Part shown: positions 1 through 60,599 of the stretch, one piece after another | Position numbering within the stretch: the stretch's first letter is position 1 | How the letters are laid out: each line of letters starts with the position of its first letter | DNA from: a virus | Virus record (IMG/VR): IMGVR_UViG_3300035138_000104 | Location: 1 to 60,599 of that record | DNA length: 60,599 bases | Reading direction: 5' to 3' (one strand) | Made by a program: the position numbers and the translations under genes | Notes under the pieces: model-generated | The model's database searches: none | What the model was told of the DNA's origin: nothing | The model's input: only the letters and a program-made list of their open reading frames with translations

Positions 1-127
1 TTATCAAAGATTAAATTAAATGAACCATAATAATGAATAGCATCAAGAGAATTATTTACCCATGAAGTTATATTAAGCACACACAATTCAACATTCTCTA
101 TATTGTCTATATTTATGTTATTCATGC
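1..127. repeat. Terminal direct repeat copy 1 (identical to 60473..60599); circular-assembly overlap
   Basis: Bases 1-127 match the last 127 bases of the window letter for letter, and the identity stops exactly at both window ends. Bases 1..125 duplicate the 5' end of the CDS 60163..60597. Confidence 0.95.
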
Positions 128-172
128 ATTCTCCTTTTGTTAAATGCCTAGCTGGCGTCCCTAATTAAAATT

Positions 173-205
173 GTGAGGGGGAAAGTCTTTAAAAAACCCC
201 CTCAC
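173..205 (-). terminator. Candidate terminator hairpin after the DnaB operon
   Basis: 9-bp stem GUGAGGGGG/CCCCCUCAC (173-181 with 197-205) and a 15-nt loop. On the minus strand it is followed by AAUUUUAAUU. A second 7-bp hairpin lies at 221-227/249-255. Confidence 0.35.
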
Positions 206-264
206 TTATAAAATTAGATAATAGCAGTTAAATCTTTGGGGAGGAAACCTGCTATATCTATTTA

Positions 265-561
265 TTAACTACTAAAAAAATCTTGCCTTTCTTTATCATT
301 CATCAATTTCATTTTTTTTATCAATTTAATTGCTCGTATATGTATCATTTCATCATTGCAATTCATAACCATTTCGGCAATACTATTATCATATCCTGAA
401 ATAGTCTTTTTATAAAAATATATCTTTTTTTTACATCTTCCACAAATCATATTTTGTGTTTTATTTTCTACTAAATATTTCTTTTTGCAATAGGGACATT
501 CTAATTTCATTAATGAACCATAATATATAACTTTATTTTTTAAATATGTTAGTCTGTCCAA
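265..561 (-). CDS. Small zinc-ribbon protein
   Basis: 98-aa ORF with a TTG start 8 nt after GGAGG. It has two CxxC pairs (CPYCKKKY, CGRCKKK) and is the last gene of the helicase operon. Confidence 0.65.
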   Translation of the reverse strand: MDRLTYLKNKVIYYGSLMKLECPYCKKKYLVENKTQNMICGRCKKKIYFYKKTISGYDNSIAEMVMNCNDEMIHIRAIKLIKKMKLMNDKERQDFFSS

Positions 562-1781
562 TCTTTAATCCTCCGTGTATTTTTTTGAAAAATACCTTTA
601 GAGATCCCTGTTGCCCCTTCTCTGAATTTCTCAATAATATGTTCTAAAACAACTTCGTCTTTAGTATTCATATCATTAATAATTTGATTTAATAAAATAA
701 TTCCGTCTGCGTCTTGCTCTATACTTCCACTATCTCTTAAATCTGACATGCGAGGTCTATTATCTGATCTTGATTCTGAAGCCCTATTAAGCTGATGTAA
801 CGCTATAATCGGAATTCCTAAATCCATTGCAAGTTTTTTCAATTCCCGGCTTATAAATGATACTTTCTCATACCTATTTCTGCCTTCATTAGTTTCAATA
901 AGGCCTAGATAATCTATATATATTTTTTTAATATCATATTTATCTTTCATTATTTTTGATCTTATTTTAATGCTTTCTAACATTGTAACACTATCATCAA
1001 TAATTGGGAGATTATCATATATTTTATTATATCCTTCAATATATGTTTTTTTTTCTTGATCATTCAATTTATTTAATCTTAATTTTGTACTATCAACACC
1101 ACTTGCAATACACCCCATCAATCGTAAAACCTTTTCTTTTGATGCCTCTAATGTGAATAATACTGAAAAAATATTAAAATTAATATCCTTAATCATCATA
1201 TTATATATTCTGCTACTTTTACCAATTGCAGGCCTAGCGGCAATTATAATTAAATCTCCATTTTCTAGCCCTCCATAATTATCTATATATTTGATATGAC
1301 TTTTTATTAATTTTATCTGTTTCCCTTGGCCAATATCTGTTATTATTTTCAACGCTGTATCTTGGCTATGTTTAATCTCTTTTTCATCATCGATAGAAAG
1401 ATCATGTATAATTTTTTGTAATTCTATCTTAACATCCACAATAGATGTATATTTAGATAATCTTAATTCTTTTATCTTTTTGTCCGAATATATAACTGCC
1501 CAATTAGACATTACAAAATTATAATATTGATCAAATTGATCATAATATAAAGCACTGTCATAAATTTCATAAAAATCATCTTCATTAATCTTTGTATTAT
1601 TTTTAATTAATTCTAATACGTTCTCTTTTGTAAAACCTTTTGATCGTTTCCATTCCATACTTAAAATATTATAAAGTTCGTTACATTTGGTATTAAGAAA
1701 TATATTTTTTATTATCTTTGGAAATAATTCTTGATTGTTTAAAACTATACCTAATAAACAATATTCACTATTCAAAGCCAT
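549..1781 (-). CDS. dnaB: Replicative DNA helicase, DnaB family
   Basis: 410 aa. Contains the Walker-A-like IIIAARPAIGKSS, IYIDYLGLI, and the DnaB C-terminal signature HQLNRASESRSDNRPRMSDLRDSGSIEQDADGIILL. Confidence 0.92.
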   Translation of the reverse strand: MALNSEYCLLGIVLNNQELFPKIIKNIFLNTKCNELYNILSMEWKRSKGFTKENVLELIKNNTKINEDDFYEIYDSALYYDQFDQYYNFVMSNWAVIYSDKKIKELRLSKYTSIVDVKIELQKIIHDLSIDDEKEIKHSQDTALKIITDIGQGKQIKLIKSHIKYIDNYGGLENGDLIIIAARPAIGKSSRIYNMMIKDINFNIFSVLFTLEASKEKVLRLMGCIASGVDSTKLRLNKLNDQEKKTYIEGYNKIYDNLPIIDDSVTMLESIKIRSKIMKDKYDIKKIYIDYLGLIETNEGRNRYEKVSFISRELKKLAMDLGIPIIALHQLNRASESRSDNRPRMSDLRDSGSIEQDADGIILLNQIINDMNTKDEVVLEHIIEKFREGATGISKGIFQKNTRRIKDWTD

Positions 1782-2641
1782 GACTCCTGGAATGATTTTT
1801 TAACTTCGTCAGGGATAATAACTTTTTCATAACTATTGATATTTTTTTTATTTAAAATTTGTTGTGCTTTTATGTTATCATAACTCCCATTTATTAAAGC
1901 AGGTAAAAAACCATTATCTTTTAACCATTTATTTTTAAATGCAATATTAAAAAATAATTTACATTCTTCAATAGATTTAAATTTATTTAATAATAAAGAT
2001 AGCTGTTTAAGTTGTTTATTTGATTTATATATCAAGTTATTTATTTGTTCTTGTGTATAAATTTTTAATAAAATATTATTATAAATCATTTTATAATCAT
2101 TATAATTATTTTTAATTGTTTTTTTATTAACACTTAAAGCATTTATAGTATTAACACTTAAAGCATTTGTGTCTAATTTTCCACTGTCTTGATTTTCCAC
2201 TGTCTTGATTTTGGGACTCTGGATAATATCTGTTTTATTTTTTGACCATATATAATTAATTCTTACATACCAACCAACAACTTTATTTTCTTTATTTATC
2301 CGTTTAATATTTTGTATAAGACCTATATCTTTTAAAATTTTTTTTGCTTTATAAAATTTTGTTTTACTCCATTTTAAGCCTTTCACACAATAAGTATCCG
2401 TACATTTAGGTTGATTTGTTTTTTGCCATTTTGCAGTATAATAATAAAAAGTATAAAGACCTATCAAATCTGAAGCATTACTATATTGTAAAAACTTTTC
2501 TATTGTTTCCTTGCTTAATATTACTAATTGATTCTCTAAAAAATCAAATTGATCTATTTCTTGTTTAATTGGCTCATAAGTCTCAATTTTGAATGTTTCA
2601 TTATTTGTTTTCTGAAATTCAGTTTGTTTATTTACTTCCAC
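1772..2641 (-). CDS. Putative replication initiator / origin-binding protein
   Basis: 289 aa with a GTG start 7 nt after AAGGAG. It lies directly upstream of dnaB and overlaps it. It carries two sets of tandem DNA repeats internally (2126..2212). Confidence 0.5.
   Translation of the reverse strand: MEVNKQTEFQKTNNETFKIETYEPIKQEIDQFDFLENQLVILSKETIEKFLQYSNASDLIGLYTFYYYTAKWQKTNQPKCTDTYCVKGLKWSKTKFYKAKKILKDIGLIQNIKRINKENKVVGWYVRINYIWSKNKTDIIQSPKIKTVENQDSGKLDTNALSVNTINALSVNKKTIKNNYNDYKMIYNNILLKIYTQEQINNLIYKSNKQLKQLSLLLNKFKSIEECKLFFNIAFKNKWLKDNGFLPALINGSYDNIKAQQILNKKNINSYEKVIIPDEVKKSFQESWL
2126..2212. promoter_or_regulatory. Candidate origin iterons inside the initiator gene
   Basis: ATTAACACTTAAAGCATTT occurs twice (2126-2144 and 2150-2168, 24-bp period). 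CCACTGTCTTGATTTT then occurs twice in tandem (2181-2196 and 2197-2212, 16-bp period, so the two copies are read in different codon phases). Confidence 0.5.
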
Positions 2642-2660
2642 TTTTTAACTCCTTAAAAAT

Positions 2661-2742
2661 AAAAAAAGCCCCTTATTAGAGAGATGAAAGGCTCGGACAG
2701 AGACCTAACACCCCCTAATAAGAGGCTTTTCATTCTGTCCGA
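2661..2742 (-). ncRNA. 5'-flank/apical-loop complementary RNA element, copy 1 (leader of the initiator-dnaB operon)
   Basis: RNA sense: UCGGACAGA (2742-2734) is complementary to UCUGUCCGA inside the 12-nt loop 2703-2692. The outer stem is GCCUCUUAUUAG (2726-2715) with CUAAUAAGGGGC (2679-2668), 12 bp including one G-U that would be A-C on the plus strand. A U7 run follows (2667-2661). Confidence 0.6.
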
Positions 2743-2750
2743 TACCAAAC

Positions 2751-2778
2751 ATATTATAATATTTTTTCAATTTGTCAA
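2751..2778 (-). promoter_or_regulatory. Sigma70-type promoter
   Basis: TTGACA (2778-2773), 16 nt, TAATAT (2756-2751). The predicted start is about 2744-2743, 1-2 nt before element copy 1. The -35 box contains the TGA stop of the upstream gene. Confidence 0.6.
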
Positions 2779-3203
2779 CAAAAATATTTACTATAATATT
2801 CATAATCTTTTTCTAGTAATAGTTGTTGATGCTTTTTTATAAGATCATCGTTTATCCATTTTGGAAAATCATAGTTATATAGAATATATTCTGAACAATA
2901 ATCCATTTTCAATTTTTTAAATATTATACTCATATTCTTTCTATTAATATTTATTTTATACCCTCTCCGTTGCCATTCTTCAAGATGACATAATATATAT
3001 TGTAAGTAATATTCAATATAATCTTCCCATTGTTTTATATTAGGATGATTTTTAACCGATTTTTTAGGGTTTACAAGCTTATCATTAATATTTAATAGGC
3101 TAGCTATGCCATGAATGTTTTCATAAATATTAGCTTGCAGTCTATTTCTATCTAGATAAGATGCTGATTTACAAAAATCATAATCTAATATCCAATTTTG
3201 CAT
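2775..3203 (-). CDS. Pyrimidine-dimer DNA glycosylase-like protein (DenV/Pyr_excise-like)
   Basis: 142 aa. The pattern W..D....SASYLD..RL.A...E...........NHP....W......YL......EW..RGY resembles bacterial/phage endonuclease V-type glycosylases (recognised from memory). Confidence 0.5.
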   Translation of the reverse strand: MQNWILDYDFCKSASYLDRNRLQANIYENIHGIASLLNINDKLVNPKKSVKNHPNIKQWEDYIEYYLQYILCHLEEWQRRGYKININRKNMSIIFKKLKMDYCSEYILYNYDFPKWINDDLIKKHQQLLLEKDYEYYSKYFC

Positions 3204-3223
3204 TATTATCCCTTAAAATAAAT

Positions 3224-3297
3224 TAGCCCCCCTCAGATTCGAACTGAGATTCATGAGTTTCTAAAACTCACGGCTTTACCAGTTAGCCCAGAGAGCC
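3224..3297 (-). tRNA. tRNA with anticodon UAG (Leu box) but class I shape (5-nt variable loop)
   Basis: 74 nt. Acceptor GGCUCUC/GGGGGCU (three G-U pairs), D loop with GG, anticodon stem UGAGU/ACUCA, loop UUUAGAA, T arm CUCAG-UUCGAAU-CUGAG, A73, no encoded CCA. Confidence 0.8.
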
Positions 3298-3300
3298 ATT

Positions 3301-3372
3301 GGGTATAAACGGGATTTGAACCCTGACCTTTTGATTCACAGTCAAATATGCTACCATTACAACATTTATACC
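3301..3372 (-). tRNA. tRNA-His (GUG)
   Basis: 72 nt. Acceptor GGUAUAA/UUAUACC, anticodon stem UUUGA/UCAAA, loop CUGUGAA, T loop UUCAAAU. The T stem has only three clean G-C pairs. Confidence 0.6.
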
Positions 3373-3374
3373 AT

Positions 3375-3447
3375 AAGCCTTGAATAGACTTGAACTATTA
3401 TTACAGGATTCAAAGTCCTGTGTCCTAACCAATTGGACGACAAGGCT
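3375..3447 (-). tRNA. tRNA-Gln (UUG)
   Basis: 73-nt clean cloverleaf. Acceptor AGCCUUG/CAAGGCU, D stem GUCC/GGAC, anticodon stem CAGGA/UCCUG with loop CUUUGAA, T arm AAUAG-UUCAAGU-CUAUU. Confidence 0.85.
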
Positions 3448-3449
3448 AT

Positions 3450-3522
3450 TCAGCGTGGGTGGACTCGAACCACCGACATCTTGATTCCAAGTCAAGTAGG
3501 CTACCAACTGCCCTACACACTG
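3450..3522 (-). tRNA. tRNA-Pro (UGG)
   Basis: 73 nt. Acceptor CAGUGUG/CACGCUG (C1-G72), anticodon stem CUUGA/UCAAG with loop CUUGGAA, T arm GGUGG-UUCGAGU-CCACC. Confidence 0.85.
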
Positions 3523-3525
3523 TAT

Positions 3526-3598
3526 TACTCGAGGTGAGATTCGAACTCACACTTGATGGATTTTAAGTCCACTATCTCTGCCGTCGGATTACTCGAGC
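3526..3598 (-). tRNA. tRNA with anticodon UAA (Leu box) but class I shape (5-nt variable loop)
   Basis: 73 nt. Acceptor GCUCGAG/CUCGAGU, U8, GG in the D loop, anticodon stem GUGGA/UCCAU with loop CUUAAAA, variable CAAGU, T arm GUGAG-UUCGAAU-CUCAC, A73. Confidence 0.85.
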
Positions 3599-3686
3599 AT
3601 AAAAAAGGCTTTTATCAAAAAGGTATAAGTGATCGGCAGAAAACTTACACACAAATTAATAAAAGCCTTATCCTGCCGATCTTTAT
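3599..3686 (-). ncRNA. 5'-flank/apical-loop complementary RNA element, copy 2 (inside the tRNA array)
   Basis: RNA sense: GAUCGGCAG (3681-3673) is complementary to CUGCCGAUC in the 12-nt loop UUUCUGCCGAUC (3642-3631). Inner stem GUGUAAGU/ACUUAUAC (3650-3643 with 3630-3623) includes one G-U that is A-C on the plus strand. Outer stem AAGGCUUUUAU/AUAAAAGCCUU (3669-3659 with 3615-3605), then UUUUAU. Confidence 0.6.
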
Positions 3687-3759
3687 TTGCAGGTATGGGA
3701 GTCGAACCCAATATTTCTAGCTCATGAGACTAGCGTGTAAACCGTTTCACTCACCTACA
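3687..3759 (-). tRNA. tRNA with anticodon CAU (Met or Ile2 type)
   Basis: 73 nt. Acceptor UGUAGGU/ACCUGCA, anticodon stem CUAGU/GCUAG with loop CUCAUGA, T arm UUGGG-UUCGACU-CCCAU, A73. Confidence 0.8.
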
Positions 3760-3765
3760 AACGAT

Positions 3766-3795
3766 ATCATACTAAAACCGTTGGATGTTTGTCAA
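3766..3795 (-). promoter_or_regulatory. Sigma70-type promoter of the tRNA array
   Basis: TTGACA (3795-3790), 18 nt, TATGAT (3771-3766). The 7th nt downstream is 3759, which is the first nucleotide of the CAU tRNA. Confidence 0.55.
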
Positions 3796-3812
3796 CTATT
3801 TTTTTAAATTTT

Positions 3813-4010
3813 TTATGAATCATTATAAATATCTTCAGGGACCAACATTAGAATCCCATCATCACGCCTGATCTGGAAAACTTTATCTCCAATTTCAAAA
3901 CCCGACATTTCATTTATATGAACTTTCTTTCCCCTTATGCCATCCTGAGAAATGACATAAGGTTTTTTTCGTAGTAAAATACCTCTAGGTTGATTTATAT
4001 TATTATCCAT
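3813..4010 (-). CDS. Hypothetical protein (65 aa)
   Basis: ATG at 4010 lies 6 nt after AAGGAGG. The longer track ORF (to 4040) overlaps the upstream gene and lacks an SD. Confidence 0.65.
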   Translation of the reverse strand: MDNNINQPRGILLRKKPYVISQDGIRGKKVHINEMSGFEIGDKVFQIRRDDGILMLVPEDIYNDS

Positions 4011-4968
4011 TAACTTCCTCCTTAACTTCTTCACCTTCAAACATGTTTTTTATTGTATCAATAGTCTTGTTATCATCTTTAATCTCTGGATATTCACGTC
4101 TTAAAGCTGTTTCAACTTTATAGCGTAAATGTGGATAAATCTTTAAAAAATACTGCCACCCCTTTTGATGTTGTGTTTCAATATGAGCTTCATTAGTCAA
4201 ATGCAACCAATTAGATGCGTAATCTTTTTCTTCTTCAGGATTGCCACCCATGCCACGTGCCTTAATATGACACAGTTGTCCAGATCCATCACCTATAAAA
4301 TCGCCAGTAGCTTCACAAATAGGATTTAATGATTTATATTCTGCCCCTGTAAGAACATCATCATGCAATATAATTTTATTATCATTTAATGATTGTTTCC
4401 ACTTTAGCCAATAATCATGTATTTCACCTGGATTTGTAACTGTAACACCATTGACTGACATCCGGTTAAATATCATATCAACCCATTCTGCCATTTGTTT
4501 TGTATTAAACTTACTGGTAGTCAAAATACACGTAATTATTTTTTCGCCTTCTTTATAATCCTTGACATCTATTACTCTATATTCCGACTTAAACATATTA
4601 AGAAGCTCACTTTTAATTCTCATTTCAAATCTAGGTGCTTCACTTTCTAGATCATTTTCGTAAAGTTCCTGGCTGGTAAACATATGCTCCTTACTCCCTT
4701 TCATACCAGCATTTAGCTCATTTGATTCTATCTCGTATAATGCCCACATAAGATTATTTTGATCAAGTGTTCGTTTTTTATAATGTATTTCTATTGAAAC
4801 ATCGATATCTTTTAATTCTTCTTTTTTATTCTGTATCTGGTCTAATTTATTTAATACAATAGCCATCTTTTTATAGTAGCTTTCTTTTGGTTTTAATAGT
4901 AAATATCCTTTTGGTATATTGGATTGCCAGTCCTTCGACCAATTTGCAACAAACTTAATTAATGCCAT
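4003..4968 (-). CDS. NinB-like recombination protein fused to an HNH nuclease domain
   Basis: KRTLDQNNLMWALYEIESNEL resembles the lambda NinB RSLDQNRKLWACLGDV segment. The C terminus CHIKARGMGG...NWLHLTNEAHIETQH is HNH-like. ATG at 4968 follows GGAGG. Confidence 0.6.
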   Translation of the reverse strand: MALIKFVANWSKDWQSNIPKGYLLLKPKESYYKKMAIVLNKLDQIQNKKEELKDIDVSIEIHYKKRTLDQNNLMWALYEIESNELNAGMKGSKEHMFTSQELYENDLESEAPRFEMRIKSELLNMFKSEYRVIDVKDYKEGEKIITCILTTSKFNTKQMAEWVDMIFNRMSVNGVTVTNPGEIHDYWLKWKQSLNDNKIILHDDVLTGAEYKSLNPICEATGDFIGDGSGQLCHIKARGMGGNPEEEKDYASNWLHLTNEAHIETQHQKGWQYFLKIYPHLRYKVETALRREYPEIKDDNKTIDTIKNMFEGEEVKEEVNG

Positions 4969-5078
4969 AATGCCTCCAAAATTAACCATGCACAAATAAA
5001 ACCAGTGACAATGCCAAAAATATAATATATTGCTGATGATAAAAAAATAAACAATAATATTTTATTTTTATCTTTCAT
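4959..5078 (-). CDS. Small membrane protein (39 aa)
   Basis: ATG at 5078 follows GGAGG. The hydrophobic core is ILLFIFLSSAIYYIFGIVTGFICAWLIL. This replaces the longer 4959..5261 track ORF. Confidence 0.5.
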   Translation of the reverse strand: MKDKNKILLFIFLSSAIYYIFGIVTGFICAWLILEALWH

Positions 5079-5088
5079 AACATGCCTC

Positions 5089-5289
5089 CTATAAAAAAGA
5101 TAGATCTTTAGAGTCTGTTGCAGCTGCGGTATAGCTTTTATAATTATGCCATTCACCTCCGCATTTATAGACGACAAATATCCATTTATCATTCCATGAT
5201 TTAATTCTTCCCTTTTCCCTTTTGAAAGGAGTTTTATATAAAACAAATTTACCCACATCATTATCAGTTAATGTTTTTAAGTCTATCAT
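5089..5289 (-). CDS. Hypothetical protein (66 aa)
   Basis: ATG at 5289 lies 6 nt after AAGGAG, within the co-directional gene train. Confidence 0.65.
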   Translation of the reverse strand: MIDLKTLTDNDVGKFVLYKTPFKREKGRIKSWNDKWIFVVYKCGGEWHNYKSYTAAATDSKDLSFL

Positions 5290-5301
5290 GATATTACTCC
5301 T

Positions 5302-6180
5302 TTAGATATAACTTGAACCAGTATCTCCTCTTTTAATAAATTCTTCAGAATTATTGTCTTTCCATTTTGATAATTCATTTTTCCAACAATGATCTTTCCA
5401 TTCACAATAATTACATTGCCAATCAGAATTATATTTTATTTTATTAAATTGAAATCCATTATCTTTAATCTCTCCATTTTTAATCGCCACTAAATAATCT
5501 CTTTCTGGTAAATTTTTTAATTCAACAGCTAATTCTATATCTTTTAACTTTTCAATAATTTTATTCATATCATATTCATACAATATGGTATTTGTTTTGC
5601 CATCTGCAAAAGTATTTATTACTTCAATTCCTTTTTCATGATCAATGACTTCAAACTCGCATCTATAGCCATTATCCCTTCCGAAATAACAATGATTAAA
5701 TTTTTTATTAGGAGTTAATTTTATATAAATATAAATCTGGTCAAGATAATCTTTTTTTGGTTTATTATCTTTTGATATTTTGATTATTCCCCTTCCAAAT
5801 AAAGATTTTAATTCAATTGCTTCTGAAGAATTATCTTCAAAATAAAGTATAAAATCAATTCTGCAACTGATAGGATATCTTAATCCATCAATATTAATTC
5901 TATATTTTTTTTCTTTTTCATAATTCTTCAATATTTTATTTTGAATAGGTTTTTTATTTTCAATAATATTTTTTAAAAAATTCTCAAAAATCAATTCCAT
6001 CGATCTTCCAAATTTCATTTTTAAATTATTGCCAGGTGTTCTTAAATTAGATTTTTTTTCATTAACCCAGTTATAATATTGTTGCCTTTTACAAGAAGTC
6101 AGATCACTTGCATAATGTGATTTTTTTTGATAATCTTCTGATTCAATTAACCATTCATCAAATGCTTTCATAATTATCAT
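5302..6180 (-). CDS. PD-(D/E)xK exonuclease, Cas4/RecB-like, with a C-terminal Cys cluster
   Basis: 292 aa. RIDFILYF...EAIELKS fits a D...ExK nuclease core. The C-terminal CNYCEWKDHC fits the Cas4-type Fe-S cysteines. Confidence 0.65.
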   Translation of the reverse strand: MIIMKAFDEWLIESEDYQKKSHYASDLTSCKRQQYYNWVNEKKSNLRTPGNNLKMKFGRSMELIFENFLKNIIENKKPIQNKILKNYEKEKKYRINIDGLRYPISCRIDFILYFEDNSSEAIELKSLFGRGIIKISKDNKPKKDYLDQIYIYIKLTPNKKFNHCYFGRDNGYRCEFEVIDHEKGIEVINTFADGKTNTILYEYDMNKIIEKLKDIELAVELKNLPERDYLVAIKNGEIKDNGFQFNKIKYNSDWQCNYCEWKDHCWKNELSKWKDNNSEEFIKRGDTGSSYI

Positions 6181-6614
6181 TTTTTTATCTCCTTACAAAC
6201 AAAATTTTTAATTGTAAATGTTTCCTCCTGGAAACCACATTGACCATCTTTTGTAATGCTTTTAGGGAGATCTTCTATCTTAGAATAAACAACACTGATA
6301 ACAATTAAATCCCTTATATCAATACTTTTAGATCTATATTTAATTATAGCACCTTCAAAATATGATCCAATATAAGTAATGTGATCTTTCCATTCTCCAA
6401 AGATTTCTCGCAGCATTTTTCTTATTTTTGTCAAATTTTTTGGATTATGACTATTAACTTCTAGTTGTCTATTATTCAAAAAATACAATGAAAATTCTAC
6501 TTTATTCTCTGTAATATAATTTTCAATTTTTTCTACAATAGATATTAAGCAATCTAGTTTTCCTTTAGTCTCTTTAATTTCTTCAAATAAATTATCAAAT
6601 CTAATTTTGTTCAT
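6177..6614 (-). CDS. Hypothetical protein (145 aa)
   Basis: ATG at 6614 follows GGAGGAC. It sits between the annealing-protein and exonuclease genes. Confidence 0.65.
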   Translation of the reverse strand: MNKIRFDNLFEEIKETKGKLDCLISIVEKIENYITENKVEFSLYFLNNRQLEVNSHNPKNLTKIRKMLREIFGEWKDHITYIGSYFEGAIIKYRSKSIDIRDLIVISVVYSKIEDLPKSITKDGQCGFQEETFTIKNFVCKEIKK

Positions 6615-7473
6615 TTTGTCCTCCATCTTCTAATCTTTTTATTCTTTGCATAGCCAGGCTATGTAAAGTTTCGTGAAAATCTTGCAATTTAGATAAATCA
6701 TTTTTTATGAAATTAGCATTTTTAACATAATCAACTTTTTCTTTTTCTTCAAATAAACTGACCTTATTATGCCTATTATTAAGTACCATCATAATTTGTT
6801 GATAGATAGCTTTATTTGCTTCAGGCAATTTGGTTATATCTTCCATATTAGACTTTTTATCATCTTCATATTTTTGATCTCCCCTTAGTTGCCCATCTTT
6901 ACCATATTCTTCACCATCATTTGAAAAGTCAAGTCCTAATGTTCCAATAATCAAATCGATTTTACATCTTTTCTCTGCCATTTTTACCGCACGATTTGCA
7001 CTTCCTTTAAGTGGTTTATTAGTTGTGCTATAAGTTTTTTCGTCAAATTCATAAGCACCTCGACCTTCTCCCCATGCAAATAATTTTACCACCTGTTGCT
7101 CATATTGCATGCCAACTTTCATTAAATATTGAAGTATCATCTTCAATAATTCCTGATTAATTAAATAGCCAACATAACAAACTGAAGGCTTTTTGCCTAA
7201 CATATTCCATGAATCATAATCCGGATAGAGTTTAATACGGCATTCAATTAAGCTGGCAATTTTTTCCGCACCTGGTTTTAAAAGAGTATCCCTTTTCGAA
7301 TCTGCATAACTTTTACCAAAGTCATAGTCCTTTTTTAAATTGTCTTTGATAAAAGTTTGAATTTCTTGCCGTTGCTTATTATACAGATCTAATCTTTCTT
7401 TATACATATCCCAAAGATTCTTTGGTATGGGTGGCAAATTCATTTCTTTAACAATGTTTTTTTGCTCGTCCAT
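6601..7473 (-). CDS. Putative single-strand annealing recombinase
   Basis: 290 aa with AAGGAGAG upstream. It lies next to the exonuclease as in phage two-component recombination modules. The motifs (KPGAEKIA, GEGRGAYE, ANRAVKMAEKRCKIDLI) are only loosely Rad52/ERF-like. Confidence 0.4.
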   Translation of the reverse strand: MDEQKNIVKEMNLPPIPKNLWDMYKERLDLYNKQRQEIQTFIKDNLKKDYDFGKSYADSKRDTLLKPGAEKIASLIECRIKLYPDYDSWNMLGKKPSVCYVGYLINQELLKMILQYLMKVGMQYEQQVVKLFAWGEGRGAYEFDEKTYSTTNKPLKGSANRAVKMAEKRCKIDLIIGTLGLDFSNDGEEYGKDGQLRGDQKYEDDKKSNMEDITKLPEANKAIYQQIMMVLNNRHNKVSLFEEKEKVDYVKNANFIKNDLSKLQDFHETLHSLAMQRIKRLEDGGQNEQN

Positions 7474-7616
7474 TTTTTATCTCTCCTTATTTCTTTTTTT
7501 TTATTTTTCAAATAATCAATAAGTCTATCGATTATTGTTAAAATATCATGTTTATTATGTCCTTCAAAGGCATGCTCAATATACCAACAAATAGTTTTAA
7601 AAGTCTGCAAAAACAA
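7440..7616 (-). CDS. Small protein (about 58 aa), paralog of 56455..56601
   Basis: Likely TTG start at 7616, 6 nt after AAGGAGA. The upstream part of the track ORF covers an intergenic hairpin. It shares H.KH....IID.LI.YL.NKK.EI with 56455..56601. Confidence 0.5.
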   Translation of the reverse strand: MFLQTFKTICWYIEHAFEGHNKHDILTIIDRLIDYLKNKKKEIRRDKKWTSKKTLLKK

Positions 7617-7681
7617 AAATGTTCTCCTTATTCCCAAGCACTCTCTTTCAAGAGTGCAAGGGACTAACAAGACTCTATGGC

Positions 7682-8068
7682 TCAAGGCAGGTTTAACAAA
7701 CCTTCACCTAAAGCTTTTTTTCCTTCATATTCTGCGAGTTGCCTATCGTCAATTAAACATTTATCTTCTTCGAGTTTTTTCAACTCACCGACTAACTGAT
7801 CTCTTTTTGCAATTAAATGTTCTAATGCGACTATTTCCTGGTCCATAACATAAATTTCTCTTTTAAGTTTTTTTATTTTTTCTTTTACCTTCTGGTCTTT
7901 TACAAGTATTCTTTTGACTTCTGTTACAACATCAATTACTTTATAATTTTTTTTATTTCGGGGATGTCCTTTCATGGCTTCATCATAAATATGAATTTTT
8001 TCCGCTTCTGACATTTGATCATTTAATTCAAAATCTTTTTCTCCAACAGTAAAAGTCATTTTTTTCAT
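7682..8068 (-). CDS. Hypothetical coiled-coil protein (128 aa)
   Basis: AAGGAGGG lies upstream of the ATG at 8068. The sequence is Lys/Glu-rich and helical. Confidence 0.7.
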   Translation of the reverse strand: MKKMTFTVGEKDFELNDQMSEAEKIHIYDEAMKGHPRNKKNYKVIDVVTEVKRILVKDQKVKEKIKKLKREIYVMDQEIVALEHLIAKRDQLVGELKKLEEDKCLIDDRQLAEYEGKKALGEGLLNLP

Positions 8069-8112
8069 AATAGCCCTCCTTAATTACAAAGTTATTCTTT
8101 ATATCTTTTCAT

Positions 8113-8211
8113 TCATTTTGCACTCCCTAGAGTGCATACATTTTTCTTAGTGCATATATTACAAGGAGTACTTTTTGTGTAATGAAATTGACATTGTTTT
8201 GTAAGTTTCAT
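8113..8211 (-). CDS. Cys-rich mini-protein (32 aa)
   Basis: ATG at 8211 follows AGGAGGUC. The sequence MKLTKQCQFHYTKSTPCNICTKKNVCTLGSAK has four Cys. It is below the ORF-track length cutoff. Confidence 0.4.
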   Translation of the reverse strand: MKLTKQCQFHYTKSTPCNICTKKNVCTLGSAK

Positions 8212-8268
8212 AATGACCTCCTTAAAATAATTATTAAAGAAGCCCACTTAATGAGCTTCGTAAAATAA

Positions 8269-8508
8269 TTATTCAATTTTAAATAACCTATCACGTGTTG
8301 TAATAACACATTTGCCTTCTTCAAGATTAGGAGCAAAACCCATAATATAAACCATGCCAGAATTATTTTTAGGATTTCCATTTCTTAAATATCCATCTTG
8401 TTTATATTCATCTTTAATAGGGTTCTCTTTTTCGATGTACTGTATAAGCTCATCTTTTTCAAACTCTTTTCCATTAACAATCCATTTTTCTTTTAATTCA
8501 ACAGCCAT
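8269..8508 (-). CDS. Hypothetical protein (79 aa)
   Basis: Minus-strand ORF in the early gene train with GGAGG upstream. Confidence 0.65.
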   Translation of the reverse strand: MAVELKEKWIVNGKEFEKDELIQYIEKENPIKDEYKQDGYLRNGNPKNNSGMVYIMGFAPNLEEGKCVITTRDRLFKIE

Positions 8509-8519
8509 AAATAACCTCC

Positions 8520-8729
8520 TTATTTAACACCTAAATTAAATTTATTTATGCCTTCACTTACGAAAAACATAAAATCATCCAATAAAACTTTATCTTTTTC
8601 AACTTCATAAAAAACAGGATTTTTGATTTCATCACTTATAAATAATTTGAATTTTAAAGGTAAGTTGTTATAAAAAGCATCCTCAAGATGTTTAATATAA
8701 CGCTTTGCAATATGTTGTCTTGTTAGCAT
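8520..8729 (-). CDS. Hypothetical protein (69 aa), first gene after the early promoter
   Basis: ATG at 8729 is preceded by UAGGAGGUCGAAG and lies downstream of the promoter at 8753..8780. Confidence 0.7.
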   Translation of the reverse strand: MLTRQHIAKRYIKHLEDAFYNNLPLKFKLFISDEIKNPVFYEVEKDKVLLDDFMFFVSEGINKFNLGVK

Positions 8730-8752
8730 CTTCGACCTCCTAACTACTATTA

Positions 8753-8780
8753 ATTATAGCACGCTTTTTTAATTTGTCAA
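8753..8780 (-). promoter_or_regulatory. Sigma70-type promoter with extended -10
   Basis: TTGACA (8780-8775), 16 nt, TGcTATAAT (8761-8753). A second TTGACA at 8803-8798 has no matching -10. Confidence 0.65.
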
Positions 8781-8970
8781 TGTTTTTTTATATATTTTGT
8801 CAATTTTTTTAATATTTTTTAAAAATTTTAATAAAAAGCAAATTTGCTCAAAATAAGCATTCTAAGCGTCCAAAATATTGTTTTGCCTTTCATTCTATAT
8901 AAACATATATTCCGTTTAAAATAACCCCTAAAATTTAGCGCTGAGAGCATTTTAAAAGCATAGCTGGAAT

Positions 8971-9001
8971 AAAAAAAGCGTCCTTGAATTAACAAAGACG
9001 C
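8971..9001 (-). terminator. Rho-independent terminator closing the late/lysis operon
   Basis: Minus strand GCGUCuUUG-UUAAUU-CAAgGACGC followed by U7 (8977-8971). Confidence 0.65.
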
Positions 9002-9068
9002 CCGGAGAAATAAAAAATGAAAAACATGAATGCCAATAACTTGACATTTAAGTGACTATCTCATTTTT

Positions 9069-9671
9069 TTAAAGAATTTTTCTTTTACCAAACATAAATA
9101 TCATTTCGGCTTTTACGCCAATTCCCAGATCCTCAAATGGCTTTATATAAGGACCGGTTAAAAATATTATTCTATTATTCAAAAAACTTAATACTACATC
9201 CATGCCAATAATAAGATCAAAAGATATATCATCAAAAGAATTATAAGATAATATATCTGTAAATCCACCCATTGCATAAATACCAAATCCAAAAGGTCTA
9301 TTAATTTTATTTAACATTTTACTGTTTTTTATAAGTTGGTTTTCAAGTTCAATGATTCTATTATCTTTTTCCTTAAGTATTTCATTTGTGGTTTTTTCCA
9401 GATTATCAAATTGTTTTTGCAACCTTTTTGCGAGTTCTCTATCCTTAATTATCTTTATAGTTTCCCTTATAATTTCAACTTGTTTTTGGCGTTCTTTCAT
9501 CAATTTTTCAATGCGTTTTTTATAATCAGTTCCCATTAATAAATGAGAGTTGGCTTTCAATAAATGTTTAATTTTACATTGCTGTATCTTACCTGTAATG
9601 AGGCTATAAACAAGAATAATAAAAATAATAATAATTACTACGATACTACTTCTTAATATTATTTTTCTCAA
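9069..9671 (-). CDS. Membrane-anchored coiled-coil protein (possible spanin-like lysis accessory)
   Basis: 200 aa. N-terminal TM segment SSIVVIIIIFIILVYSLI, then a long Lys/Glu-rich helix. It is the last gene of the lysis block. Confidence 0.4.
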   Translation of the reverse strand: MRKIILRSSIVVIIIIFIILVYSLITGKIQQCKIKHLLKANSHLLMGTDYKKRIEKLMKERQKQVEIIRETIKIIKDRELAKRLQKQFDNLEKTTNEILKEKDNRIIELENQLIKNSKMLNKINRPFGFGIYAMGGFTDILSYNSFDDISFDLIIGMDVVLSFLNNRIIFLTGPYIKPFEDLGIGVKAEMIFMFGKRKIL

Positions 9672-9798
9672 AATATTTCCTTATAATATCATCAGTTTGT
9701 TCTTCAGTTAAGTTCAACCTGAAGAATAATATTGCCATACAAGCAAAAAGAATAATAGTTATAAAAAATAAATCCCTGATAATTTTCAAGGTTTTCAT
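9646..9798 (-). CDS. Small membrane protein (50 aa)
   Basis: ATG at 9798 follows GAGGG. The TM segment is FFITIILFACMAILFF. It overlaps the start of 9069..9671. Confidence 0.45.
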   Translation of the reverse strand: MKTLKIIRDLFFITIILFACMAILFFRLNLTEEQTDDIIRKYFEKNNIKK

Positions 9799-9886
9799 AT
9801 CTTTACCCTCATAAAAGAGGGATTATTTTTTTATCTCAATATCAATTCCTTAAACTCTATTTTCTTAACTTTAATATATCTCATAT

Positions 9887-10120
9887 TTAATCCTTATCCT
9901 TATTAAAATATTTTAAATTTGTTATCTTATCAAATGTATTGCCACCGATAAATATTGCTGTATTTAAAAGTATTGCTGCAATTATAATACTCCCAATAAT
10001 ACTCAATACATCTGATGCTTTCCAGAGAGTTACAAAAAACATTGATGTATATATAATAGTATTTAAGATATAAGAAGTTACTTTTCTACCTCTTAATCTT
10101 GCTTTTCTACGATCTTTCAT
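9887..10120 (-). CDS. Holin candidate (77 aa, two TM segments)
   Basis: Basic N terminus followed by two hydrophobic helices. Its start overlaps the stop of the peptidase gene (ATGA). Confidence 0.5.
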   Translation of the reverse strand: MKDRRKARLRGRKVTSYILNTIIYTSMFFVTLWKASDVLSIIGSIIIAAILLNTAIFIGGNTFDKITNLKYFNKDKD

Positions 10121-10596
10121 ATTATCCCTTTCTTTTCAAAATATCTATCTAGCATGAAAGGTTCAAAAAATATACGATGTCCTATTTTTTCATTTTTCAC
10201 GAACTTGATCAAATCTTTCGCAAAATCTTCATTAAGCTGATTATCCATCATAAAAATTTCATAATGAGTATGTATCCCAGTTGCAGTTCCAGTCATTCCC
10301 TGGATAGCAATTAATTGATCTCTTTCTATATCTTCGTATCCCTTAACCAGATTTTCTTCATTATGAAAATAATTATGATATAAAGAAATACCTTTTATAT
10401 TAGACACCATTTGAACATAATTACCTTCGCCAAAATTCCCAAATTTAGATCTTCGTATAATTCCTTCATATGCACAATATACATGATGTGATTTATCGTC
10501 AACTAAATCAACACCAGTATGAAATTCTTTACCTCCATATTTAGGATGTAGTCTTGGACCAAAAGGGCTAGTCAATCTTTGTTTCAATAATTTCAT
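10117..10596 (-). CDS. M23-family peptidoglycan endopeptidase (endolysin candidate)
   Basis: 159 aa. HTGVDL (HxxxD) and GIHTHYEI (HxH) are the M23/LytM zinc motifs. AAGGAG lies upstream. Confidence 0.75.
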   Translation of the reverse strand: MKLLKQRLTSPFGPRLHPKYGGKEFHTGVDLVDDKSHHVYCAYEGIIRRSKFGNFGEGNYVQMVSNIKGISLYHNYFHNEENLVKGYEDIERDQLIAIQGMTGTATGIHTHYEIFMMDNQLNEDFAKDLIKFVKNEKIGHRIFFEPFMLDRYFEKKGII

Positions 10597-10729
10597 CTTC
10601 TATCTCCTTATGTAAATATATTTTATCATATTTATCACAATTACTGCAAGATTCTATAAGATATTTTTTTTCATCTATTAACTCAATTTCAGTATTAATA
10701 TCACCTATCTTACAGTCAGGGCATTTCAT
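10568..10729 (-). CDS. Small zinc-ribbon protein (53 aa)
   Basis: ATG at 10729 follows UGGAGGAUAAA. Contains CPDC...CSNC. Confidence 0.55.
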   Translation of the reverse strand: MKCPDCKIGDINTEIELIDEKKYLIESCSNCDKYDKIYLHKEIEDEIIETKID

Positions 10730-10730
10730 T

Positions 10731-11345
10731 TTATCCTCCATTGCCTTGTTTGTGAAAAATACAACTTTCTTTTTTAAGATATTCCAGCATTTCATTAGAA
10801 TTTTTTGATAATGTATTATATATTCTCAAACCTCCTCGTTGATGCCATTCATTTAATGGGAGAATAACTTTTGAATTATCATATAGGTTCTCTATTATCT
10901 CTGTTCCTTTTCGCATATACACATTAACAACATTTTGCTTGAATGCTATCCAATCATTTTGATTTTGATATCGGTATAAATCATTATTATGAATATATCG
11001 ATCAATGGTTATATCTTCACATGCATCACTCATAGCAATTGCAATCAGTTTATAGTATTTCACATCAGATTTTATTTTAGAATAGGGAATATCTAAATTT
11101 TTATCTTTAATAAATTCTCTCAATACAATTTCATATAAATTACATAGTTCTACTACCATTGCATTCTTCATGTCAATTGCATTATTAGTTTGTGCCTTCA
11201 CTTTTGTCATTTCTTTATTTGCCCTTGAAAATGATACCCATTTTGTTTTGACATTAATCCCACTAAATGCAACTGATAAAATTATTATCCCCATTAATAT
11301 AATTTTCCATGTATCAATATTTGTAATCCAATTAATAATCTTCAT
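10731..11345 (-). CDS. Hypothetical membrane-anchored protein (204 aa)
   Basis: N-terminal TM segment WKIILMGIIILSVAF. It sits between the fibre and lysis genes. Confidence 0.65.
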   Translation of the reverse strand: MKIINWITNIDTWKIILMGIIILSVAFSGINVKTKWVSFSRANKEMTKVKAQTNNAIDMKNAMVVELCNLYEIVLREFIKDKNLDIPYSKIKSDVKYYKLIAIAMSDACEDITIDRYIHNNDLYRYQNQNDWIAFKQNVVNVYMRKGTEIIENLYDNSKVILPLNEWHQRGGLRIYNTLSKNSNEMLEYLKKESCIFHKQGNGG

Positions 11346-11354
11346 AAAATCTCC

Positions 11355-12923
11355 TTAAAGTTCATCATCTATAGTCCATTGAAATTCAATTTTTGCTTGA
11401 GTACTTCCTCCCCCATTTGTACCTGAAACAGAAAAAGAAATGTCTGATTTTCTTTCAAATGTTGGGGTCTGGTTATCTCCTGCTGACGTTGCAATTTTAT
11501 CCTTATTTGGAACATTATCATAAGTAGTTATGGTATAATTATTAGTTCTACTAACAATTGGTAAAAATACTATTCCTTTGACTGTACGTGCTGCATTATT
11601 AAGACCATCAAGAAATAAAATATATTCTCCATCATTTGTTATTGTTCCTGGTGCAACATCAAAATTATAAGATTTTTGATAGAATCTTTTACATAGCATA
11701 ATTTCTGTTGTAAAATATCTCTGTGCATATGCTATCGCCTTATTGCCTTGAGTTAATCTTACTTTACTAATATACAATTCATCGTTAACTGAAGCGTCTG
11801 TATCATCTATCCAAAAAAATAAAGCAATATTTGTAGTAGAAGGCGTATCGAGGCTAATACCTTCTATTGTATATTCTGTCCAATTTGTTGTTAATGCTAT
11901 ATTTTCAGGTGTATTTTCATATGTCCAATTTGAAACTAATGTTGGATCTGCGCCTTCTGAACCCCATATGCTCACTACATCTGAAGTTACATTATCTAAT
12001 GCCCCATCCCAAGCTAAGACTCCAACTCTTATATTTTCTATTTCTACCCCTGATCCTGTTTTTGCCTCAAAAGCAACTGAACACGTTGAACCAATTATGT
12101 CTATTGCCTCTCTATTTTCAACTATTTGTAATATTCCAAATTTTTTATTTGCCGTAGCAACCACATGCTTCATGCTAAAAGTAGCTCCGGCCGGTGCATC
12201 TGCGCTTCTCGAAACATCGACAATATCATTTCCATCACTTAATAATATCCATCGGTCAAGAAGATATGTATCGTCATTGTTTGCCGGATCTGTTGTAGAA
12301 TCAAATGCTGATCCTCTTTGGATAATCATACCATCAGGATTGATTATATAATTTTTAAAATTCTCAATCTTAAAAGAAGAATAAGAAATTTTCTTTTTAT
12401 TATACGAATCTTCAGAATCTTCTATTAATAAAACATCATCATCCACTAAAACACTTTTAGAACTCATTGTGTTAATTTCATTTGTAACAGATTTATTCAA
12501 AGCCCCATCTTTCCCAACTAATAATTTCCAATCACTAGGACTTGATGAAGGCGTATTGCCTTGATTAGGAGATCCCCCTGTGCCTGTTAATGAAATATAA
12601 ACATCTTCATTAGAATCTCTTACAATTGAACCAATATAATATTCTTCAGTCGAAAGATATTCAGCAATACCATTCTGAAAAATATAACTTAATTGACTTG
12701 TAATCAAAAAATATAATGCGTTAATATCCTGTATTCTTGGTGGTTCATTGGCCGATGCTGTAATAGCATATAGCCCCTGTAAATACTGAGCCAAGCTTTG
12801 AATATTGTCTAAATCTTTAGTTGTAGTTGGCGCTCCAGCTGCTTCAGAACCTATTCTCCCAAATTCGCTAGTACCACCTGTCGAACCGAAAATTTTTTGT
12901 AAAACTCTAGATAATAGTGCCAT
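11355..12923 (-). CDS. Tail fibre / receptor-binding protein
   Basis: 522 aa. It is the last large structural gene after the baseplate genes and has a Gly/Ser/Thr/Asn-rich composition. Confidence 0.55.
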   Translation of the reverse strand: MALLSRVLQKIFGSTGGTSEFGRIGSEAAGAPTTTKDLDNIQSLAQYLQGLYAITASANEPPRIQDINALYFLITSQLSYIFQNGIAEYLSTEEYYIGSIVRDSNEDVYISLTGTGGSPNQGNTPSSSPSDWKLLVGKDGALNKSVTNEINTMSSKSVLVDDDVLLIEDSEDSYNKKKISYSSFKIENFKNYIINPDGMIIQRGSAFDSTTDPANNDDTYLLDRWILLSDGNDIVDVSRSADAPAGATFSMKHVVATANKKFGILQIVENREAIDIIGSTCSVAFEAKTGSGVEIENIRVGVLAWDGALDNVTSDVVSIWGSEGADPTLVSNWTYENTPENIALTTNWTEYTIEGISLDTPSTTNIALFFWIDDTDASVNDELYISKVRLTQGNKAIAYAQRYFTTEIMLCKRFYQKSYNFDVAPGTITNDGEYILFLDGLNNAARTVKGIVFLPIVSRTNNYTITTYDNVPNKDKIATSAGDNQTPTFERKSDISFSVSGTNGGGSTQAKIEFQWTIDDEL

Positions 12924-13650
12924 AAGTTAGCCACCCCCCTTGAGGAACATCCCCATATTTTATATAACCGTAAATGAAATCCGGATAAACACCGCTATAT
13001 GTTGCATAACCAAATAAATGATTTATATCTGGTGCAAAACTAACAGTGACGGCAACGCCAGCCGGTTTCGGTAGTAAATTTTCAGAAACTAAAATAGTAA
13101 CCATCCTTTCTGAAGACTCATTAAAAATATATGCTATAGACATATTTCCACGATCAATAAAATCACTAAATATAGCTTGATTTGGAAAATATTTATAGAT
13201 AAATTGATCAATTTCATAAGCTGAATGGTTTGAATTGTTTTGAATAATTCTCATTCTCATTACAAATCTAAATTCTTCATCTGTAAGTTCAAATAAAGAT
13301 TGACTAGATTCTTCATAAGTCCTTATTTGAACATCAGGCACAATAGCACCATATACAATATAATTATTAAAATCAAAGGGTGATGTATCTCCATATTCAC
13401 AATAACCCCAATAATCTCGAATAAAGGAGGTCCCTGTAATAGTTCTATCAACGTCAAGATATTTTGCAACTGTATCTTGCTGAACTCCAATTGAATCATC
13501 AATAGAAAATCCATTCTCTATATCAACTAAAAGTTCAAGTATCATTAAAATTTTTATTAGGGCTTTAATATGCTGAGGTGCTTTTTCTTTTGTTTTATAT
13601 TGTAAAATAAGTAAATTAGCATAATAAATAAGCATTTCTTCATTTGTCAT
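12907..13650 (-). CDS. Baseplate/tail-fibre-attachment protein (gpI / XkdU position)
   Basis: 247 aa, directly downstream of the J-like gene. The call rests on synteny only. Confidence 0.45.
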   Translation of the reverse strand: MTNEEMLIYYANLLILQYKTKEKAPQHIKALIKILMILELLVDIENGFSIDDSIGVQQDTVAKYLDVDRTITGTSFIRDYWGYCEYGDTSPFDFNNYIVYGAIVPDVQIRTYEESSQSLFELTDEEFRFVMRMRIIQNNSNHSAYEIDQFIYKYFPNQAIFSDFIDRGNMSIAYIFNESSERMVTILVSENLLPKPAGVAVTVSFAPDINHLFGYATYSGVYPDFIYGYIKYGDVPQGGWLTYGTII

Positions 13651-14837
13651 GTTATTGTAATCCTTGCCGTATCATTAATAAACTTATGTTTTTTAGAAGA
13701 TGGTGTTTGTGTTTCAGCCCAACTTGCCCCATCATCCGAAATCTGACATCCAGTGATAATATAATCTTCATTCAATGATTTTACAAAACTTATAATTTCA
13801 TCCGTAGAAGCATCTTTCCCCATTTCCCATAACACATATTGAACTATTTGTTGTTTCACATAAGTTGGATCATAAACACCACCTGTATAAGTTATCGAAA
13901 ATCTAATATATAAATCCTGATTTTCAACTCTATCAAACCGTATTAAAAATGTTCTATTCCTGGTACGTGGAACATAAACCTCAGTATCGCCTTTCATTCC
14001 AGATCCACTGGATTTTTTTTTATATATTGCTAAAGCAATCTCATCGTCGTCCCCACCCTCAACAATACACCATATAGAATGTGCTGGAATTCCATCACCA
14101 TCAACTGAATCTGTATCATTTTCATGAACCACTGCATCTGTCACATCATCGACATTAAGAATCGCTGCTTCAATAGAATCCAGATATCCTGATGCTGACA
14201 ATGCAACCGAGCCTCTCCTACGGCGTTTTAAATCAAAATCGCTTTCTTCATCGACTCCAACACTATTAGCTGAGCTTGTATTGGTTATTGATAATACTCC
14301 TGCAACTATTGTTACTGGCGTTGTAATAGTTAAAGGAGTAACCTCAATAATTCCGATTTCTTTTGCTCTAAATGTAAAAGTCAACTCCTCAGTTGTAGGA
14401 TGAATAATATTTTGGCTTTCAAGTAAATAAAATTCATTACCTGCATCATCTTTTACTGTATATAAATTTGTTACAGTAGGTTCAAGTTCGTCTGCCTGAT
14501 CGTCAAGCCCCACCAAATTTAGTGATCTATCTATTGTAAATGTAATATCAACATAAGTATAAGTACCTGAATTTCTTTCAATTCCATTTATACCAACTCT
14601 TTGATCCAAAATTCTTCCTTCTGCTTCGTCTGGATCAAAAGAAGTATATACTTTCTGAACTACTTCTCTAATATCTATACCACCCTGGCAATATATATTT
14701 ATAGACTGTCCATCTTGAGAATTCTGATCAACATTTATATCATCACCATAGATGTCCTTTAAATCACCTACTAATTCTTCCCTTAATTCGCTTAATGTTT
14801 TTAAGGTTAATCCGGTAGCATCTAAAACATCTGACAT
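13647..14837 (-). CDS. Baseplate J-like wedge protein
   Basis: 396 aa in the J/gp47/XkdT position between the gp25-like and gpI-like genes. Confidence 0.55.
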   Translation of the reverse strand: MSDVLDATGLTLKTLSELREELVGDLKDIYGDDINVDQNSQDGQSINIYCQGGIDIREVVQKVYTSFDPDEAEGRILDQRVGINGIERNSGTYTYVDITFTIDRSLNLVGLDDQADELEPTVTNLYTVKDDAGNEFYLLESQNIIHPTTEELTFTFRAKEIGIIEVTPLTITTPVTIVAGVLSITNTSSANSVGVDEESDFDLKRRRRGSVALSASGYLDSIEAAILNVDDVTDAVVHENDTDSVDGDGIPAHSIWCIVEGGDDDEIALAIYKKKSSGSGMKGDTEVYVPRTRNRTFLIRFDRVENQDLYIRFSITYTGGVYDPTYVKQQIVQYVLWEMGKDASTDEIISFVKSLNEDYIITGCQISDDGASWAETQTPSSKKHKFINDTARITIT

Positions 14838-14848
14838 TTTGTATCTCC

Positions 14849-15187
14849 TTAATAAATAAAATCTATATTTCCATATATAGTATAAATATTAGCTGTTATT
14901 GTAAGCTCTCTTTCTTCAATAGTGCTTTCATAAGTATTTATTTTAATAACATCCGCAGTCTGCAAAATAACTTGTTTTACATTTAGATCTAAAAAGCTTT
15001 TAGATCCTATATCTAAATAATTATTATAATCAACACCTGCATTTAAATCAAAAAAACAATCTCTTAACCATGAAGCCAATCTGGTTTTTAGATTTTGCTT
15101 TAAAGCGTCTTCGTCTTTTAGATAATCAGCTTTACCTCTTCCATATTGCCAATCTCCATTATCATCATTTCTTCTAATTATCATCAT
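14849..15187 (-). CDS. Baseplate wedge protein (gp25/gpW/XkdS position)
   Basis: 112 aa. The call rests on size and position relative to the spike and J-like genes. Confidence 0.5.
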   Translation of the reverse strand: MMIIRRNDDNGDWQYGRGKADYLKDEDALKQNLKTRLASWLRDCFFDLNAGVDYNNYLDIGSKSFLDLNVKQVILQTADVIKINTYESTIEERELTITANIYTIYGNIDFIY

Positions 15188-15987
15188 TTACCCTTTATTT
15201 GCGTACTTAAGTTATTTGTAACCGGATTACTAGCACTTTGCAATGATGTTGATGTTGAAGATGTTATTGTGCTACTTCCTGCCTGAACCCCTGCAACATC
15301 ATGAGTATGAGCCTTAATTAATGCCAAAAGAATTCCCATTGCTGTTTCAAGGCTTGTACCTAATACATAAGCCTCTGTCCCATCATTAAATGTAATATTT
15401 CCGGATGCATCTATCTTAAATTTACCTGAATTGTTTTCTATCAAGAATTCTCCTGTATCTTTCATTATTACTGAAGCATTATCATTATAAATTTTGGACT
15501 CTTTACTTTTAGTATATAATTCAAAAGGATAATCATTTGTGATAATTCTTACTTTATCACCATCCAAATCTAAAACACTATTTTTCGGATTAATCCCTAC
15601 CAATGCAAAGCCATCTGACAATGAATGTTTTCTAGTAGTATTCGGCTCGGCTAAATTCTCAGAATCCCACCATGTATCTATATCCCTATCATTAAATAAT
15701 ACCAGGCAATAATCATCTTGCTGTATAGGAAAATCAATATAAGCACCTCCGCCCTGTAAAACAAAAACCGGGCAATCAATTAATAACGGATATTCCTTTG
15801 ATTCAGTATCACTTATTTTCCTTTTCATCTGGATCTTAATAGTACAACTCTGGCTGGCTGTATCATAACTATCAATTTTTCCTACCTGGATACAATTTAT
15901 ATTGGAAAATATATCTTTTTTCAAATTTGATAACAATGTACTTAAATTAGGAGGCGACACTGTTTTTTTTATTGTTGTATCACTCAT
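15184..15987 (-). CDS. Baseplate central spike (gpV/gp45-like)
   Basis: 267 aa. The position fits, and the C-terminal AHTHDVAG looks like an HxH metal-binding apex motif. Confidence 0.5.
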   Translation of the reverse strand: MSDTTIKKTVSPPNLSTLLSNLKKDIFSNINCIQVGKIDSYDTASQSCTIKIQMKRKISDTESKEYPLLIDCPVFVLQGGGAYIDFPIQQDDYCLVLFNDRDIDTWWDSENLAEPNTTRKHSLSDGFALVGINPKNSVLDLDGDKVRIITNDYPFELYTKSKESKIYNDNASVIMKDTGEFLIENNSGKFKIDASGNITFNDGTEAYVLGTSLETAMGILLALIKAHTHDVAGVQAGSSTITSSTSTSLQSASNPVTNNLSTQIKGK

Positions 15988-16829
15988 TGTACCACCTGTA
16001 AATTTCTAGCCCCTGCATAAAGGCTAATTTTAGTATTAGACTCCCCACATTCTGCCCCTGAAATATTAATATCATGTTCAAATCCAATTATCTTATACTG
16101 CCCATTATAAATAGTAAATTTACTTTCTAATTGACAATAATAACCTATTTCAGCTTCAGGAAAAAATAAACAATCACAATCAAGAAAAGTATCCCTTCTT
16201 TTTGGTGTAGTTTTCAGTAATTGAGAATCCAAAACTATTACCTCATTTGAAATAACTTCATCATTATCTATTGCATGTATAGTCTCTTTATCAATAAACC
16301 ATTTACCATTAGTTTCCTGATCCATGACTCCCTTAACCGGTCCAAACAAAACCTTCCCTCTTTTATTTTCACCTTCACCCGGTATGCCTATTTTACCTTT
16401 AATCATCTGTGGGAATGCTTTTATTACAGTATTAATCACATTTTCTTGAGGTGTTTCCTTCTGGACAGTTTCCGAAATAAACCCATTTTGAATGGCATAT
16501 TGGCCGTCATATGCTTCAATTTGTGTGTACCATTCTGTGCCTTCTTTATAACTATAAGCTTCATACAAGTTTCCCTGAAATAAAGTTATCATTTTTTCAT
16601 AACCTGCTTTTATGGTCATTTGCCAATATTCAGTAAAAGTATATCTATCTTTATATAATTTTGCTCTATTTAGTTCTGATAAATTTATTAAAGTTAAACT
16701 TGTAGTGTTAGTCGAAGCCAGAGTATTCCTTTTTATATTACACCTCATACTAAAAGGCGGTTTTATTGTGATCAATTCATTCTGAGGAGTTAATATTTGT
16801 ATCTCATAATTTCTCATGAATCTTGCCAA
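15984..16829 (-). CDS. Baseplate hub protein (gpD/gp44/XkdQ position)
   Basis: 281 aa. The call rests on synteny downstream of the tape measure. Confidence 0.45.
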   Translation of the reverse strand: MARFMRNYEIQILTPQNELITIKPPFSMRCNIKRNTLASTNTTSLTLINLSELNRAKLYKDRYTFTEYWQMTIKAGYEKMITLFQGNLYEAYSYKEGTEWYTQIEAYDGQYAIQNGFISETVQKETPQENVINTVIKAFPQMIKGKIGIPGEGENKRGKVLFGPVKGVMDQETNGKWFIDKETIHAIDNDEVISNEVIVLDSQLLKTTPKRRDTFLDCDCLFFPEAEIGYYCQLESKFTIYNGQYKIIGFEHDINISGAECGESNTKISLYAGARNLQVVQ

Positions 16830-16830
16830 T

Positions 16831-17193
16831 TTATTCTCCCAACTCTAAAATTTCTTTTCTATCCTGATAATAACTATCTATCGAATCTTTTTCAGTATCA
16901 TCAAGAATATATATAATTACTCTTTCTGATGAAAAATCACTTATTAGAAATGGCTCAACACCATCTGCAATATAAATAAATAACCCAAAAGGCAAAAGTT
17001 TTTTATATTGATGCAACAAATTTAAACTCTGGCAAACTCTCATTCCTTTTACAATAAAATCATTAAAAGTAATATCAATGAACCACATTTGTATTGCCGG
17101 CCTATAGATTAACCGAAATTCAATTATGCCATCATTAATTGGAGTTCTCCATTTTTGAGAAGCAATTTTTTGTAATCCACTAATCTTTTTCAT
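16831..17193 (-). CDS. Tail/baseplate assembly protein (120 aa)
   Basis: Lies in the structural gene train between the tape measure and the hub. Confidence 0.4.
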   Translation of the reverse strand: MKKISGLQKIASQKWRTPINDGIIEFRLIYRPAIQMWFIDITFNDFIVKGMRVCQSLNLLHQYKKLLPFGLFIYIADGVEPFLISDFSSERVIIYILDDTEKDSIDSYYQDRKEILELGE

Positions 17194-18005
17194 AAATTTG
17201 TTCCTGTAACGCCTTCATAAAGATTTATTAATAAATCATCATCATCATCTGTGCCTTTAATTGTTCCATTATCAGATTCCTTTGTATCCTGTTGCTGATT
17301 TCTTGATGGCAATAAATCTTCATCAAAACTTACAACTGAAATTTCAGCAAATCTGGCTTCTTTCAAAGTTATAGAAATATCACAATAAGAATTAGAATCC
17401 TCACCCTGAACAAATGTAATTTCCTGGATAAGCATATTCTCAAAATATGCAAAAGGCGTTTGCACTTTTAACAAACTTCTATTGTCTTTCAATGCTTTTA
17501 ATTCATTATATGCCACTTGCTGTAAAGTCTTTGATTGTCCATCCCCTGAAAATGACTTCACAATATTAGTAGTCTTTTGAACTATCTGTTTAACAAAATT
17601 ATTATTTTTCTGTATCTCTCCTAATAAGTTCTGTTGTTTTTGTAATTCCTGTGGTGAATAATCTCCTAAATAAGCATCAACGACTGATAAAGAACCTGAA
17701 AAAAAGTTTAGATCTGCTCCAAATCCTGTAGGTTTTTTCCATACTAATTCACCTACAAAACCACTTAAAGTAATTTCAATAGGTCTATCAACAATATGAT
17801 CATTAACAAAAGAATTATTTTCCATATAATGATCTGTAATATCACTTGATAATCTTACCTGTTCGCTTTTAGGTATATCAAAAACCCATCCATTTATTCC
17901 CTCAGCGTGTTTAGGTGATACAATTGCAGCAACCTTGCTATTAAGGTATGATCCTGCATTAAGTGACATTTGAACTCTTTCAGGTGTTATCAATCCAAGA
18001 CTCAA
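17190..18005 (-). CDS. Tail protein (DNA-circulation / XkdP position)
   Basis: 271 aa, immediately after the tape measure gene. Confidence 0.4.
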   Translation of the reverse strand: MSLGLITPERVQMSLNAGSYLNSKVAAIVSPKHAEGINGWVFDIPKSEQVRLSSDITDHYMENNSFVNDHIVDRPIEITLSGFVGELVWKKPTGFGADLNFFSGSLSVVDAYLGDYSPQELQKQQNLLGEIQKNNNFVKQIVQKTTNIVKSFSGDGQSKTLQQVAYNELKALKDNRSLLKVQTPFAYFENMLIQEITFVQGEDSNSYCDISITLKEARFAEISVVSFDEDLLPSRNQQQDTKESDNGTIKGTDDDDDLLINLYEGVTGTNL

Positions 18006-19415
18006 TTATTCACCTCCTAATTCATCATCTGCCTGATTAATAGCTTTTTGTTGTTTTTCTGTTATTTTCTTGGCTAATTTTTCTTCATCCATTTTCTCAT
18101 TAGTATATACATCAACTCTTGTATTATAATTATTTTCTATATTTCCTTTCTGCTTTTTTTCTATTAATAAATTTCCTAATCCTTCAATACCCTGTAAACT
18201 AAGCATAAAAGGATTCTTTTTCATCCATTTTATATAATTTTCAAATATTTCTTTAGGGTCACTTCCAAAAAAATCTTTTAATCCTTCCTTCATAGATTTA
18301 AAAGCACCTTTAAAATCATGTTTTGTTAATTTAATAATAGCATCAATCGCATCCCTTATAAGCTCAAATAAAGTTTTAAGGTCATTAAATCCCTCATATA
18401 TGCCACTGGTAAATTTTTTCATTAATTTTTCTAATTCAGGAAATTGTTTTAACATAATTCCAAATAAAGATTTTTTCCCTTGGGAAAATCTATATAAGTC
18501 CTCAATAACCGCTATAAGTAAAATAACTCCTGCAACTATTGTCATAAGAGGCAAATTCATCAAAGTAAAAACACCTAATAATATTAACATTGCATTTTTC
18601 CATCCAATAGTAGATCTCACAATCTTATCAATTGCTTCCGCAGTTCTTATTATTGCTCTTATAATTCTTGTCACCCAATCAAATAGTTTTTTTATACCTT
18701 CAATTAATCCCTGTTTATTTTGCCGTATCCATATCATTATCTGTTTATTAATCTTGATTATACTTGGTGCTAAATTAGCAGCAATCATGCCTTTAAGATA
18801 ATTAATCGCACTTCCCAATTGTTTTGACGAAGCTCTGGCTTTATCAATCATATCAACTGCACCTTTTGGAATAATAAACGCCCCTTTTGCAAGGGCATCG
18901 AATTTTGTTTTGGATAACTCTAATACCTGGATTAAATCTTTACTTACACCCATTTGCTCAAGGACATTTTTTTTCATCCCTTGAGATAAACCTTTTGTTT
19001 TCTCTCTTAACTGTTCTAAAATATCAAAAGCATTTTGTCTTGGATCTATCCCTAATAATTGATAACCTGAAATATTGCCTTGACCAAGTTTAAGTTTTTC
19101 CTGATTGCTTACAATGGCCTTTATAGACTCTGCGACTGCTTTACCTGAATTATTAGTTTCGTCCGCTACACTTTGCCATCTTTGAAGTTTTTCAATAGAT
19201 AACCCAGTCTCAGTATTAAATTGCTTTAAAGCAAATGAGGTTTGAATAGCACTATCCATAAGTTTTTTAATACCATAAGAAAAAGCTGCCACTCCGATAG
19301 AAGCGACACCTAAACCTATTTTAATGCCTTTTAATTGGTCGAGAAAAGATTGAGCTTTTTTTGAACTACCACCAGTATCTAAGCCTATTCTGGCAAATAA
19401 TGTCGCTATATTCAC
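18006..19415 (-). CDS. Tape measure protein
   Basis: 469 aa with a GTG start. It follows the chaperone frameshift pair. It is helical, with a central hydrophobic block (LILLGVFTLMNLPLMTIVAGVILLIAVI). Confidence 0.7.
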   Translation of the reverse strand: MNIATLFARIGLDTGGSSKKAQSFLDQLKGIKIGLGVASIGVAAFSYGIKKLMDSAIQTSFALKQFNTETGLSIEKLQRWQSVADETNNSGKAVAESIKAIVSNQEKLKLGQGNISGYQLLGIDPRQNAFDILEQLREKTKGLSQGMKKNVLEQMGVSKDLIQVLELSKTKFDALAKGAFIIPKGAVDMIDKARASSKQLGSAINYLKGMIAANLAPSIIKINKQIMIWIRQNKQGLIEGIKKLFDWVTRIIRAIIRTAEAIDKIVRSTIGWKNAMLILLGVFTLMNLPLMTIVAGVILLIAVIEDLYRFSQGKKSLFGIMLKQFPELEKLMKKFTSGIYEGFNDLKTLFELIRDAIDAIIKLTKHDFKGAFKSMKEGLKDFFGSDPKEIFENYIKWMKKNPFMLSLQGIEGLGNLLIEKKQKGNIENNYNTRVDVYTNEKMDEEKLAKKITEKQQKAINQADDELGGE

Positions 19416-19663
19416 TTTGTTTTCCTGTTTATTTCTATATAAACGTCCTCATAATCGATTAAGAACTTATTATATTCAAGTGCTGCTAATACATAGTCAA
19501 CACGTCCTTTCAGGACTTTTTCGGGATTGCCTTCATAAAAGCCGGTTTTTGATACCCTTAAAGCAACTACCATTCTATCGCTGGCATTTATTTCGACTTT
19601 AGGAAGTTTTCTATCTTCTCCCCGATTCCCGTGAACGAGGAAAAGACTTTTGCGAAAAAAGGG
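19412..19663 (-). CDS. -1 frame extension of the tail assembly chaperone (gpGT-type product)
   Basis: The -1 frame stays open from the slippery run at 19663-19654 to the TGA at 19414-19412. That TGA overlaps the tape measure GTG. Confidence 0.55.
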   Translation of the reverse strand, partial: PFFRKSLFLVHGNRGEDRKLPKVEINASDRMVVALRVSKTGFYEGNPEKVLKGRVDYVLAALEYNKFLIDYEDVYIEINRKTK

Positions 19664-20010
19664 ATAAGATTAACCCTTAAGACTTCAAACATAATAGGAT
19701 AATAATATTGTCTATTATTAACATCATCAAAAAAATCTCTATTAATTTTATCCGTTCCCAAAACTGCCCTTTCTGCACATATAAAAAGACAATTTCTTAT
19801 AGCCTTTGAACTATCAATTGACAAAATTGCATTCAAAACTCCTGCCAAATCTTCACTTGCCAGTTCTTTTTTAAACACATCCCCTTCCAATAATTCTCCG
19901 GATAGGCTTATTTTACCCTCTCTTACCGCTATCTCAATGGCATCTTTCAAATCCATAGCCTCGTCAAAAGATGCCGGAGTTATTTTTAACTCTTTACCTG
20001 CAATATTCAT
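19588..20010 (-). CDS. Tail assembly chaperone (gpG position)
   Basis: 140 aa, between the tube and tape measure genes. Confidence 0.65.
   Translation of the reverse strand: MNIAGKELKITPASFDEAMDLKDAIEIAVREGKISLSGELLEGDVFKKELASEDLAGVLNAILSIDSSKAIRNCLFICAERAVLGTDKINRDFFDDVNNRQYYYPIMFEVLRVNLIPFFAKVFSSFTGIGEKIENFLKSK
19654..19663 (-). promoter_or_regulatory. Candidate -1 programmed frameshift slippery run
   Basis: RNA sense C CCU UUU UUC. It contains both C_CCU_UUU and U_UUU_UUC heptamers in the zero frame of 19588..20010. Confidence 0.5.
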
Positions 20011-20031
20011 TTTTATTCTCCTCTAAAATAA

Positions 20032-20484
20032 TTATGATTCTATTCTGTCAGTATTAGCAAATAATATTGTCCACACGCATATCGCCTGATCTATATTTCC
20101 TTCTACATTTTCAGTTACAACTGGATATTTTTGAATTATTCCACCATTAAATTTATAAATATCTTTGGTGACGTTCCCTTTCCCATCACCGACATTTTTA
20201 ATGAATTCAGATTCCATTAGGACAAAAGATGCTGGATCTTGTTTATACAAAATAAGTTTTGAATTAAAAAACTTATCATCAGGCGATCCCCTTAAGACTC
20301 TTACAGTAGCAACTGCCTGACTTCCAGTTGAATTATATGCATAAAGCACATTGCCATTTTTACCGACTTTTCCTTCTACCAGATTATTAGGAAAGTCAAT
20401 GCTTACAACATCACCATCCCCTAAATCTTTTAAAACTCTATCATCAATTATGCTGGTATCTTTACCAGTTAAAACAACACTCAT
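20032..20484 (-). CDS. Tail tube protein
   Basis: 150 aa, directly downstream of the sheath gene. Confidence 0.65.
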   Translation of the reverse strand: MSVVLTGKDTSIIDDRVLKDLGDGDVVSIDFPNNLVEGKVGKNGNVLYAYNSTGSQAVATVRVLRGSPDDKFFNSKLILYKQDPASFVLMESEFIKNVGDGKGNVTKDIYKFNGGIIQKYPVVTENVEGNIDQAICVWTILFANTDRIES

Positions 20485-20496
20485 TTAATTACCTCC

Positions 20497-21987
20497 TTAC
20501 GCTTCAATTAGTACTATAACATCTGAAGAATGAATAGCACCGCTTGATTTCGCTGCTATTTGAACTACAGGGGCCACCCTGGCTTCTCTTACAGTTTGGC
20601 TCTGTAATGCTACTGGACTTGAATATATAAAATATCCATAATCTGAAATATTTCTTATATGGTCCTCAGGATCTCCAAAAGTTGTAGAACTATTCCATGT
20701 ACCAGGTGCGAAAGCACCATTAGTTACAAATAATCCCATAACCTTTCGATAAGCCCCCTTCAGTCCGTCCATACCTTCTTCAGTTTGTGGTATTTTAGTA
20801 TTAGTCTGTGCAAGATAATTAAACCCTGCCACCTGTAATCTTAATCTTAATGCAAGCTGAATATAAATAGCGTCAAAATAACCATTCTGCCCGGATGTAA
20901 AAACCTTAGCAATTCCAAAATCAGCTAATACATCAACACCGTTATTCTTTGCAGAATCAAGATAAGTCTGTCCTGTACTTCCTGCAAATATAGGATCAGC
21001 ATCTAACCCTGTGATATCTTTAAGATGCATGGTATGAACTGAATTCGATGCATCAAAGTTTATGCTTAATCCTCTTGATGCATAAGCAGCTGCAAAATCT
21101 AGCGCATCATTTTCAGAGTTACTATAAAATAAACATCTGGTATGAGTATAACCTGAACCCATAAGAGTAGAAAAAATCCCTGTAATATCCGCAGTCAAAT
21201 TAGATCCTACAAAAAGCATTTTGTCATAACATTGTATTAATGCTGCCAATTCTGTTAAATTATCATCTGTCTGTTTTTCATTAAGGATAATTCCAAAATA
21301 TTCTAAAAAATTTACAGTTCTTAAAACTGCATCTTTTACCCTTTCAACACCTGCATCCGAACCTGTCGCACTTCCTGATATAAATACCAGTGGACTTAAT
21401 TCTGTTCCATCATATGTACTTACACCTGAATCAATCGCAATACTTTTACTTGCTCCTGTTGCAATAGTTTTTAATGTGACAACTGCTGAAGATATATCAC
21501 CACTTACGGTAAAAACCAATCCTGCTGCTGTAACTGCCGTACTATTAAGGCTCGTTAAAATAGTTGTCATATCAGTAGTATCAATTTCACCAATATCAAG
21601 ACTAGTAACTGCCCCTCCATCAACTGCTACTTTAATATAATAATCATCCGCAGTTAAAGAAGTAAAATTAACAACACTTGTACCAACAATAGTTGCTGGT
21701 TGAGCTGCCGCTGTTTGATTTCTAGGTATGATTACAAGGAAACCACTACCTGTAAGAATATTAGGTACTTGCTGAAATACCTTTACTGCCAGCCTATAAG
21801 TCTCTGAAGTACTCCCAAAATCACTTGCTACACCTGTAGGATCAAGATATATCCCATAATCCCCATATGTAGCAGATAAAGGCTCTTCGTCTGTAAATAA
21901 TGCCAAAGCGGATGTATTAGCATTTGCAAGACCTCTTAAGGCTGCTAAAATAAAAACTCTAATTACATTTGCAATACTTAAACTCAT
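20497..21987 (-). CDS. Contractile tail sheath protein
   Basis: 496 aa, at the head of a sheath-tube-chaperone-tape measure series. GGAGGUAAUUAA precedes the downstream tube gene. Confidence 0.7.
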   Translation of the reverse strand: MSLSIANVIRVFILAALRGLANANTSALALFTDEEPLSATYGDYGIYLDPTGVASDFGSTSETYRLAVKVFQQVPNILTGSGFLVIIPRNQTAAAQPATIVGTSVVNFTSLTADDYYIKVAVDGGAVTSLDIGEIDTTDMTTILTSLNSTAVTAAGLVFTVSGDISSAVVTLKTIATGASKSIAIDSGVSTYDGTELSPLVFISGSATGSDAGVERVKDAVLRTVNFLEYFGIILNEKQTDDNLTELAALIQCYDKMLFVGSNLTADITGIFSTLMGSGYTHTRCLFYSNSENDALDFAAAYASRGLSINFDASNSVHTMHLKDITGLDADPIFAGSTGQTYLDSAKNNGVDVLADFGIAKVFTSGQNGYFDAIYIQLALRLRLQVAGFNYLAQTNTKIPQTEEGMDGLKGAYRKVMGLFVTNGAFAPGTWNSSTTFGDPEDHIRNISDYGYFIYSSPVALQSQTVREARVAPVVQIAAKSSGAIHSSDVIVLIEA

Positions 21988-22469
21988 TGTTCTATAACCT
22001 CCTGCCGTCTGAATTTATCGTAATAATCTATACTTGTCTGTTTTTCACGTATGCTCGAAACAACACAAGAAATTCTAAATCTATTTAAACCTGAACTCGC
22101 CTCAACCAAGCTTAAATCCAGGATATCAGTCATTCTAAATATCTTCATTTGATATAATTCCTGTTGTTGAATTGAATAAGTTGAAGTTAAAGCCATTACA
22201 ACTTCTTCTTTCCTTTCAACCGCCTCTCTATTTTTAGATGTTATATTTATATCAACAGTAGTATGAGTAACAACTCTCTTTATTTCAACATCGTTTTCAT
22301 AATCAAACTTATTTGTACTTGCCACTATTTTTGGACTTCTTATTCTAACAGTAATATAATAACTTCTATCTGAAGGTGGTGTCCAGTTTTGATTGCCAAC
22401 CACCATACGACCATTTGGAGTACCCATTTCATGCTGTATCACATTACAAACTAATTTATCTACTTCCAT
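21984..22469 (-). CDS. Tail completion / neck protein (161 aa)
   Basis: Lies between the connector genes and the sheath. The call rests on synteny only. Confidence 0.4.
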   Translation of the reverse strand: MEVDKLVCNVIQHEMGTPNGRMVVGNQNWTPPSDRSYYITVRIRSPKIVASTNKFDYENDVEIKRVVTHTTVDINITSKNREAVERKEEVVMALTSTYSIQQQELYQMKIFRMTDILDLSLVEASSGLNRFRISCVVSSIREKQTSIDYYDKFRRQEVIEQ

Positions 22470-22478
22470 ATAACCTCT

Positions 22479-22826
22479 TTAAGCAGTTGAAGGCATAAAA
22501 GCCTCAACGCATTCATAATGATAAAAACCTGATACTTTCCAATCATGTATAGCCATAGCCTGAAAATTTTTATCATCAATAACAATCCAATCTTTTATTT
22601 TTAATTTCAAGGAACTGTCAACCCATATATCCCACCATATCCATTGCCTATCTTCTTCTGGTTTTTTATCAACTCTCTGAGGCGGAGTCGGTTGATAATT
22701 TACTCTGGCTGTCACCGGATCATTAGCAGTCAAAACAGTTTCAAAATCAACAGTAGTTTCCGAATAAGAAATAACTGTTTTTCTTTTTGTCCATCCTTTT
22801 AAAGCACCTCTCATATTGGGAAACAT
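22479..22826 (-). CDS. Head-tail joining protein (115 aa)
   Basis: Connector-region position only. Confidence 0.4.
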   Translation of the reverse strand: MFPNMRGALKGWTKRKTVISYSETTVDFETVLTANDPVTARVNYQPTPPQRVDKKPEEDRQWIWWDIWVDSSLKLKIKDWIVIDDKNFQAMAIHDWKVSGFYHYECVEAFMPSTA

Positions 22827-22828
22827 TA

Positions 22829-23269
22829 TTAATCCTTAAATTTTTTTACTCTTGCTCTTATTATTTGATCTTCCATAACATCTAAATCTTCAATACCTTT
22901 CATATATCTTCTTGTATCACCTTTTATTACTGGCCTTTTTAAAAAATCCTTTTTCTTATAATCTCCTTCGGGATATAGTCTGTCTAAATAATCAATAGCC
23001 TGCTTTCTTTGCCTTCTTACTATATCTAACCTTTTGCTTAATTCTTTATCTGGCAATTTGTCAAAATAAGCCTGACTACTTTTCTGTTGCTCAGGTGTCA
23101 TTTTAGTTAAATCTTTAGGGTATAAAGGATATTGTTCTTCTTTTTCCTTACTTTTTCCACGTTTCACAGTTACCCATTCCCCACCTTCTTTTTTGTATTG
23201 CTGGCCTCCCCACGTTCTCATAGTCCCTTCGGGCAATGCCTTCGCATTATATTTCCATAGTTTACTCAA
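22829..23269 (-). CDS. Hypothetical virion-module protein sharing an N-terminal motif with 41109..41873
   Basis: 146 aa. GTMRTWGGQQYKKEGGEWVTVKRGKSKEKEE aligns with GEVHTWADGSQHKKTSEGWVAVTRGKGKEKIE of the other protein. Confidence 0.6.
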   Translation of the reverse strand: MSKLWKYNAKALPEGTMRTWGGQQYKKEGGEWVTVKRGKSKEKEEQYPLYPKDLTKMTPEQQKSSQAYFDKLPDKELSKRLDIVRRQRKQAIDYLDRLYPEGDYKKKDFLKRPVIKGDTRRYMKGIEDLDVMEDQIIRARVKKFKD

Positions 23270-23820
23270 TATTTTCCTCCTACTTTTGAAGTTATTGTTC
23301 GCCTTAAATCACCCTGATCTTTAAGTATCCCTTCACCTTCTTTATTAGCAATTGTTACAGGATGTAAAGGTTGCCAGTTTCCAAAACCTGCGGTATCAAA
23401 AGCCTCTTGAATAACCCCTTCACATGCAATCCCTACTTCCTGCAGAAACTTAACTGCCGTTTTTTCATTAACAAGCAAAGGAAATCTAGCCTCTAACTGT
23501 TTAGTAATCTTTTTCTCATTCACCTCAATAGGCATCAAAATAAAACTTCTTTGTGGTATATGCACATATTTTGTTTTTGGGTTTAAATTTATTCCTATAT
23601 AATGCAAAAATGATCTCATTTTTGGAGTTACTTCTATATCCGCACCAAACTCATGAACTGCCCCTATAGATGCAATGGATATATCTTTACTTTTACCCTC
23701 TGTTGTTTTTTCTCCTTTTTCATCACCTAAAATGCCTACATCACAAAAAAGTTTACTATTTAAACATTTAATCAGATTTTCTAATTTTGTAAAATCAGCT
23801 TTAACATTAACATTTTTCAT
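23266..23820 (-). CDS. HK97 gp10-like head-tail connector/tail completion protein
   Basis: 184 aa. The AVHEFG motif is typical of the HK97 gp10 family, and the position in the connector block fits. Confidence 0.5.
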   Translation of the reverse strand: MKNVNVKADFTKLENLIKCLNSKLFCDVGILGDEKGEKTTEGKSKDISIASIGAVHEFGADIEVTPKMRSFLHYIGINLNPKTKYVHIPQRSFILMPIEVNEKKITKQLEARFPLLVNEKTAVKFLQEVGIACEGVIQEAFDTAGFGNWQPLHPVTIANKEGEGILKDQGDLRRTITSKVGGKY

Positions 23821-24245
23821 GGAGTAGTTTTCCCCTCAACTGCATAAGCAGCGCCTATACAATATGGTTTAATCATTTGAAGATATTTTAATCCAAAGGA
23901 AGTAGTAGCATATATAGACAATTCCGAGTTGCTCACCCAATCTGGAATTTGTAGGCTTTCACTCATTCCACCAACAGATCTACTACTTTGAATAAAATTC
24001 GCCTGTGGTCCCATTCCCTGTTCATCATAATTAAGTTGACAAAAATGTGCGGACAGATAATAAAATGCTATTTCTGAAGGATTAATGCCATTTTCATCTG
24101 TAGGAAGTAAGTCTTGATTAAAAACTGTAAGTGCGTCATTTATGGCATTTTGAACATCTGTATCTGATACCTGGTCAGTTTCATTGCCAAATATGAAGTT
24201 TTTTGTAAATCTGGTTTTGAATTCTTCAACAGTTATGGTAGTCAC
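23817..24245 (-). CDS. Head-tail adaptor protein (142 aa)
   Basis: First gene after the capsid terminator. The call rests on position only. Confidence 0.4.
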   Translation of the reverse strand: MTTITVEEFKTRFTKNFIFGNETDQVSDTDVQNAINDALTVFNQDLLPTDENGINPSEIAFYYLSAHFCQLNYDEQGMGPQANFIQSSRSVGGMSESLQIPDWVSNSELSIYATTSFGLKYLQMIKPYCIGAAYAVEGKTTP

Positions 24246-24262
24246 TTAATATCTCCTTATTT

Positions 24263-24289
24263 CAAAAAGAGGGGATTTTGTCCCCTCTT
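24263..24289 (-). terminator. Rho-independent terminator after the major capsid gene
   Basis: Minus strand AGAGGGGA-CAAAA-UCCCCUCU followed by UUUUU (8-bp G/C-rich stem 24268-24275 with 24281-24288). Confidence 0.75.
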
Positions 24290-24310
24290 GTATAAAAATA
24301 TTTATCTCAT

Positions 24311-25303
24311 TTAATACGAGAAATATAATACTTCTGGCTTTCTACTAATAAGAACACCTGAATATTGTCCATAAGCAGCCTGAGACCACTGAAGTTCATT
24401 CATAGTTTGAGGTCTAAGCATAGTCAAATCAACTGGAATTGACATACTTAAAGTATCAGGATCATTTCTATAAAGAATATATCTCTGTTTGTTTATACCT
24501 CTTGCTGTATTTCTAGCAGCCTCACAATATGCTAAAGGCAATATTTTAAAGTTCTCATTTCTGGTAGCTTTCTTAAAAGCATTAAGTAAATACTCTATTT
24601 GAGAAATATTAGGATAAGTTGAACTTACAGGAACAACAAGACCTAAATAATCACTTGTTGGCATTACAAAAGTGTCTGGAACTGCGGTTTCATTACAATT
24701 AGTATTATAAGCTGCCAGTATTCCACCAACAAAAGTTGCAAATTCTGAAGCACTCATTGTATTAATCGCCTTTGTGATTAAAGTAGTATTATCAGTAATT
24801 TCACTATCATTAAGTAATCCTGTCATTGTACTTATAATCGGATGTCCTAAAAAGCAGACTTCCTGAATACCAATATCCCAAACTTCTTTAAGCGATTTAA
24901 GTTTTGATTCAACTACATCCCATTTATTAAGCATTGCTGCCTGTTTAATTTCAAGAATTGTCCAGTTTGTAGATTTAGCCCAAAATTGCGTTGGCATTCT
25001 TAATGGACTTAAAGCTGTGTCAACATTAGAGATTTTTGTGTTAGCATTTGCATTATTAATATCACCCTGAAAAAATCCACCATCTGTGGTGAAAGTTAAA
25101 TTCTGAACGATCTCGTCTGCATATGCAGCATCCCCAACATCAACTGGAACATAATCCGCAGGGGCAATCTTATAAAATTTTTGCTCAAGAACCTTATCTC
25201 TAAGATAAGTCAGAGTATCAATTATAATTTTGAAACCAGTGCTATTAGGATCTACTGCACCGTTCGCATTATAAAGTATGCTGTCTAAAATAGTTTTACT
25301 CAT
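24311..25303 (-). CDS. Major capsid protein
   Basis: 330 aa. It follows the scaffold-like and decoration-like genes and is followed by a strong terminator. GGAGGUAAGAU lies upstream. Confidence 0.7.
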   Translation of the reverse strand: MSKTILDSILYNANGAVDPNSTGFKIIIDTLTYLRDKVLEQKFYKIAPADYVPVDVGDAAYADEIVQNLTFTTDGGFFQGDINNANANTKISNVDTALSPLRMPTQFWAKSTNWTILEIKQAAMLNKWDVVESKLKSLKEVWDIGIQEVCFLGHPIISTMTGLLNDSEITDNTTLITKAINTMSASEFATFVGGILAAYNTNCNETAVPDTFVMPTSDYLGLVVPVSSTYPNISQIEYLLNAFKKATRNENFKILPLAYCEAARNTARGINKQRYILYRNDPDTLSMSIPVDLTMLRPQTMNELQWSQAAYGQYSGVLISRKPEVLYFSY

Positions 25304-25314
25304 ATCTTACCTCC

Positions 25315-25797
25315 TTAAGTTCCTGTACCTGCATCTGTAATTCTTACACGGATAAGCTGTCCATTAGATCCCTTATCGAGAGCAAACCCGAATTCTTGAT
25401 AACCATCAACCTTTGTCATTACCTGTCCAGGTGTCGCTAATACAAGAGCTACTCTTGCACCTCTTAATATTGCGCCAGAGCATTCCATATATATGACTGC
25501 TCCTTCACCTGCTATCTCAACAACATCGCCAACGGCTGAGGTATTGTTTTTTGTTCTTGCAACCTTAGCACCAAAAATAATATCGTTATTTCCAGTTCTT
25601 TTACCTATGATAGGTAAACCAGCTGCATCATTCGCACCCAAGTCTTTTAATAATACACCTTCACCTGCCAGTAATGTATTCCCTTCAGTGTCCTGTGGAT
25701 CATACCTACAAGATAATACAAATGGGTTAGGATTTGTTTGAAGGTCTAATTGACCAGGATAAGCGGTTGGACTGAATTGATTTGTGTATAAACTCAT
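25315..25797 (-). CDS. Head decoration/cement-like protein
   Basis: 160 aa, Gly/Ala-rich, sitting between the scaffold-like gene and the capsid gene. Confidence 0.45.
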   Translation of the reverse strand: MSLYTNQFSPTAYPGQLDLQTNPNPFVLSCRYDPQDTEGNTLLAGEGVLLKDLGANDAAGLPIIGKRTGNNDIIFGAKVARTKNNTSAVGDVVEIAGEGAVIYMECSGAILRGARVALVLATPGQVMTKVDGYQEFGFALDKGSNGQLIRVRITDAGTGT

Positions 25798-26861
25798 TCT
25801 TTTACCTCCTTGCCTGATCCGTATTTTTGTTTACCTTTGTTAATTCTGTCAACTTTTGAATTTACTATTAACTTTACATTTGCACAGGATTCTTTAATAG
25901 AATTATTCAAAGCTTTAAAATTATCATTAGGTTTTTTTGAATTTTCTTTCTGTGCCTTTTCATCAACAGTCTCTTCCATTGTTGTATCTGTTGGAAGCTC
26001 AGCATTAGCCTTTGATGCTCGCCTTTGATAAGACGCAATCAATTCACTTGCTAGAACTTTTTCACCATCGCCAATATCAATTTCATCTTCAGGATTAATC
26101 ACATTATTGCCTTCTTCGCCTGTTTCATCTTTAACTTTTTCCTCTTTATAAGCAGTAATGACTTCAGAAAGAGGAACTTGCTCGCCTTCTATTTCAAGAA
26201 TAGCATCATCCATATTTACTTTTTCTTCCTCAACGATTTCATCTTCAGGTTTTTTCTCAGTTTCAGCGTCTATATTGTTTTTAAAAAGGTGAAAGATCTT
26301 TTTCTTTTTTTTCATCGAATCCTCCTTTGAATTCTGATAAATACTCAATACCTTTTCTGACATAGAATTATGGAAGCTGGAATCTAATTCATAGATTTTT
26401 GCAAACTCATATCTAGGTTTTTCAACAATTGCCATATGTGTATATACGCCATCAATAACTTCTTCATCGTAGGGTATTCCATGCCATACATCGCCCCTAT
26501 CAGTCTTTGTTGGCATGTATGCACATGAAGCAGAATAACCTTGTTTGATATTCTTTTTTGTGTCTAAATCCCAAATAATAACGTCTGCATAACCCCTTCC
26601 ATTATCTAGCCATCCATAGTTATAAACAACGCCGTCTGCTAAGGCTTGCTTCTCTGCATCGGACAATTTAAAAGCTTCTTCAGGCTCTAAATCTTTGTGC
26701 AACCTGTTAATAACAGGTTTACCAATGAAAGAAGACATCATTCGATCTAATGCGTCCCTTGACACAAACACCGTACCTTGATCAACGTCCTCATAACTAA
26801 TTATTCCAGGCTCGATAAATTCAATTCTGTACCTCTGAGGGTATTTTTCTAAATCTGGCAT
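25794..26861 (-). CDS. Prohead scaffold/protease-like protein
   Basis: 355 aa, first gene of the late operon. It has a globular N-terminal half and a highly acidic/Lys-rich C-terminal half (EDEIVEEEKV..., EEKVKDETGEEG). It resembles the DUF2213-type phage family (from memory). Confidence 0.5.
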   Translation of the reverse strand: MPDLEKYPQRYRIEFIEPGIISYEDVDQGTVFVSRDALDRMMSSFIGKPVINRLHKDLEPEEAFKLSDAEKQALADGVVYNYGWLDNGRGYADVIIWDLDTKKNIKQGYSASCAYMPTKTDRGDVWHGIPYDEEVIDGVYTHMAIVEKPRYEFAKIYELDSSFHNSMSEKVLSIYQNSKEDSMKKKKKIFHLFKNNIDAETEKKPEDEIVEEEKVNMDDAILEIEGEQVPLSEVITAYKEEKVKDETGEEGNNVINPEDEIDIGDGEKVLASELIASYQRRASKANAELPTDTTMEETVDEKAQKENSKKPNDNFKALNNSIKESCANVKLIVNSKVDRINKGKQKYGSGKEVKE

Positions 26862-26928
26862 TTTCGCCTCTTTTAATTTAATCTAATTTCAATATATAAT
26901 ATATTTTACGCTTAATGAAACAAAACTG

Positions 26929-26957
26929 TTGACATTGCAACTTCGTAATATTATAAT
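26929..26957 (+). promoter_or_regulatory. Perfect-consensus sigma70 promoter of the plus-strand operon
   Basis: TTGACA (26929-26934), exactly 17 nt, TATAAT (26952-26957). GAAGGAAG SD, then ATG at 26990. Confidence 0.8.
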
Positions 26958-26989
26958 GTTCTTATATTAAAATATTGAAGGAAGTAAAC

Positions 26990-27145
26990 ATGGCATTTGA
27001 TTATATTAATTTATTGATTAAAGATGAAATCTTATATGTTAAAATACTTGAGAAATATTTTGAAGAAAAAAAACATAATAGGAAAATAACTAAAATTGAT
27101 ATTGTCGAAAGATTATTAAGAAAAGGATTGGAAAATGAAAAATAA
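26990..27145 (+). CDS. Small protein (51 aa)
   Basis: First ORF after the consensus promoter and SD. Its stop overlaps the next start. Confidence 0.55.
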   Translation: MAFDYINLLIKDEILYVKILEKYFEEKKHNRKITKIDIVERLLRKGLENEK

Positions 27146-27389
27146 ATCAATACCACCTAAACCAATCCCAACTCCAATTAGAAAAGTTAATGAAGGATTT
27201 AATTTCAATTGGATTAGAGCATTTATTAAAAAAATAACCACTCCAAAATCTAAAAGAAAATTAGTATCTGTCAAAGAAGTAAAAGAGATTTATAAAGGAT
27301 TTTCCAAAAATCAGCTTATAAGAGTAATAATCCGACTATCTCAAGAAAATGCCATGTTAAGATATAAAAAAGGAATGATAAGAAAATGA
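27135..27389 (+). CDS. Basic small protein (84 aa)
   Basis: Translationally coupled ORF. The N terminus is Lys/Pro-rich. Confidence 0.6.
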   Translation: MKNKSIPPKPIPTPIRKVNEGFNFNWIRAFIKKITTPKSKRKLVSVKEVKEIYKGFSKNQLIRVIIRLSQENAMLRYKKGMIRK

Positions 27390-27559
27390 TCAAATATTTT
27401 TTAAAAAGGCAAAACGATGCCGAATTTAAAGAAGTTGCCAGATCTGAATATCTTCATCATCAAAAACAAGCTGGATATTATGTTGGTAACATGATATTAC
27501 GCAGCTTCCATGATAGAGACCAAAATATATCAGGCCAGGCAAAGGAAATTAAAAAATGA
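27386..27559 (+). CDS. Small protein (57 aa)
   Basis: ATGA overlap with the upstream stop. It is below the track cutoff. Confidence 0.5.
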   Translation: MIKYFLKRQNDAEFKEVARSEYLHHQKQAGYYVGNMILRSFHDRDQNISGQAKEIKK

Positions 27560-27645
27560 AAGATAACACCGCCTTTGCAATTTTTATTATAGTTATGTTT
27601 ATCATAGCTGTTTTATTATTATTTTTAGCAAAAATATTATTTTAA
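27556..27645 (+). CDS. Hydrophobic mini-protein (29 aa)
   Basis: ATGA overlap. MKDNTAFAIFIIVMFIIAVLLLFLAKILF is a single TM helix. Confidence 0.4.
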   Translation: MKDNTAFAIFIIVMFIIAVLLLFLAKILF

Positions 27646-27657
27646 GGAGAAATAAAA

Positions 27658-27957
27658 ATGAAAGCAATCAAAATTGATAAATACCAAAAAGTAGGTGACT
27701 TGGAATATTCAATAAAACTCAATGTAAAGTTAACATTTTGGCTAGCCGTGAAATTACGTATCGCCGGTATTTATAATCTTTTAGACGCAGAAGAACATAA
27801 ACCAATCCATAAACAAACAAATATATATCATAATGCCAATAGAATTGATACTTCTAATTTAAAATCTGGACAAGCAATTAGTAATGATTCAGAATTAAAA
27901 TTGGCTAAAAAATTAGAAAAAGACTTATTAAATAAAAGAGGAAGAAGATTCAAATAA
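27658..27957 (+). CDS. Hypothetical protein (99 aa)
   Basis: AAGGAG lies 8 nt upstream. Its 3' end overlaps the 3' end of the convergent gene 27950..28639 by 8 bp. Confidence 0.6.
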   Translation: MKAIKIDKYQKVGDLEYSIKLNVKLTFWLAVKLRIAGIYNLLDAEEHKPIHKQTNIYHNANRIDTSNLKSGQAISNDSELKLAKKLEKDLLNKRGRRFK

Positions 27958-28639
27958 ATCTAACTTTCAAAGGTTTTTCAAATCCATAGACTGGCCTTCT
28001 GGAAAACATATAATTCCCTGAATAATCTGTAATCACATAAGAAAGATTCTTATAGCAAAAAATAGACTTATATTCTATATCAAAATCATTAAACTTATGA
28101 ACTAATTCATCTAATACGAATATGCAATTACTCTCAGTCATTGCGATTAAAGTATATCCTTTAGATTTAGCCATGGTTTTTAATGCCAAAGCAGAACAAC
28201 CAAAATTACTATTTTTCTTGGCTATCATGTTCATGAAAGGTGGAATTGTAGGGTTATATTCACAAATAAGCACTCTGGGGCGTGATTTTAAGTCCTTTAG
28301 TATAAAATAATCATTTCCGTCTATATCAATGCTTAGAAGGTCAATTTTAGTGTATCTGTTGATAATATCCGCATTCTTGACCCATTCATTGACAGCAATA
28401 CAATCATACCATCTAATATTACGTTCCAATTCATCAAACTTTTTTTTATTGCCTTCTATTAGAATGGCTTTCCATCCATTACGATATAAATTACAAACAT
28501 TAGAATAATGAACGCCATCCCATGAACCGAGATCAATACATACATTATGCCTTATTTTTATAATTTGAAATATCTTGGCGATTATGCCATCTTCCCCGAA
28601 TTGAGAATAAACATTAAATCCAAAATCTGATAATTTCAT
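27950..28639 (-). CDS. SAM-dependent methyltransferase (FkbM-like)
   Basis: 229 aa. YSQFGEDGII...CIDLGSWDG N-terminal pattern, then ...LSIDIDGNDYFIL. Confidence 0.55.
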   Translation of the reverse strand: MKLSDFGFNVYSQFGEDGIIAKIFQIIKIRHNVCIDLGSWDGVHYSNVCNLYRNGWKAILIEGNKKKFDELERNIRWYDCIAVNEWVKNADIINRYTKIDLLSIDIDGNDYFILKDLKSRPRVLICEYNPTIPPFMNMIAKKNSNFGCSALALKTMAKSKGYTLIAMTESNCIFVLDELVHKFNDFDIEYKSIFCYKNLSYVITDYSGNYMFSRRPVYGFEKPLKVRFI

Positions 28640-28643
28640 TTAT

Positions 28644-30311
28644 TTATCCCTCATAATCTAATAATTTTAATTCATTTTTTAATAATTTTTTATTACAGTT
28701 AAAATAATTTTCTACATCTTTAATATCGATATCCAATTCTTCAGAACATTCTTTTATATCTTTTACCCATTTATTTAATCGTGCCATTTCGATGTTAAAC
28801 TTTTTCATAAACTCTTGATTTATCTTACAATGAATATTTCCATTTTTATAAGCTCGGACTCGCATGAATTCTTTATCAAGCAACTTGTCATAATAAAAAA
28901 TATTTTCTTCACCTGGTTGCCATTCAAAATTAAAACTGCTCTCAATATTTTCAAACCCTAAATTATTAGCAACTGTTGAAATATCATTTATGAAAGTATG
29001 TACATCCTTATAAAGTCCGTTTGAATAATCATAGCTTCTATACCCAGATTCATCAAAACAAGAATATCTTCTAAATACTAATCTATAATCTAATTTAAAA
29101 TGAGTTTGTTTAAATTTCTGAAATCTCCATCCATCTTCAACTAACTTCTTATTAGATTTATAAAGTCTAATATTTTCTTTATCTGCCATTTCAAAATATA
29201 CATCCTTAAGCTGTTCATCTATATATATATTTGCATTCTTTAAAACCCATATAATTAAAGCGTAAGCATTTTGTCTTGTAAAATCAATATTAGTTTGACT
29301 ATGTAATTTATCTAAAATAATTTTTCGACTTTTTGATGTTAATTTTTCAGTAATTTTATTTAAATTATCAAATAATTCTTTCCAATATAGATTTTTTAAT
29401 CCTTTTATTTTTTCTTTCAATCCTGATTTTAGGTTGCCTAAATTAACTCCCATTTCTTTAAATAGTTCAGCACCTATATTTTCAAGTTGTTTATAAGTAT
29501 TCAATAATTTTTCTAAATCTTTTTGATACAATTCTTCTAATGCTTCAATTATATTGCCTTGAATTAATTGTTTAATATTTTCTTTTTTCTCTTGTTCAGT
29601 TTTATAATTCCAATCCTTTTTTTTATCAGCATTTATCTTAAAATTTTCTTCAAACCAGATGTCAAATGGATCAGTTTTTTCTTTTTTGAAATCTATTTTT
29701 ACTATATCTATTTTAGCCCTTGATTCTCGATATTCAGAATTTAAAAAATCATCTGAATAAATAATTTGATATTTATTATCTTTAATTTTCCCGACATCGT
29801 CTACATATTTATTTAGTCTCTTATTTAATATATTTAATATTTCTTGATCCTCTTTCCAACGTTCAGGAATTATCAAATATATTACTTTACAATTAGCTTC
29901 TTTAAGAATTTTTAAAGTCCATTCTTTAAACTCTTTATAAGGCGGATTACAAAAAATAACATCAACTTTTTTATCAATTAATGTTTGCTTTAAAAAATCC
30001 GTTCCTATTATAATTATATCACTTGGCATACTATCGATTAATATTTTTGATTTTTCAATAGCAAATTTATCTATATGAGTTTTCGATGTGTATTCATCTT
30101 TTGGTTTTGGAAATAAATCTTCAAAAAGTTGAAAAACATTTCCATTTCCTGCTCCGATATCTAGCATAGAAAAATTTTCAACCATCCCTGTATAATCTTT
30201 TTTATCTTTAATATAATCATAAAAAATTGTTTCAATCATTCTTTTCGTTGTTGGATACCACTCAAAATCTTCATTATTTTCTTTTAATTTAAATAATAAA
30301 TCCTGCGTCAT
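28644..30311 (-). CDS. Amino (N6-A/N4-C) DNA methyltransferase with a long uncharacterised C-terminal region
   Basis: 555 aa. Motif I MLDIGAGNGNV and motif IV FCNPPY lie in the first ~150 aa. No motif is recognised in the remaining ~380 aa. Confidence 0.7.
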   Translation of the reverse strand: MTQDLLFKLKENNEDFEWYPTTKRMIETIFYDYIKDKKDYTGMVENFSMLDIGAGNGNVFQLFEDLFPKPKDEYTSKTHIDKFAIEKSKILIDSMPSDIIIIGTDFLKQTLIDKKVDVIFCNPPYKEFKEWTLKILKEANCKVIYLIIPERWKEDQEILNILNKRLNKYVDDVGKIKDNKYQIIYSDDFLNSEYRESRAKIDIVKIDFKKEKTDPFDIWFEENFKINADKKKDWNYKTEQEKKENIKQLIQGNIIEALEELYQKDLEKLLNTYKQLENIGAELFKEMGVNLGNLKSGLKEKIKGLKNLYWKELFDNLNKITEKLTSKSRKIILDKLHSQTNIDFTRQNAYALIIWVLKNANIYIDEQLKDVYFEMADKENIRLYKSNKKLVEDGWRFQKFKQTHFKLDYRLVFRRYSCFDESGYRSYDYSNGLYKDVHTFINDISTVANNLGFENIESSFNFEWQPGEENIFYYDKLLDKEFMRVRAYKNGNIHCKINQEFMKKFNIEMARLNKWVKDIKECSEELDIDIKDVENYFNCNKKLLKNELKLLDYEG

Positions 30312-31111
30312 TTATTTAACTCCATTTGATGCTTAAGATTTGATATATTTGTGCCTTCAGTTGAAATATAAGTATCAACTGCATGTTTTAAATTATGCTG
30401 CTTTTCTCTAAGATTTCTAAAATCCTGAGAAAGTATTTCATGTTCTTTTTCTAAACGCAAATAATCATCTATCAATTTATTGAGTAACTCAAAACCATGG
30501 TAAAATGGGATTGTCTTAATTTGCCAATTCTCCCAAATCCAATCTATCTTATAAGTAAGTTGATGTGTTTCACTTAAAACATTACAGAATTTATCCTTAT
30601 ATTTATCAAACTTTTTATCAATATGATGGAATTGAACCTGGATATTATCAATTACTAACTGTAAGTTATTTTTAATTATATCGTCTAAAATATAATATTC
30701 AGCCCCTTCCACATTAAGTTTAAGCAGATCTATTTTTGTAATCTCATTTTCTTTAAAAAATTCACTTAATTTTTTCATTTCCACATAGAAAGCACTCTCT
30801 AAGTCTACTCGAAAGATTGATGAAGAATCATCTTTTAATTGTATAGGTGTCAACTCTTCTTTATTATGTAATCCAAAATTATATAAATGGATTTTATTAT
30901 TCTCTGCAAACTTATCACATAATAAGTTAAAAAAATCTGGAATAGGCTCAAAAGCATAAATATTACATTTATATTTACTATATATTTTTTCAATAAATTC
31001 ACCTTTATACGCCCCTACATCAAAAACAATGGAATCTTCATTCAATGGATAATCAAGTCTTAATGTGTTATTTCCATCAAAAATATCATTCCATATATAA
31101 AATTTGCCCAT
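30308..31111 (-). CDS. FkbM-family methyltransferase
   Basis: 267 aa. FDVGAYKGEF and LNVEGAEYYIL patterns. Confidence 0.6.
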   Translation of the reverse strand: MGKFYIWNDIFDGNNTLRLDYPLNEDSIVFDVGAYKGEFIEKIYSKYKCNIYAFEPIPDFFNLLCDKFAENNKIHLYNFGLHNKEELTPIQLKDDSSSIFRVDLESAFYVEMKKLSEFFKENEITKIDLLKLNVEGAEYYILDDIIKNNLQLVIDNIQVQFHHIDKKFDKYKDKFCNVLSETHQLTYKIDWIWENWQIKTIPFYHGFELLNKLIDDYLRLEKEHEILSQDFRNLREKQHNLKHAVDTYISTEGTNISNLKHQMELNK

Positions 31112-31827
31112 TAATATTCACCCCACTTATCATTAAATATAAGTTTCCCTTTCCTGATAAACTCTTGCTCTTGATCCCATAAAAACTTATTTTGTGTATG
31201 ATATTCCCTATTTATTGGACAATGCCACAAATGAATATGATTTATTGAGCGATCAAATATAATTTTATTTCCATATTTTTCCAATCTCAAATTTATACTT
31301 TTATCTTCCGCAGCATACCCCAAATAATATTCGCTCCATCCTTTTATATCAATAACAGACTGAGTATGGAATAAGCCTATTCCATGAGCTTCACCTGTTG
31401 GATGCTGTTTAAACTTATCAGCAATGATTAACAAATCATCATAATTACCTGAATAATATTCCATAGGCATTGCTATATTGCGAGGAATCACCCGAACCGG
31501 TTTATTCTGTATATGTGAAATAATTCGTTTAATATAATCCTTTGGATAAACAAGGTCTATATCTGAAAAACAAAAATAATCATAATCCTTTAAATAATAT
31601 TTCACCATATAATTCATTAAAAGTGATTTATTAAAGTATTTATTATAAGGTTTATGAATATAAACAATTTTATCATGATCAATAATATCAATATCTTCTT
31701 TAGATGCATTTAAGATAAATATCTTATCAGCTTGTAATAAAATAGAATTTAATGAGCAATTGAAGCGTCTCATTGCATTAGGAAGGGAATCTATTTTAAA
31801 GTTTATAACATAAAGTATTGGTATCAT
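31111..31827 (-). CDS. GT-A fold glycosyltransferase (GT2 / beta-4-GalT-like)
   Basis: 238 aa. FSDIDLVYP (DxD) and GWSEYYLGYAAEDKSINLRL (a WGxEDxD-like region). Confidence 0.55.
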   Translation of the reverse strand: MIPILYVINFKIDSLPNAMRRFNCSLNSILLQADKIFILNASKEDIDIIDHDKIVYIHKPYNKYFNKSLLMNYMVKYYLKDYDYFCFSDIDLVYPKDYIKRIISHIQNKPVRVIPRNIAMPMEYYSGNYDDLLIIADKFKQHPTGEAHGIGLFHTQSVIDIKGWSEYYLGYAAEDKSINLRLEKYGNKIIFDRSINHIHLWHCPINREYHTQNKFLWDQEQEFIRKGKLIFNDKWGEY

Positions 31828-32741
31828 TTTTTATATTTTTTATACTCTTTCATCTGTTCTTTGGTAAGCCCCTTATTCCAAGCAGTTAATCCTCTATAAT
31901 TTCCTCTACCTCTTTTCCATCCCATTTTTATATAATAATCTAATTCTTCTATTTTAATTATCATGTCAATATTATCTTTATAAATCCATCTTCTATTTTT
32001 ATTTTTAATTTTTAATCTAGCTATTGTTTTTTCTGAATGATGTTTACCATACATATGATTATTTTTTCCACTATTGGACAAACTATTTTTAAAATTAGCC
32101 AATAAAGAATGACCTCGTCGCCAACCTTGATCAATATATTCTTTTAATTCATTTTTTTTTATATATTTTTCCTTATCGTTTTTATTAATACATATTAATT
32201 TTTTCTTAGCATTGCTTATATTCTTTCTATGTTCTTTTGAAAATTTTTTTCCTTTAAAATAACCTATATGCCCCATCAAAGCTTTACTTATCTTTTTTCT
32301 TGATTCTGAATATTTTCTCATATGATTGTTGTCGCCTCTGATTTTATCGCCTTTCCCATAATTAGGATTATTTTTACCTTTATTACTTAATTTTCCTTCT
32401 TTAAATAATTTCTTTAGTGATTCACTATTTTTTTTATTATGTTCTTTAGTTTTTGGGATTCCTTTTAATAAATCACCTATACCTTCACCGCCTTTGGTTA
32501 TATTATAGCCATTAGGGGAAATACTATTATAATATTTAATCCAGCCTTTCTCTCTTTCATCTAATATAGTTTTATTTAATATATTATTTTCTAATATATC
32601 TTTTTTAAAATTTTCCTTTCCATATTTTTTAATGGCTAATTTAATTAATTTCCCAGAACCATAATAATTATTATTATTTTTAGAATCTTGCCCTATATAT
32701 ATTTTCCCATTTATTAAATTAGTTGTTTTATAAATTATCAT
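31824..32741 (-). CDS. GIY-YIG homing endonuclease with NUMOD3-like repeats
   Basis: 305 aa. IIYKTTNLINGKIYIGQ...YYGSG at the N terminus, then repeated GKNNPNYGK and GKNNHMYGKHHSEKT motifs. Confidence 0.8.
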   Translation of the reverse strand: MIIYKTTNLINGKIYIGQDSKNNNNYYGSGKLIKLAIKKYGKENFKKDILENNILNKTILDEREKGWIKYYNSISPNGYNITKGGEGIGDLLKGIPKTKEHNKKNSESLKKLFKEGKLSNKGKNNPNYGKGDKIRGDNNHMRKYSESRKKISKALMGHIGYFKGKKFSKEHRKNISNAKKKLICINKNDKEKYIKKNELKEYIDQGWRRGHSLLANFKNSLSNSGKNNHMYGKHHSEKTIARLKIKNKNRRWIYKDNIDMIIKIEELDYYIKMGWKRGRGNYRGLTAWNKGLTKEQMKEYKKYKK

Positions 32742-33286
32742 TATTTTGCGACCAATAAATCAGATTTAAATAATAATTCATCTTTTCTGTAAGAATCTTC
32801 ATATATGAATTCAAAATATGGATCAATTTTCATCAATTTTGATTTGATATCAGATAAATCAAAATCACAATTTTCAGATTTTTTCCAACATCTTAGATCA
32901 TCTATTATTATTATATCACCTTTTTCATAAAATTTGGAAATAATCTCTAATTCATCCATTAAAGGATTAGGTTTTTCTCCATAAACAGTTGTGCCTCCAC
33001 TATCATGTGCATCTAAAAAATATGTTATTTTAAAAGAAGAATAAATCCTATATTTTGAAATTATATTTCCTAATAATTTAGTAGAATCTCCAAGAAGAAT
33101 ATCAACTTTAATATTATGATGAAATCTTTTTTTACAAGTTATATATAATTGAGTTGATAATTCTATAGAATGTATTCTATTAAATTTAGAATCCAAAGCT
33201 GCTTGAATTCCGTCTCCAATTAAACTCCCAGTCTCCACAAACACATCATTTTTATACTTACTTAATATTTCACTATTTATTGGCAT
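32741..33286 (-). CDS. Hypothetical protein (possible methyltransferase-like fold)
   Basis: 181 aa. VETGSLIGDG Gly-rich loop and IIIIDD. The resemblance is weak. Confidence 0.35.
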   Translation of the reverse strand: MPINSEILSKYKNDVFVETGSLIGDGIQAALDSKFNRIHSIELSTQLYITCKKRFHHNIKVDILLGDSTKLLGNIISKYRIYSSFKITYFLDAHDSGGTTVYGEKPNPLMDELEIISKFYEKGDIIIIDDLRCWKKSENCDFDLSDIKSKLMKIDPYFEFIYEDSYRKDELLFKSDLLVAK

Positions 33287-33920
33287 TATTTTTCTCCTTT
33301 CTTAAAATAAATGATACTCTCGTACCTCTTATATAATAAGCCTCATATAAAGCCTTGTTTTCTTCTATTATCTGATAAATAGCTTTTTGAACACCATCCA
33401 TCAATGTATCATGCCATATAATGACTTTTGGGTTAGATTTTAAGGCGTTTATAGAATCCACATAACAAAACTCATAATTATGCCTACCGTCAATATACCA
33501 GGCATCAATTGGGTAATATGGTGAAAAATCAAAATCTTTTGAGTTTCCAAATAATTGAGTATAAGTAAATTCGCATCGTTCACCTACTTTTCCTTCTGGT
33601 TTTTCACTATTCCAATTTAAATAGACATCTTTAGTTTCATCATATCTGACCGGTAAATCAAGTGAATATACTTGTTTACCTTGCATAGCATTACAAATAA
33701 TTCTAGTCCCCTCTCCTAAGTGAGTTCCTATCTCACAAAATGACTGAGGATTTACTTCCCTAATTATTCCATGTAAAGCCAAATAATCCTCTTTAAAGCC
33801 TTCACATCCCATGAAATCCCTATATATTAAAGCATCATGCATATATTTATCAAAATAGCTTAATGATAATAATTCAAAATATTTTGGGTTTATATTAATA
33901 TATTTTTGTCTATTATCCAT
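33273..33920 (-). CDS. Class I SAM-dependent O-methyltransferase-like protein
   Basis: 215 aa. FCEIGTHLGEGT (motif I) and DGRHNYEFCYVD...IIWHD. Confidence 0.5.
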   Translation of the reverse strand: MDNRQKYININPKYFELLSLSYFDKYMHDALIYRDFMGCEGFKEDYLALHGIIREVNPQSFCEIGTHLGEGTRIICNAMQGKQVYSLDLPVRYDETKDVYLNWNSEKPEGKVGERCEFTYTQLFGNSKDFDFSPYYPIDAWYIDGRHNYEFCYVDSINALKSNPKVIIWHDTLMDGVQKAIYQIIEENKALYEAYYIRGTRVSFILRKEKNNANK

Positions 33921-34294
33921 TATTTTTCTTTTATTTCATAGCCAATAATATTTTCTGCTATATTTTCAGATATTTTAATTAATACATTAGCCGGTAATTT
34001 ATCTTTTAAATATCCAATAATTTCTTTTTCTAATTCAAAATTTATATCTTCTAGTATTAAAAAAATAGTAGATGTATCCCTATTGACAACAATAGTTATT
34101 GAATCAAACCAATATTGAACCAATACAAAATATGCTATATTATATATAGTGCAGAATTTTGAATTAAATTTTTCATTAAAATTATTAGATAAAATTTCAT
34201 CTTTACAAAAAGTATAAACCTCAATGTTATTTATTTTTATATCAAAATATTTAAAAAATAATTTTTTAATGATTTTTTTTAAAAATTTTACCAT
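33920..34294 (-). CDS. Hypothetical protein (124 aa)
   Basis: ORF in the island gene train with no recognised motif. Confidence 0.6.
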   Translation of the reverse strand: MVKFLKKIIKKLFFKYFDIKINNIEVYTFCKDEILSNNFNEKFNSKFCTIYNIAYFVLVQYWFDSITIVVNRDTSTIFLILEDINFELEKEIIGYLKDKLPANVLIKISENIAENIIGYEIKEK

Positions 34295-34686
34295 TTTTTC
34301 TCCTCTAAAATTTTTGTCGTTGATATATCAGGTGTTCTAGGTAAAATAACAATATCTGGATAATCAAAAGGCTTCATGTTATTTTGCCCAACTGATTTTA
34401 TCCATAAATCCACCATTTGAAGATAAGGTGTCATGTCTAAAGTATCAACTACAATTACTTTATCAGCATATGGCATTACATTATCAATTCTTACAAATAA
34501 AGGATCAATAGGCCTATCCTGCCCTTTTTGAACTTTTACAATATAATCTGTTACAACTGCCACGATTAGATAATCACAATGTTTTCTGCATCGTTTTAAA
34601 AATATTCTATGCCCTTTATGGAATAAATCAAATGTGCCGGTTGTTAATGCTAGTTTCATATCACCCCCATTGTTCAGCCATTGCAT
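34288..34686 (-). CDS. Cytidylyltransferase-family protein (TagD-like)
   Basis: 132 aa. TTGTFDLFHKGH carries the HxGH nucleotidyltransferase signature and is closest to the TagD GTFDLLHxGH form. Confidence 0.7.
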   Translation of the reverse strand: MQWLNNGGDMKLALTTGTFDLFHKGHRIFLKRCRKHCDYLIVAVVTDYIVKVQKGQDRPIDPLFVRIDNVMPYADKVIVVDTLDMTPYLQMVDLWIKSVGQNNMKPFDYPDIVILPRTPDISTTKILEEKKW

Positions 34687-35233
34687 CAGCTATACCCTGA
34701 AATGTTCGGCTTCTATCTTTTGAATTTCTAGGCATTTTGTACCATCCTGAAGTATATCTAAACCCATTTTCTGTTATAATATAAGTTAATTCAACTTCTT
34801 TTGTTTTTTGGAGCAAAGGTAAATTTTTTAACCATAAACAAGTTTTTTTTGAATAATCATGCCCAAAATAATATGGTTGTATAATCTGATTATAATTTGG
34901 TAAATTTGCCATTTTAGATGGTATTGGATTTTCTATGCATATTTTTTCTATATTAGCATTATATAATTTCATAAAAAATGTTTTCGATATTTTAATATTT
35001 TCATTTTGATTTTCTATTTTGTTTAATCTTGATCTATTTCTACATAAATAAGTACATGGAGGATGGGCAACCATTAAATCCCAATCATTATCTAATATTT
35101 CTAAAACATCACTTTTAATATGTTGCCCCGGTATTTCAGTATCTAATAAATCACATGACCAGGCATCATGTCCACGTTTCCTAAAAGCCTCCCTTATAAT
35201 ACCAGAAAACTCACATGCTATTAAAACTTTCAT
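34661..35233 (-). CDS. Short C5-cytosine DNA methyltransferase-like protein
   Basis: 190 aa. IACEFSGIIREAF (FxG loop), HPPCTYL (ProCys motif), CIENPIPS (ENV-like). Confidence 0.5.
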   Translation of the reverse strand: MKVLIACEFSGIIREAFRKRGHDAWSCDLLDTEIPGQHIKSDVLEILDNDWDLMVAHPPCTYLCRNRSRLNKIENQNENIKISKTFFMKLYNANIEKICIENPIPSKMANLPNYNQIIQPYYFGHDYSKKTCLWLKNLPLLQKTKEVELTYIITENGFRYTSGWYKMPRNSKDRSRTFQGIADAMAEQWG

Positions 35234-35838
35234 TTATTTTCCTTTTTCTCAATTCTCCAATCATGCCCATATCTAAACTCACAAAATCGATCTGGTTTGT
35301 GCGGACACGGTAAAGATAAATTGCCTATTTTAGATTTATCCAAAGGGAATAAATATTCAACTGGAAAATGCTTCCCTTTATTTTCATCTTTGCCCTGAAT
35401 ATATTGTTTACGGTATAAACAAGCTGTATTATATTGCCATCTATCCTCTTGCCAGATTTCTTTAAATGGCATGATTTGAACATCCCATGCAAAGATATCC
35501 ACATGAAGTTCATTTATTCTGCTATAATCTAATCGTAAAAAATTAGGATAGAACCAACTTACTAGATGGAATCCCATCAAACGAAATTCATCGCTTAAGC
35601 ATAATAGTTTATCTAAATCCTGCCTTAGTATACCAATATCGCAATCATCGTCATAGGGTATTATTTGCCCCTGTCTTATACTTCCAAGCAATGTGCCATA
35701 ATCAATCCAATATAATATATTATGCTTTCTAAATACGATATCTATAGCAGATAATAGTTTCATAAGATTGTTTTTGCAGCATTCATTTAATGGGAATCCT
35801 TTTTGTATATCGCACTTTTTAGTATCTTTATTACACAT
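35230..35838 (-). CDS. LicD-family phosphotransferase
   Basis: 202 aa. WIDYGTLLGSIRQGQIIPYDDDCDIGI matches the LicD/fukutin-type signature. Confidence 0.7.
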   Translation of the reverse strand: MCNKDTKKCDIQKGFPLNECCKNNLMKLLSAIDIVFRKHNILYWIDYGTLLGSIRQGQIIPYDDDCDIGILRQDLDKLLCLSDEFRLMGFHLVSWFYPNFLRLDYSRINELHVDIFAWDVQIMPFKEIWQEDRWQYNTACLYRKQYIQGKDENKGKHFPVEYLFPLDKSKIGNLSLPCPHKPDRFCEFRYGHDWRIEKKENK

Positions 35839-35848
35839 TTTAAATTGC

Positions 35849-36130
35849 TTATAACCTTATATTTTCTTTTAAGTTATTCAAATTATTAATACAAGACTCT
35901 AACGATCCGTTAAAATTCTTTAATTTGTCACCTAAAACAGTTCCACATCCTTCTGATAATTTGGAGTCTAATTTTTCAGTTGGATATTCTTCAATAATAT
36001 CAGCACATCGTTTTCTTAAAGAATTAATAGCATGATCCAATTTTTCTAAATGCTCACCAATTAAACGCACCTCACGCCCTATTTCATATTCTATTCGTTC
36101 TTTCTCATCAGTTTTTTCTAACTCATACAT
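35849..36130 (-). CDS. Hypothetical helical protein (93 aa)
   Basis: ORF in the island gene train. Confidence 0.6.
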   Translation of the reverse strand: MYELEKTDEKERIEYEIGREVRLIGEHLEKLDHAINSLRKRCADIIEEYPTEKLDSKLSEGCGTVLGDKLKNFNGSLESCINNLNNLKENIRL

Positions 36131-36175
36131 ATTTAATCTCCTAAAAAAAATATATTTTTAACCATTAACAATGGT

Positions 36176-36991
36176 TTATCCCTCAATAAACTCAACTTTA
36201 CTCTCAATATGGCAAGAGTTGCCGTTAAATATTTCAAGTTTACTATAATCAATAACATAGCCATCTAAATATTTATAATTCAAAAACTCCGCAGGTATTC
36301 TTCCGTGCCTATTCTTATTATCCATTTGCACCCGATTTATAGGCAAATTTACAATCTTAGGTTCATCAAAGCCCATCATTAAATATCTAGCATAAGGCAT
36401 TATACGAGCAAAAAAGCCCTCAAGTGTATTGGGGGATCTAAACTCAAACTTCTTAATATAAGGCAGAATAAAGTCCGTCTCATATAAATTAAAATCCAAA
36501 CTGAATGGATAAGTCCAGTCCCCTTCTTCTCCCTCGGTCCAATTCCACAAATTATAATCCGCACCCTTGATTAAAAGCGGCCGGGATATAAATCTATTCT
36601 GTGTATAACAATAAGAAATATTCTTACCGAGCCTTAATGACAAAGTAATTATCTCAGGGCGTTGCTTAAAGAAATCAACCTCTTTACATTGCAAATCAAA
36701 ATCACGAATAAAAACATCATCATCAGTCCCAAATATAACAAGTTCTTTACTTGTATCTATGCAATTAATAACATTCTGTCTAAATGTCACTTGTTTGACA
36801 AACTCAATATTACCCTTACATTCATTTTTAAGCTTATTATATCCAGCTTCAAAACTATCATTAGAATAAGTATAAATAACCTTAATCTCCTGGTTATCAA
36901 AATCATTCCAATGCATTTTCATGGATCTTAATAACAATTCTAATTGACAAGGTCTATTAAAACTAAAAATTATTATATTTGCTTTATTCAT
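36176..36991 (-). CDS. Putative GT-A glycosyltransferase
   Basis: 271 aa. N-terminal IIIFSFNRPCQLELLLRSM and FGTDDDVF. Confidence 0.45.
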   Translation of the reverse strand: MNKANIIIFSFNRPCQLELLLRSMKMHWNDFDNQEIKVIYTYSNDSFEAGYNKLKNECKGNIEFVKQVTFRQNVINCIDTSKELVIFGTDDDVFIRDFDLQCKEVDFFKQRPEIITLSLRLGKNISYCYTQNRFISRPLLIKGADYNLWNWTEGEEGDWTYPFSLDFNLYETDFILPYIKKFEFRSPNTLEGFFARIMPYARYLMMGFDEPKIVNLPINRVQMDNKNRHGRIPAEFLNYKYLDGYVIDYSKLEIFNGNSCHIESKVEFIEG

Positions 36992-37054
36992 TATACAACT
37001 CCAAAAAAATTTAATTTAATAAAATATAATTTAATATAAAGTAAGCCGACAAAA

Positions 37055-37690
37055 TTATATTTTTCTATCTTCTAAGACTATAGAATAATCAAGGCTCTTT
37101 TGCATTATATAAGAAAAGCCTGTCCTCTGTGTTATTTGACGAGGATTCATGCAAAAACTCTTTTTATATTGTTCCTGGATTAAAAAGCTCAATAATACAT
37201 CGTATTGAGTATTAACCTCCTTAAACTGCAATATCTGATTATAGATGCTAGAATTAACGCAATAAGCATGTGTAGTATAACATCTATAAACACGCATTAT
37301 ATCTTTATTATAAATATCGTAATGATGCCCTGAATTAACATTCAAGTTGCCACCAAAATAAAATAAATGCCAATCTCCATTTAATATGAAATCTTTTACC
37401 ATTCCCAATTTTTCTAAAAAAGTATCTTTTATATTTATATCATCTTCAAATATACATACTCTATCAATGCCGTTCTCTTTGCATTGTTCAATAATAGCCA
37501 AATGTGACAATTTACATCCAGCCTCACGATCTTGTAATGTTTGACCGTTATTTACTTTAATGCCTTCAAATATAATATAATCGGATATCCCAATTTTAGC
37601 AAGTTGTTTTTTTGCATGTTCAAGGCGTTCAGCATGTTCAGGGAGATTGATCAAATATACAACTGGAAATAATTGATTAAAATTGAACAT
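37055..37690 (-). CDS. Glycosyltransferase family 25-like
   Basis: ATG at 37690 follows GGAG. VYLINLPEHAERLEHAKKQL, CKLSHLAI, IFEDD. Confidence 0.6.
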   Translation of the reverse strand: MFNFNQLFPVVYLINLPEHAERLEHAKKQLAKIGISDYIIFEGIKVNNGQTLQDREAGCKLSHLAIIEQCKENGIDRVCIFEDDINIKDTFLEKLGMVKDFILNGDWHLFYFGGNLNVNSGHHYDIYNKDIMRVYRCYTTHAYCVNSSIYNQILQFKEVNTQYDVLLSFLIQEQYKKSFCMNPRQITQRTGFSYIMQKSLDYSIVLEDRKI

Positions 37691-37833
37691 TCTTTTTTCT
37701 CCGTATTGATTTAAACTTAATATATTTAAGCCGTCCACAATTTTTACATATCTTAGATTCTTCTATACCTATAATATCTTTCGAAAAATATTTGATTTCG
37801 TTAATTTTTTTACTCCAAACATGTAAACACATA

Positions 37834-38532
37834 TTACCTCTGAGTTTCATTCAACCTATACGCCGAATTATTCTTGCCTATATGCTGAAAATAATTATCG
37901 GTAAAATAAGCAATCTTAAGTCCTTTTCCTGCAACCTGGCAGGCATAATTGAACTCAAAACCGAATATATCTTCTCTAAAGCGCAAATTATTTTCTTTTA
38001 GCTTTTTGACATTGATTAAGCTAGGATTCAAAGTGAACCCTGGAAATGCTGGTCTGCCTAGACTATCAACTGATTTGACATTATAGTCATATTTTATATA
38101 TTTTTTATTGCCTAATTTTAAAGTCTTTTGCCCTATTGCTGTTATATCAGCTTTACGGTGGTATTGGACCTGGACAACATTATCATGCTTATTAAATATC
38201 TGAAACGCAGTTTTAATGAAATTATCAGACTTAACGCACTCCCAATCGTCCTCACATAAGAACAAATAATCATTAGATACTAGATTAAATAAAACATTCA
38301 TAGATTTTGGATGCGACTTATATTCTGTTTTATTCACAAATATTAATGGCTTGCCTAATTTTTTTAATAGTCCCATCATTAAAATAATATCTGGTAATTC
38401 TGAATTATCGTCTATCAATATTATTTCTGATACCAGATCCCATTCCTTAAAGTTCTTCAATAATGAATTGAATGTTTTTAAAAATAAGTTATATCGTTTG
38501 CATGTAATAAAGCCTAATGAAATTTTTAACAT
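37834..38532 (-). CDS. Glycosyltransferase family 2-like
   Basis: 232 aa. ILIDDNS (DxD-type) and LCEDDW. Confidence 0.6.
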   Translation of the reverse strand: MLKISLGFITCKRYNLFLKTFNSLLKNFKEWDLVSEIILIDDNSELPDIILMMGLLKKLGKPLIFVNKTEYKSHPKSMNVLFNLVSNDYLFLCEDDWECVKSDNFIKTAFQIFNKHDNVVQVQYHRKADITAIGQKTLKLGNKKYIKYDYNVKSVDSLGRPAFPGFTLNPSLINVKKLKENNLRFREDIFGFEFNYACQVAGKGLKIAYFTDNYFQHIGKNNSAYRLNETQR

Positions 38533-38858
38533 TATTTTTTATCCTTATTGTCTAATATCTCAATAAGTTCCTCTTGTAATTCTATTATTTCTTTACATTT
38601 AGCCAGCATTTCTTCATCGTCCCTAGTTGTAAAAAATGAACTATCCCTTAAAACATTTCTTATTTCTTCTTCCCTTGATAACTTTATATGATTCCATCTT
38701 TTCCAATCATTTAAAATTAATTTTTTTATCCTACCCCATTTATCTTGTTTTTTGTTATTACTATATAATATATTTCTTATCCTATATGCTACATCAGGAG
38801 TGAATAATAGTAATTTATGTGAAAATTCTTCACTTATTTGTTCTTTGTCTTCTTTCAT
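38532..38858 (-). CDS. Hypothetical protein (108 aa)
   Basis: ORF in the gene train. Its stop overlaps the next start. Confidence 0.6.
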   Translation of the reverse strand: MKEDKEQISEEFSHKLLLFTPDVAYRIRNILYSNNKKQDKWGRIKKLILNDWKRWNHIKLSREEEIRNVLRDSSFFTTRDDEEMLAKCKEIIELQEELIEILDNKDKK

Positions 38859-38872
38859 CCTTTTTCCCCTTT

Positions 38873-39085
38873 TTATTCATCCGTGATCTCGCTAATATCA
38901 TTTTCTTCATCTAATAATAATTCAGCTTCTAAATTTTTATAATAATTAGAATCATATATTTTTTTTGACTTTTCTTTAAATTTTTTTTCAGCTTTTTTAA
39001 TTGCTTCTACATCATTTTTAGCAATGACATAACATCTTACAAAAGACGCCCCCATCCATCCATTTGTCACACAATATACTCTCAT
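38873..39085 (-). CDS. Hypothetical protein (70 aa)
   Basis: ORF in the gene train with GGAG upstream. Confidence 0.6.
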   Translation of the reverse strand: MRVYCVTNGWMGASFVRCYVIAKNDVEAIKKAEKKFKEKSKKIYDSNYYKNLEAELLLDEENDISEITDE

Positions 39086-39105
39086 TTTTTATCTCCTGCT
39101 ATTAT

Positions 39106-39411
39106 TCATAATTTTATTTTTAAAGATGCTGGTACTCCATAAATTTTATCTTCATATAAGTTAAAACAACGTTTATCTAAAATTAAAATTTTATTTTCAA
39201 AAGGATGTTTTTTATAGACATATTTACAGGTTTCAAAAGCATATATTTCTTCATCTTTAATCTTTCGCAAATATTTATCTAATAATTTTCTTTTTAATTC
39301 ATCTTGTTTTCTTAAACTCTTATAAAGTTTAATAGAATCAATCCACGATTGATAATCAAAATAGGTTAAAGTTGTAGCTTCGTTTATTTGATTGCTATTT
39401 ATATTATTCAT
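39106..39411 (-). CDS. Hypothetical protein, paralog of 52915..53268
   Basis: 101 aa. ETCKYVYKKHPFENKILILDK matches ETCKYVYTLHPFEKDKLIILDK in the other copy. Confidence 0.65.
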   Translation of the reverse strand: MNNINSNQINEATTLTYFDYQSWIDSIKLYKSLRKQDELKRKLLDKYLRKIKDEEIYAFETCKYVYKKHPFENKILILDKRCFNLYEDKIYGVPASLKIKL

Positions 39412-39560
39412 AACCCACCTGAGATCATATCATGACAACCATCGCATATTATTATTTTATCACCTGTTGATGGTAAATAATTATTTTTGGTTAATCGATC
39501 TTTTTTGAATATAACTTCACACATTTGGCATTGATATTCATTGTCTTTAGCATTATTCAT
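39408..39560 (-). CDS. Small zinc-ribbon protein (50 aa)
   Basis: ATG at 39560. CQMC...CDGC. It has ATGA-type overlaps with both neighbours and is below the track cutoff. Confidence 0.5.
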   Translation of the reverse strand: MNNAKDNEYQCQMCEVIFKKDRLTKNNYLPSTGDKIIICDGCHDMISGGL

Positions 39561-39765
39561 TATTAATGCCCTCAATTCTTTTTCTTAAAGCAGCAATATC
39601 TTTATATATCTCTGCCAAGTGAAAAGATGATATCCTTCTATATTCTTTCAATATCTCTTCAAAGGGCGGATTAAATAACATAATAGATTTAAGCTGTCTG
39701 TTTTTTTCTTTCGCATCTTCCCAATTTTTATTAAGCTCGTCAAATATTTGTTTTTGTGATTTCAT
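39553..39765 (-). CDS. Hypothetical protein (70 aa)
   Basis: ORF in the gene train. Confidence 0.6.
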   Translation of the reverse strand: MKSQKQIFDELNKNWEDAKEKNRQLKSIMLFNPPFEEILKEYRRISSFHLAEIYKDIAALRKRIEGINNE

Positions 39766-39944
39766 TTTTTTAATTCCTTTAAAAGTTCTTTTGTTATTTT
39801 ATTTCTTTCTTGCAAAACTTCTTTTAATATTTTCATTGACACTTGTATATATATGCTTCCATCATAATCATTACAAACATATATATCTATATTATCACCA
39901 TTAAGTTCAATAAAGTCTTTTTGTGCAGTGTACCATTTGCTCAT
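39762..39944 (-). CDS. Hypothetical protein (60 aa), first gene after leader element copy 3
   Basis: AAGGAGAAAUAAG precedes the ATG at 39944. Confidence 0.6.
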   Translation of the reverse strand: MSKWYTAQKDFIELNGDNIDIYVCNDYDGSIYIQVSMKILKEVLQERNKITKELLKELKK

Positions 39945-39957
39945 CTTATTTCTCCTT

Positions 39958-40036
39958 AAAATAAAAAAGACTTTCTGAAGGATGGGAACTGCGAGCTACC
40001 CATTTAACCCTGTCAAAAAGTCTTTTTCTCGCAGTT
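39958..40036 (-). ncRNA. 5'-flank/apical-loop complementary RNA element, copy 3 (leader of the glycan island operon)
   Basis: RNA sense: AACUGCGAG (40036-40028) is complementary to CUCGCAGUU in the 12-nt loop UAGCUCGCAGUU (39998-39987). Inner stem AUGGG/CCCAU. Outer stem AAAAAGACUUU/AAAGUCUUUUU (40027-40017 with 39974-39964), then UAUUUU. Confidence 0.6.
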
Positions 40037-40043
40037 AATATAG

Positions 40044-40071
40044 ATTATACTGCAATATTTTTATTTGTCAA
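40044..40071 (-). promoter_or_regulatory. Sigma70-type promoter
   Basis: TTGACA (40071-40066), 16 nt, TATAAT (40049-40044). The predicted start is about 40039-40036, at the first nucleotides of element copy 3. Confidence 0.7.
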
Positions 40072-40078
40072 ATATTTT

Positions 40079-41101
40079 TTATAAAATAATCGGTTTTTTA
40101 ACACACCTGCAAAAAAACTCTAATCCTGGTTTTGTCACTGGCGCACCTATAGCAGCCCTACTTTTCCATTTATTATTCTTAACATCCTCCAGAGTATCAG
40201 CATAAACCGAATCATCATTGAACTTGCAAAACTTCTTATGAAGCACGTAATGATTTCCATGCCCCTTGCTTGGATCAGGATATTTCCCGGATGGATCACC
40301 CACCACACGATAATCATCCATTGTCAACCACTGATAAACATGTATACCTGCATCTGTAAATCTGGAAGTCGATAGATCAGAATAGAAAAGCGTTGTTTCC
40401 TGCCTGGCCAAGAATCTAGCCTTTGACTTACTCGTCTCAAACTCTGTCTGTATAGCTTCGATCATCTTTTGTCTATTATAGCCCTCATATGTCATTTTGG
40501 AAACCATTTCTCTCAGCCTCTCAACCTGCTTAGTATCCCAACAGTCCGGATCTAACTCATTAACAATTGACAGTTCCATATTTTTATTATATTGCTCAAC
40601 CATTTGCTGCCTGATATAATCATTAGGAGTATATCGAATACCTAGATCGATTCGTTCTTTATTCAATACACTGTCCATTTCCTTTGATACGCTATCAATA
40701 TTAAAATCAATACCCCTTATTTTATCTTTTGATGTGTTCGCAATATTATCAATAACGGTTTTCATCCTGGAATGTAATTGTCTGGCTTTTTCATTAACAA
40801 TGACAGAAGCTGATAATATATCTTTTGGGATTAATGTCTTATCCTTGATCTTCCATCGTTTAGTATATTTATTAAACTTAGCAAACTTTCTTAACTCATT
40901 AGATACCTTCATATTAAAGACGCCGTATATTTCATCACCCTGAAATACTACACGTCCTTTATTAATAGCATTTATTACATCATTAGTGGAATTATAAAGC
41001 GGTTCTTTGAATAGTTCTAAGATTGGTTCAAAATATGTTTTATAGAAATAATCCCTGAGCTGTTCCTCAATATCTGAATACCATGATTGTTTTATTCGCA
41101 T
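40079..41101 (-). CDS. Head morphogenesis protein, Mu F / SPP1 gp7 family
   Basis: 340 aa. It sits in the portal-proximal head block, and its C-terminal FFCRCV resembles the H.NCRC motif of the family. Confidence 0.65.
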   Translation of the reverse strand: MRIKQSWYSDIEEQLRDYFYKTYFEPILELFKEPLYNSTNDVINAINKGRVVFQGDEIYGVFNMKVSNELRKFAKFNKYTKRWKIKDKTLIPKDILSASVIVNEKARQLHSRMKTVIDNIANTSKDKIRGIDFNIDSVSKEMDSVLNKERIDLGIRYTPNDYIRQQMVEQYNKNMELSIVNELDPDCWDTKQVERLREMVSKMTYEGYNRQKMIEAIQTEFETSKSKARFLARQETTLFYSDLSTSRFTDAGIHVYQWLTMDDYRVVGDPSGKYPDPSKGHGNHYVLHKKFCKFNDDSVYADTLEDVKNNKWKSRAAIGAPVTKPGLEFFCRCVKKPIIL

Positions 41102-41108
41102 TTAAAAT

Positions 41109-41873
41109 TTATTGACCTTTTAATTTTTCCTCAAAATATAATTCTAAAAATTGACTAAAATTATCCGTTGGATTTTCTTCATAAAGTTTGTCTAGTTTTT
41201 TATTTGCTTCATGTAATTGACCTTTATCCACTCCAATAATTTTAGGCACAAATTCATAATCAGTTTCATCAGATAATAAATCAGCCGCTAATAATGCTTT
41301 CATTATTTCTTTTTCATTATTCTTATAATATGGTGGGATTAATAATCCTTTAAAGTTCCATTTTTTTAAACCAGCTTCGTCATAAGATGTTTTTTTAGGT
41401 GTCCCTCCTTTCCATCCTACATCCCCCCATTCATGAAAATCAACATCTTCTTTTGGTGCTTCTAAAATAGTAAAAACATTATTCCCTAATTTTTCTAAAA
41501 ATTTAGTACTTCCATCAATACTACTTGTAGATAAATATTCTCCTGCACTTCCATTTTGCCATTCCCATAAATCTTTTAACCCATCAAATGTCGTTGAATG
41601 AATATAAATATTTTCAGGAGAAATGTTTAAACCTTCAGATATTTTTGATTTTAATTCTTTTTGATCAGAAGAATCCATAAACTTTTTTTTATCTTTTTCT
41701 ATCTTTTCTTTTCCTTTCCCTCTTGTAACTGCAACCCAACCTTCACTCGTTTTTTTATGCTGGCTTCCATCAGCCCAAGTATGAACTTCACCTATTTTTG
41801 CAGGTTCAGCATTATAATGATAAATATTCGGCTTTTTCTTCCGATAAACTAATATTCGTTTTTTTATTGCCAT
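41109..41873 (-). CDS. Hypothetical virion-module protein sharing an N-terminal motif with 22829..23269
   Basis: 254 aa, immediately upstream of the MuF-like gene. The shared N-terminal segment is TW..G.Q.KK....W V.V.RGK.KEK. Confidence 0.6.
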   Translation of the reverse strand: MAIKKRILVYRKKKPNIYHYNAEPAKIGEVHTWADGSQHKKTSEGWVAVTRGKGKEKIEKDKKKFMDSSDQKELKSKISEGLNISPENIYIHSTTFDGLKDLWEWQNGSAGEYLSTSSIDGSTKFLEKLGNNVFTILEAPKEDVDFHEWGDVGWKGGTPKKTSYDEAGLKKWNFKGLLIPPYYKNNEKEIMKALLAADLLSDETDYEFVPKIIGVDKGQLHEANKKLDKLYEENPTDNFSQFLELYFEEKLKGQ

Positions 41874-42178
41874 TATATTTCTTCCATGTTTAAAATATCA
41901 TCCATTTCTTTTTTTGTCAGTAAACAATCTTTATCCTCAGTAGTTGGGATGTCTTCAGTCGAAGGCACATCTTGATCTTCAGTAGTTGGAATAGTTATAA
42001 AATCTAATTCGCATTCATTTACCCATTCTTTTCTAATTATACCTGTATTATCAAGATATTCAACCTCAATTTGAATATTTATATTTCTAGAATCGAAAAG
42101 AATTCTTGAAACAATGCCTTCAATATTATATTCTTTTATAATACATGCTTGGCATAAATTAAATTTACATTTTCTCAT
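41873..42178 (-). CDS. Hypothetical acidic protein (101 aa)
   Basis: C-terminal PTTED/PSTED short repeats. Confidence 0.6.
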   Translation of the reverse strand: MRKCKFNLCQACIIKEYNIEGIVSRILFDSRNINIQIEVEYLDNTGIIRKEWVNECELDFITIPTTEDQDVPSTEDIPTTEDKDCLLTKKEMDDILNMEEI

Positions 42179-42753
42179 TATTTTCCTCCTTCTATCATTG
42201 CTAATTTATCATAATAGTCGTCCAGTTCACTAAGGTGATCCTTTGAGATTTTCTCTGCAATCATTTCAGCATAAGGACTATTAACATCGATGTGTTCTTT
42301 CTCGACCTCTATGCCTTTACGCAATTGATCCTCAGGGAAATCCTCTTTCCCAACAGACAAACCACCCTGCATAATAGTATCATAAAACTTTTTATAATCG
42401 ATTTCTTGATTTTGCTTATTAACCGCACCCCAAGCTCTTTTGGCTGCTTCTTCTTTGCTCATTCCCTTCTTACGATATTGGGCATAAACATCAGCTAATA
42501 AATCAGCTTTTTCTTTTGGAAGATCCCCTGGTTCTGGACTCTCAAAACCTTTCACTGTTTTAGCATTATCCGCATACCTATAAATAGTTTTCTTATGTCT
42601 ATAGACTGTCACTTCATTTTTTTTAGTCTGTGTTTCAAACATACCAAAAGCCTTACCCTGAGCCTGTTTATCTGTTAGCCCTTCTTTCTTTAAAATAGGT
42701 ATTGCTCTTGATACATAATCTTCTTTACTTTCTCCTGGTTTCACCTTTGGCAT
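42178..42753 (-). CDS. Hypothetical head-module protein (191 aa)
   Basis: N-terminal KPGESKEDYVSRAIP and C-terminal EKEH...DHLSELDDYYDKL patterns are common in phage head modules (from memory). Confidence 0.5.
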   Translation of the reverse strand: MPKVKPGESKEDYVSRAIPILKKEGLTDKQAQGKAFGMFETQTKKNEVTVYRHKKTIYRYADNAKTVKGFESPEPGDLPKEKADLLADVYAQYRKKGMSKEEAAKRAWGAVNKQNQEIDYKKFYDTIMQGGLSVGKEDFPEDQLRKGIEVEKEHIDVNSPYAEMIAEKISKDHLSELDDYYDKLAMIEGGK

Positions 42754-42763
42754 AACAACCCCT

Positions 42764-44572
42764 TTATAAATTTATATTTTGAATAACTGCGATTTCTAAA
42801 TTTCCTATCTCAATATAATCACCACTTTCTAGCAATTCATCAGAAGGGAAATTAAATTTAATATATTTATTTTTAATTTTCATTTCAATGTAACTTGGTT
42901 TATATCCTTCTTCATATCTCAAAGATATTTCAATATATCCATCAGTTAAAACAGTATATTCCTCATATTCCTCAACAATTATAGTTTTTAATCCATGTGT
43001 CCATGTTTCCCTATAATAGATTATATCATCATCTATTCCCTCAAGAGTATCCCTTAAATTACCATAAATAAATATTTCTTTTATTGTTGGTGCTATTCCT
43101 GAAAAATTATATGTAATTACATCAGTATCAAGATAAGGGGTAATAGTTCCATCACCTGAATGTAAAAAAGTAATTGGCAAGAATGTTTTTCCATTTCCCT
43201 CTGTTAATAGAGATTCTTTTTGTGCTAATATTTCAGATACAGTCATTGCCTTTGTATAATCAATCGTATCTGTTGTGATCCATTCACCGTCAAAATAATA
43301 ATAATCGGAATTTAATTTTATCAATCTTTTAACTGCATCATTCCCTTCTAATGTATCTAATGTTTCAACCCAATTCATTAACCCATCAGTTTTAAATCCT
43401 GAATTTGGGTAAAAATAAGGATTATCAGTTGAATATCCTATATCTACATTTAAATTTGCTGTTAATTCACTAACAGATCCCTGCGTATTTGAATCGAAAA
43501 AAACAATAGTAAATTGACCATATTTTTCACCGACTACAGGAAGTGTATCACAATGACTATTAAAATCACTCAAATTAGTATATTCAGTATAAGAATCACT
43601 AGAGATCCCCCACTCACTCCCTGTCCAATATAATTTATTGCCAGACCTTCCTATTTCCAATAATATTCCTATCTCTCCTGTATAAGTTATAGACAATGAA
43701 TTAAATAATTTTATACTTCCGTCTCCAATATGTTCCATTTCAGGAAAAACACAAACACTTTTTAAATAAGCTTTCTCATAAAAATCAGACCAATCAGGAG
43801 AATAATTTGATGAATGCTGTAATGTAGAAAAAACAGCTATATCATAAATTTTAAAGGCTGTAGATGCTCCCCCACCAAGTCTAAATAGTGATGGGGCTGA
43901 CATTGATAATGACCCTGTATCAGAATCTTGTAATTGCCCATTTATGAAAAAATAAGCATGAGAATTTGTCCAGTTTACTGCAAAATTGTAAATAGATGCA
44001 GCATTTGGAGTCCAGACAAAACTCATATTATAAATTATAATACCAGAAGCATTTGTAATATAACATTGAATTAAGTTGGTATTATGTGCAATATAAACTC
44101 TATTTGTAGTATTAGGACTAGTTTGAATAATATATTGAACAGATGGCGCATTGCCAGTATAATTGAATGACATCCTTATTTGAATACAACCAGAATTTGC
44201 TACGTTTGAAAAATTATCAATTGGGAATTCTTCATAACCGTCTAATAAATCTAAATATCCATCATGCACACTTGCATTTCCCCCAAGTGTACCTGTTAAT
44301 GTTCCATTTCCCCAACTTCCATTTTCATCAACTTCATAACTAGCATAGAAATCACAATCTGTAGGACGCTTATCTGTTTGTCTGAATAGAGAAGTTAAAA
44401 ACTCTACTAAACCACTATCATAAGTAAAATCAGTATCATCCTCACAATCTTCTGTAAAATCAACATTGTCTTGTTGTAACTTTAAATTAAATTTACTTGC
44501 TGATATTTCTATTTTATTCGAGTCTGAAACTGTATAATTGCCTTCCGTTATATAAGGATATGTTTGTATCAT
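42764..44572 (-). CDS. Large virion-associated protein (602 aa), possibly lectin/LamG-like
   Basis: Long beta-rich Asn/Ser/Thr/Tyr-rich ORF in the head block. The fold assignment is uncertain. Confidence 0.35.
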   Translation of the reverse strand: MIQTYPYITEGNYTVSDSNKIEISASKFNLKLQQDNVDFTEDCEDDTDFTYDSGLVEFLTSLFRQTDKRPTDCDFYASYEVDENGSWGNGTLTGTLGGNASVHDGYLDLLDGYEEFPIDNFSNVANSGCIQIRMSFNYTGNAPSVQYIIQTSPNTTNRVYIAHNTNLIQCYITNASGIIIYNMSFVWTPNAASIYNFAVNWTNSHAYFFINGQLQDSDTGSLSMSAPSLFRLGGGASTAFKIYDIAVFSTLQHSSNYSPDWSDFYEKAYLKSVCVFPEMEHIGDGSIKLFNSLSITYTGEIGILLEIGRSGNKLYWTGSEWGISSDSYTEYTNLSDFNSHCDTLPVVGEKYGQFTIVFFDSNTQGSVSELTANLNVDIGYSTDNPYFYPNSGFKTDGLMNWVETLDTLEGNDAVKRLIKLNSDYYYFDGEWITTDTIDYTKAMTVSEILAQKESLLTEGNGKTFLPITFLHSGDGTITPYLDTDVITYNFSGIAPTIKEIFIYGNLRDTLEGIDDDIIYYRETWTHGLKTIIVEEYEEYTVLTDGYIEISLRYEEGYKPSYIEMKIKNKYIKFNFPSDELLESGDYIEIGNLEIAVIQNINL

Positions 44573-44575
44573 TAG

Positions 44576-44788
44576 TTACTCCAATTTTAATAATACTGAA
44601 TTTGGAATTAAGACTTGATCATTATCATCTAATTTTCCATTTACCCCTGTCTGCAAAACAACATAATTAGGATTATTTTTATCAATCCTTACACAGACGT
44701 TACCATTATAAATAAAAACCCCTTTTTCAACAGTAGAAAAATCAACTGTTGTCTGCATATCATTCTCAACTACAATAGATTGTGCCAA
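44576..44788 (-). CDS. Hypothetical protein (70 aa)
   Basis: ORF in the gene train. Confidence 0.6.
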   Translation of the reverse strand: MAQSIVVENDMQTTVDFSTVEKGVFIYNGNVCVRIDKNNPNYVVLQTGVNGKLDDNDQVLIPNSVLLKLE

Positions 44789-44800
44789 AATTAACTCCTT

Positions 44801-45052
44801 TTAATGAACAATCTTTTTCTCTTCCTCTGGTTTTGTCATTTCGGTTATCTCTATATCTGCGGTTTTATCAAATATTAATATCCTGGCTGGAAAGAATATC
44901 ATCTTTAAATTAGATCTTATCATTTCTAAGTTCTCCCTTTTAATCTCGGATAATCTTTCAACCTTTAATATAACCGTAGAATGAGGATAAACCTCTGTAA
45001 CTTTAACAGAATCTAAGTCTATCTCTTGTCCATCGTCTAAAATTAGTTTCAT
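44801..45052 (-). CDS. Hypothetical protein (83 aa)
   Basis: ORF directly after the portal gene. Confidence 0.6.
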   Translation of the reverse strand: MKLILDDGQEIDLDSVKVTEVYPHSTVILKVERLSEIKRENLEMIRSNLKMIFFPARILIFDKTADIEITEMTKPEEEKKIVH

Positions 45053-45053
45053 T

Positions 45054-46505
45054 TTATTTCTCCTTATTAAAAATATTATTAAAAAACTTCTTTACCTTTG
45101 AATTAGGCATATCTGGAACTTCAGGTGTTTGCTGCTTTTTTCGATAAACACTGACTGTATTCTGTTGTTCCTGATCAACACCTTCCTGAAAATTAGGCTC
45201 TGGCTTCTCTGGTACATATCCGACATCTATTCCTATTATACCTTCTTTCTGTCCCCATGAAACCGCTTTATCCATACCAATAGCGCCTCTATCATACCAC
45301 CCCCAAATTCTTTGAGTTTTACTGGTGGCAATCTGTTCTTCCTGTTCTGCCGACATTATCCTTAAAGGTGGAAAAGTAATCTCATATTGAGGTACATCAC
45401 CATGAACTATCTGAAATGCCATATCAATCAATATAGGCAAAGTATCATATTTTAACGGTTCTCTGATTTCACTTTCAACCATACTGTTATAATTTTCAAG
45501 ATCATCTTCACCCGAATTAAACCCAGCTGCCGACATACCAAATAATTTAGTCATAGGGAAATTTATTGCAGCTGCTATACCCATTCTATTTTGATTCATT
45601 ACTTCAGCCAACCCGGCAAAAGACAAACTCTTTTGATCAAACTTATCCTGAGCATCCAATAATAAAGCATTAAGATAACTCTTGATTTCATTAACCGCCT
45701 GTATTCTTGTTTGTATATTTCTGGTCCCCCCGACTGTTGCCAGTTTATTTGCAAGTCCCTGTATATAGTAAACATCGATTTTACTCTCGTCTAATATTTC
45801 ATATAAAACATCCTGAGTCTTAAGATATAAATTAAGATCTCTTATAATCCTTTCACCTTCAGACATTCCCCATCCTCTAAGTTGTCTTGCAAGATAATGA
45901 GGTGCTTCTTCTCCTCTACCTATTAATACCCTTGATTTATGTATTTTTCTTCCGAATATAAAGAAATGTTCCAAATCTCCAACATCATAAGAAATATTAT
46001 CAAGATAATCAAAGGGCATCTTTGTTGAAGATAACTGCCATCTGTCAACTGCATAAAATCTTAATGGCCCATTCTTAAGTTCTTTTATATTTAATTCTTC
46101 TTCAGGATTCTGATTTGTATTTATTATCAAAGCACTACCACCGAATAATCGCTTCCAAATTAAAAACTGTCTGGTATTAGAAAATAACTTATACTTTCTA
46201 AACCACTTGAATACCTTATCAATATCTTCTTTCGATGCTTCATCAGAATCTATCTCAAAGCCTTTTGACAATGCATCACAAACAGGTAATCTAATAACTC
46301 TCTGGAATATACCGTTACCTGCGAATAAATAAGACAATACTATCCAATTTAAAGTAAGTAATGCATAATTATTATCACCTTGAATTGTTGCATATGTTGA
46401 CAAAGTCGATCCGCCACCTGTGAATGATTGCCACTGATTTATCGTAGTAGCCAAGTCAGCTAAACTGTTGGCTATAATTTTACTGGTTGATCTATTTTTA
46501 GACAT
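45054..46505 (-). CDS. Portal protein
   Basis: 483 aa, the second gene after the large terminase. The size and position are typical for a portal. Confidence 0.65.
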   Translation of the reverse strand: MSKNRSTSKIIANSLADLATTINQWQSFTGGGSTLSTYATIQGDNNYALLTLNWIVLSYLFAGNGIFQRVIRLPVCDALSKGFEIDSDEASKEDIDKVFKWFRKYKLFSNTRQFLIWKRLFGGSALIINTNQNPEEELNIKELKNGPLRFYAVDRWQLSSTKMPFDYLDNISYDVGDLEHFFIFGRKIHKSRVLIGRGEEAPHYLARQLRGWGMSEGERIIRDLNLYLKTQDVLYEILDESKIDVYYIQGLANKLATVGGTRNIQTRIQAVNEIKSYLNALLLDAQDKFDQKSLSFAGLAEVMNQNRMGIAAAINFPMTKLFGMSAAGFNSGEDDLENYNSMVESEIREPLKYDTLPILIDMAFQIVHGDVPQYEITFPPLRIMSAEQEEQIATSKTQRIWGWYDRGAIGMDKAVSWGQKEGIIGIDVGYVPEKPEPNFQEGVDQEQQNTVSVYRKKQQTPEVPDMPNSKVKKFFNNIFNKEK

Positions 46506-46514
46506 ATAATCCCC

Positions 46515-46730
46515 TTATCTAAAATATAAAACGTTTTTCTGATTTCTCCGATTATTTTTGTTAATGCATATAGAACAATAAATATGACTTGCTGCTATTT
46601 TACGAAATGATTTCTTTTCTTTTCCACATGCTTCACATATTAATGGATATGTTATGACTTTTTCTTCAATCTTTTTTCTTTTCTTTCTTATTCTTTTAGT
46701 CTTTTTTGGTGCTTTTTTCTTTTTTGCCAT
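46515..46730 (-). CDS. Highly basic zinc-ribbon protein (71 aa), apparently leaderless
   Basis: MAKKKKAPKKTKRIRKKRKK then CEAC...CSIC. There is no SD, and the ATG lies 5 nt after the -10 box. Confidence 0.6.
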   Translation of the reverse strand: MAKKKKAPKKTKRIRKKRKKIEEKVITYPLICEACGKEKKSFRKIAASHIYCSICINKNNRRNQKNVLYFR

Positions 46731-46735
46731 AATTC

Positions 46736-46765
46736 ACTATACAATAATTAAGGATTATTTGTCAA
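46736..46765 (-). promoter_or_regulatory. Sigma70-type promoter giving a leaderless mRNA
   Basis: TTGACA (46765-46760), 18 nt, TATAGT (46741-46736), then GAAUU and ATG (46730). Confidence 0.6.
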
Positions 46766-46771
46766 TAAAAT

Positions 46772-48316
46772 TTAAACATCCCAGATAGATAAATTAAGAT
46801 TAACCTCAGCCCTGCCTATCATATAAGCTTCAGCTATATTTGGAGATTTACTTTTAGCTTTTTTATCAATAATTATCTTTCCACTTGCTGTTAATTTTTG
46901 TAAAGGCTGAGATAATTCACTCATAAATTTATTAAATAGTGGATGGTCAATCATTTGACTAAAATCTATTAATTTCGTAGCATCATGTTGTTCTTTGTTC
47001 ATATAATGATATGTTTGAAGAAATTCGTCTCTTATTTTATAATAAGCTTGAGACTTAGCGTTTTCGAAAAAGTCTTTATTTGGCCTTTTCTCATCAAAAT
47101 CATAATCGTCAGGCCTAATAACTTTTCCAGACGCAGCCCAGCCAATAATCCTTATACTTAAAGCTTTTTTGTTATTTAGTTCATCTTTCCTTAATTCATC
47201 TAAAATTACATTTAATCCGGCTTTTATTCCGGTCCCTACACCTATATTATCATAACGGAATTCATCACAATCAAATTCTATTGCTCTATAGAAAGCCTTA
47301 CGTGCCGTTTCATTAGGATCTGGACTGGACCATTCTTCTAAATGCAATAAAGTATTGCCATTCATAATACATAAAGCGTTAGTATCAGTACCTTCATCTG
47401 CAACATCAAGGCTAGCAATCCTTTTACCTATTATACCCACATTACAAACTTTTGCTAAATGCGTCCATTCCGCAGGTATCAATATATTCTCAACACTGGC
47501 CAAAGGATTTCTTTCTATCTCTCTTCTAAAAATATGAATAAGCCCACTTGCATAATACTTTTTCCGTTCAGACTCAAACCATTCCTGAGTATGTCTAGGA
47601 TTCTCCCACCAATCAAACGTAAATATAGGTAATTCTCCGGATACAATTTTTTGATAAAATAATGTCGCTGTTCCTGCATGTGTTGATATATCTATTTTAC
47701 AATCACTAGACTTTGACATTGCAGCTTCTATTGATTCAGCCTGCTCATAAAAAGCCGATTCATCTTTAAAGATTATTGTTTGTCTATCACCTCTTAATGG
47801 ATTATCTCCTGATGCCCCTACGATTACAGATTTAGTTTCATAATTAGTTATAAGCATTAATTTAGTTTCGACTGATTGTTTATACATATTTGGAAGATTA
47901 TCTATTATAAAAACAGCTTTTTCAAATAAAGTTCCCATCTTCCCAATAGTATGACATTCACTTGCCTTATATGTAAAAAAAGCTATAGATACATTATTCC
48001 TAAATAATAATAAAAAAATAGAAAATGCAATAAAACACCATGTAGCCCCTACATCACGGCATTTATCAACGCATCCGTCTTCCTGGTTTTGATATCGGGT
48101 AAATAACCATTTAATAAAATCTATTTGTTTTGGATATAATTCAAAGGGTATTATTTTATGCCCAGATAATCTAGGATCATAAGTGAAGCAGAAACGATTT
48201 ATAAAATCAATACAGGAATCGACTTCGTTATAGGGGACCGAGTATAATGTTTTATAATGATTAAGTAGCTCTTTGTCTAATAAGGTTTTAATGCGTTCTT
48301 TAAACGGAATCAGCAT
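46772..48316 (-). CDS. terL: Terminase large subunit
   Basis: 514 aa. KCRDVGATW (terminase-type Walker A variant), IIFKDESAF (Walker B), and a nuclease-half acidic motif LDVADEGTDTNAL. It lies downstream of the small subunit. Confidence 0.8.
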   Translation of the reverse strand: MLIPFKERIKTLLDKELLNHYKTLYSVPYNEVDSCIDFINRFCFTYDPRLSGHKIIPFELYPKQIDFIKWLFTRYQNQEDGCVDKCRDVGATWCFIAFSIFLLLFRNNVSIAFFTYKASECHTIGKMGTLFEKAVFIIDNLPNMYKQSVETKLMLITNYETKSVIVGASGDNPLRGDRQTIIFKDESAFYEQAESIEAAMSKSSDCKIDISTHAGTATLFYQKIVSGELPIFTFDWWENPRHTQEWFESERKKYYASGLIHIFRREIERNPLASVENILIPAEWTHLAKVCNVGIIGKRIASLDVADEGTDTNALCIMNGNTLLHLEEWSSPDPNETARKAFYRAIEFDCDEFRYDNIGVGTGIKAGLNVILDELRKDELNNKKALSIRIIGWAASGKVIRPDDYDFDEKRPNKDFFENAKSQAYYKIRDEFLQTYHYMNKEQHDATKLIDFSQMIDHPLFNKFMSELSQPLQKLTASGKIIIDKKAKSKSPNIAEAYMIGRAEVNLNLSIWDV

Positions 48317-48317
48317 T

Positions 48318-48950
48318 TTATATTTTCTTATTTATTTTACTTTGTATTTCGTGATAAGCCTTTTCAGCCTCTTCTTCTGTTAAGCTCTCAAAGTTTACAG
48401 CGCCGATTCTCTTGCCTTTTGACGTAAAATCTATATTCTGTGTTAATAACTTCATATACATAGAAAGCTTTTCAAGAGCATTCTCTCTATTAGCAAGCTT
48501 TACTTTCGTTATCTTTTTGCCTAACCGATTATATGTCGTCTCTATCCCATCAATACATTTAGTTAACTTACCAAGATCATCAAGCTTTCCTGTCTTCTCA
48601 AGCTTTAAATTACCTTCTTTATCAAGAATATCTTCAGTATTATAAAAAGCCCTAAGCTTATACATTTGTATAATTTCATATTCTAAGGTGTCTTTATAGT
48701 CTGATATTATCTCGTCAAGATAATCTTTAATAGCAGCCTTTACGTTAGAGTTTGCAAGCAATTTACTCGCATCAGTTCTGGCGGTATCATAATTTTGTGT
48801 TAAATTTAACTTTAAATATGCTTGTGTACCATTAAAACCATTGTTTACATATTCTGCTATAAATATTCTTTGATTATCTGTAATTTTGGTATTGGTTAAT
48901 AAACTAGATAAATCCTCAGTTGTAGGAATAGCCACCTTGTTGTCACTCAT
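48318..48950 (-). CDS. terS: Terminase small subunit
   Basis: 210 aa. ITDNQRIFIAEYVNNGFNGTQAYLK...ASKLLANSNVKAAIKD matches the Terminase_2-type N-terminal pattern. Confidence 0.8.
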   Translation of the reverse strand: MSDNKVAIPTTEDLSSLLTNTKITDNQRIFIAEYVNNGFNGTQAYLKLNLTQNYDTARTDASKLLANSNVKAAIKDYLDEIISDYKDTLEYEIIQMYKLRAFYNTEDILDKEGNLKLEKTGKLDDLGKLTKCIDGIETTYNRLGKKITKVKLANRENALEKLSMYMKLLTQNIDFTSKGKRIGAVNFESLTEEEAEKAYHEIQSKINKKI

Positions 48951-48956
48951 AATTAA

Positions 48957-48985
48957 ATATTAGCCCTTTTGTTATGGTTTGTCAA
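48957..48985 (-). promoter_or_regulatory. Sigma70-type promoter giving a leaderless terS mRNA
   Basis: TTGACA (48985-48980), 17 nt, TAATAT (48962-48957), then UUAAUU and ATG (48950). There is no SD. Confidence 0.65.
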
Positions 48986-49135
48986 CTATTTATGTTCAGA
49001 AAGCCATTTTTCATATTTAAACGGATTATTATTATAATTCCAAAATATTTCAAGTATTTCCCTTAATGAATAATATGATAAATCGATTTTATTTTTCTTT
49101 ATATCATTTAAAAATGCATCCCAAATTGTTGGCAT
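48986..49135 (-). CDS. Small protein (49 aa)
   Basis: ATG at 49135. Its TAG stop abuts the -35 box of the terS promoter. It is below the track cutoff. Confidence 0.4.
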   Translation of the reverse strand: MPTIWDAFLNDIKKNKIDLSYYSLREILEIFWNYNNNPFKYEKWLSEHK

Positions 49136-49136
49136 T

Positions 49137-49304
49137 TTATTTCTTCCTAACCTGTTTAATATCCATTTTAAATTTGACTTTAAGAAGCTTACTTACGATT
49201 ATACATATCCATTTTGCAATAAACCAGCGTACTTTTTTAAACCTAGCACCAATGATCTTGCAAGTAACTTCGACTTGAACTACAATTTTACCTTTTCCTT
49301 TCAT
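49137..49304 (-). CDS. Small basic protein (55 aa)
   Basis: ATG at 49304 follows GGUGAGGA. It is below the track cutoff. The antisense track ORF 49066..49278 is rejected. Confidence 0.4.
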   Translation of the reverse strand: MKGKGKIVVQVEVTCKIIGARFKKVRWFIAKWICIIVSKLLKVKFKMDIKQVRKK

Positions 49305-49307
49305 TCC

Positions 49308-49817
49308 TCACCCCTCAATTTTAATAGATCCTTTATAGAACTCAAAATTATAGAATATATCATTAGGTGATTGCAAACTGGTATCATAGTCAACTTTGCA
49401 TTTCATACCGCCTGCCAATAAACTATCACCAACCACTTCACTACAAATAACCCATTCGTCACTTTCAAATCTGTTGTCTTTTATTCTTCGTAATCTTTCT
49501 ATCCCGGACCACCAGGCTTCAATATTGCCTAAACTATAACCTTTTGTATCTCTTAATATTTGTAATGCACGATATATTCCTTTTTCCATGTTATTCCATT
49601 TAGGACGCTTAACTAAAATATATTCACCTAACTTTAAATCCTGTTCTTTAAATGTCAGATCAATTAATCCTATATTTCTTGGACGTATTTCTAATGCAAC
49701 ATTATCAGCTATAACGATTTCAACATGGTTGAAAGGCCCAGTAGTCCGATTTTTTATTATATTCGCTATAGGCCCTATTTCGGAATAAAATAATATATCA
49801 CCTTTTTTAGCTTCCAT
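49308..49817 (-). CDS. Papain-like (NlpC/P60 or YiiX/C92-type) peptidase
   Basis: 169 aa. GDILFY...FNHVEIV...WVCSEVV pattern. Confidence 0.5.
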   Translation of the reverse strand: MEAKKGDILFYSEIGPIANIIKNRTTGPFNHVEIVIADNVALEIRPRNIGLIDLTFKEQDLKLGEYILVKRPKWNNMEKGIYRALQILRDTKGYSLGNIEAWWSGIERLRRIKDNRFESDEWVICSEVVGDSLLAGGMKCKVDYDTSLQSPNDIFYNFEFYKGSIKIEG

Positions 49818-50019
49818 CTTTAGACTCCTTTTTACAACCTTCTAATCTATATTCTAAAAATTTATATTCCCCAATTAACCATTCAACAAAATCAGAAGAG
49901 TAAACCATACTATTATTTAATTCCCATACCGCAATATCATTTATAATATCCTGTAAAGGGATCTTTGTCTTTTTACCTGTTTTCTCTTCATATATTTCTT
50001 CTAATGTTTTTGGTGGCAT
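49807..50019 (-). CDS. Hypothetical protein (70 aa)
   Basis: ORF in the gene train with GGAG upstream. Confidence 0.6.
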   Translation of the reverse strand: MPPKTLEEIYEEKTGKKTKIPLQDIINDIAVWELNNSMVYSSDFVEWLIGEYKFLEYRLEGCKKESKDGS

Positions 50020-50067
50020 TTTTTAACTCCTTTAAAACTTCTTTCGATAAATAACTATCATCTGGCA

Positions 50068-50202
50068 TTATTTATTCCTATTTTTTATTTTGCTAATATA
50101 ATCATTATTAATTTTAGACAAATTTATATCACTTGAATCAATTCCAAACGGGTACTCTTTTTTAAATATTTCTATAACTTCATTCTCTTCGATTATTTTC
50201 AT
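50068..50202 (-). CDS. Small protein (44 aa)
   Basis: ATG at 50202 follows GAGGUGA. It is below the track cutoff. Confidence 0.4.
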   Translation of the reverse strand: MKIIEENEVIEIFKKEYPFGIDSSDINLSKINNDYISKIKNRNK

Positions 50203-50216
50203 ATATCACCTCATTG

Positions 50217-50492
50217 TTATTTAAAATAAATTGCATATACACAATTATTTACTTTTAAATCTGTTTTCATACCATCAAAAACAAAATCAGTTTTAATCCA
50301 TTTTTTAATAATCACTGGAGAATCTTTTTTATATCCATTTCTAAATATTATATTATTAAATCTTTTATGTTCAGTGCTTTGAACTAATCTACTATGCCAA
50401 TAAGGAGTGACTTCTCTATATTCAATATTTTTTTCGCCTGATTTAATTTTATCAAACCATTCCTTTTTTACTATTAAATATAAATCCTTCAT
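50217..50492 (-). CDS. ASCH-domain-like protein
   Basis: 91 aa. KKEWFDKIKSGEKNIEYREVTPYW resembles the ASCH N-terminal pattern (..sG.KtiE.R). Confidence 0.55.
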   Translation of the reverse strand: MKDLYLIVKKEWFDKIKSGEKNIEYREVTPYWHSRLVQSTEHKRFNNIIFRNGYKKDSPVIIKKWIKTDFVFDGMKTDLKVNNCVYAIYFK

Positions 50493-50512
50493 TCTTTCAC
50501 CTCATATATAAT

Positions 50513-50715
50513 AATAGTTGCTATGGTAAGATTCGATTCTTACAATAAGCACCTAGACAGCGAAACGTTTCAAATATGCTTCTAGGCCTGCGTTCAAGCA
50601 CTTCCTAATGGCTTATTTTTCCCGTCTATAAGTTTGTGTTATGGGCATCCAGTTGCCTACTGGCATAACAACTTATTTCTTAAGGGCGTCTCTATTCCGC
50701 CACATAGCAACTATT
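50513..50715 (-). ncRNA. Candidate ~200-nt multi-helix structured RNA in the ASCH gene leader
   Basis: 13-bp closing helix (50513-50525 with 50703-50715) around four arms. These are hairpin 50526-50543; helix 50544-50550/50611-50617 with inner 50552-50557/50581-50586; stacked helices 50628-50634/50670-50676, 50638-50643/50664-50669 and 50649-50653/50659-50663; and hairpin 50685-50688/50698-50701. The region is visibly more G+C-rich than its surroundings. The strand is inferred from context only. Confidence 0.5.
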
Positions 50716-50718
50716 TAT

Positions 50719-51117
50719 TTAATATTTTAATTCAATTTTTATTCTTTGTCCATATGCCGACCAACCAATTTTAGAATCCTTTGTAACAATTCGATTAAAC
50801 TGTTGACTATTCTTAATTTTAAAGCTTTCTTTGTCGAAATCGTCCACTTGAAAATTAAACACAAATGGGCAACAGCATAATTTCTTTTCATCTAAGTTAT
50901 ATACAATTAAATAAATCTCTTGATCTTCCAATATATATTGAGATAGATCAATAATTTGTTCTTCTGTAGGTACTTCGCCTTCATATATCAATACTGTTGT
51001 TAATTTTTTCTCTTGAATAATTGTTTTATCGTCTTTGCCATCGTCACCGTCCTCACTTTGCTGTAAAGGGCAACTTATTAACATAATACTTAGTAAAATT
51101 AAAATAAAATACTTCAT
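50719..51117 (-). CDS. Lipoprotein (132 aa)
   Basis: Signal peptide ending in the lipobox LISC. Confidence 0.65.
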   Translation of the reverse strand: MKYFILILLSIMLISCPLQQSEDGDDGKDDKTIIQEKKLTTVLIYEGEVPTEEQIIDLSQYILEDQEIYLIVYNLDEKKLCCCPFVFNFQVDDFDKESFKIKNSQQFNRIVTKDSKIGWSAYGQRIKIELKY

Positions 51118-51287
51118 TTTTTCTCCTTTTCTATAAAATATTTAATAATTTTTTTCCATTCTTTTTTAATTTCATTTTGAACATTAAGATCAATTTCATA
51201 CCATTCATCCCCTAATCCTGAACGATCTGCAATATCAGAAATTATAGCACTAATAATTTTATCTATTGTCTTATCAGATATCTTCAT
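51114..51287 (-). CDS. Small protein (57 aa)
   Basis: ATG at 51287 follows AGGAG. It has ATGA overlaps with both neighbours and is below the track cutoff. Confidence 0.5.
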   Translation of the reverse strand: MKISDKTIDKIISAIISDIADRSGLGDEWYEIDLNVQNEIKKEWKKIIKYFIEKEKK

Positions 51288-51532
51288 TCTTTATTCTCCT
51301 TAATTTTTATTAGTTTAAATTTATCGCCTACTTTATAACTTTCTTCAAAAGTATAAAAGTAATAATTTACACCATCCGCATCTTTTAAATAAACTTTTTT
51401 TCTAAATTCATTTTTTATACCCTTAATCTTAATAATACAATATTCTTCATCAAATTTAATATGCTTTTCAAAAATTGGTTCACAACTAACCAACATAATA
51501 AATACCAATAAAATAAATAATAATTTTTTCAT
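51284..51532 (-). CDS. Lipoprotein (82 aa)
   Basis: Signal peptide MKKLLFILLVFIMLVSC with the lipobox LVSC. Confidence 0.65.
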   Translation of the reverse strand: MKKLLFILLVFIMLVSCEPIFEKHIKFDEEYCIIKIKGIKNEFRKKVYLKDADGVNYYFYTFEESYKVGDKFKLIKIKENKE

Positions 51533-51762
51533 TTATTTTCCTTTAACTTTAATTTTTTAAATAATTTAATAATTTTAATAGTAAAATAAATAAGTCCAAA
51601 AATATACCAAGAAATTGTAAAACTAATGAATAATGTTCGCCCTATCTCACCAGCATCAATAGTAATCTTGAGAATCCACATAAACATGAATAAAAGAATT
51701 AAATATGCTATTCCTACTAAAACATAAAGAATACAAATAATCATAAAATCCTTTTTCTTCAT
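51529..51762 (-). CDS. Integral membrane protein (77 aa)
   Basis: Two long hydrophobic segments. Confidence 0.6.
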   Translation of the reverse strand: MKKKDFMIICILYVLVGIAYLILLFMFMWILKITIDAGEIGRTLFISFTISWYIFGLIYFTIKIIKLFKKLKLKENK

Positions 51763-51790
51763 TTATTCTCCTTTAAATCCTTTAATTGTT

Positions 51791-52543
51791 TTATAAAGTA
51801 GGCACTTTCCCAAAAGTGCTATTAGCAAAAGGATTACGTAAATGCCCATTTATTTTTAATTCAATATCTAAATGCGTGCCGTAACCTTCCTCTCGTTCAT
51901 ATTCTGTTATTTCTCGCCATATTTCTTGATTATCATCCCATGTGGCACATCTTCCAGAGTTACCAATATAAGCAATCTCTTGATCTTTCTTTATATATTC
52001 ACCCTCTAAAACAAAAATCTGGCTTAAATGTGAATATCTTATCTCTACCTTTTCTATTTTTGGCTTACCTTTTATCAATTCCATTAAAACTAATCCTTTA
52101 AGGACTATATAATTCCCGTATATATCAGAATATCCAACTTCCTCAATTTTACCAAAAAACCCTCCGTTTACAGTAATGTCCATTTCAGCCTTCCAATCTG
52201 TGCTTTTAGAATCCTCCATTTCTCCATTTATATACCTTACCCCTGTTTCACTTGTAATATACCCGTTCTCTATAGGTTTAGCCAATTCTTTATGTTTCCA
52301 TTTATATTGCTTTATGTTATGTTCTTTTTTATATTTTCTTGCTATTTCTAAAGCATTCTCATCAACAGGTAACCCCTTTCCCCCAATTGCAAATATATTA
52401 TCTTTAAGCTTTTTATTCTCTTTCTGCACTTGCGTTAATCTATACTTATAATTTCCTATACTTATATCAAACTGAAAAATCAATACAAGTACAAATATCA
52501 TAAATAACATTTTGCTTAACGTTAAATAATACTTTAATGTCAT
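51791..52543 (-). CDS. Membrane-anchored M23-like peptidase
   Basis: 250 aa. N-terminal TM segment, and C-terminal IGNSGRCATW...GTHLDIEL that resembles the M23 GxSGxSTGPHLHFE region. Confidence 0.55.
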   Translation of the reverse strand: MTLKYYLTLSKMLFMIFVLVLIFQFDISIGNYKYRLTQVQKENKKLKDNIFAIGGKGLPVDENALEIARKYKKEHNIKQYKWKHKELAKPIENGYITSETGVRYINGEMEDSKSTDWKAEMDITVNGGFFGKIEEVGYSDIYGNYIVLKGLVLMELIKGKPKIEKVEIRYSHLSQIFVLEGEYIKKDQEIAYIGNSGRCATWDDNQEIWREITEYEREEGYGTHLDIELKINGHLRNPFANSTFGKVPTL

Positions 52544-52546
52544 GGC

Positions 52547-52918
52547 TTAACTCCTTAATAATTCTGAATTTTCATATATATTGCCGATTAATTCAATTTC
52601 TTCAGAACAGCCTAAATAATCAATAGAAGTAAAAAGACTGGGATTTTCTGTTTTTTGTTCAATCCACCTGCAATGTAAATTTACAGTATCAAAAAATGAT
52701 TCAATTATTCCTATACCATATTCTCCAATTGAATTATAATATTTTATAATATCGCCTTCATATATTTCTTTGCCGTTTTTATCTTTTAAATCAATGTATT
52801 GCATTAAAATATCTTCGTCATCTTCTGACATCATATTCATTGTTAATTCTCTCAATCTATCAGGATATATCATATCTTTTGTTGATTTATGCCAACATCT
52901 AAATTTAATTTCTCTCAT
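52547..52918 (-). CDS. YopX-like protein
   Basis: 123 aa. The MREIKFRCWHKSTKDMIY start is typical of the YopX family. Confidence 0.6.
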   Translation of the reverse strand: MREIKFRCWHKSTKDMIYPDRLRELTMNMMSEDDEDILMQYIDLKDKNGKEIYEGDIIKYYNSIGEYGIGIIESFFDTVNLHCRWIEQKTENPSLFTSIDYLGCSEEIELIGNIYENSELLRS

Positions 52919-53268
52919 TTATTCCCTCTAAAAATGTATTGTGATACATAACCCATGGGCTGATATAATTTAATTGGCGCATACAACGGTTTTATTTCAG
53001 TCATCGATTTATCTAAAATAATAAGTTTATCTTTTTCAAAAGGATGCAAAGTATAAACATATTTACATGTTTCAACCCTATCAATTTCTTTTTTAACCAA
53101 TTTCATTAAAAACTTTTTTAATAAATATTCTTTTAAATCTATTTGATTCTTTTTTTGGTAATATGATTGACAAAAATTATTAAAATCTTCTACGTCAAAT
53201 TTTCCCATATTCGAGGTGAATATATTATGATTATTTTGTTTGATATGTGCTAGTTTTTTCTCTAACAT
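52915..53268 (-). CDS. Hypothetical protein, paralog of 39106..39411, apparently leaderless
   Basis: 117 aa. Shares the ETCKYVY..HPFE motif. There is no SD, and the ATG lies 8 nt after a TATAAT box. Confidence 0.65.
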   Translation of the reverse strand: MLEKKLAHIKQNNHNIFTSNMGKFDVEDFNNFCQSYYQKKNQIDLKEYLLKKFLMKLVKKEIDRVETCKYVYTLHPFEKDKLIILDKSMTEIKPLYAPIKLYQPMGYVSQYIFRGNK

Positions 53269-53276
53269 TGTTGTTT

Positions 53277-53305
53277 ATTATACGTTAATTTTGTTTTTAT
53301 TACAA
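53277..53305 (-). promoter_or_regulatory. Sigma70-type promoter giving a (near-)leaderless mRNA
   Basis: TTGTAA (53305-53300), 17 nt, TATAAT (53282-53277), then AAACAACA and ATG (53268). Confidence 0.55.
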
Positions 53306-53321
53306 GTTTTTTCTTTGGTTT

Positions 53322-53528
53322 TTAATAGCCGTTGCCGTTGCCGTCGCCGTCGCTGTAACCGTAGCCGTTGCCGTCGCCGTAGCCGTCGCCGTAGCCGTCG
53401 CCGTAGCCGTAGCCGTTGCCGTTGCCGTAGCCGTTGCCGTAGCCGTCGCCGTAGCCGTCGCCGTAGCCGTAGCCGTCGCCGTTGCCTAAATTGCTTTGTC
53501 CTTCTTCATTTATAAAACTTTTTTCCAT
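53322..53528 (-). CDS. (Gly-[Asp/Asn/Tyr])27 repeat peptide (68 aa)
   Basis: ATG at 53528 follows GAGGAAGAGG. A 14-aa N-terminal segment MEKSFINEEGQSNL is followed by 27 dipeptide units G-D, G-N or G-Y (one S-D). Confidence 0.6.
   Translation of the reverse strand: MEKSFINEEGQSNLGNGDGYGYGDGYGDGYGNGYGNGNGYGYGDGYGDGYGDGNGYGYSDGDGNGNGY
53325..53486. repeat. 27 tandem hexamers GT[ACT]GCC (G+C-rich island)
   Basis: Direct reading of 53325-53486 gives 27 consecutive 6-nt units. Only three deviate from GT[ACT]GCC (ATAGCC, GTCGCT, GTAACC). Confidence 0.9.
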
Positions 53529-53839
53529 GCCTCTTCCTCGCAATTTATTAATAAAATTGTTGTAAGATAATCAAATTCGACCACTCCATAACATTTATCA
53601 AGCACAGTTTTTGAAGTTTTCCCTTTTGCCAATTCACCTAGCCCTTTTTCTGTTCCCCATGATCTAATTATATAAGCATTATATAATTTACAATCATTCC
53701 CTTTTCTTTCAAATCTACCTATTACAACCCATCCTCTTTGTAATACTACAATTTTAATAGGACTTTCAATATTATTTTCTTGTAACTCAGAATAATATTT
53801 TTTCCCATTAATTGTTATAACGTCTAAATTTTGTTCCAT
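53510..53839 (-). CDS. Hypothetical protein (109 aa)
   Basis: AUAGGAG lies upstream. Its 3' end overlaps the start of the repeat peptide gene. Confidence 0.65.
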   Translation of the reverse strand: MEQNLDVITINGKKYYSELQENNIESPIKIVVLQRGWVVIGRFERKGNDCKLYNAYIIRSWGTEKGLGELAKGKTSKTVLDKCYGVVEFDYLTTILLINCEEEAWKKVL

Positions 53840-53887
53840 AAAATTACTCCTATATATTAAATATAATTCAACTCCTTATATAAATTA

Positions 53888-53960
53888 TAGGCACGGTAGG
53901 ATTCGAACCTACGATGTAACTTAATGCAAACTAGTATGACTCAAGCCTTTGTCCATGCCT
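53888..53960 (-). tRNA. Degenerate tRNA-like element (UGC at the anticodon position)
   Basis: 73 nt. Good acceptor stem AGGCAUG/CGUGCCU and T arm GUAGG-UUCGAAU-CCUAC. The D stem is displaced and has 3 bp (GAC/GUC), and the anticodon stem is weak (ACUAG/UAAGU with an A-A mismatch). Confidence 0.4.
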
Positions 53961-54070
53961 ATAACAAAAGGGATAAGGAGAAAATTTATTACAAGAAATT
54001 ATCATGAAAAAAAGTCTTATAAAAGATGTTGATAAGAAAGATTGCATTCAAAACTCCTTATCCCTAAAAA

Positions 54071-55015
54071 TTATTCTTCATATGCCCAAACATCATTATA
54101 CCACATATTATTTTGACTTACACTTCCAGCTATTATCAATAATTTTCCATCAAAAACCACAGCTGATAATGACGCTCTTTTGCCCCAAGGAATATCCCCT
54201 AATTGACTCCAACTTGAACCATTCCAAACATATACATCGTTGCCTACATTATCTTCAGAACAATCTGGTTCATGCCATTCCATAGTATTCTGAATAACTC
54301 CGCCTATAAGATACATATTATCATTATATACGACAAGCCCACTTCTAGCCCTTTCATAGATAGAATTTGAACTTGCTTGAATCCAATTATATCCGCCATC
54401 TGTACTATAATAAGCATCATCTCTAAGATAATAAGTACCGACTCCATAATTACCACCAATAACCCATATTTTCCCGTCTTGGTCTTTTGCAGAAATATGA
54501 TTACATCTTCCACCCCAGCTTGCATGTTCTACTAATCGAGTAAGGACTGTCCCGTTAAATGACCATACGTCATCAGCATCCCAATACTGAGTTTTTTCTG
54601 CGTTGCAACAATACCCACCAATAATGAGGATTTGACTCTCAGATATTTTCACGATTGTATGTCCAGCCCTACGGCCAAGGGAAGAAGAACCAGAAAAACA
54701 ATCCCAATAATAGCCATCTATACTATACCATATATCTGAAGCAAGAGTCCCCGATTCAGTACATCCTCCAAAAAGCCAGTATTTCCCTTGAAAATATACT
54801 ACTGCATGAGAACGCCTATAACACCAAGGATTATTCCCACCTGTATCCACTTTTTTTTGTATCCATATTCCACCATCATTGCTTTCCCAGACATAATTAT
54901 GAAAATCATTATTATGTCCTCCAATTTTCACTAATTTTGTGCCATTGTTGACAACAATATTAGATGTCTCGTCTGCAGGGAAATTAGCATTCCCTGTTAA
55001 TTTTGTCCAACTCAT
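54071..55015 (-). CDS. Kelch-repeat beta-propeller protein
   Basis: 314 aa. Repeated units contain GG(x)n...W..Y/W signatures (KIGGHNN...VWESNDGGIW, LFGGC...IWYSIDGYYW, IIGGY...VWSFNG, VIGGNYG...AYYSTDGGYNW, LIGGV...VYVWNGSSW, IIAGS...VWAYEE). Confidence 0.65.
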   Translation of the reverse strand: MSWTKLTGNANFPADETSNIVVNNGTKLVKIGGHNNDFHNYVWESNDGGIWIQKKVDTGGNNPWCYRRSHAVVYFQGKYWLFGGCTESGTLASDIWYSIDGYYWDCFSGSSSLGRRAGHTIVKISESQILIIGGYCCNAEKTQYWDADDVWSFNGTVLTRLVEHASWGGRCNHISAKDQDGKIWVIGGNYGVGTYYLRDDAYYSTDGGYNWIQASSNSIYERARSGLVVYNDNMYLIGGVIQNTMEWHEPDCSEDNVGNDVYVWNGSSWSQLGDIPWGKRASLSAVVFDGKLLIIAGSVSQNNMWYNDVWAYEE

Positions 55016-55016
55016 A

Positions 55017-55181
55017 TTACTCTCTCCTCATTATAATAAAAAAATTATATATACCAGTAATTAAAATATTGCCAATAATTAAACATCCCAATATAACTTT
55101 AAAATTATGTTTTAAATACATTCCTAGTATAATTATACAAAAAATAAGCAATAAAATCAAACATATTACAATTTTTTTCAT
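55017..55181 (-). CDS. Small membrane protein (54 aa)
   Basis: ATG at 55181 overlaps the upstream stop (ATGA). It has two hydrophobic segments and is below the track cutoff. Confidence 0.5.
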   Translation of the reverse strand: MKKIVICLILLLIFCIIILGMYLKHNFKVILGCLIIGNILITGIYNFFIIMRRE

Positions 55182-55882
55182 TTAATTTTCTCCAAAAATT
55201 CAAGTAATTCTTTTGCCTGTATTGAATCGAAAAAATTAGCATTATCTCTAATATTTTTTAACCATTCAATATATTTTCTAGGTGGCTTTTTTTGTTTTAA
55301 TTGTTTTAAATTATCTATAATACAAATTTCACATTGATTTTCTATTAAATCTTGAATACAATTATCTTCAGAACAATCACAGATTAAATTTTTTATTTTC
55401 TGTTTAAAAGTTTCTAGTTCATTATCTTTCTCTTTTATTATTTGTTCGATTGCCTGTTGAAATAATTTTATCTGCTCTAAATGCTCCCCTAAGCAAATAA
55501 AAGTTTGATCCTGTATATTGTATAAAAGTTTTTCTAAATCTTCATTTCTCAAATAATGAATATCAAACATCGTATAATTATATTTCCTTGCCTCTTCTAG
55601 CTTATCAACCTTCTTTTCTACGATACATATATCATCAACGTTTATGTTTTCTACTTTTGGTTTTTGAATTTTCTTGAACATTGCATTATTCTGACAAGAT
55701 TCGCAAATTATAGTATTATAATTATTACAATCTAAGCATTCTTTAAGTTTCGAATCTTGCTGTTCATTATCTTTTATATATCCTAATTTTTGCCATCTTT
55801 TTATTATCATATCAAACCAATATTCATTTATCATTTCATTTAAACTGCTTAATAATTTTTGTGCTTCTTTCTTTTCTATCAT
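55178..55882 (-). CDS. Cys-rich coiled-coil protein (234 aa)
   Basis: CLDCNNYNTIICESC and CDCSEDNC...CEIC clusters flank a helical middle. Confidence 0.65.
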   Translation of the reverse strand: MIEKKEAQKLLSSLNEMINEYWFDMIIKRWQKLGYIKDNEQQDSKLKECLDCNNYNTIICESCQNNAMFKKIQKPKVENINVDDICIVEKKVDKLEEARKYNYTMFDIHYLRNEDLEKLLYNIQDQTFICLGEHLEQIKLFQQAIEQIIKEKDNELETFKQKIKNLICDCSEDNCIQDLIENQCEICIIDNLKQLKQKKPPRKYIEWLKNIRDNANFFDSIQAKELLEFLEKIK

Positions 55883-55886
55883 TTAT

Positions 55887-56054
55887 TTACCCCTTGATTT
55901 CATTATATTTTTCATATTTTTCTTGTGCTAATTTCAATGCGTCAAGCGGATTATTAGGATTACATTTAGCCGCGTACTCTAATTCTTTACTTGAAGCATT
56001 GTCAATATTTCCTCCATATTTTTCTAATAATTTATAATAAGTAAACCAACCCAT
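55887..56054 (-). CDS. Small protein (55 aa)
   Basis: ATG at 56054 lies 8 nt after AAGGAG. It is below the track cutoff. Confidence 0.5.
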   Translation of the reverse strand: MGWFTYYKLLEKYGGNIDNASSKELEYAAKCNPNNPLDALKLAQEKYEKYNEIKG

Positions 56055-56059
56055 CTTAT

Positions 56060-56458
56060 TTACTCCTTAGTTTTTGATAATAGTTGTTTCCCCCCTGTAA
56101 CCCAGCAAGATTTACATTCTGGACTATCTTTAGAATTACAACTATCACAATCGATATGAAAAGTAATTATATTATCTAAATATTCTTTCAATTCCTTTTT
56201 TTCTTGTTGTAGTTGTTCGTTTTGTTTTTGTTCGTATCCCAGTTGCTCTCTTAACTCTTTTAATATTTGTTTAGCTCTTACAAGATTTTCTGTTGTGTTT
56301 TTATTTTGTTTTTCTAATGCTTCGACTTTTGGAATATATAAACCTAATACTTGAGAAATTAATATTATTGAAACGTTTCCCAAGCCAGCTCCTTTTTCGT
56401 TCAAAAATTTAAATATTTCTTTTGGTAAATTATTGTTCATATTCTCTGATAATTTCAT
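56060..56458 (-). CDS. Cys-rich coiled-coil protein (132 aa)
   Basis: Helical Gln/Glu/Lys-rich segment followed by CDSCNSKDSPECKSCW. Confidence 0.65.
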   Translation of the reverse strand: MKLSENMNNNLPKEIFKFLNEKGAGLGNVSIILISQVLGLYIPKVEALEKQNKNTTENLVRAKQILKELREQLGYEQKQNEQLQQEKKELKEYLDNIITFHIDCDSCNSKDSPECKSCWVTGGKQLLSKTKE

Positions 56459-56601
56459 TTCTTTCCCCTTTTTATCTCATGCTTTTTATTGCTAAGATAT
56501 ATAATTAGTTTATCTATTATTTCTATTTTTGTATGTTTATAGTGATGATCTAATACTTCATCGATAAAAAACATAATATTCTTTACTTCTAAGTTTATCA
56601 T
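56455..56601 (-). CDS. Small protein (48 aa), paralog of 7440..7616
   Basis: DEVLDHHYKHTKIEIIDKLIIYLSNKKHEI aligns with EHAFEGHNKHDILTIIDRLIDYLKNKKKEI. It has ATGA overlaps with both neighbours. Confidence 0.5.
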   Translation of the reverse strand: MINLEVKNIMFFIDEVLDHHYKHTKIEIIDKLIIYLSNKKHEIKRGKK

Positions 56602-56822
56602 TTTTCATTCCATTCACTGCAAAAGGCTATCTTTATATCCCCATATTGCTGAATTAAACAATTAGAACAATGATCCTTTAATTTGCAATTCTGACAAGTC
56701 ATCTTTTCTAGTTCGGATAATACCCATCGTAAAGCATCAACTTTACCCTGAATATAGCCACCATCAATATGAGGCTTATTTATTTTTTTTATTTCCTCTT
56801 CAATTTTTTCTTTTAATGTCAT
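56598..56822 (-). CDS. Cys-rich small protein (74 aa)
   Basis: CQNCKLKDHCSNC...FC cluster. Confidence 0.65.
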   Translation of the reverse strand: MTLKEKIEEEIKKINKPHIDGGYIQGKVDALRWVLSELEKMTCQNCKLKDHCSNCLIQQYGDIKIAFCSEWNEK

Positions 56823-56835
56823 AATTGCTCCTTAA

Positions 56836-57063
56836 TTAATATTCTGAATCTATCTCTATACTATTACTAGCAACTGGTTTTATTTTTAAATGTCTACTTC
56901 CACTTATTACTCTCAATATTATCCTATTGTCCTTTAACTCTATTGAATATCTTATATTATTATTATCAAGTAATTCTATTGATAGATTTTCAGGATTATC
57001 ATTAGTAAATAAAATGCCTTTATTCTCTACCATTTCAAGAATATCACCTATTATTATTTTCAT
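56836..57063 (-). CDS. Hypothetical protein (75 aa)
   Basis: ATG at 57063 follows AGAGGAGAAAUAAA. The longer track ORF (to 57111) would run into the RNA element. Confidence 0.6.
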   Translation of the reverse strand: MKIIIGDILEMVENKGILFTNDNPENLSIELLDNNNIRYSIELKDNRIILRVISGSRHLKIKPVASNSIEIDSEY

Positions 57064-57112
57064 TTTATTTCTCCTCTTTCTTAATATCCCCCTGCCGTCC
57101 ATTACAGACAAT

Positions 57113-57192
57113 GAAAGGCTTTAATAAAAGAGCCGGCCGATCGAAGTAAGCCGGTTTAAACTCTTTTACTAAAGCCTTCCTTATCTTCGATC
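57113..57192 (-). ncRNA. 5'-flank/apical-loop complementary RNA element, copy 4
   Basis: RNA sense: GAUCGAAG (57192-57185) is complementary to CUUCGAUC in the 12-nt loop UUACUUCGAUCG (57149-57138). Inner stem CCGGC/GCCGG. The 20-bp outer stem (57180-57161 with 57132-57113) contains two G-U pairs that would be A-C on the plus strand. No U tract follows. Confidence 0.6.
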
Positions 57193-57200
57193 TATTAATA

Positions 57201-57228
57201 AGTATAGCTCAATTTTTAAATTTTTCAA
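57201..57228 (-). promoter_or_regulatory. Sigma70-type promoter
   Basis: TTGAAA (57228-57223, containing the TGA stop of the upstream ORF), 16 nt, TATACT (57206-57201). The predicted start is about 57194-57193, 1-2 nt before element copy 4. Confidence 0.55.
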
Positions 57229-57371
57229 TTATTTTCTTCTTTTTTTTCACTTTTTTCAAATTTTTTTCTGACACATTCAAAACATAAACCGTCAGTATCT
57301 TTTATAAAAGTATCCGGAATTCCCTTTGAACACCCTTTACATTTCACTAAATTAAGTTTCATATCATTCAT
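57225..57371 (-). CDS. Small zinc-ribbon protein (48 aa)
   Basis: CKGC...CFEC. It is below the track cutoff. Confidence 0.5.
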   Translation of the reverse strand: MNDMKLNLVKCKGCSKGIPDTFIKDTDGLCFECVRKKFEKSEKKEENN

Positions 57372-57379
57372 TCCATCTT

Positions 57380-57901
57380 CTAAAAAATATCACCGACAGC
57401 CATCATTTTCTTTTGAAGTTTCAAATGGCTATCGGTTTTAACAACTCCTTTATAAATATAATACATTGATATTAACATCATATAGGCATCGCATTCATCG
57501 GTCGATTCAAAAGATTTATTATAGAACTTATTAACTGCTTCAATGTAGACCTTCGCCTTTTGTTTTTTTGGCAGTTCTAATTTAACCATTGCCTGCCAGG
57601 TCGAAGGATTAACCTTAATGATTTTAATATTCTGATTATATAAAGCTAACAATATAATTCCTTTTACTTCAGCCAATGCAGTTATTGATCTGGAATTACC
57701 AATTGAAAAAGGATAATCCTCTAAAAAGGCAACTTCAATTTTATTGTCCAAGCATAAATCAGTTATTCTAATATAAATATGTTGATACTTCTCATTATCA
57801 TTATTCAATTTTGTAGTTGTAATCGTCTCATGATATTCTTTATTAGTCTTAATATAAATGCCTATATGTGCCTTCGCACTATCAATACTTATTATATTCA
57901 A
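57380..57901 (-). CDS. RuvC-like Holliday junction resolvase
   Basis: 173 aa. IISIDSAKAHIGI (first catalytic Asp), AFLEDYPF, and C-terminal DECDAYMM fit the RuvC-fold acidic tetrad. Confidence 0.65.
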   Translation of the reverse strand: MNIISIDSAKAHIGIYIKTNKEYHETITTTKLNNDNEKYQHIYIRITDLCLDNKIEVAFLEDYPFSIGNSRSITALAEVKGIILLALYNQNIKIIKVNPSTWQAMVKLELPKKQKAKVYIEAVNKFYNKSFESTDECDAYMMLISMYYIYKGVVKTDSHLKLQKKMMAVGDIF

Positions 57902-57913
57902 AGTTATCTCCTG

Positions 57914-58303
57914 TCAAAATGGGACATCATCATCATTTGAAGATGAATCTTCCACATCTTTGCTTTTAGATACTGACGATAAAAATTGCACTGAATTTGC
58001 TGTTATTTCAACCTTCGATCTAGTTTGACCAGATGCCTTATCCTGCCATCTATTTTGCCTTAGAACTCCATTAATAGCAACCTGGCTGCCTTTTTTCAAA
58101 TATTTTTCACAATTAATAGCCTGATTTCCCCACACAGTAATATCAAAAAAATTAGCATATTCTTTTCTTTCATCCCCTTGAGTATAACTATCATTATTTG
58201 CTATAGAAAACTTTGCAACTGCCTTACCTGAGCTGGTGTACTTAATTTCTGGTGGTTTAACTAATCTTCCGATTAAAAAAACATGATTCAAATCTTTAGC
58301 CAT
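57914..58303 (-). CDS. ssb: Single-stranded DNA-binding protein
   Basis: 129 aa. OB-fold start LNHVFLIGRLVKPPEIKYTSSGKAVAKFSIA and the acidic tail DDDVPF. Confidence 0.9.
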   Translation of the reverse strand: MAKDLNHVFLIGRLVKPPEIKYTSSGKAVAKFSIANNDSYTQGDERKEYANFFDITVWGNQAINCEKYLKKGSQVAINGVLRQNRWQDKASGQTRSKVEITANSVQFLSSVSKSKDVEDSSSNDDDVPF

Positions 58304-58725
58304 TATTTTTCTCCTTCAGGATCTTCAATTTCTGGCTCGGTATCATCTTTACCATCAAATAATTCTTCATTGATTTTTTCCATGAAAAGACTTACATCAT
58401 TATATCTAAGTTTAACTAAATCAATTTCTTTTTCTTTATCATACAATTGTTCCAAGATCAAACTTAACTTATCGCCATTTCTTAAGCGTCTGAATTTAAT
58501 ATCAAATACTTCAAACACACTATCTACAACTATTATATCTTTTTGATTTTCTGGTGGTATTTTTTGTGTAATCTTAACTTTTACATTGTCACCCCTAAAT
58601 TCAATCAACTCTCTTTCAACGTCTAAGTCTTCCTGGCATTCTAAGACTACTCTTAATTTATTCCCATTTGCAAGCCGTCTTACAGATAAATCAAATAATT
58701 CAAAAACTCCATCAAATGTATTCAT
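58303..58725 (-). CDS. Hypothetical protein with an internal duplication and an acidic tail (140 aa)
   Basis: FELFDLSVRRLANGNKLRVVLE... is repeated as FEVFDIKFRRLRNGDKLSLILE.... The C terminus is DDTEPEIEDPEGEK. Confidence 0.65.
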   Translation of the reverse strand: MNTFDGVFELFDLSVRRLANGNKLRVVLECQEDLDVERELIEFRGDNVKVKITQKIPPENQKDIIVVDSVFEVFDIKFRRLRNGDKLSLILEQLYDKEKEIDLVKLRYNDVSLFMEKINEELFDGKDDTEPEIEDPEGEK

Positions 58726-58753
58726 TCTTTTTCTCCTTAAATTTATTTTAACC

Positions 58754-59647
58754 TTACTCGGTTAATTGCTTTTTAAAGGCATTACAGGTATGATTATAAT
58801 CTATATCTGCATGCCTATCTGTTTTACTTTCACCAATAAAAGCACATTGAATTTTTACTTTCTCTCCATCATGAAAGTTCATATGTTGCATATTAACGCA
58901 ATTATAGCATTTATTTTCATTTTTTGCTAATCGATAATGATATTTTCTTTTTACCAGTAAAAAAGGTGATATACCCATTCTATGAGCTTCTGCACTTATC
59001 TTTTCGTAATTGATCTTCATTTCGTCCTCCATAATTTTTTCCTGTTTCCCACTTATTGCATATTCCTGGACATCCATAATATAAGTTTTCCAATAATTCT
59101 TATTCCAAGACATATCCCATATAAACCACCCAGTTACAATCCCACCGCAATAAAACTTTCCGTCCTCTCGTAAAGGATACCTATAATCAACCATTCTGTT
59201 AAAAATATGTATTTCTCTTAAATGTTTCCATATTCCGTTTTCATTTCTTTTGTAGGCCCCGAAATAATTAGTTCTTGCAATAAAGGCGAATTTATCTTTT
59301 ACTACTTCCTTTGCTTTCATTACGAAAGCATCAAATAAACTGAAGGGTGGATTTGTAATTATTATATCATATTTTTTATTTTCTTTTAAAAAATCTTTTG
59401 TTATGCCATCCGAAAATGAAATATATTTATCATAAAAATCAACAACAGAAAAATATTCTTTCAAAATATCAACTATAGCACCCTTGCCACATGCGACCTC
59501 GCCTACATATTTATCAAGATTAAATATTTCTAATTCCATCAATTTTCTAGTTAAAATATAAGGAGTCTCATACATATCATCTTTTGATTTTCTAGCCATA
59601 TAATCTCTACCCATTTTTTCTCTCCAAATAACACTCGCATTTTGCAC
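58754..59647 (-). CDS. Amino DNA methyltransferase (NPPF) with a Cys-rich C-terminal domain
   Basis: 297 aa. EVACGKGAIVD (motif I) and IIITNPPF (motif IV). The C terminus carries CYNC...C...C. Confidence 0.7.
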   Translation of the reverse strand: MQNASVIWREKMGRDYMARKSKDDMYETPYILTRKLMELEIFNLDKYVGEVACGKGAIVDILKEYFSVVDFYDKYISFSDGITKDFLKENKKYDIIITNPPFSLFDAFVMKAKEVVKDKFAFIARTNYFGAYKRNENGIWKHLREIHIFNRMVDYRYPLREDGKFYCGGIVTGWFIWDMSWNKNYWKTYIMDVQEYAISGKQEKIMEDEMKINYEKISAEAHRMGISPFLLVKRKYHYRLAKNENKCYNCVNMQHMNFHDGEKVKIQCAFIGESKTDRHADIDYNHTCNAFKKQLTE

Positions 59648-59674
59648 ATATATAATAATGACCTTCTTTTTCTT

Positions 59675-59944
59675 TCATTTAATTATTTCTTCCCATTTTT
59701 TATTGTAATATTTTTCGATAATATTAATAGATTTTTCAGAGCAAAATTCATTATTATAATAATAATGTTTAACTTCATCTAACAGAGCCTCAGCCATTTC
59801 TTCCTGTAATTCTGCTTCTTTTTTGAGATCGGATAATATCCAATCATAAGTATCAAAAGGTTCACAAAATATCTTTCTATTTATTCCAGCTTCATTTAAA
59901 CTTTGTTCATTCTTTTTTATCTTTTCAATTATATCTTTTAACAT
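59675..59944 (-). CDS. Hypothetical protein (89 aa)
   Basis: ORF in the gene train. Confidence 0.6.
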   Translation of the reverse strand: MLKDIIEKIKKNEQSLNEAGINRKIFCEPFDTYDWILSDLKKEAELQEEMAEALLDEVKHYYYNNEFCSEKSINIIEKYYNKKWEEIIK

Positions 59945-59965
59945 ACTATTACTCCTTATATCATC

Positions 59966-60166
59966 TTATTTTTCCTGCTTTTCTATTAATTGCGCGATTC
60001 TTTGTAATGCTAATAATTTATCTGATATTTTATCAGATTCGTTGCTTTCTTTTAATAATAATCTATCCATTTTATTTATCTTTATTCCTATCATTTCCAA
60101 ATCAGATATTATAATAATAATTTTATTTTCTAATCTTACATTATCCTTATATTCTTGATATTTCAT
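59966..60166 (-). CDS. Hypothetical protein (66 aa)
   Basis: ORF in the gene train. Confidence 0.6.
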   Translation of the reverse strand: MKYQEYKDNVRLENKIIIIISDLEMIGIKINKMDRLLLKESNESDKISDKLLALQRIAQLIEKQEK

Positions 60167-60597
60167 ACTATATCCTTTTTATATAAAATAATAGTTTCAT
60201 TAAATTTTTTTCTATTATATAATGAAATAAAAGGACACTTAAAATTATATTTCTTATATACTTTTATCGCCGTATTAGTTAATTGTTTAACTGTATTAAA
60301 TCGAATAGTTTTACATTTATTTTCTTTCCATAAATTTAAATGGATTCCTGCTGTTTGATCTTTTTCATCTAAAATTTCAGCTTCTTTTTTAGATAAAATT
60401 CTTTTTAACTCAATCTTGTTTTTTACATAAAATCCCCAAGCTCTATTATCTATATTATCTATATTTATAGATTTATCAAAGATTAAATTAAATGAACCAT
60501 AATAATGAATAGCATCAAGAGAATTATTTACCCATGAAGTTATATTAAGCACACACAATTCAACATTCTCTATATTGTCTATATTTATGTTATTCAT
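60163..60597 (-). CDS. Hypothetical protein (144 aa) spanning the assembly junction
   Basis: The start at 60597 corresponds to position 125 of the duplicated end. AAAGGAG (139-133) precedes that ATG in the circular molecule. Confidence 0.65.
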   Translation of the reverse strand: MNNINIDNIENVELCVLNITSWVNNSLDAIHYYGSFNLIFDKSINIDNIDNRAWGFYVKNKIELKRILSKKEAEILDEKDQTAGIHLNLWKENKCKTIRFNTVKQLTNTAIKVYKKYNFKCPFISLYNRKKFNETIILYKKDIV

Positions 60598-60599
60598 GC
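60473..60599. repeat. Terminal direct repeat copy 2 (identical to 1..127)
   Basis: See the feature at 1..127. Confidence 0.95.

Follow-up and report, generated by a model that had tools for sequence, protein, structure and literature searches.

What is the role of a long, nested hairpin that lies directly behind a promoter, carries in its apical loop the complement of the predicted transcript 5' end and is followed by no U tract? This question is raised by a minus-strand locus at positions 57113-57228 of the phage DNA analyzed here (IMG/VR record IMGVR_UViG_3300035138_000104, 60,599 nt in full length, hereafter the window). The window is a closed phage contig (60.5-kb circular; bases 1-127 recur at 60473-60599) with a G+C content of 29% and almost all of its genes on the minus strand, including those for terminase, portal, a Mu-F-like head protein, major capsid, a sheath-like protein, SSB, a RuvC-like resolvase, a DnaB-like helicase and methyltransferases. 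It encodes six tRNAs, and only tRNAs reach Rfam gathering thresholds when the whole window is searched. A nucleotide search with 7.4 kb of the window returned no DNA-level match among cultured phages, and the closest portal protein from a cultured phage is that of Bdellovibrio phage phi1422 (38% identity).

An earlier note on this locus, which it counted as the fourth copy of a family, had proposed a promoter, a loop-complementary flank, a 20-bp helix with two G-U pairs, an inner stem, a 12-nt loop and a missing U run, and each of these features was recovered on the minus strand exactly where the note had placed it. The promoter is of the sigma70 type (10/12 matches in a promoter scan), with a -35 hexamer TTGAAA (57223-57228), a 16-nt spacer and a -10 hexamer TATACT (57201-57206); the TGA stop (57225-57227) of an upstream 48-aa ORF does sit within the -35 hexamer, as had been remarked. 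Using the usual distance of 6-8 nt to the -10 hexamer, transcription is predicted to start at ~57192-57194, and the earlier placement of the start, 1-2 nt before GAUCGAAG, agrees with this spacing and with the promoter-linked members of the family described below, in which F lies 5-8 nt past the -10 hexamer. The flank GAUCGAAG (DNA GATCGAAG, 57185-57192), which we term F, thus corresponds to the predicted transcript 5' end.

Downstream of this start, the 5' arm of an outer helix (57161-57186) pairs with a 3' arm at 57106-57132. Positions 57180-57161 and 57132-57113 form the 20 bp described previously, two of them G-U pairs, and RNAfold adds six pairs at the foot (57186-57181 with 57111-57106). 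On the 5' side, a UUUAAA bulge (57155-57160, from sequence and RNAfold) separates the outer helix from an inner stem composed of CCGGC (57150-57154) and GCCGG (57133-57137), which closes a 12-nt apical loop, UUACUUCGAUCG (DNA TTACTTCGATCG, 57138-57149). Within this loop lies F', CUUCGAUC (DNA CTTCGATC), and the octamer complementarity that had been pointed out is exact, with F' spanning 57139-57146. Random 21-nt flanks drawn from the same genome contain an 8-nt complement of the copy 4 loop in 128 of 200,000 draws (~6 per 10,000), and the arrangement CCGGC-N12-GCCGG occurs once in the window against an expectation of 0.01. The region 57060-57195 folds with a minimum free energy (MFE) of -42.1 kcal/mol (RNAfold; z = -4.65), and none of 200 shuffled sequences was as stable.

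With its 6-nt bulge and 12-nt loop, the resulting nested structure is no simple stem closed by a short loop, and a terminator scan of positions 50000-60599 with loops of 3-8 nt did not return it. The helix is followed by ATTGTCTGTAATGG / AUUGUCUGUAAUGG, without a U run. The element begins 33 nt after an ORF stop, downstream of its own promoter, and ends 35 nt ahead of the next SD (AGAGGAG, 57071-57077), which belongs to a 75-aa ORF (56836-57077 including the SD; ATG at 57061-57063) for which no family match was found. An Rfam search of 57000-57300 in E-value mode gave best matches of at least E = 0.3, far under threshold, to miRNA-precursor-like hairpins.

The note had further claimed that flank-loop complementarity and a nested hairpin define a family, and the claim gains weight from three more elements in the window and six in related phages. 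Copy 1 (2663-2778, minus strand) combines TTGACA (2773-2778) and TAATAT (2751-2756) with a hairpin at 2663-2731 and a U tract; its F is UCGGACAGA (2734-2742) and its F' UCUGUCCGA (2693-2701), and it is located upstream of the replication-protein and DnaB-like helicase genes. Copy 2 (39963-40071, minus strand) follows the Mu-F-like head-morphogenesis gene, with TTGACA (40066-40071), TATAAT (40044-40049), a hairpin at 39963-40028 and a U tract, F being AACUGCGAG (40028-40036) and F' CUCGCAGUU (39987-39995). Both promoters are near-consensus (TTGACA-16-TAATAT and TTGACA-16-TATAAT) and F starts 7-8 nt past their -10 hexamers. Copy 3 (3600-3685, minus strand; hairpin 3605-3669, U tract) has no promoter of its own and makes up the entire 86-nt spacer from tRNA-Met to tRNA-Leu; its F, GAUCGGCAG (3673-3681), begins 5 nt past the tRNA-Met 3' end and matches F' CUGCCGAUC at 3631-3639.

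Two scans of the window single out the same loci. In an RNAfold scan of both strands, copy 4 and two other copies are among the four most stable 100-nt segments and the remaining copy ranks sixth. A search for 8-mers with a reverse complement 20-70 nt downstream inside a hairpin yields four G+C-containing cases, all on the minus strand, and zero such cases on the plus strand of the window. A direct-repeat search found no repeat family uniting the four copies, which have architecture alone in common.

Related contigs were gathered through homologues of the portal, head-morphogenesis and replication proteins, and were searched with a descriptor requiring an F of at least 7 nt located 0-6 nt 5' of a hairpin, which in turn had to have at least 14 enclosing pairs, an energy of -18 kcal/mol or lower and a 10-16 nt apical loop with the complement of F in reverse orientation. 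Copy 4 falls within this descriptor, on the gene strand. In the low-GC clade the descriptor matches family members only, all of them on the gene strand, and antisense matches are zero; a looser version (6-nt F, -15 kcal/mol) adds only AT-rich or coding-region matches. Six further distinct elements are present in these related low-GC phage contigs, bringing the total to 10. One, with F AAACCAUGA, is identical in three contigs (L003, L060 and L062); a second, with F AAACCAUCA, is found in L004 and L008 (L004a) and differs from that of L003 by one compensated G-C to C-G change; the same two contigs carry another element with F CCUUGCU (L004b). The L061 element (F AACUGCGA), which lacks a clear inner stem, has an F equal to that of window copy 2 over 8 nt; L073 contributes F AAAGCGUUAC, with a 10-nt complement; and L071, a different low-GC phage, contributes F ACAGGUUAC in an element placed after another hairpin and without a promoter at the right distance.

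Several of these elements are positional orthologues, and in each orthologous set F and F' have changed while their complementarity has been retained. After the Mu-F gene, window copy 2, L061, the L003-type element and L004a occupy the same position, with F reading AACUGCGAG in the window and L061, AAACCAUGA in L003, L060 and L062, and AAACCAUCA in L004. After SSB-RuvC, window copy 4 (GAUCGAAG) corresponds to L004b (CCUUGCU), and before the replication gene copy 1 (UCGGACAGA) corresponds to L073 (AAAGCGUUAC).

Beyond this clade the element was not recovered. In distant portal relatives (43-57% identity, G+C 0.36-0.59) descriptor matches proved to be noise, falling equally on both strands and inside genes, and the phi1422 genome, which is without the element, likewise yields coding-region noise only. 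A scan of IMG/VR for the helix foot of copy 2 (AAAAGACTTTTT...AGTCTTTTTT) found a near-identical contig as its sole member. A site at L015 +4267 is a possible distant analogue. As judged from these searches, the distribution of the element so far appears to be a small group of uncultured low-G+C phages.

The shared layout can be described as follows. F (7-10 nt) is joined through a linker of 0-3 nt to an outer helix of 14-26 bp with an A- or purine-rich 5' foot, followed by an internal loop or bulge, an inner stem of 3-6 bp and an apical loop of 12-14 nt, in which 1-4 mostly U-rich nucleotides precede F' (7-10 nt) and 0-1 nt follow it. A run of 6-8 T at the 3' foot of the hairpin is present in nine of the 10 distinct elements, copy 4 being the exception, and, copy 4 aside, the next SD and start codon, or the next tRNA, lies ~10-25 nt from the U tract. 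Copy 4 deviates from the family also in its AAGG/CCUU-type helix foot and in the distance to the next start codon, ~50 nt past the helix. In eight of the 10 elements F begins 5-8 nt past the -10 hexamer of a promoter close to the TTGACA/TATAAT consensus, that is, at the predicted transcript start; the two elements away from a transcription start are copy 3, after a tRNA, and L071, after a hairpin.

The 10 distinct elements carry nine different F/F' sequences, which allows the pairing to be assessed by covariation. Aligned with MAFFT, nine elements have only a few invariant columns, most of which fall in the T run, and F and F' vary fully; because MAFFT alignments are not structural, pair counts and shuffles were computed by script. 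Among the first eight elements, 68 of 72 F:F' cells are Watson-Crick pairs, one is G-U and three are mismatches, with 3-4 pair types per column; the two elements added later pair at 10/10 and 9/9 positions. When the eight elements were cross-tested, each F paired with its own partner at 8-9 of 9 positions and with other partners at 1-7 of 9, near-identical ortholog pairs excepted, and permuting F and F' among them reached the observed total in 2 of 20,000 trials. Random genomic flanks match the loop in fewer than 1 in 1,000 draws for complements of 8-10 nt and in ~3 in 1,000 for L004b, with its 7-nt complement; for copies 1-3, with complements of 9 nt, the few matches are about what would be expected from draws that overlap the true site. 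Ordinary terminators of the same genome (~24255-24283, 8970-8998 and 161-217) have simple loops and lack a flank match. On this comparative evidence the F:F' complementarity is under selection, and the elements are an RNA family as defined by that complementarity together with the nested hairpin.

The helices also identify the strand on which the structure operates. Across the 10 elements they contain 244 pairs, 35 of them G-U, and a single A-C mismatch; since G-U pairs so outnumber A-C mismatches, the structure is that of a sense-strand RNA, and a DNA-level cruciform or an antisense-strand function is ruled out. A leader peptide was considered and rejected, the ATG in the L003 F not being conserved in L004. 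The F and F' 9-mers have no further exact match in the genome, nor was a second site found near downstream start codons or ribosome-binding sites. Taken together, the 10 elements with nine F/F' sequences, the preference for the own partner, the G-U bias and the lack of an Rfam family bear out the proposal that these are a structured RNA class. The accompanying proposal, that the shared feature of the family is not intrinsic termination, fares less well: it draws support from copy 4, which is without a U run, but is only partly supported because a T run is retained in nine of the 10 elements, including L004b, which is orthologous in position to copy 4 and has T8.

Two alternative folds are available to each element. 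When only the RNA up to F' is folded, all 10 elements give the F:F' hairpin as MFE structure (-10 to -22 kcal/mol), to which 2-4 further pairs, formed by the A-rich linker with the U-rich loop segment, are often added; on its own, the F:F' duplex accounts for -9 to -15 kcal/mol. Once the full-length element is folded, the MFE structure becomes the long hairpin (-22 to -41 kcal/mol), which leaves F as a free single-stranded 5' tail of 8-13 nt. Simple geometry suggests that the F:F' helix and the complete outer hairpin would be mutually exclusive within one molecule, given that a linker of 0-3 nt cannot bridge a helix of 25-30 bp.

Our preferred reading of these observations is that the element may be a self-contained, cis-acting switch in the leader that holds back or prevents formation of its own terminator-like hairpin. 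In the nascent RNA, the first 8-10 nt (F) would pair with F', which is made ~40 nt further on, ahead of the 3' half of the hairpin. The resulting duplex could then stack on the inner stem as an H-type pseudoknot, in which F' would continue the 3' strand of the inner stem, a 3-4 nt segment would cross the deep groove and the 5' arm would serve as a long connecting loop; alternatively, it could gain 2-4 more pairs with the U-rich nucleotides on the 5' side of the loop. Either form would use the 5' arm of the outer helix as a connecting strand and, since the U tract directly adjoins the outer helix at its lower half, closure of the hairpin foot would have to wait until F:F' opens, with the U tract directly next in nine of the 10 elements. 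Opening would presumably be spontaneous or driven by strain, there being no strand in direct competition for F or F', and since F' leaves the polymerase ~10 nt of synthesis before the U tract is complete, the polymerase would often pass. RNA polymerase would thus tend to run past the terminator-like site, a form of built-in anti-termination or attenuation, after which the RNA would relax to the more stable long hairpin, which would remain close to the 5' terminus of the message and might stabilise the transcript or be processed there. In copy 4 the U tract would have been lost or would never have been present, leaving only the folding switch and the 5' hairpin.

Read-through is what the downstream genes need, their starts lying ~10-25 nt from the U tract and copy 3 lying inside a tRNA operon, and the element probably controls, according to this model, whether transcription continues into the next genes. 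We nevertheless assign the switch model a probability of only about 0.4, because copy 4 is without a U tract, no input signal is evident and two elements are off the start site. The first of these points means that anti-termination cannot be the present role of copy 4; the second arises because F is part of every transcript that crosses the element. It is hard to see the use of a terminator that always defeats itself, unless its hairpin serves some further purpose. In several elements, most of the T run is base-paired to the A-rich 5' foot, and part of what looks like a U tract may therefore be no more than the 3' side of a helix foot rich in A and U.

An alternative that we consider unlikely is protection of the 5' end, an idea that the earlier note implies. 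Here, F:F' would bury the 5' terminus at the inner-stem junction, or the long hairpin would block an RNase J-type 5'-to-3' exonuclease, and the downstream message would be stabilised. Stem-loops and polypurine stabilisers at 5' ends are known from Gram-positive bacteria and their phages, as in ermC, SP82 and the cryIIIA STAB-SD. The position of F at the predicted +1 in eight of the 10 elements is in keeping with such a role, as are the very stable hairpins 8-13 nt from the 5' end and the F' segment that directly adjoins the inner stem on its 3' strand (L3 = 0-1 nt), on which the first nucleotide of F would be expected to stack; copy 4, moreover, has kept both F:F' and the hairpin without a terminator. 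In the favoured fold, however, F is a free tail, whereas known protective 5' hairpins need almost none, and no three-way junction or ring of the flavivirus xrRNA kind is predicted. Protection would also leave unexplained why a U tract is retained in nine of the 10 elements and why copy 3 lies between two tRNAs.

The elements could instead give rise to discrete small RNAs of ~75-90 nt, consisting of the F tail, the hairpin and a U tail, that would act by tail-loop pairing, for instance as antiparallel homodimers or chains; we regard this origin and action as improbable to a similar degree. The RNAs would be generated by the promoter and the terminator or, for copy 3, by tRNA processing. A near-consensus promoter with a terminator-like hairpin right behind it is what a small-RNA gene usually looks like, and copy 3 fills a tRNA spacer from which RNase Z/P processing would free F, hairpin and U tail. 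The element of L003, L060 and L062 is identical in all three while the genes behind it differ, which marks it as a self-contained unit. If, as the geometry suggests, cis pairing with an intact hairpin is sterically impossible, F could still reach the loop of another molecule. Against this, F 9-mers have no other exact genome match and no second target was found near downstream ribosome-binding sites, efficient termination would deprive the downstream genes and five tRNAs of transcription, copy 4 lacks the terminator altogether, and no function is known for a small RNA that is self-complementary in this fashion.

The elements might also be "lock-and-key" terminators, in which a 9-nt loop lock would be opened only by the 5' key of transcripts from the element's own promoter. 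A cassette of this type would halt transcription from the upstream module and pass its own transcripts, which, if true, would provide sequence-addressable, protein-free insulation and shuffling of phage gene modules. For the model to work, F would have to be masked in transcripts that read through from upstream, for instance by pairing with RNA of the promoter region, and such sequestration is predicted only as weak small hairpins in copies 1, 2 and 4 and is absent from L003 and L061. We rate it as quite improbable, below the preceding alternatives.

The elements might, at a marginally lower likelihood still, be ordinary terminators, RNase III sites or recombination cassettes: units at module borders that drive gene shuffling, with a flank/loop match that has no separate function as RNA. 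Helices of 20-26 bp are potential RNase III substrates. In favour of this reading, a contig whose proteins are 96-99% identical to those of the window loses sequence identity with it exactly at the 3' end of copy 2, where divergence starts, and three different genes follow the identical element of L003, L060 and L062. In T4-like phages, PeSL units of promoter and stem-loop are found at mosaic joints (PMC4122927). Yet a by-product of shuffling cannot account for nine independent F/F' sequences with kept complementarity and constant loop geometry; in ordinary terminators of the same genome the loops are simple and a flank match is missing, and the PeSL stem-loop lies upstream of its promoter and is not transcribed from it. 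The terminator or cassette reading may also hold alongside an RNA function. Finally, abortive initiation products with the sequence of F, set free at the neighbouring promoter, could anneal in trans to the nascent F' and modulate hairpin formation, given that F spans +1 to about +9, within the abortive size range, that each loop matches the initial transcribed sequence of its own promoter and that T7 offers a precedent in promoter phi10 and terminator Tphi (PMC2952870), but this is very improbable, as copy 3 and L071 have no promoter at the right distance and T7 oligomers bind the 5' half of the stem, whereas a loop-only oligomer would not obviously stop stem closure.

If the leader switch that we favour is indeed the mechanism, the element would be a natural minimal device of ~80 nt, acting with no protein or ligand, in which the 5' end of a transcript decides the fate of a terminator through pairing outside the terminator stem. 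It would extend the idea that non-overlapping RNA structures can defeat intrinsic terminators and, since any 9-mer seems usable, would constitute a programmable part. The elements mark module borders in this phage group and may therefore matter for genome shuffling. More generally, phage hairpins that are usually annotated as terminators can hide alternative folds supported by covariation.

Comparison with known systems places the element among several partial relatives. It resembles intrinsic (Rho-independent) terminators in its stable hairpin, its A-rich 5' foot and, in nine of 10 elements, the run of 6-8 T, but differs from them in being promoter-proximal (8-13 nt from the start), where they lie at the ends of operons, in its nested structure, in an apical loop of 12-14 nt that contains the complement of the 5' flank and, for copy 4, in the missing U tract. 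In hok-type mRNAs, covariation supports pairings that are limited to a transient fold, and in the P1/P7 c4 RNA short loops are complementary to sites in the same transcript, differing among related phages with compensating changes. The genes, sizes and outputs of those systems (translation control and antisense repression) are different, and no second downstream target was found for our elements. The conserved nucleotides of a riboswitch aptamer core were not found in the MAFFT alignment of nine elements. Compared with xrRNAs, RNAfold predicts for copy 4 two nested helices only, the pairing between 5' end and loop being present.

The closest functional parallels concern transcript 5' ends that interfere with termination. 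In the pyrG leader of B. subtilis, the 5' end pairs with a segment of the terminator; this partner is a non-templated poly-G tract, added by reiterative transcription at low CTP, that pairs with the 5' strand of the stem. Our elements instead have a templated, heteropolymeric F that varies from element to element and finds its complement in the loop. A start sequence of the nucleotide-sensing kind was not seen in them. F begins with AAA in L003, L004 and L073, and its pairing partner is templated. According to the account of this system given in PMC4448216, which cites Meng, Turnbough and Switzer, the pyrG 5' end prevents attenuation at the leader terminator. In phage T7, abortive transcripts from phi10 complementary to the RNA of terminator Tphi lower termination (PMC2952870), an effect exerted in trans by 5-6 nt on the 5' half of the stem, far from the promoter (PMC2952870), whereas in our elements the complement is 8-10 nt long, is part of the loop of a hairpin placed 10 nt from the start and is found also without a promoter, in copy 3.

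In the recently described "tug-of-war" antitermination, an RNA structure located directly upstream of a terminator, without overlapping it, suppresses termination by competing with it sterically or energetically; a phage gene-32 pseudoknot directly upstream has this effect, and in the natural cases the competing structure is a ligand-bound aptamer upstream of the terminator (bioRxiv 10.64898/2026.06.17.733018). The competing helix of our element differs in using the terminator's own apical loop and the transcript 5' end, and has no conserved ligand pocket. With the PeSL cassettes of T4-like phages (PMC4122927), the element shares a sigma70-type promoter, a stem-loop and an SD, multiple copies and mosaic junctions, and a PeSL-like link to insertions or replacements between close relatives is seen at copy 2 and in L003, L060 and L062. 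The PeSL stem-loop, however, lies upstream of the promoter, and the cassettes are conserved in sequence and recognisable by BLAST or dot plot, with no flank/loop complementarity described (PMC4122927), whereas here the order is promoter, F and stem-loop and the copies are alike in architecture only. Our literature search found no description of a promoter-proximal, terminator-like hairpin with a loop complementary to the transcript 5' end; cis-acting leader RNAs with alternative folds, or attenuators, are a known class, within which the promoter-proximal flank/loop arrangement appears to be new.

The first 127 bp of the window are repeated exactly at its end (1-127 = 60473-60599), and this exact terminal duplication shows that the contig is a phage genome, 60,472 bp long, that is circular or circularly permuted. 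Plus-strand open-reading frames cluster solely at 26975-27957, where four of them encode 56, 84, 57 and 99 aa; minus-strand genes are absent from this stretch, which coincides with a place where AT and GC skew change locally.

Among the four family elements of the window, each of which combines a flank (F), a nested terminator-like hairpin and an apical loop carrying the complement of F, copies 1 and 4 have a promoter whose -35 hexamer contains the stop codon, TGA, of the open-reading frame upstream. On the minus strand, this stop lies within TTGACA in copy 1 (2775-2777) and within TTGAAA in copy 4 (57225-57227).

A structured intergenic RNA of 230 nt with tRNA-like ends is located at 50492-50719 on the minus strand, with the acceptor-like sequence GTTGCTATG... 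on the 5′ side and the T-arm-like sequence ...GTAAGAATCGAATCTTACCATAGCAAC at the other end. Its counterpart in a different, related low-GC phage contig (L071, 8216-8350, plus strand) keeps the same conserved ends around an insert shorter by approximately 75 nt, and lies directly 3′ of a family element. Neither ARAGORN nor Rfam returned a match to this RNA. A second tRNA-like sequence in the window (53888-53960, minus strand), with a clear T arm, falls below threshold (Rfam tRNA, 23.9 bits versus a threshold of 29) and overlaps the end of a 38-aa open-reading frame. In two further related contigs (L004 and L008, ~3711-3850, plus strand), a T arm and 3′ acceptor half precede the 5′ half (GGGGATGGGTAGCTCAGTGG...), an arrangement resembling that of a tRNA gene that has been permuted or split.

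Regarding protein-coding sequence, a tandem repeat at 53302-53510, with 12 in-register copies of a 12-nt unit, encodes a minus-strand repeat protein rich in Gly, Tyr, Asp and Asn. The Acb2/Tad1 hairpin domain (anti-CBASS/Thoeris sponge family) had no match among the window proteins scanned; genes encoding it are present in two relatives (L060, 630-896; L062, 1108-1410), just upstream of a head-morphogenesis gene.

A possible variant of the family lies upstream of a replication-gene homologue in L071 (9040-9205, plus strand). A small 5′ hairpin there has CTTTGCC in its loop, and a terminator-like hairpin carries the matching GGCAAAG in its 5′ bulge; this 7-nt match could be due to chance. In L015, a more distant and G+C-richer relative, an intergenic hairpin (4267-4375, plus strand; -52 kcal/mol) with a T7 tract presents TCCCAGG in its loop and CCTGGGA immediately 5′ of the hairpin, making it a possible distant analogue of the family, although its F does not coincide with a predicted transcription start.
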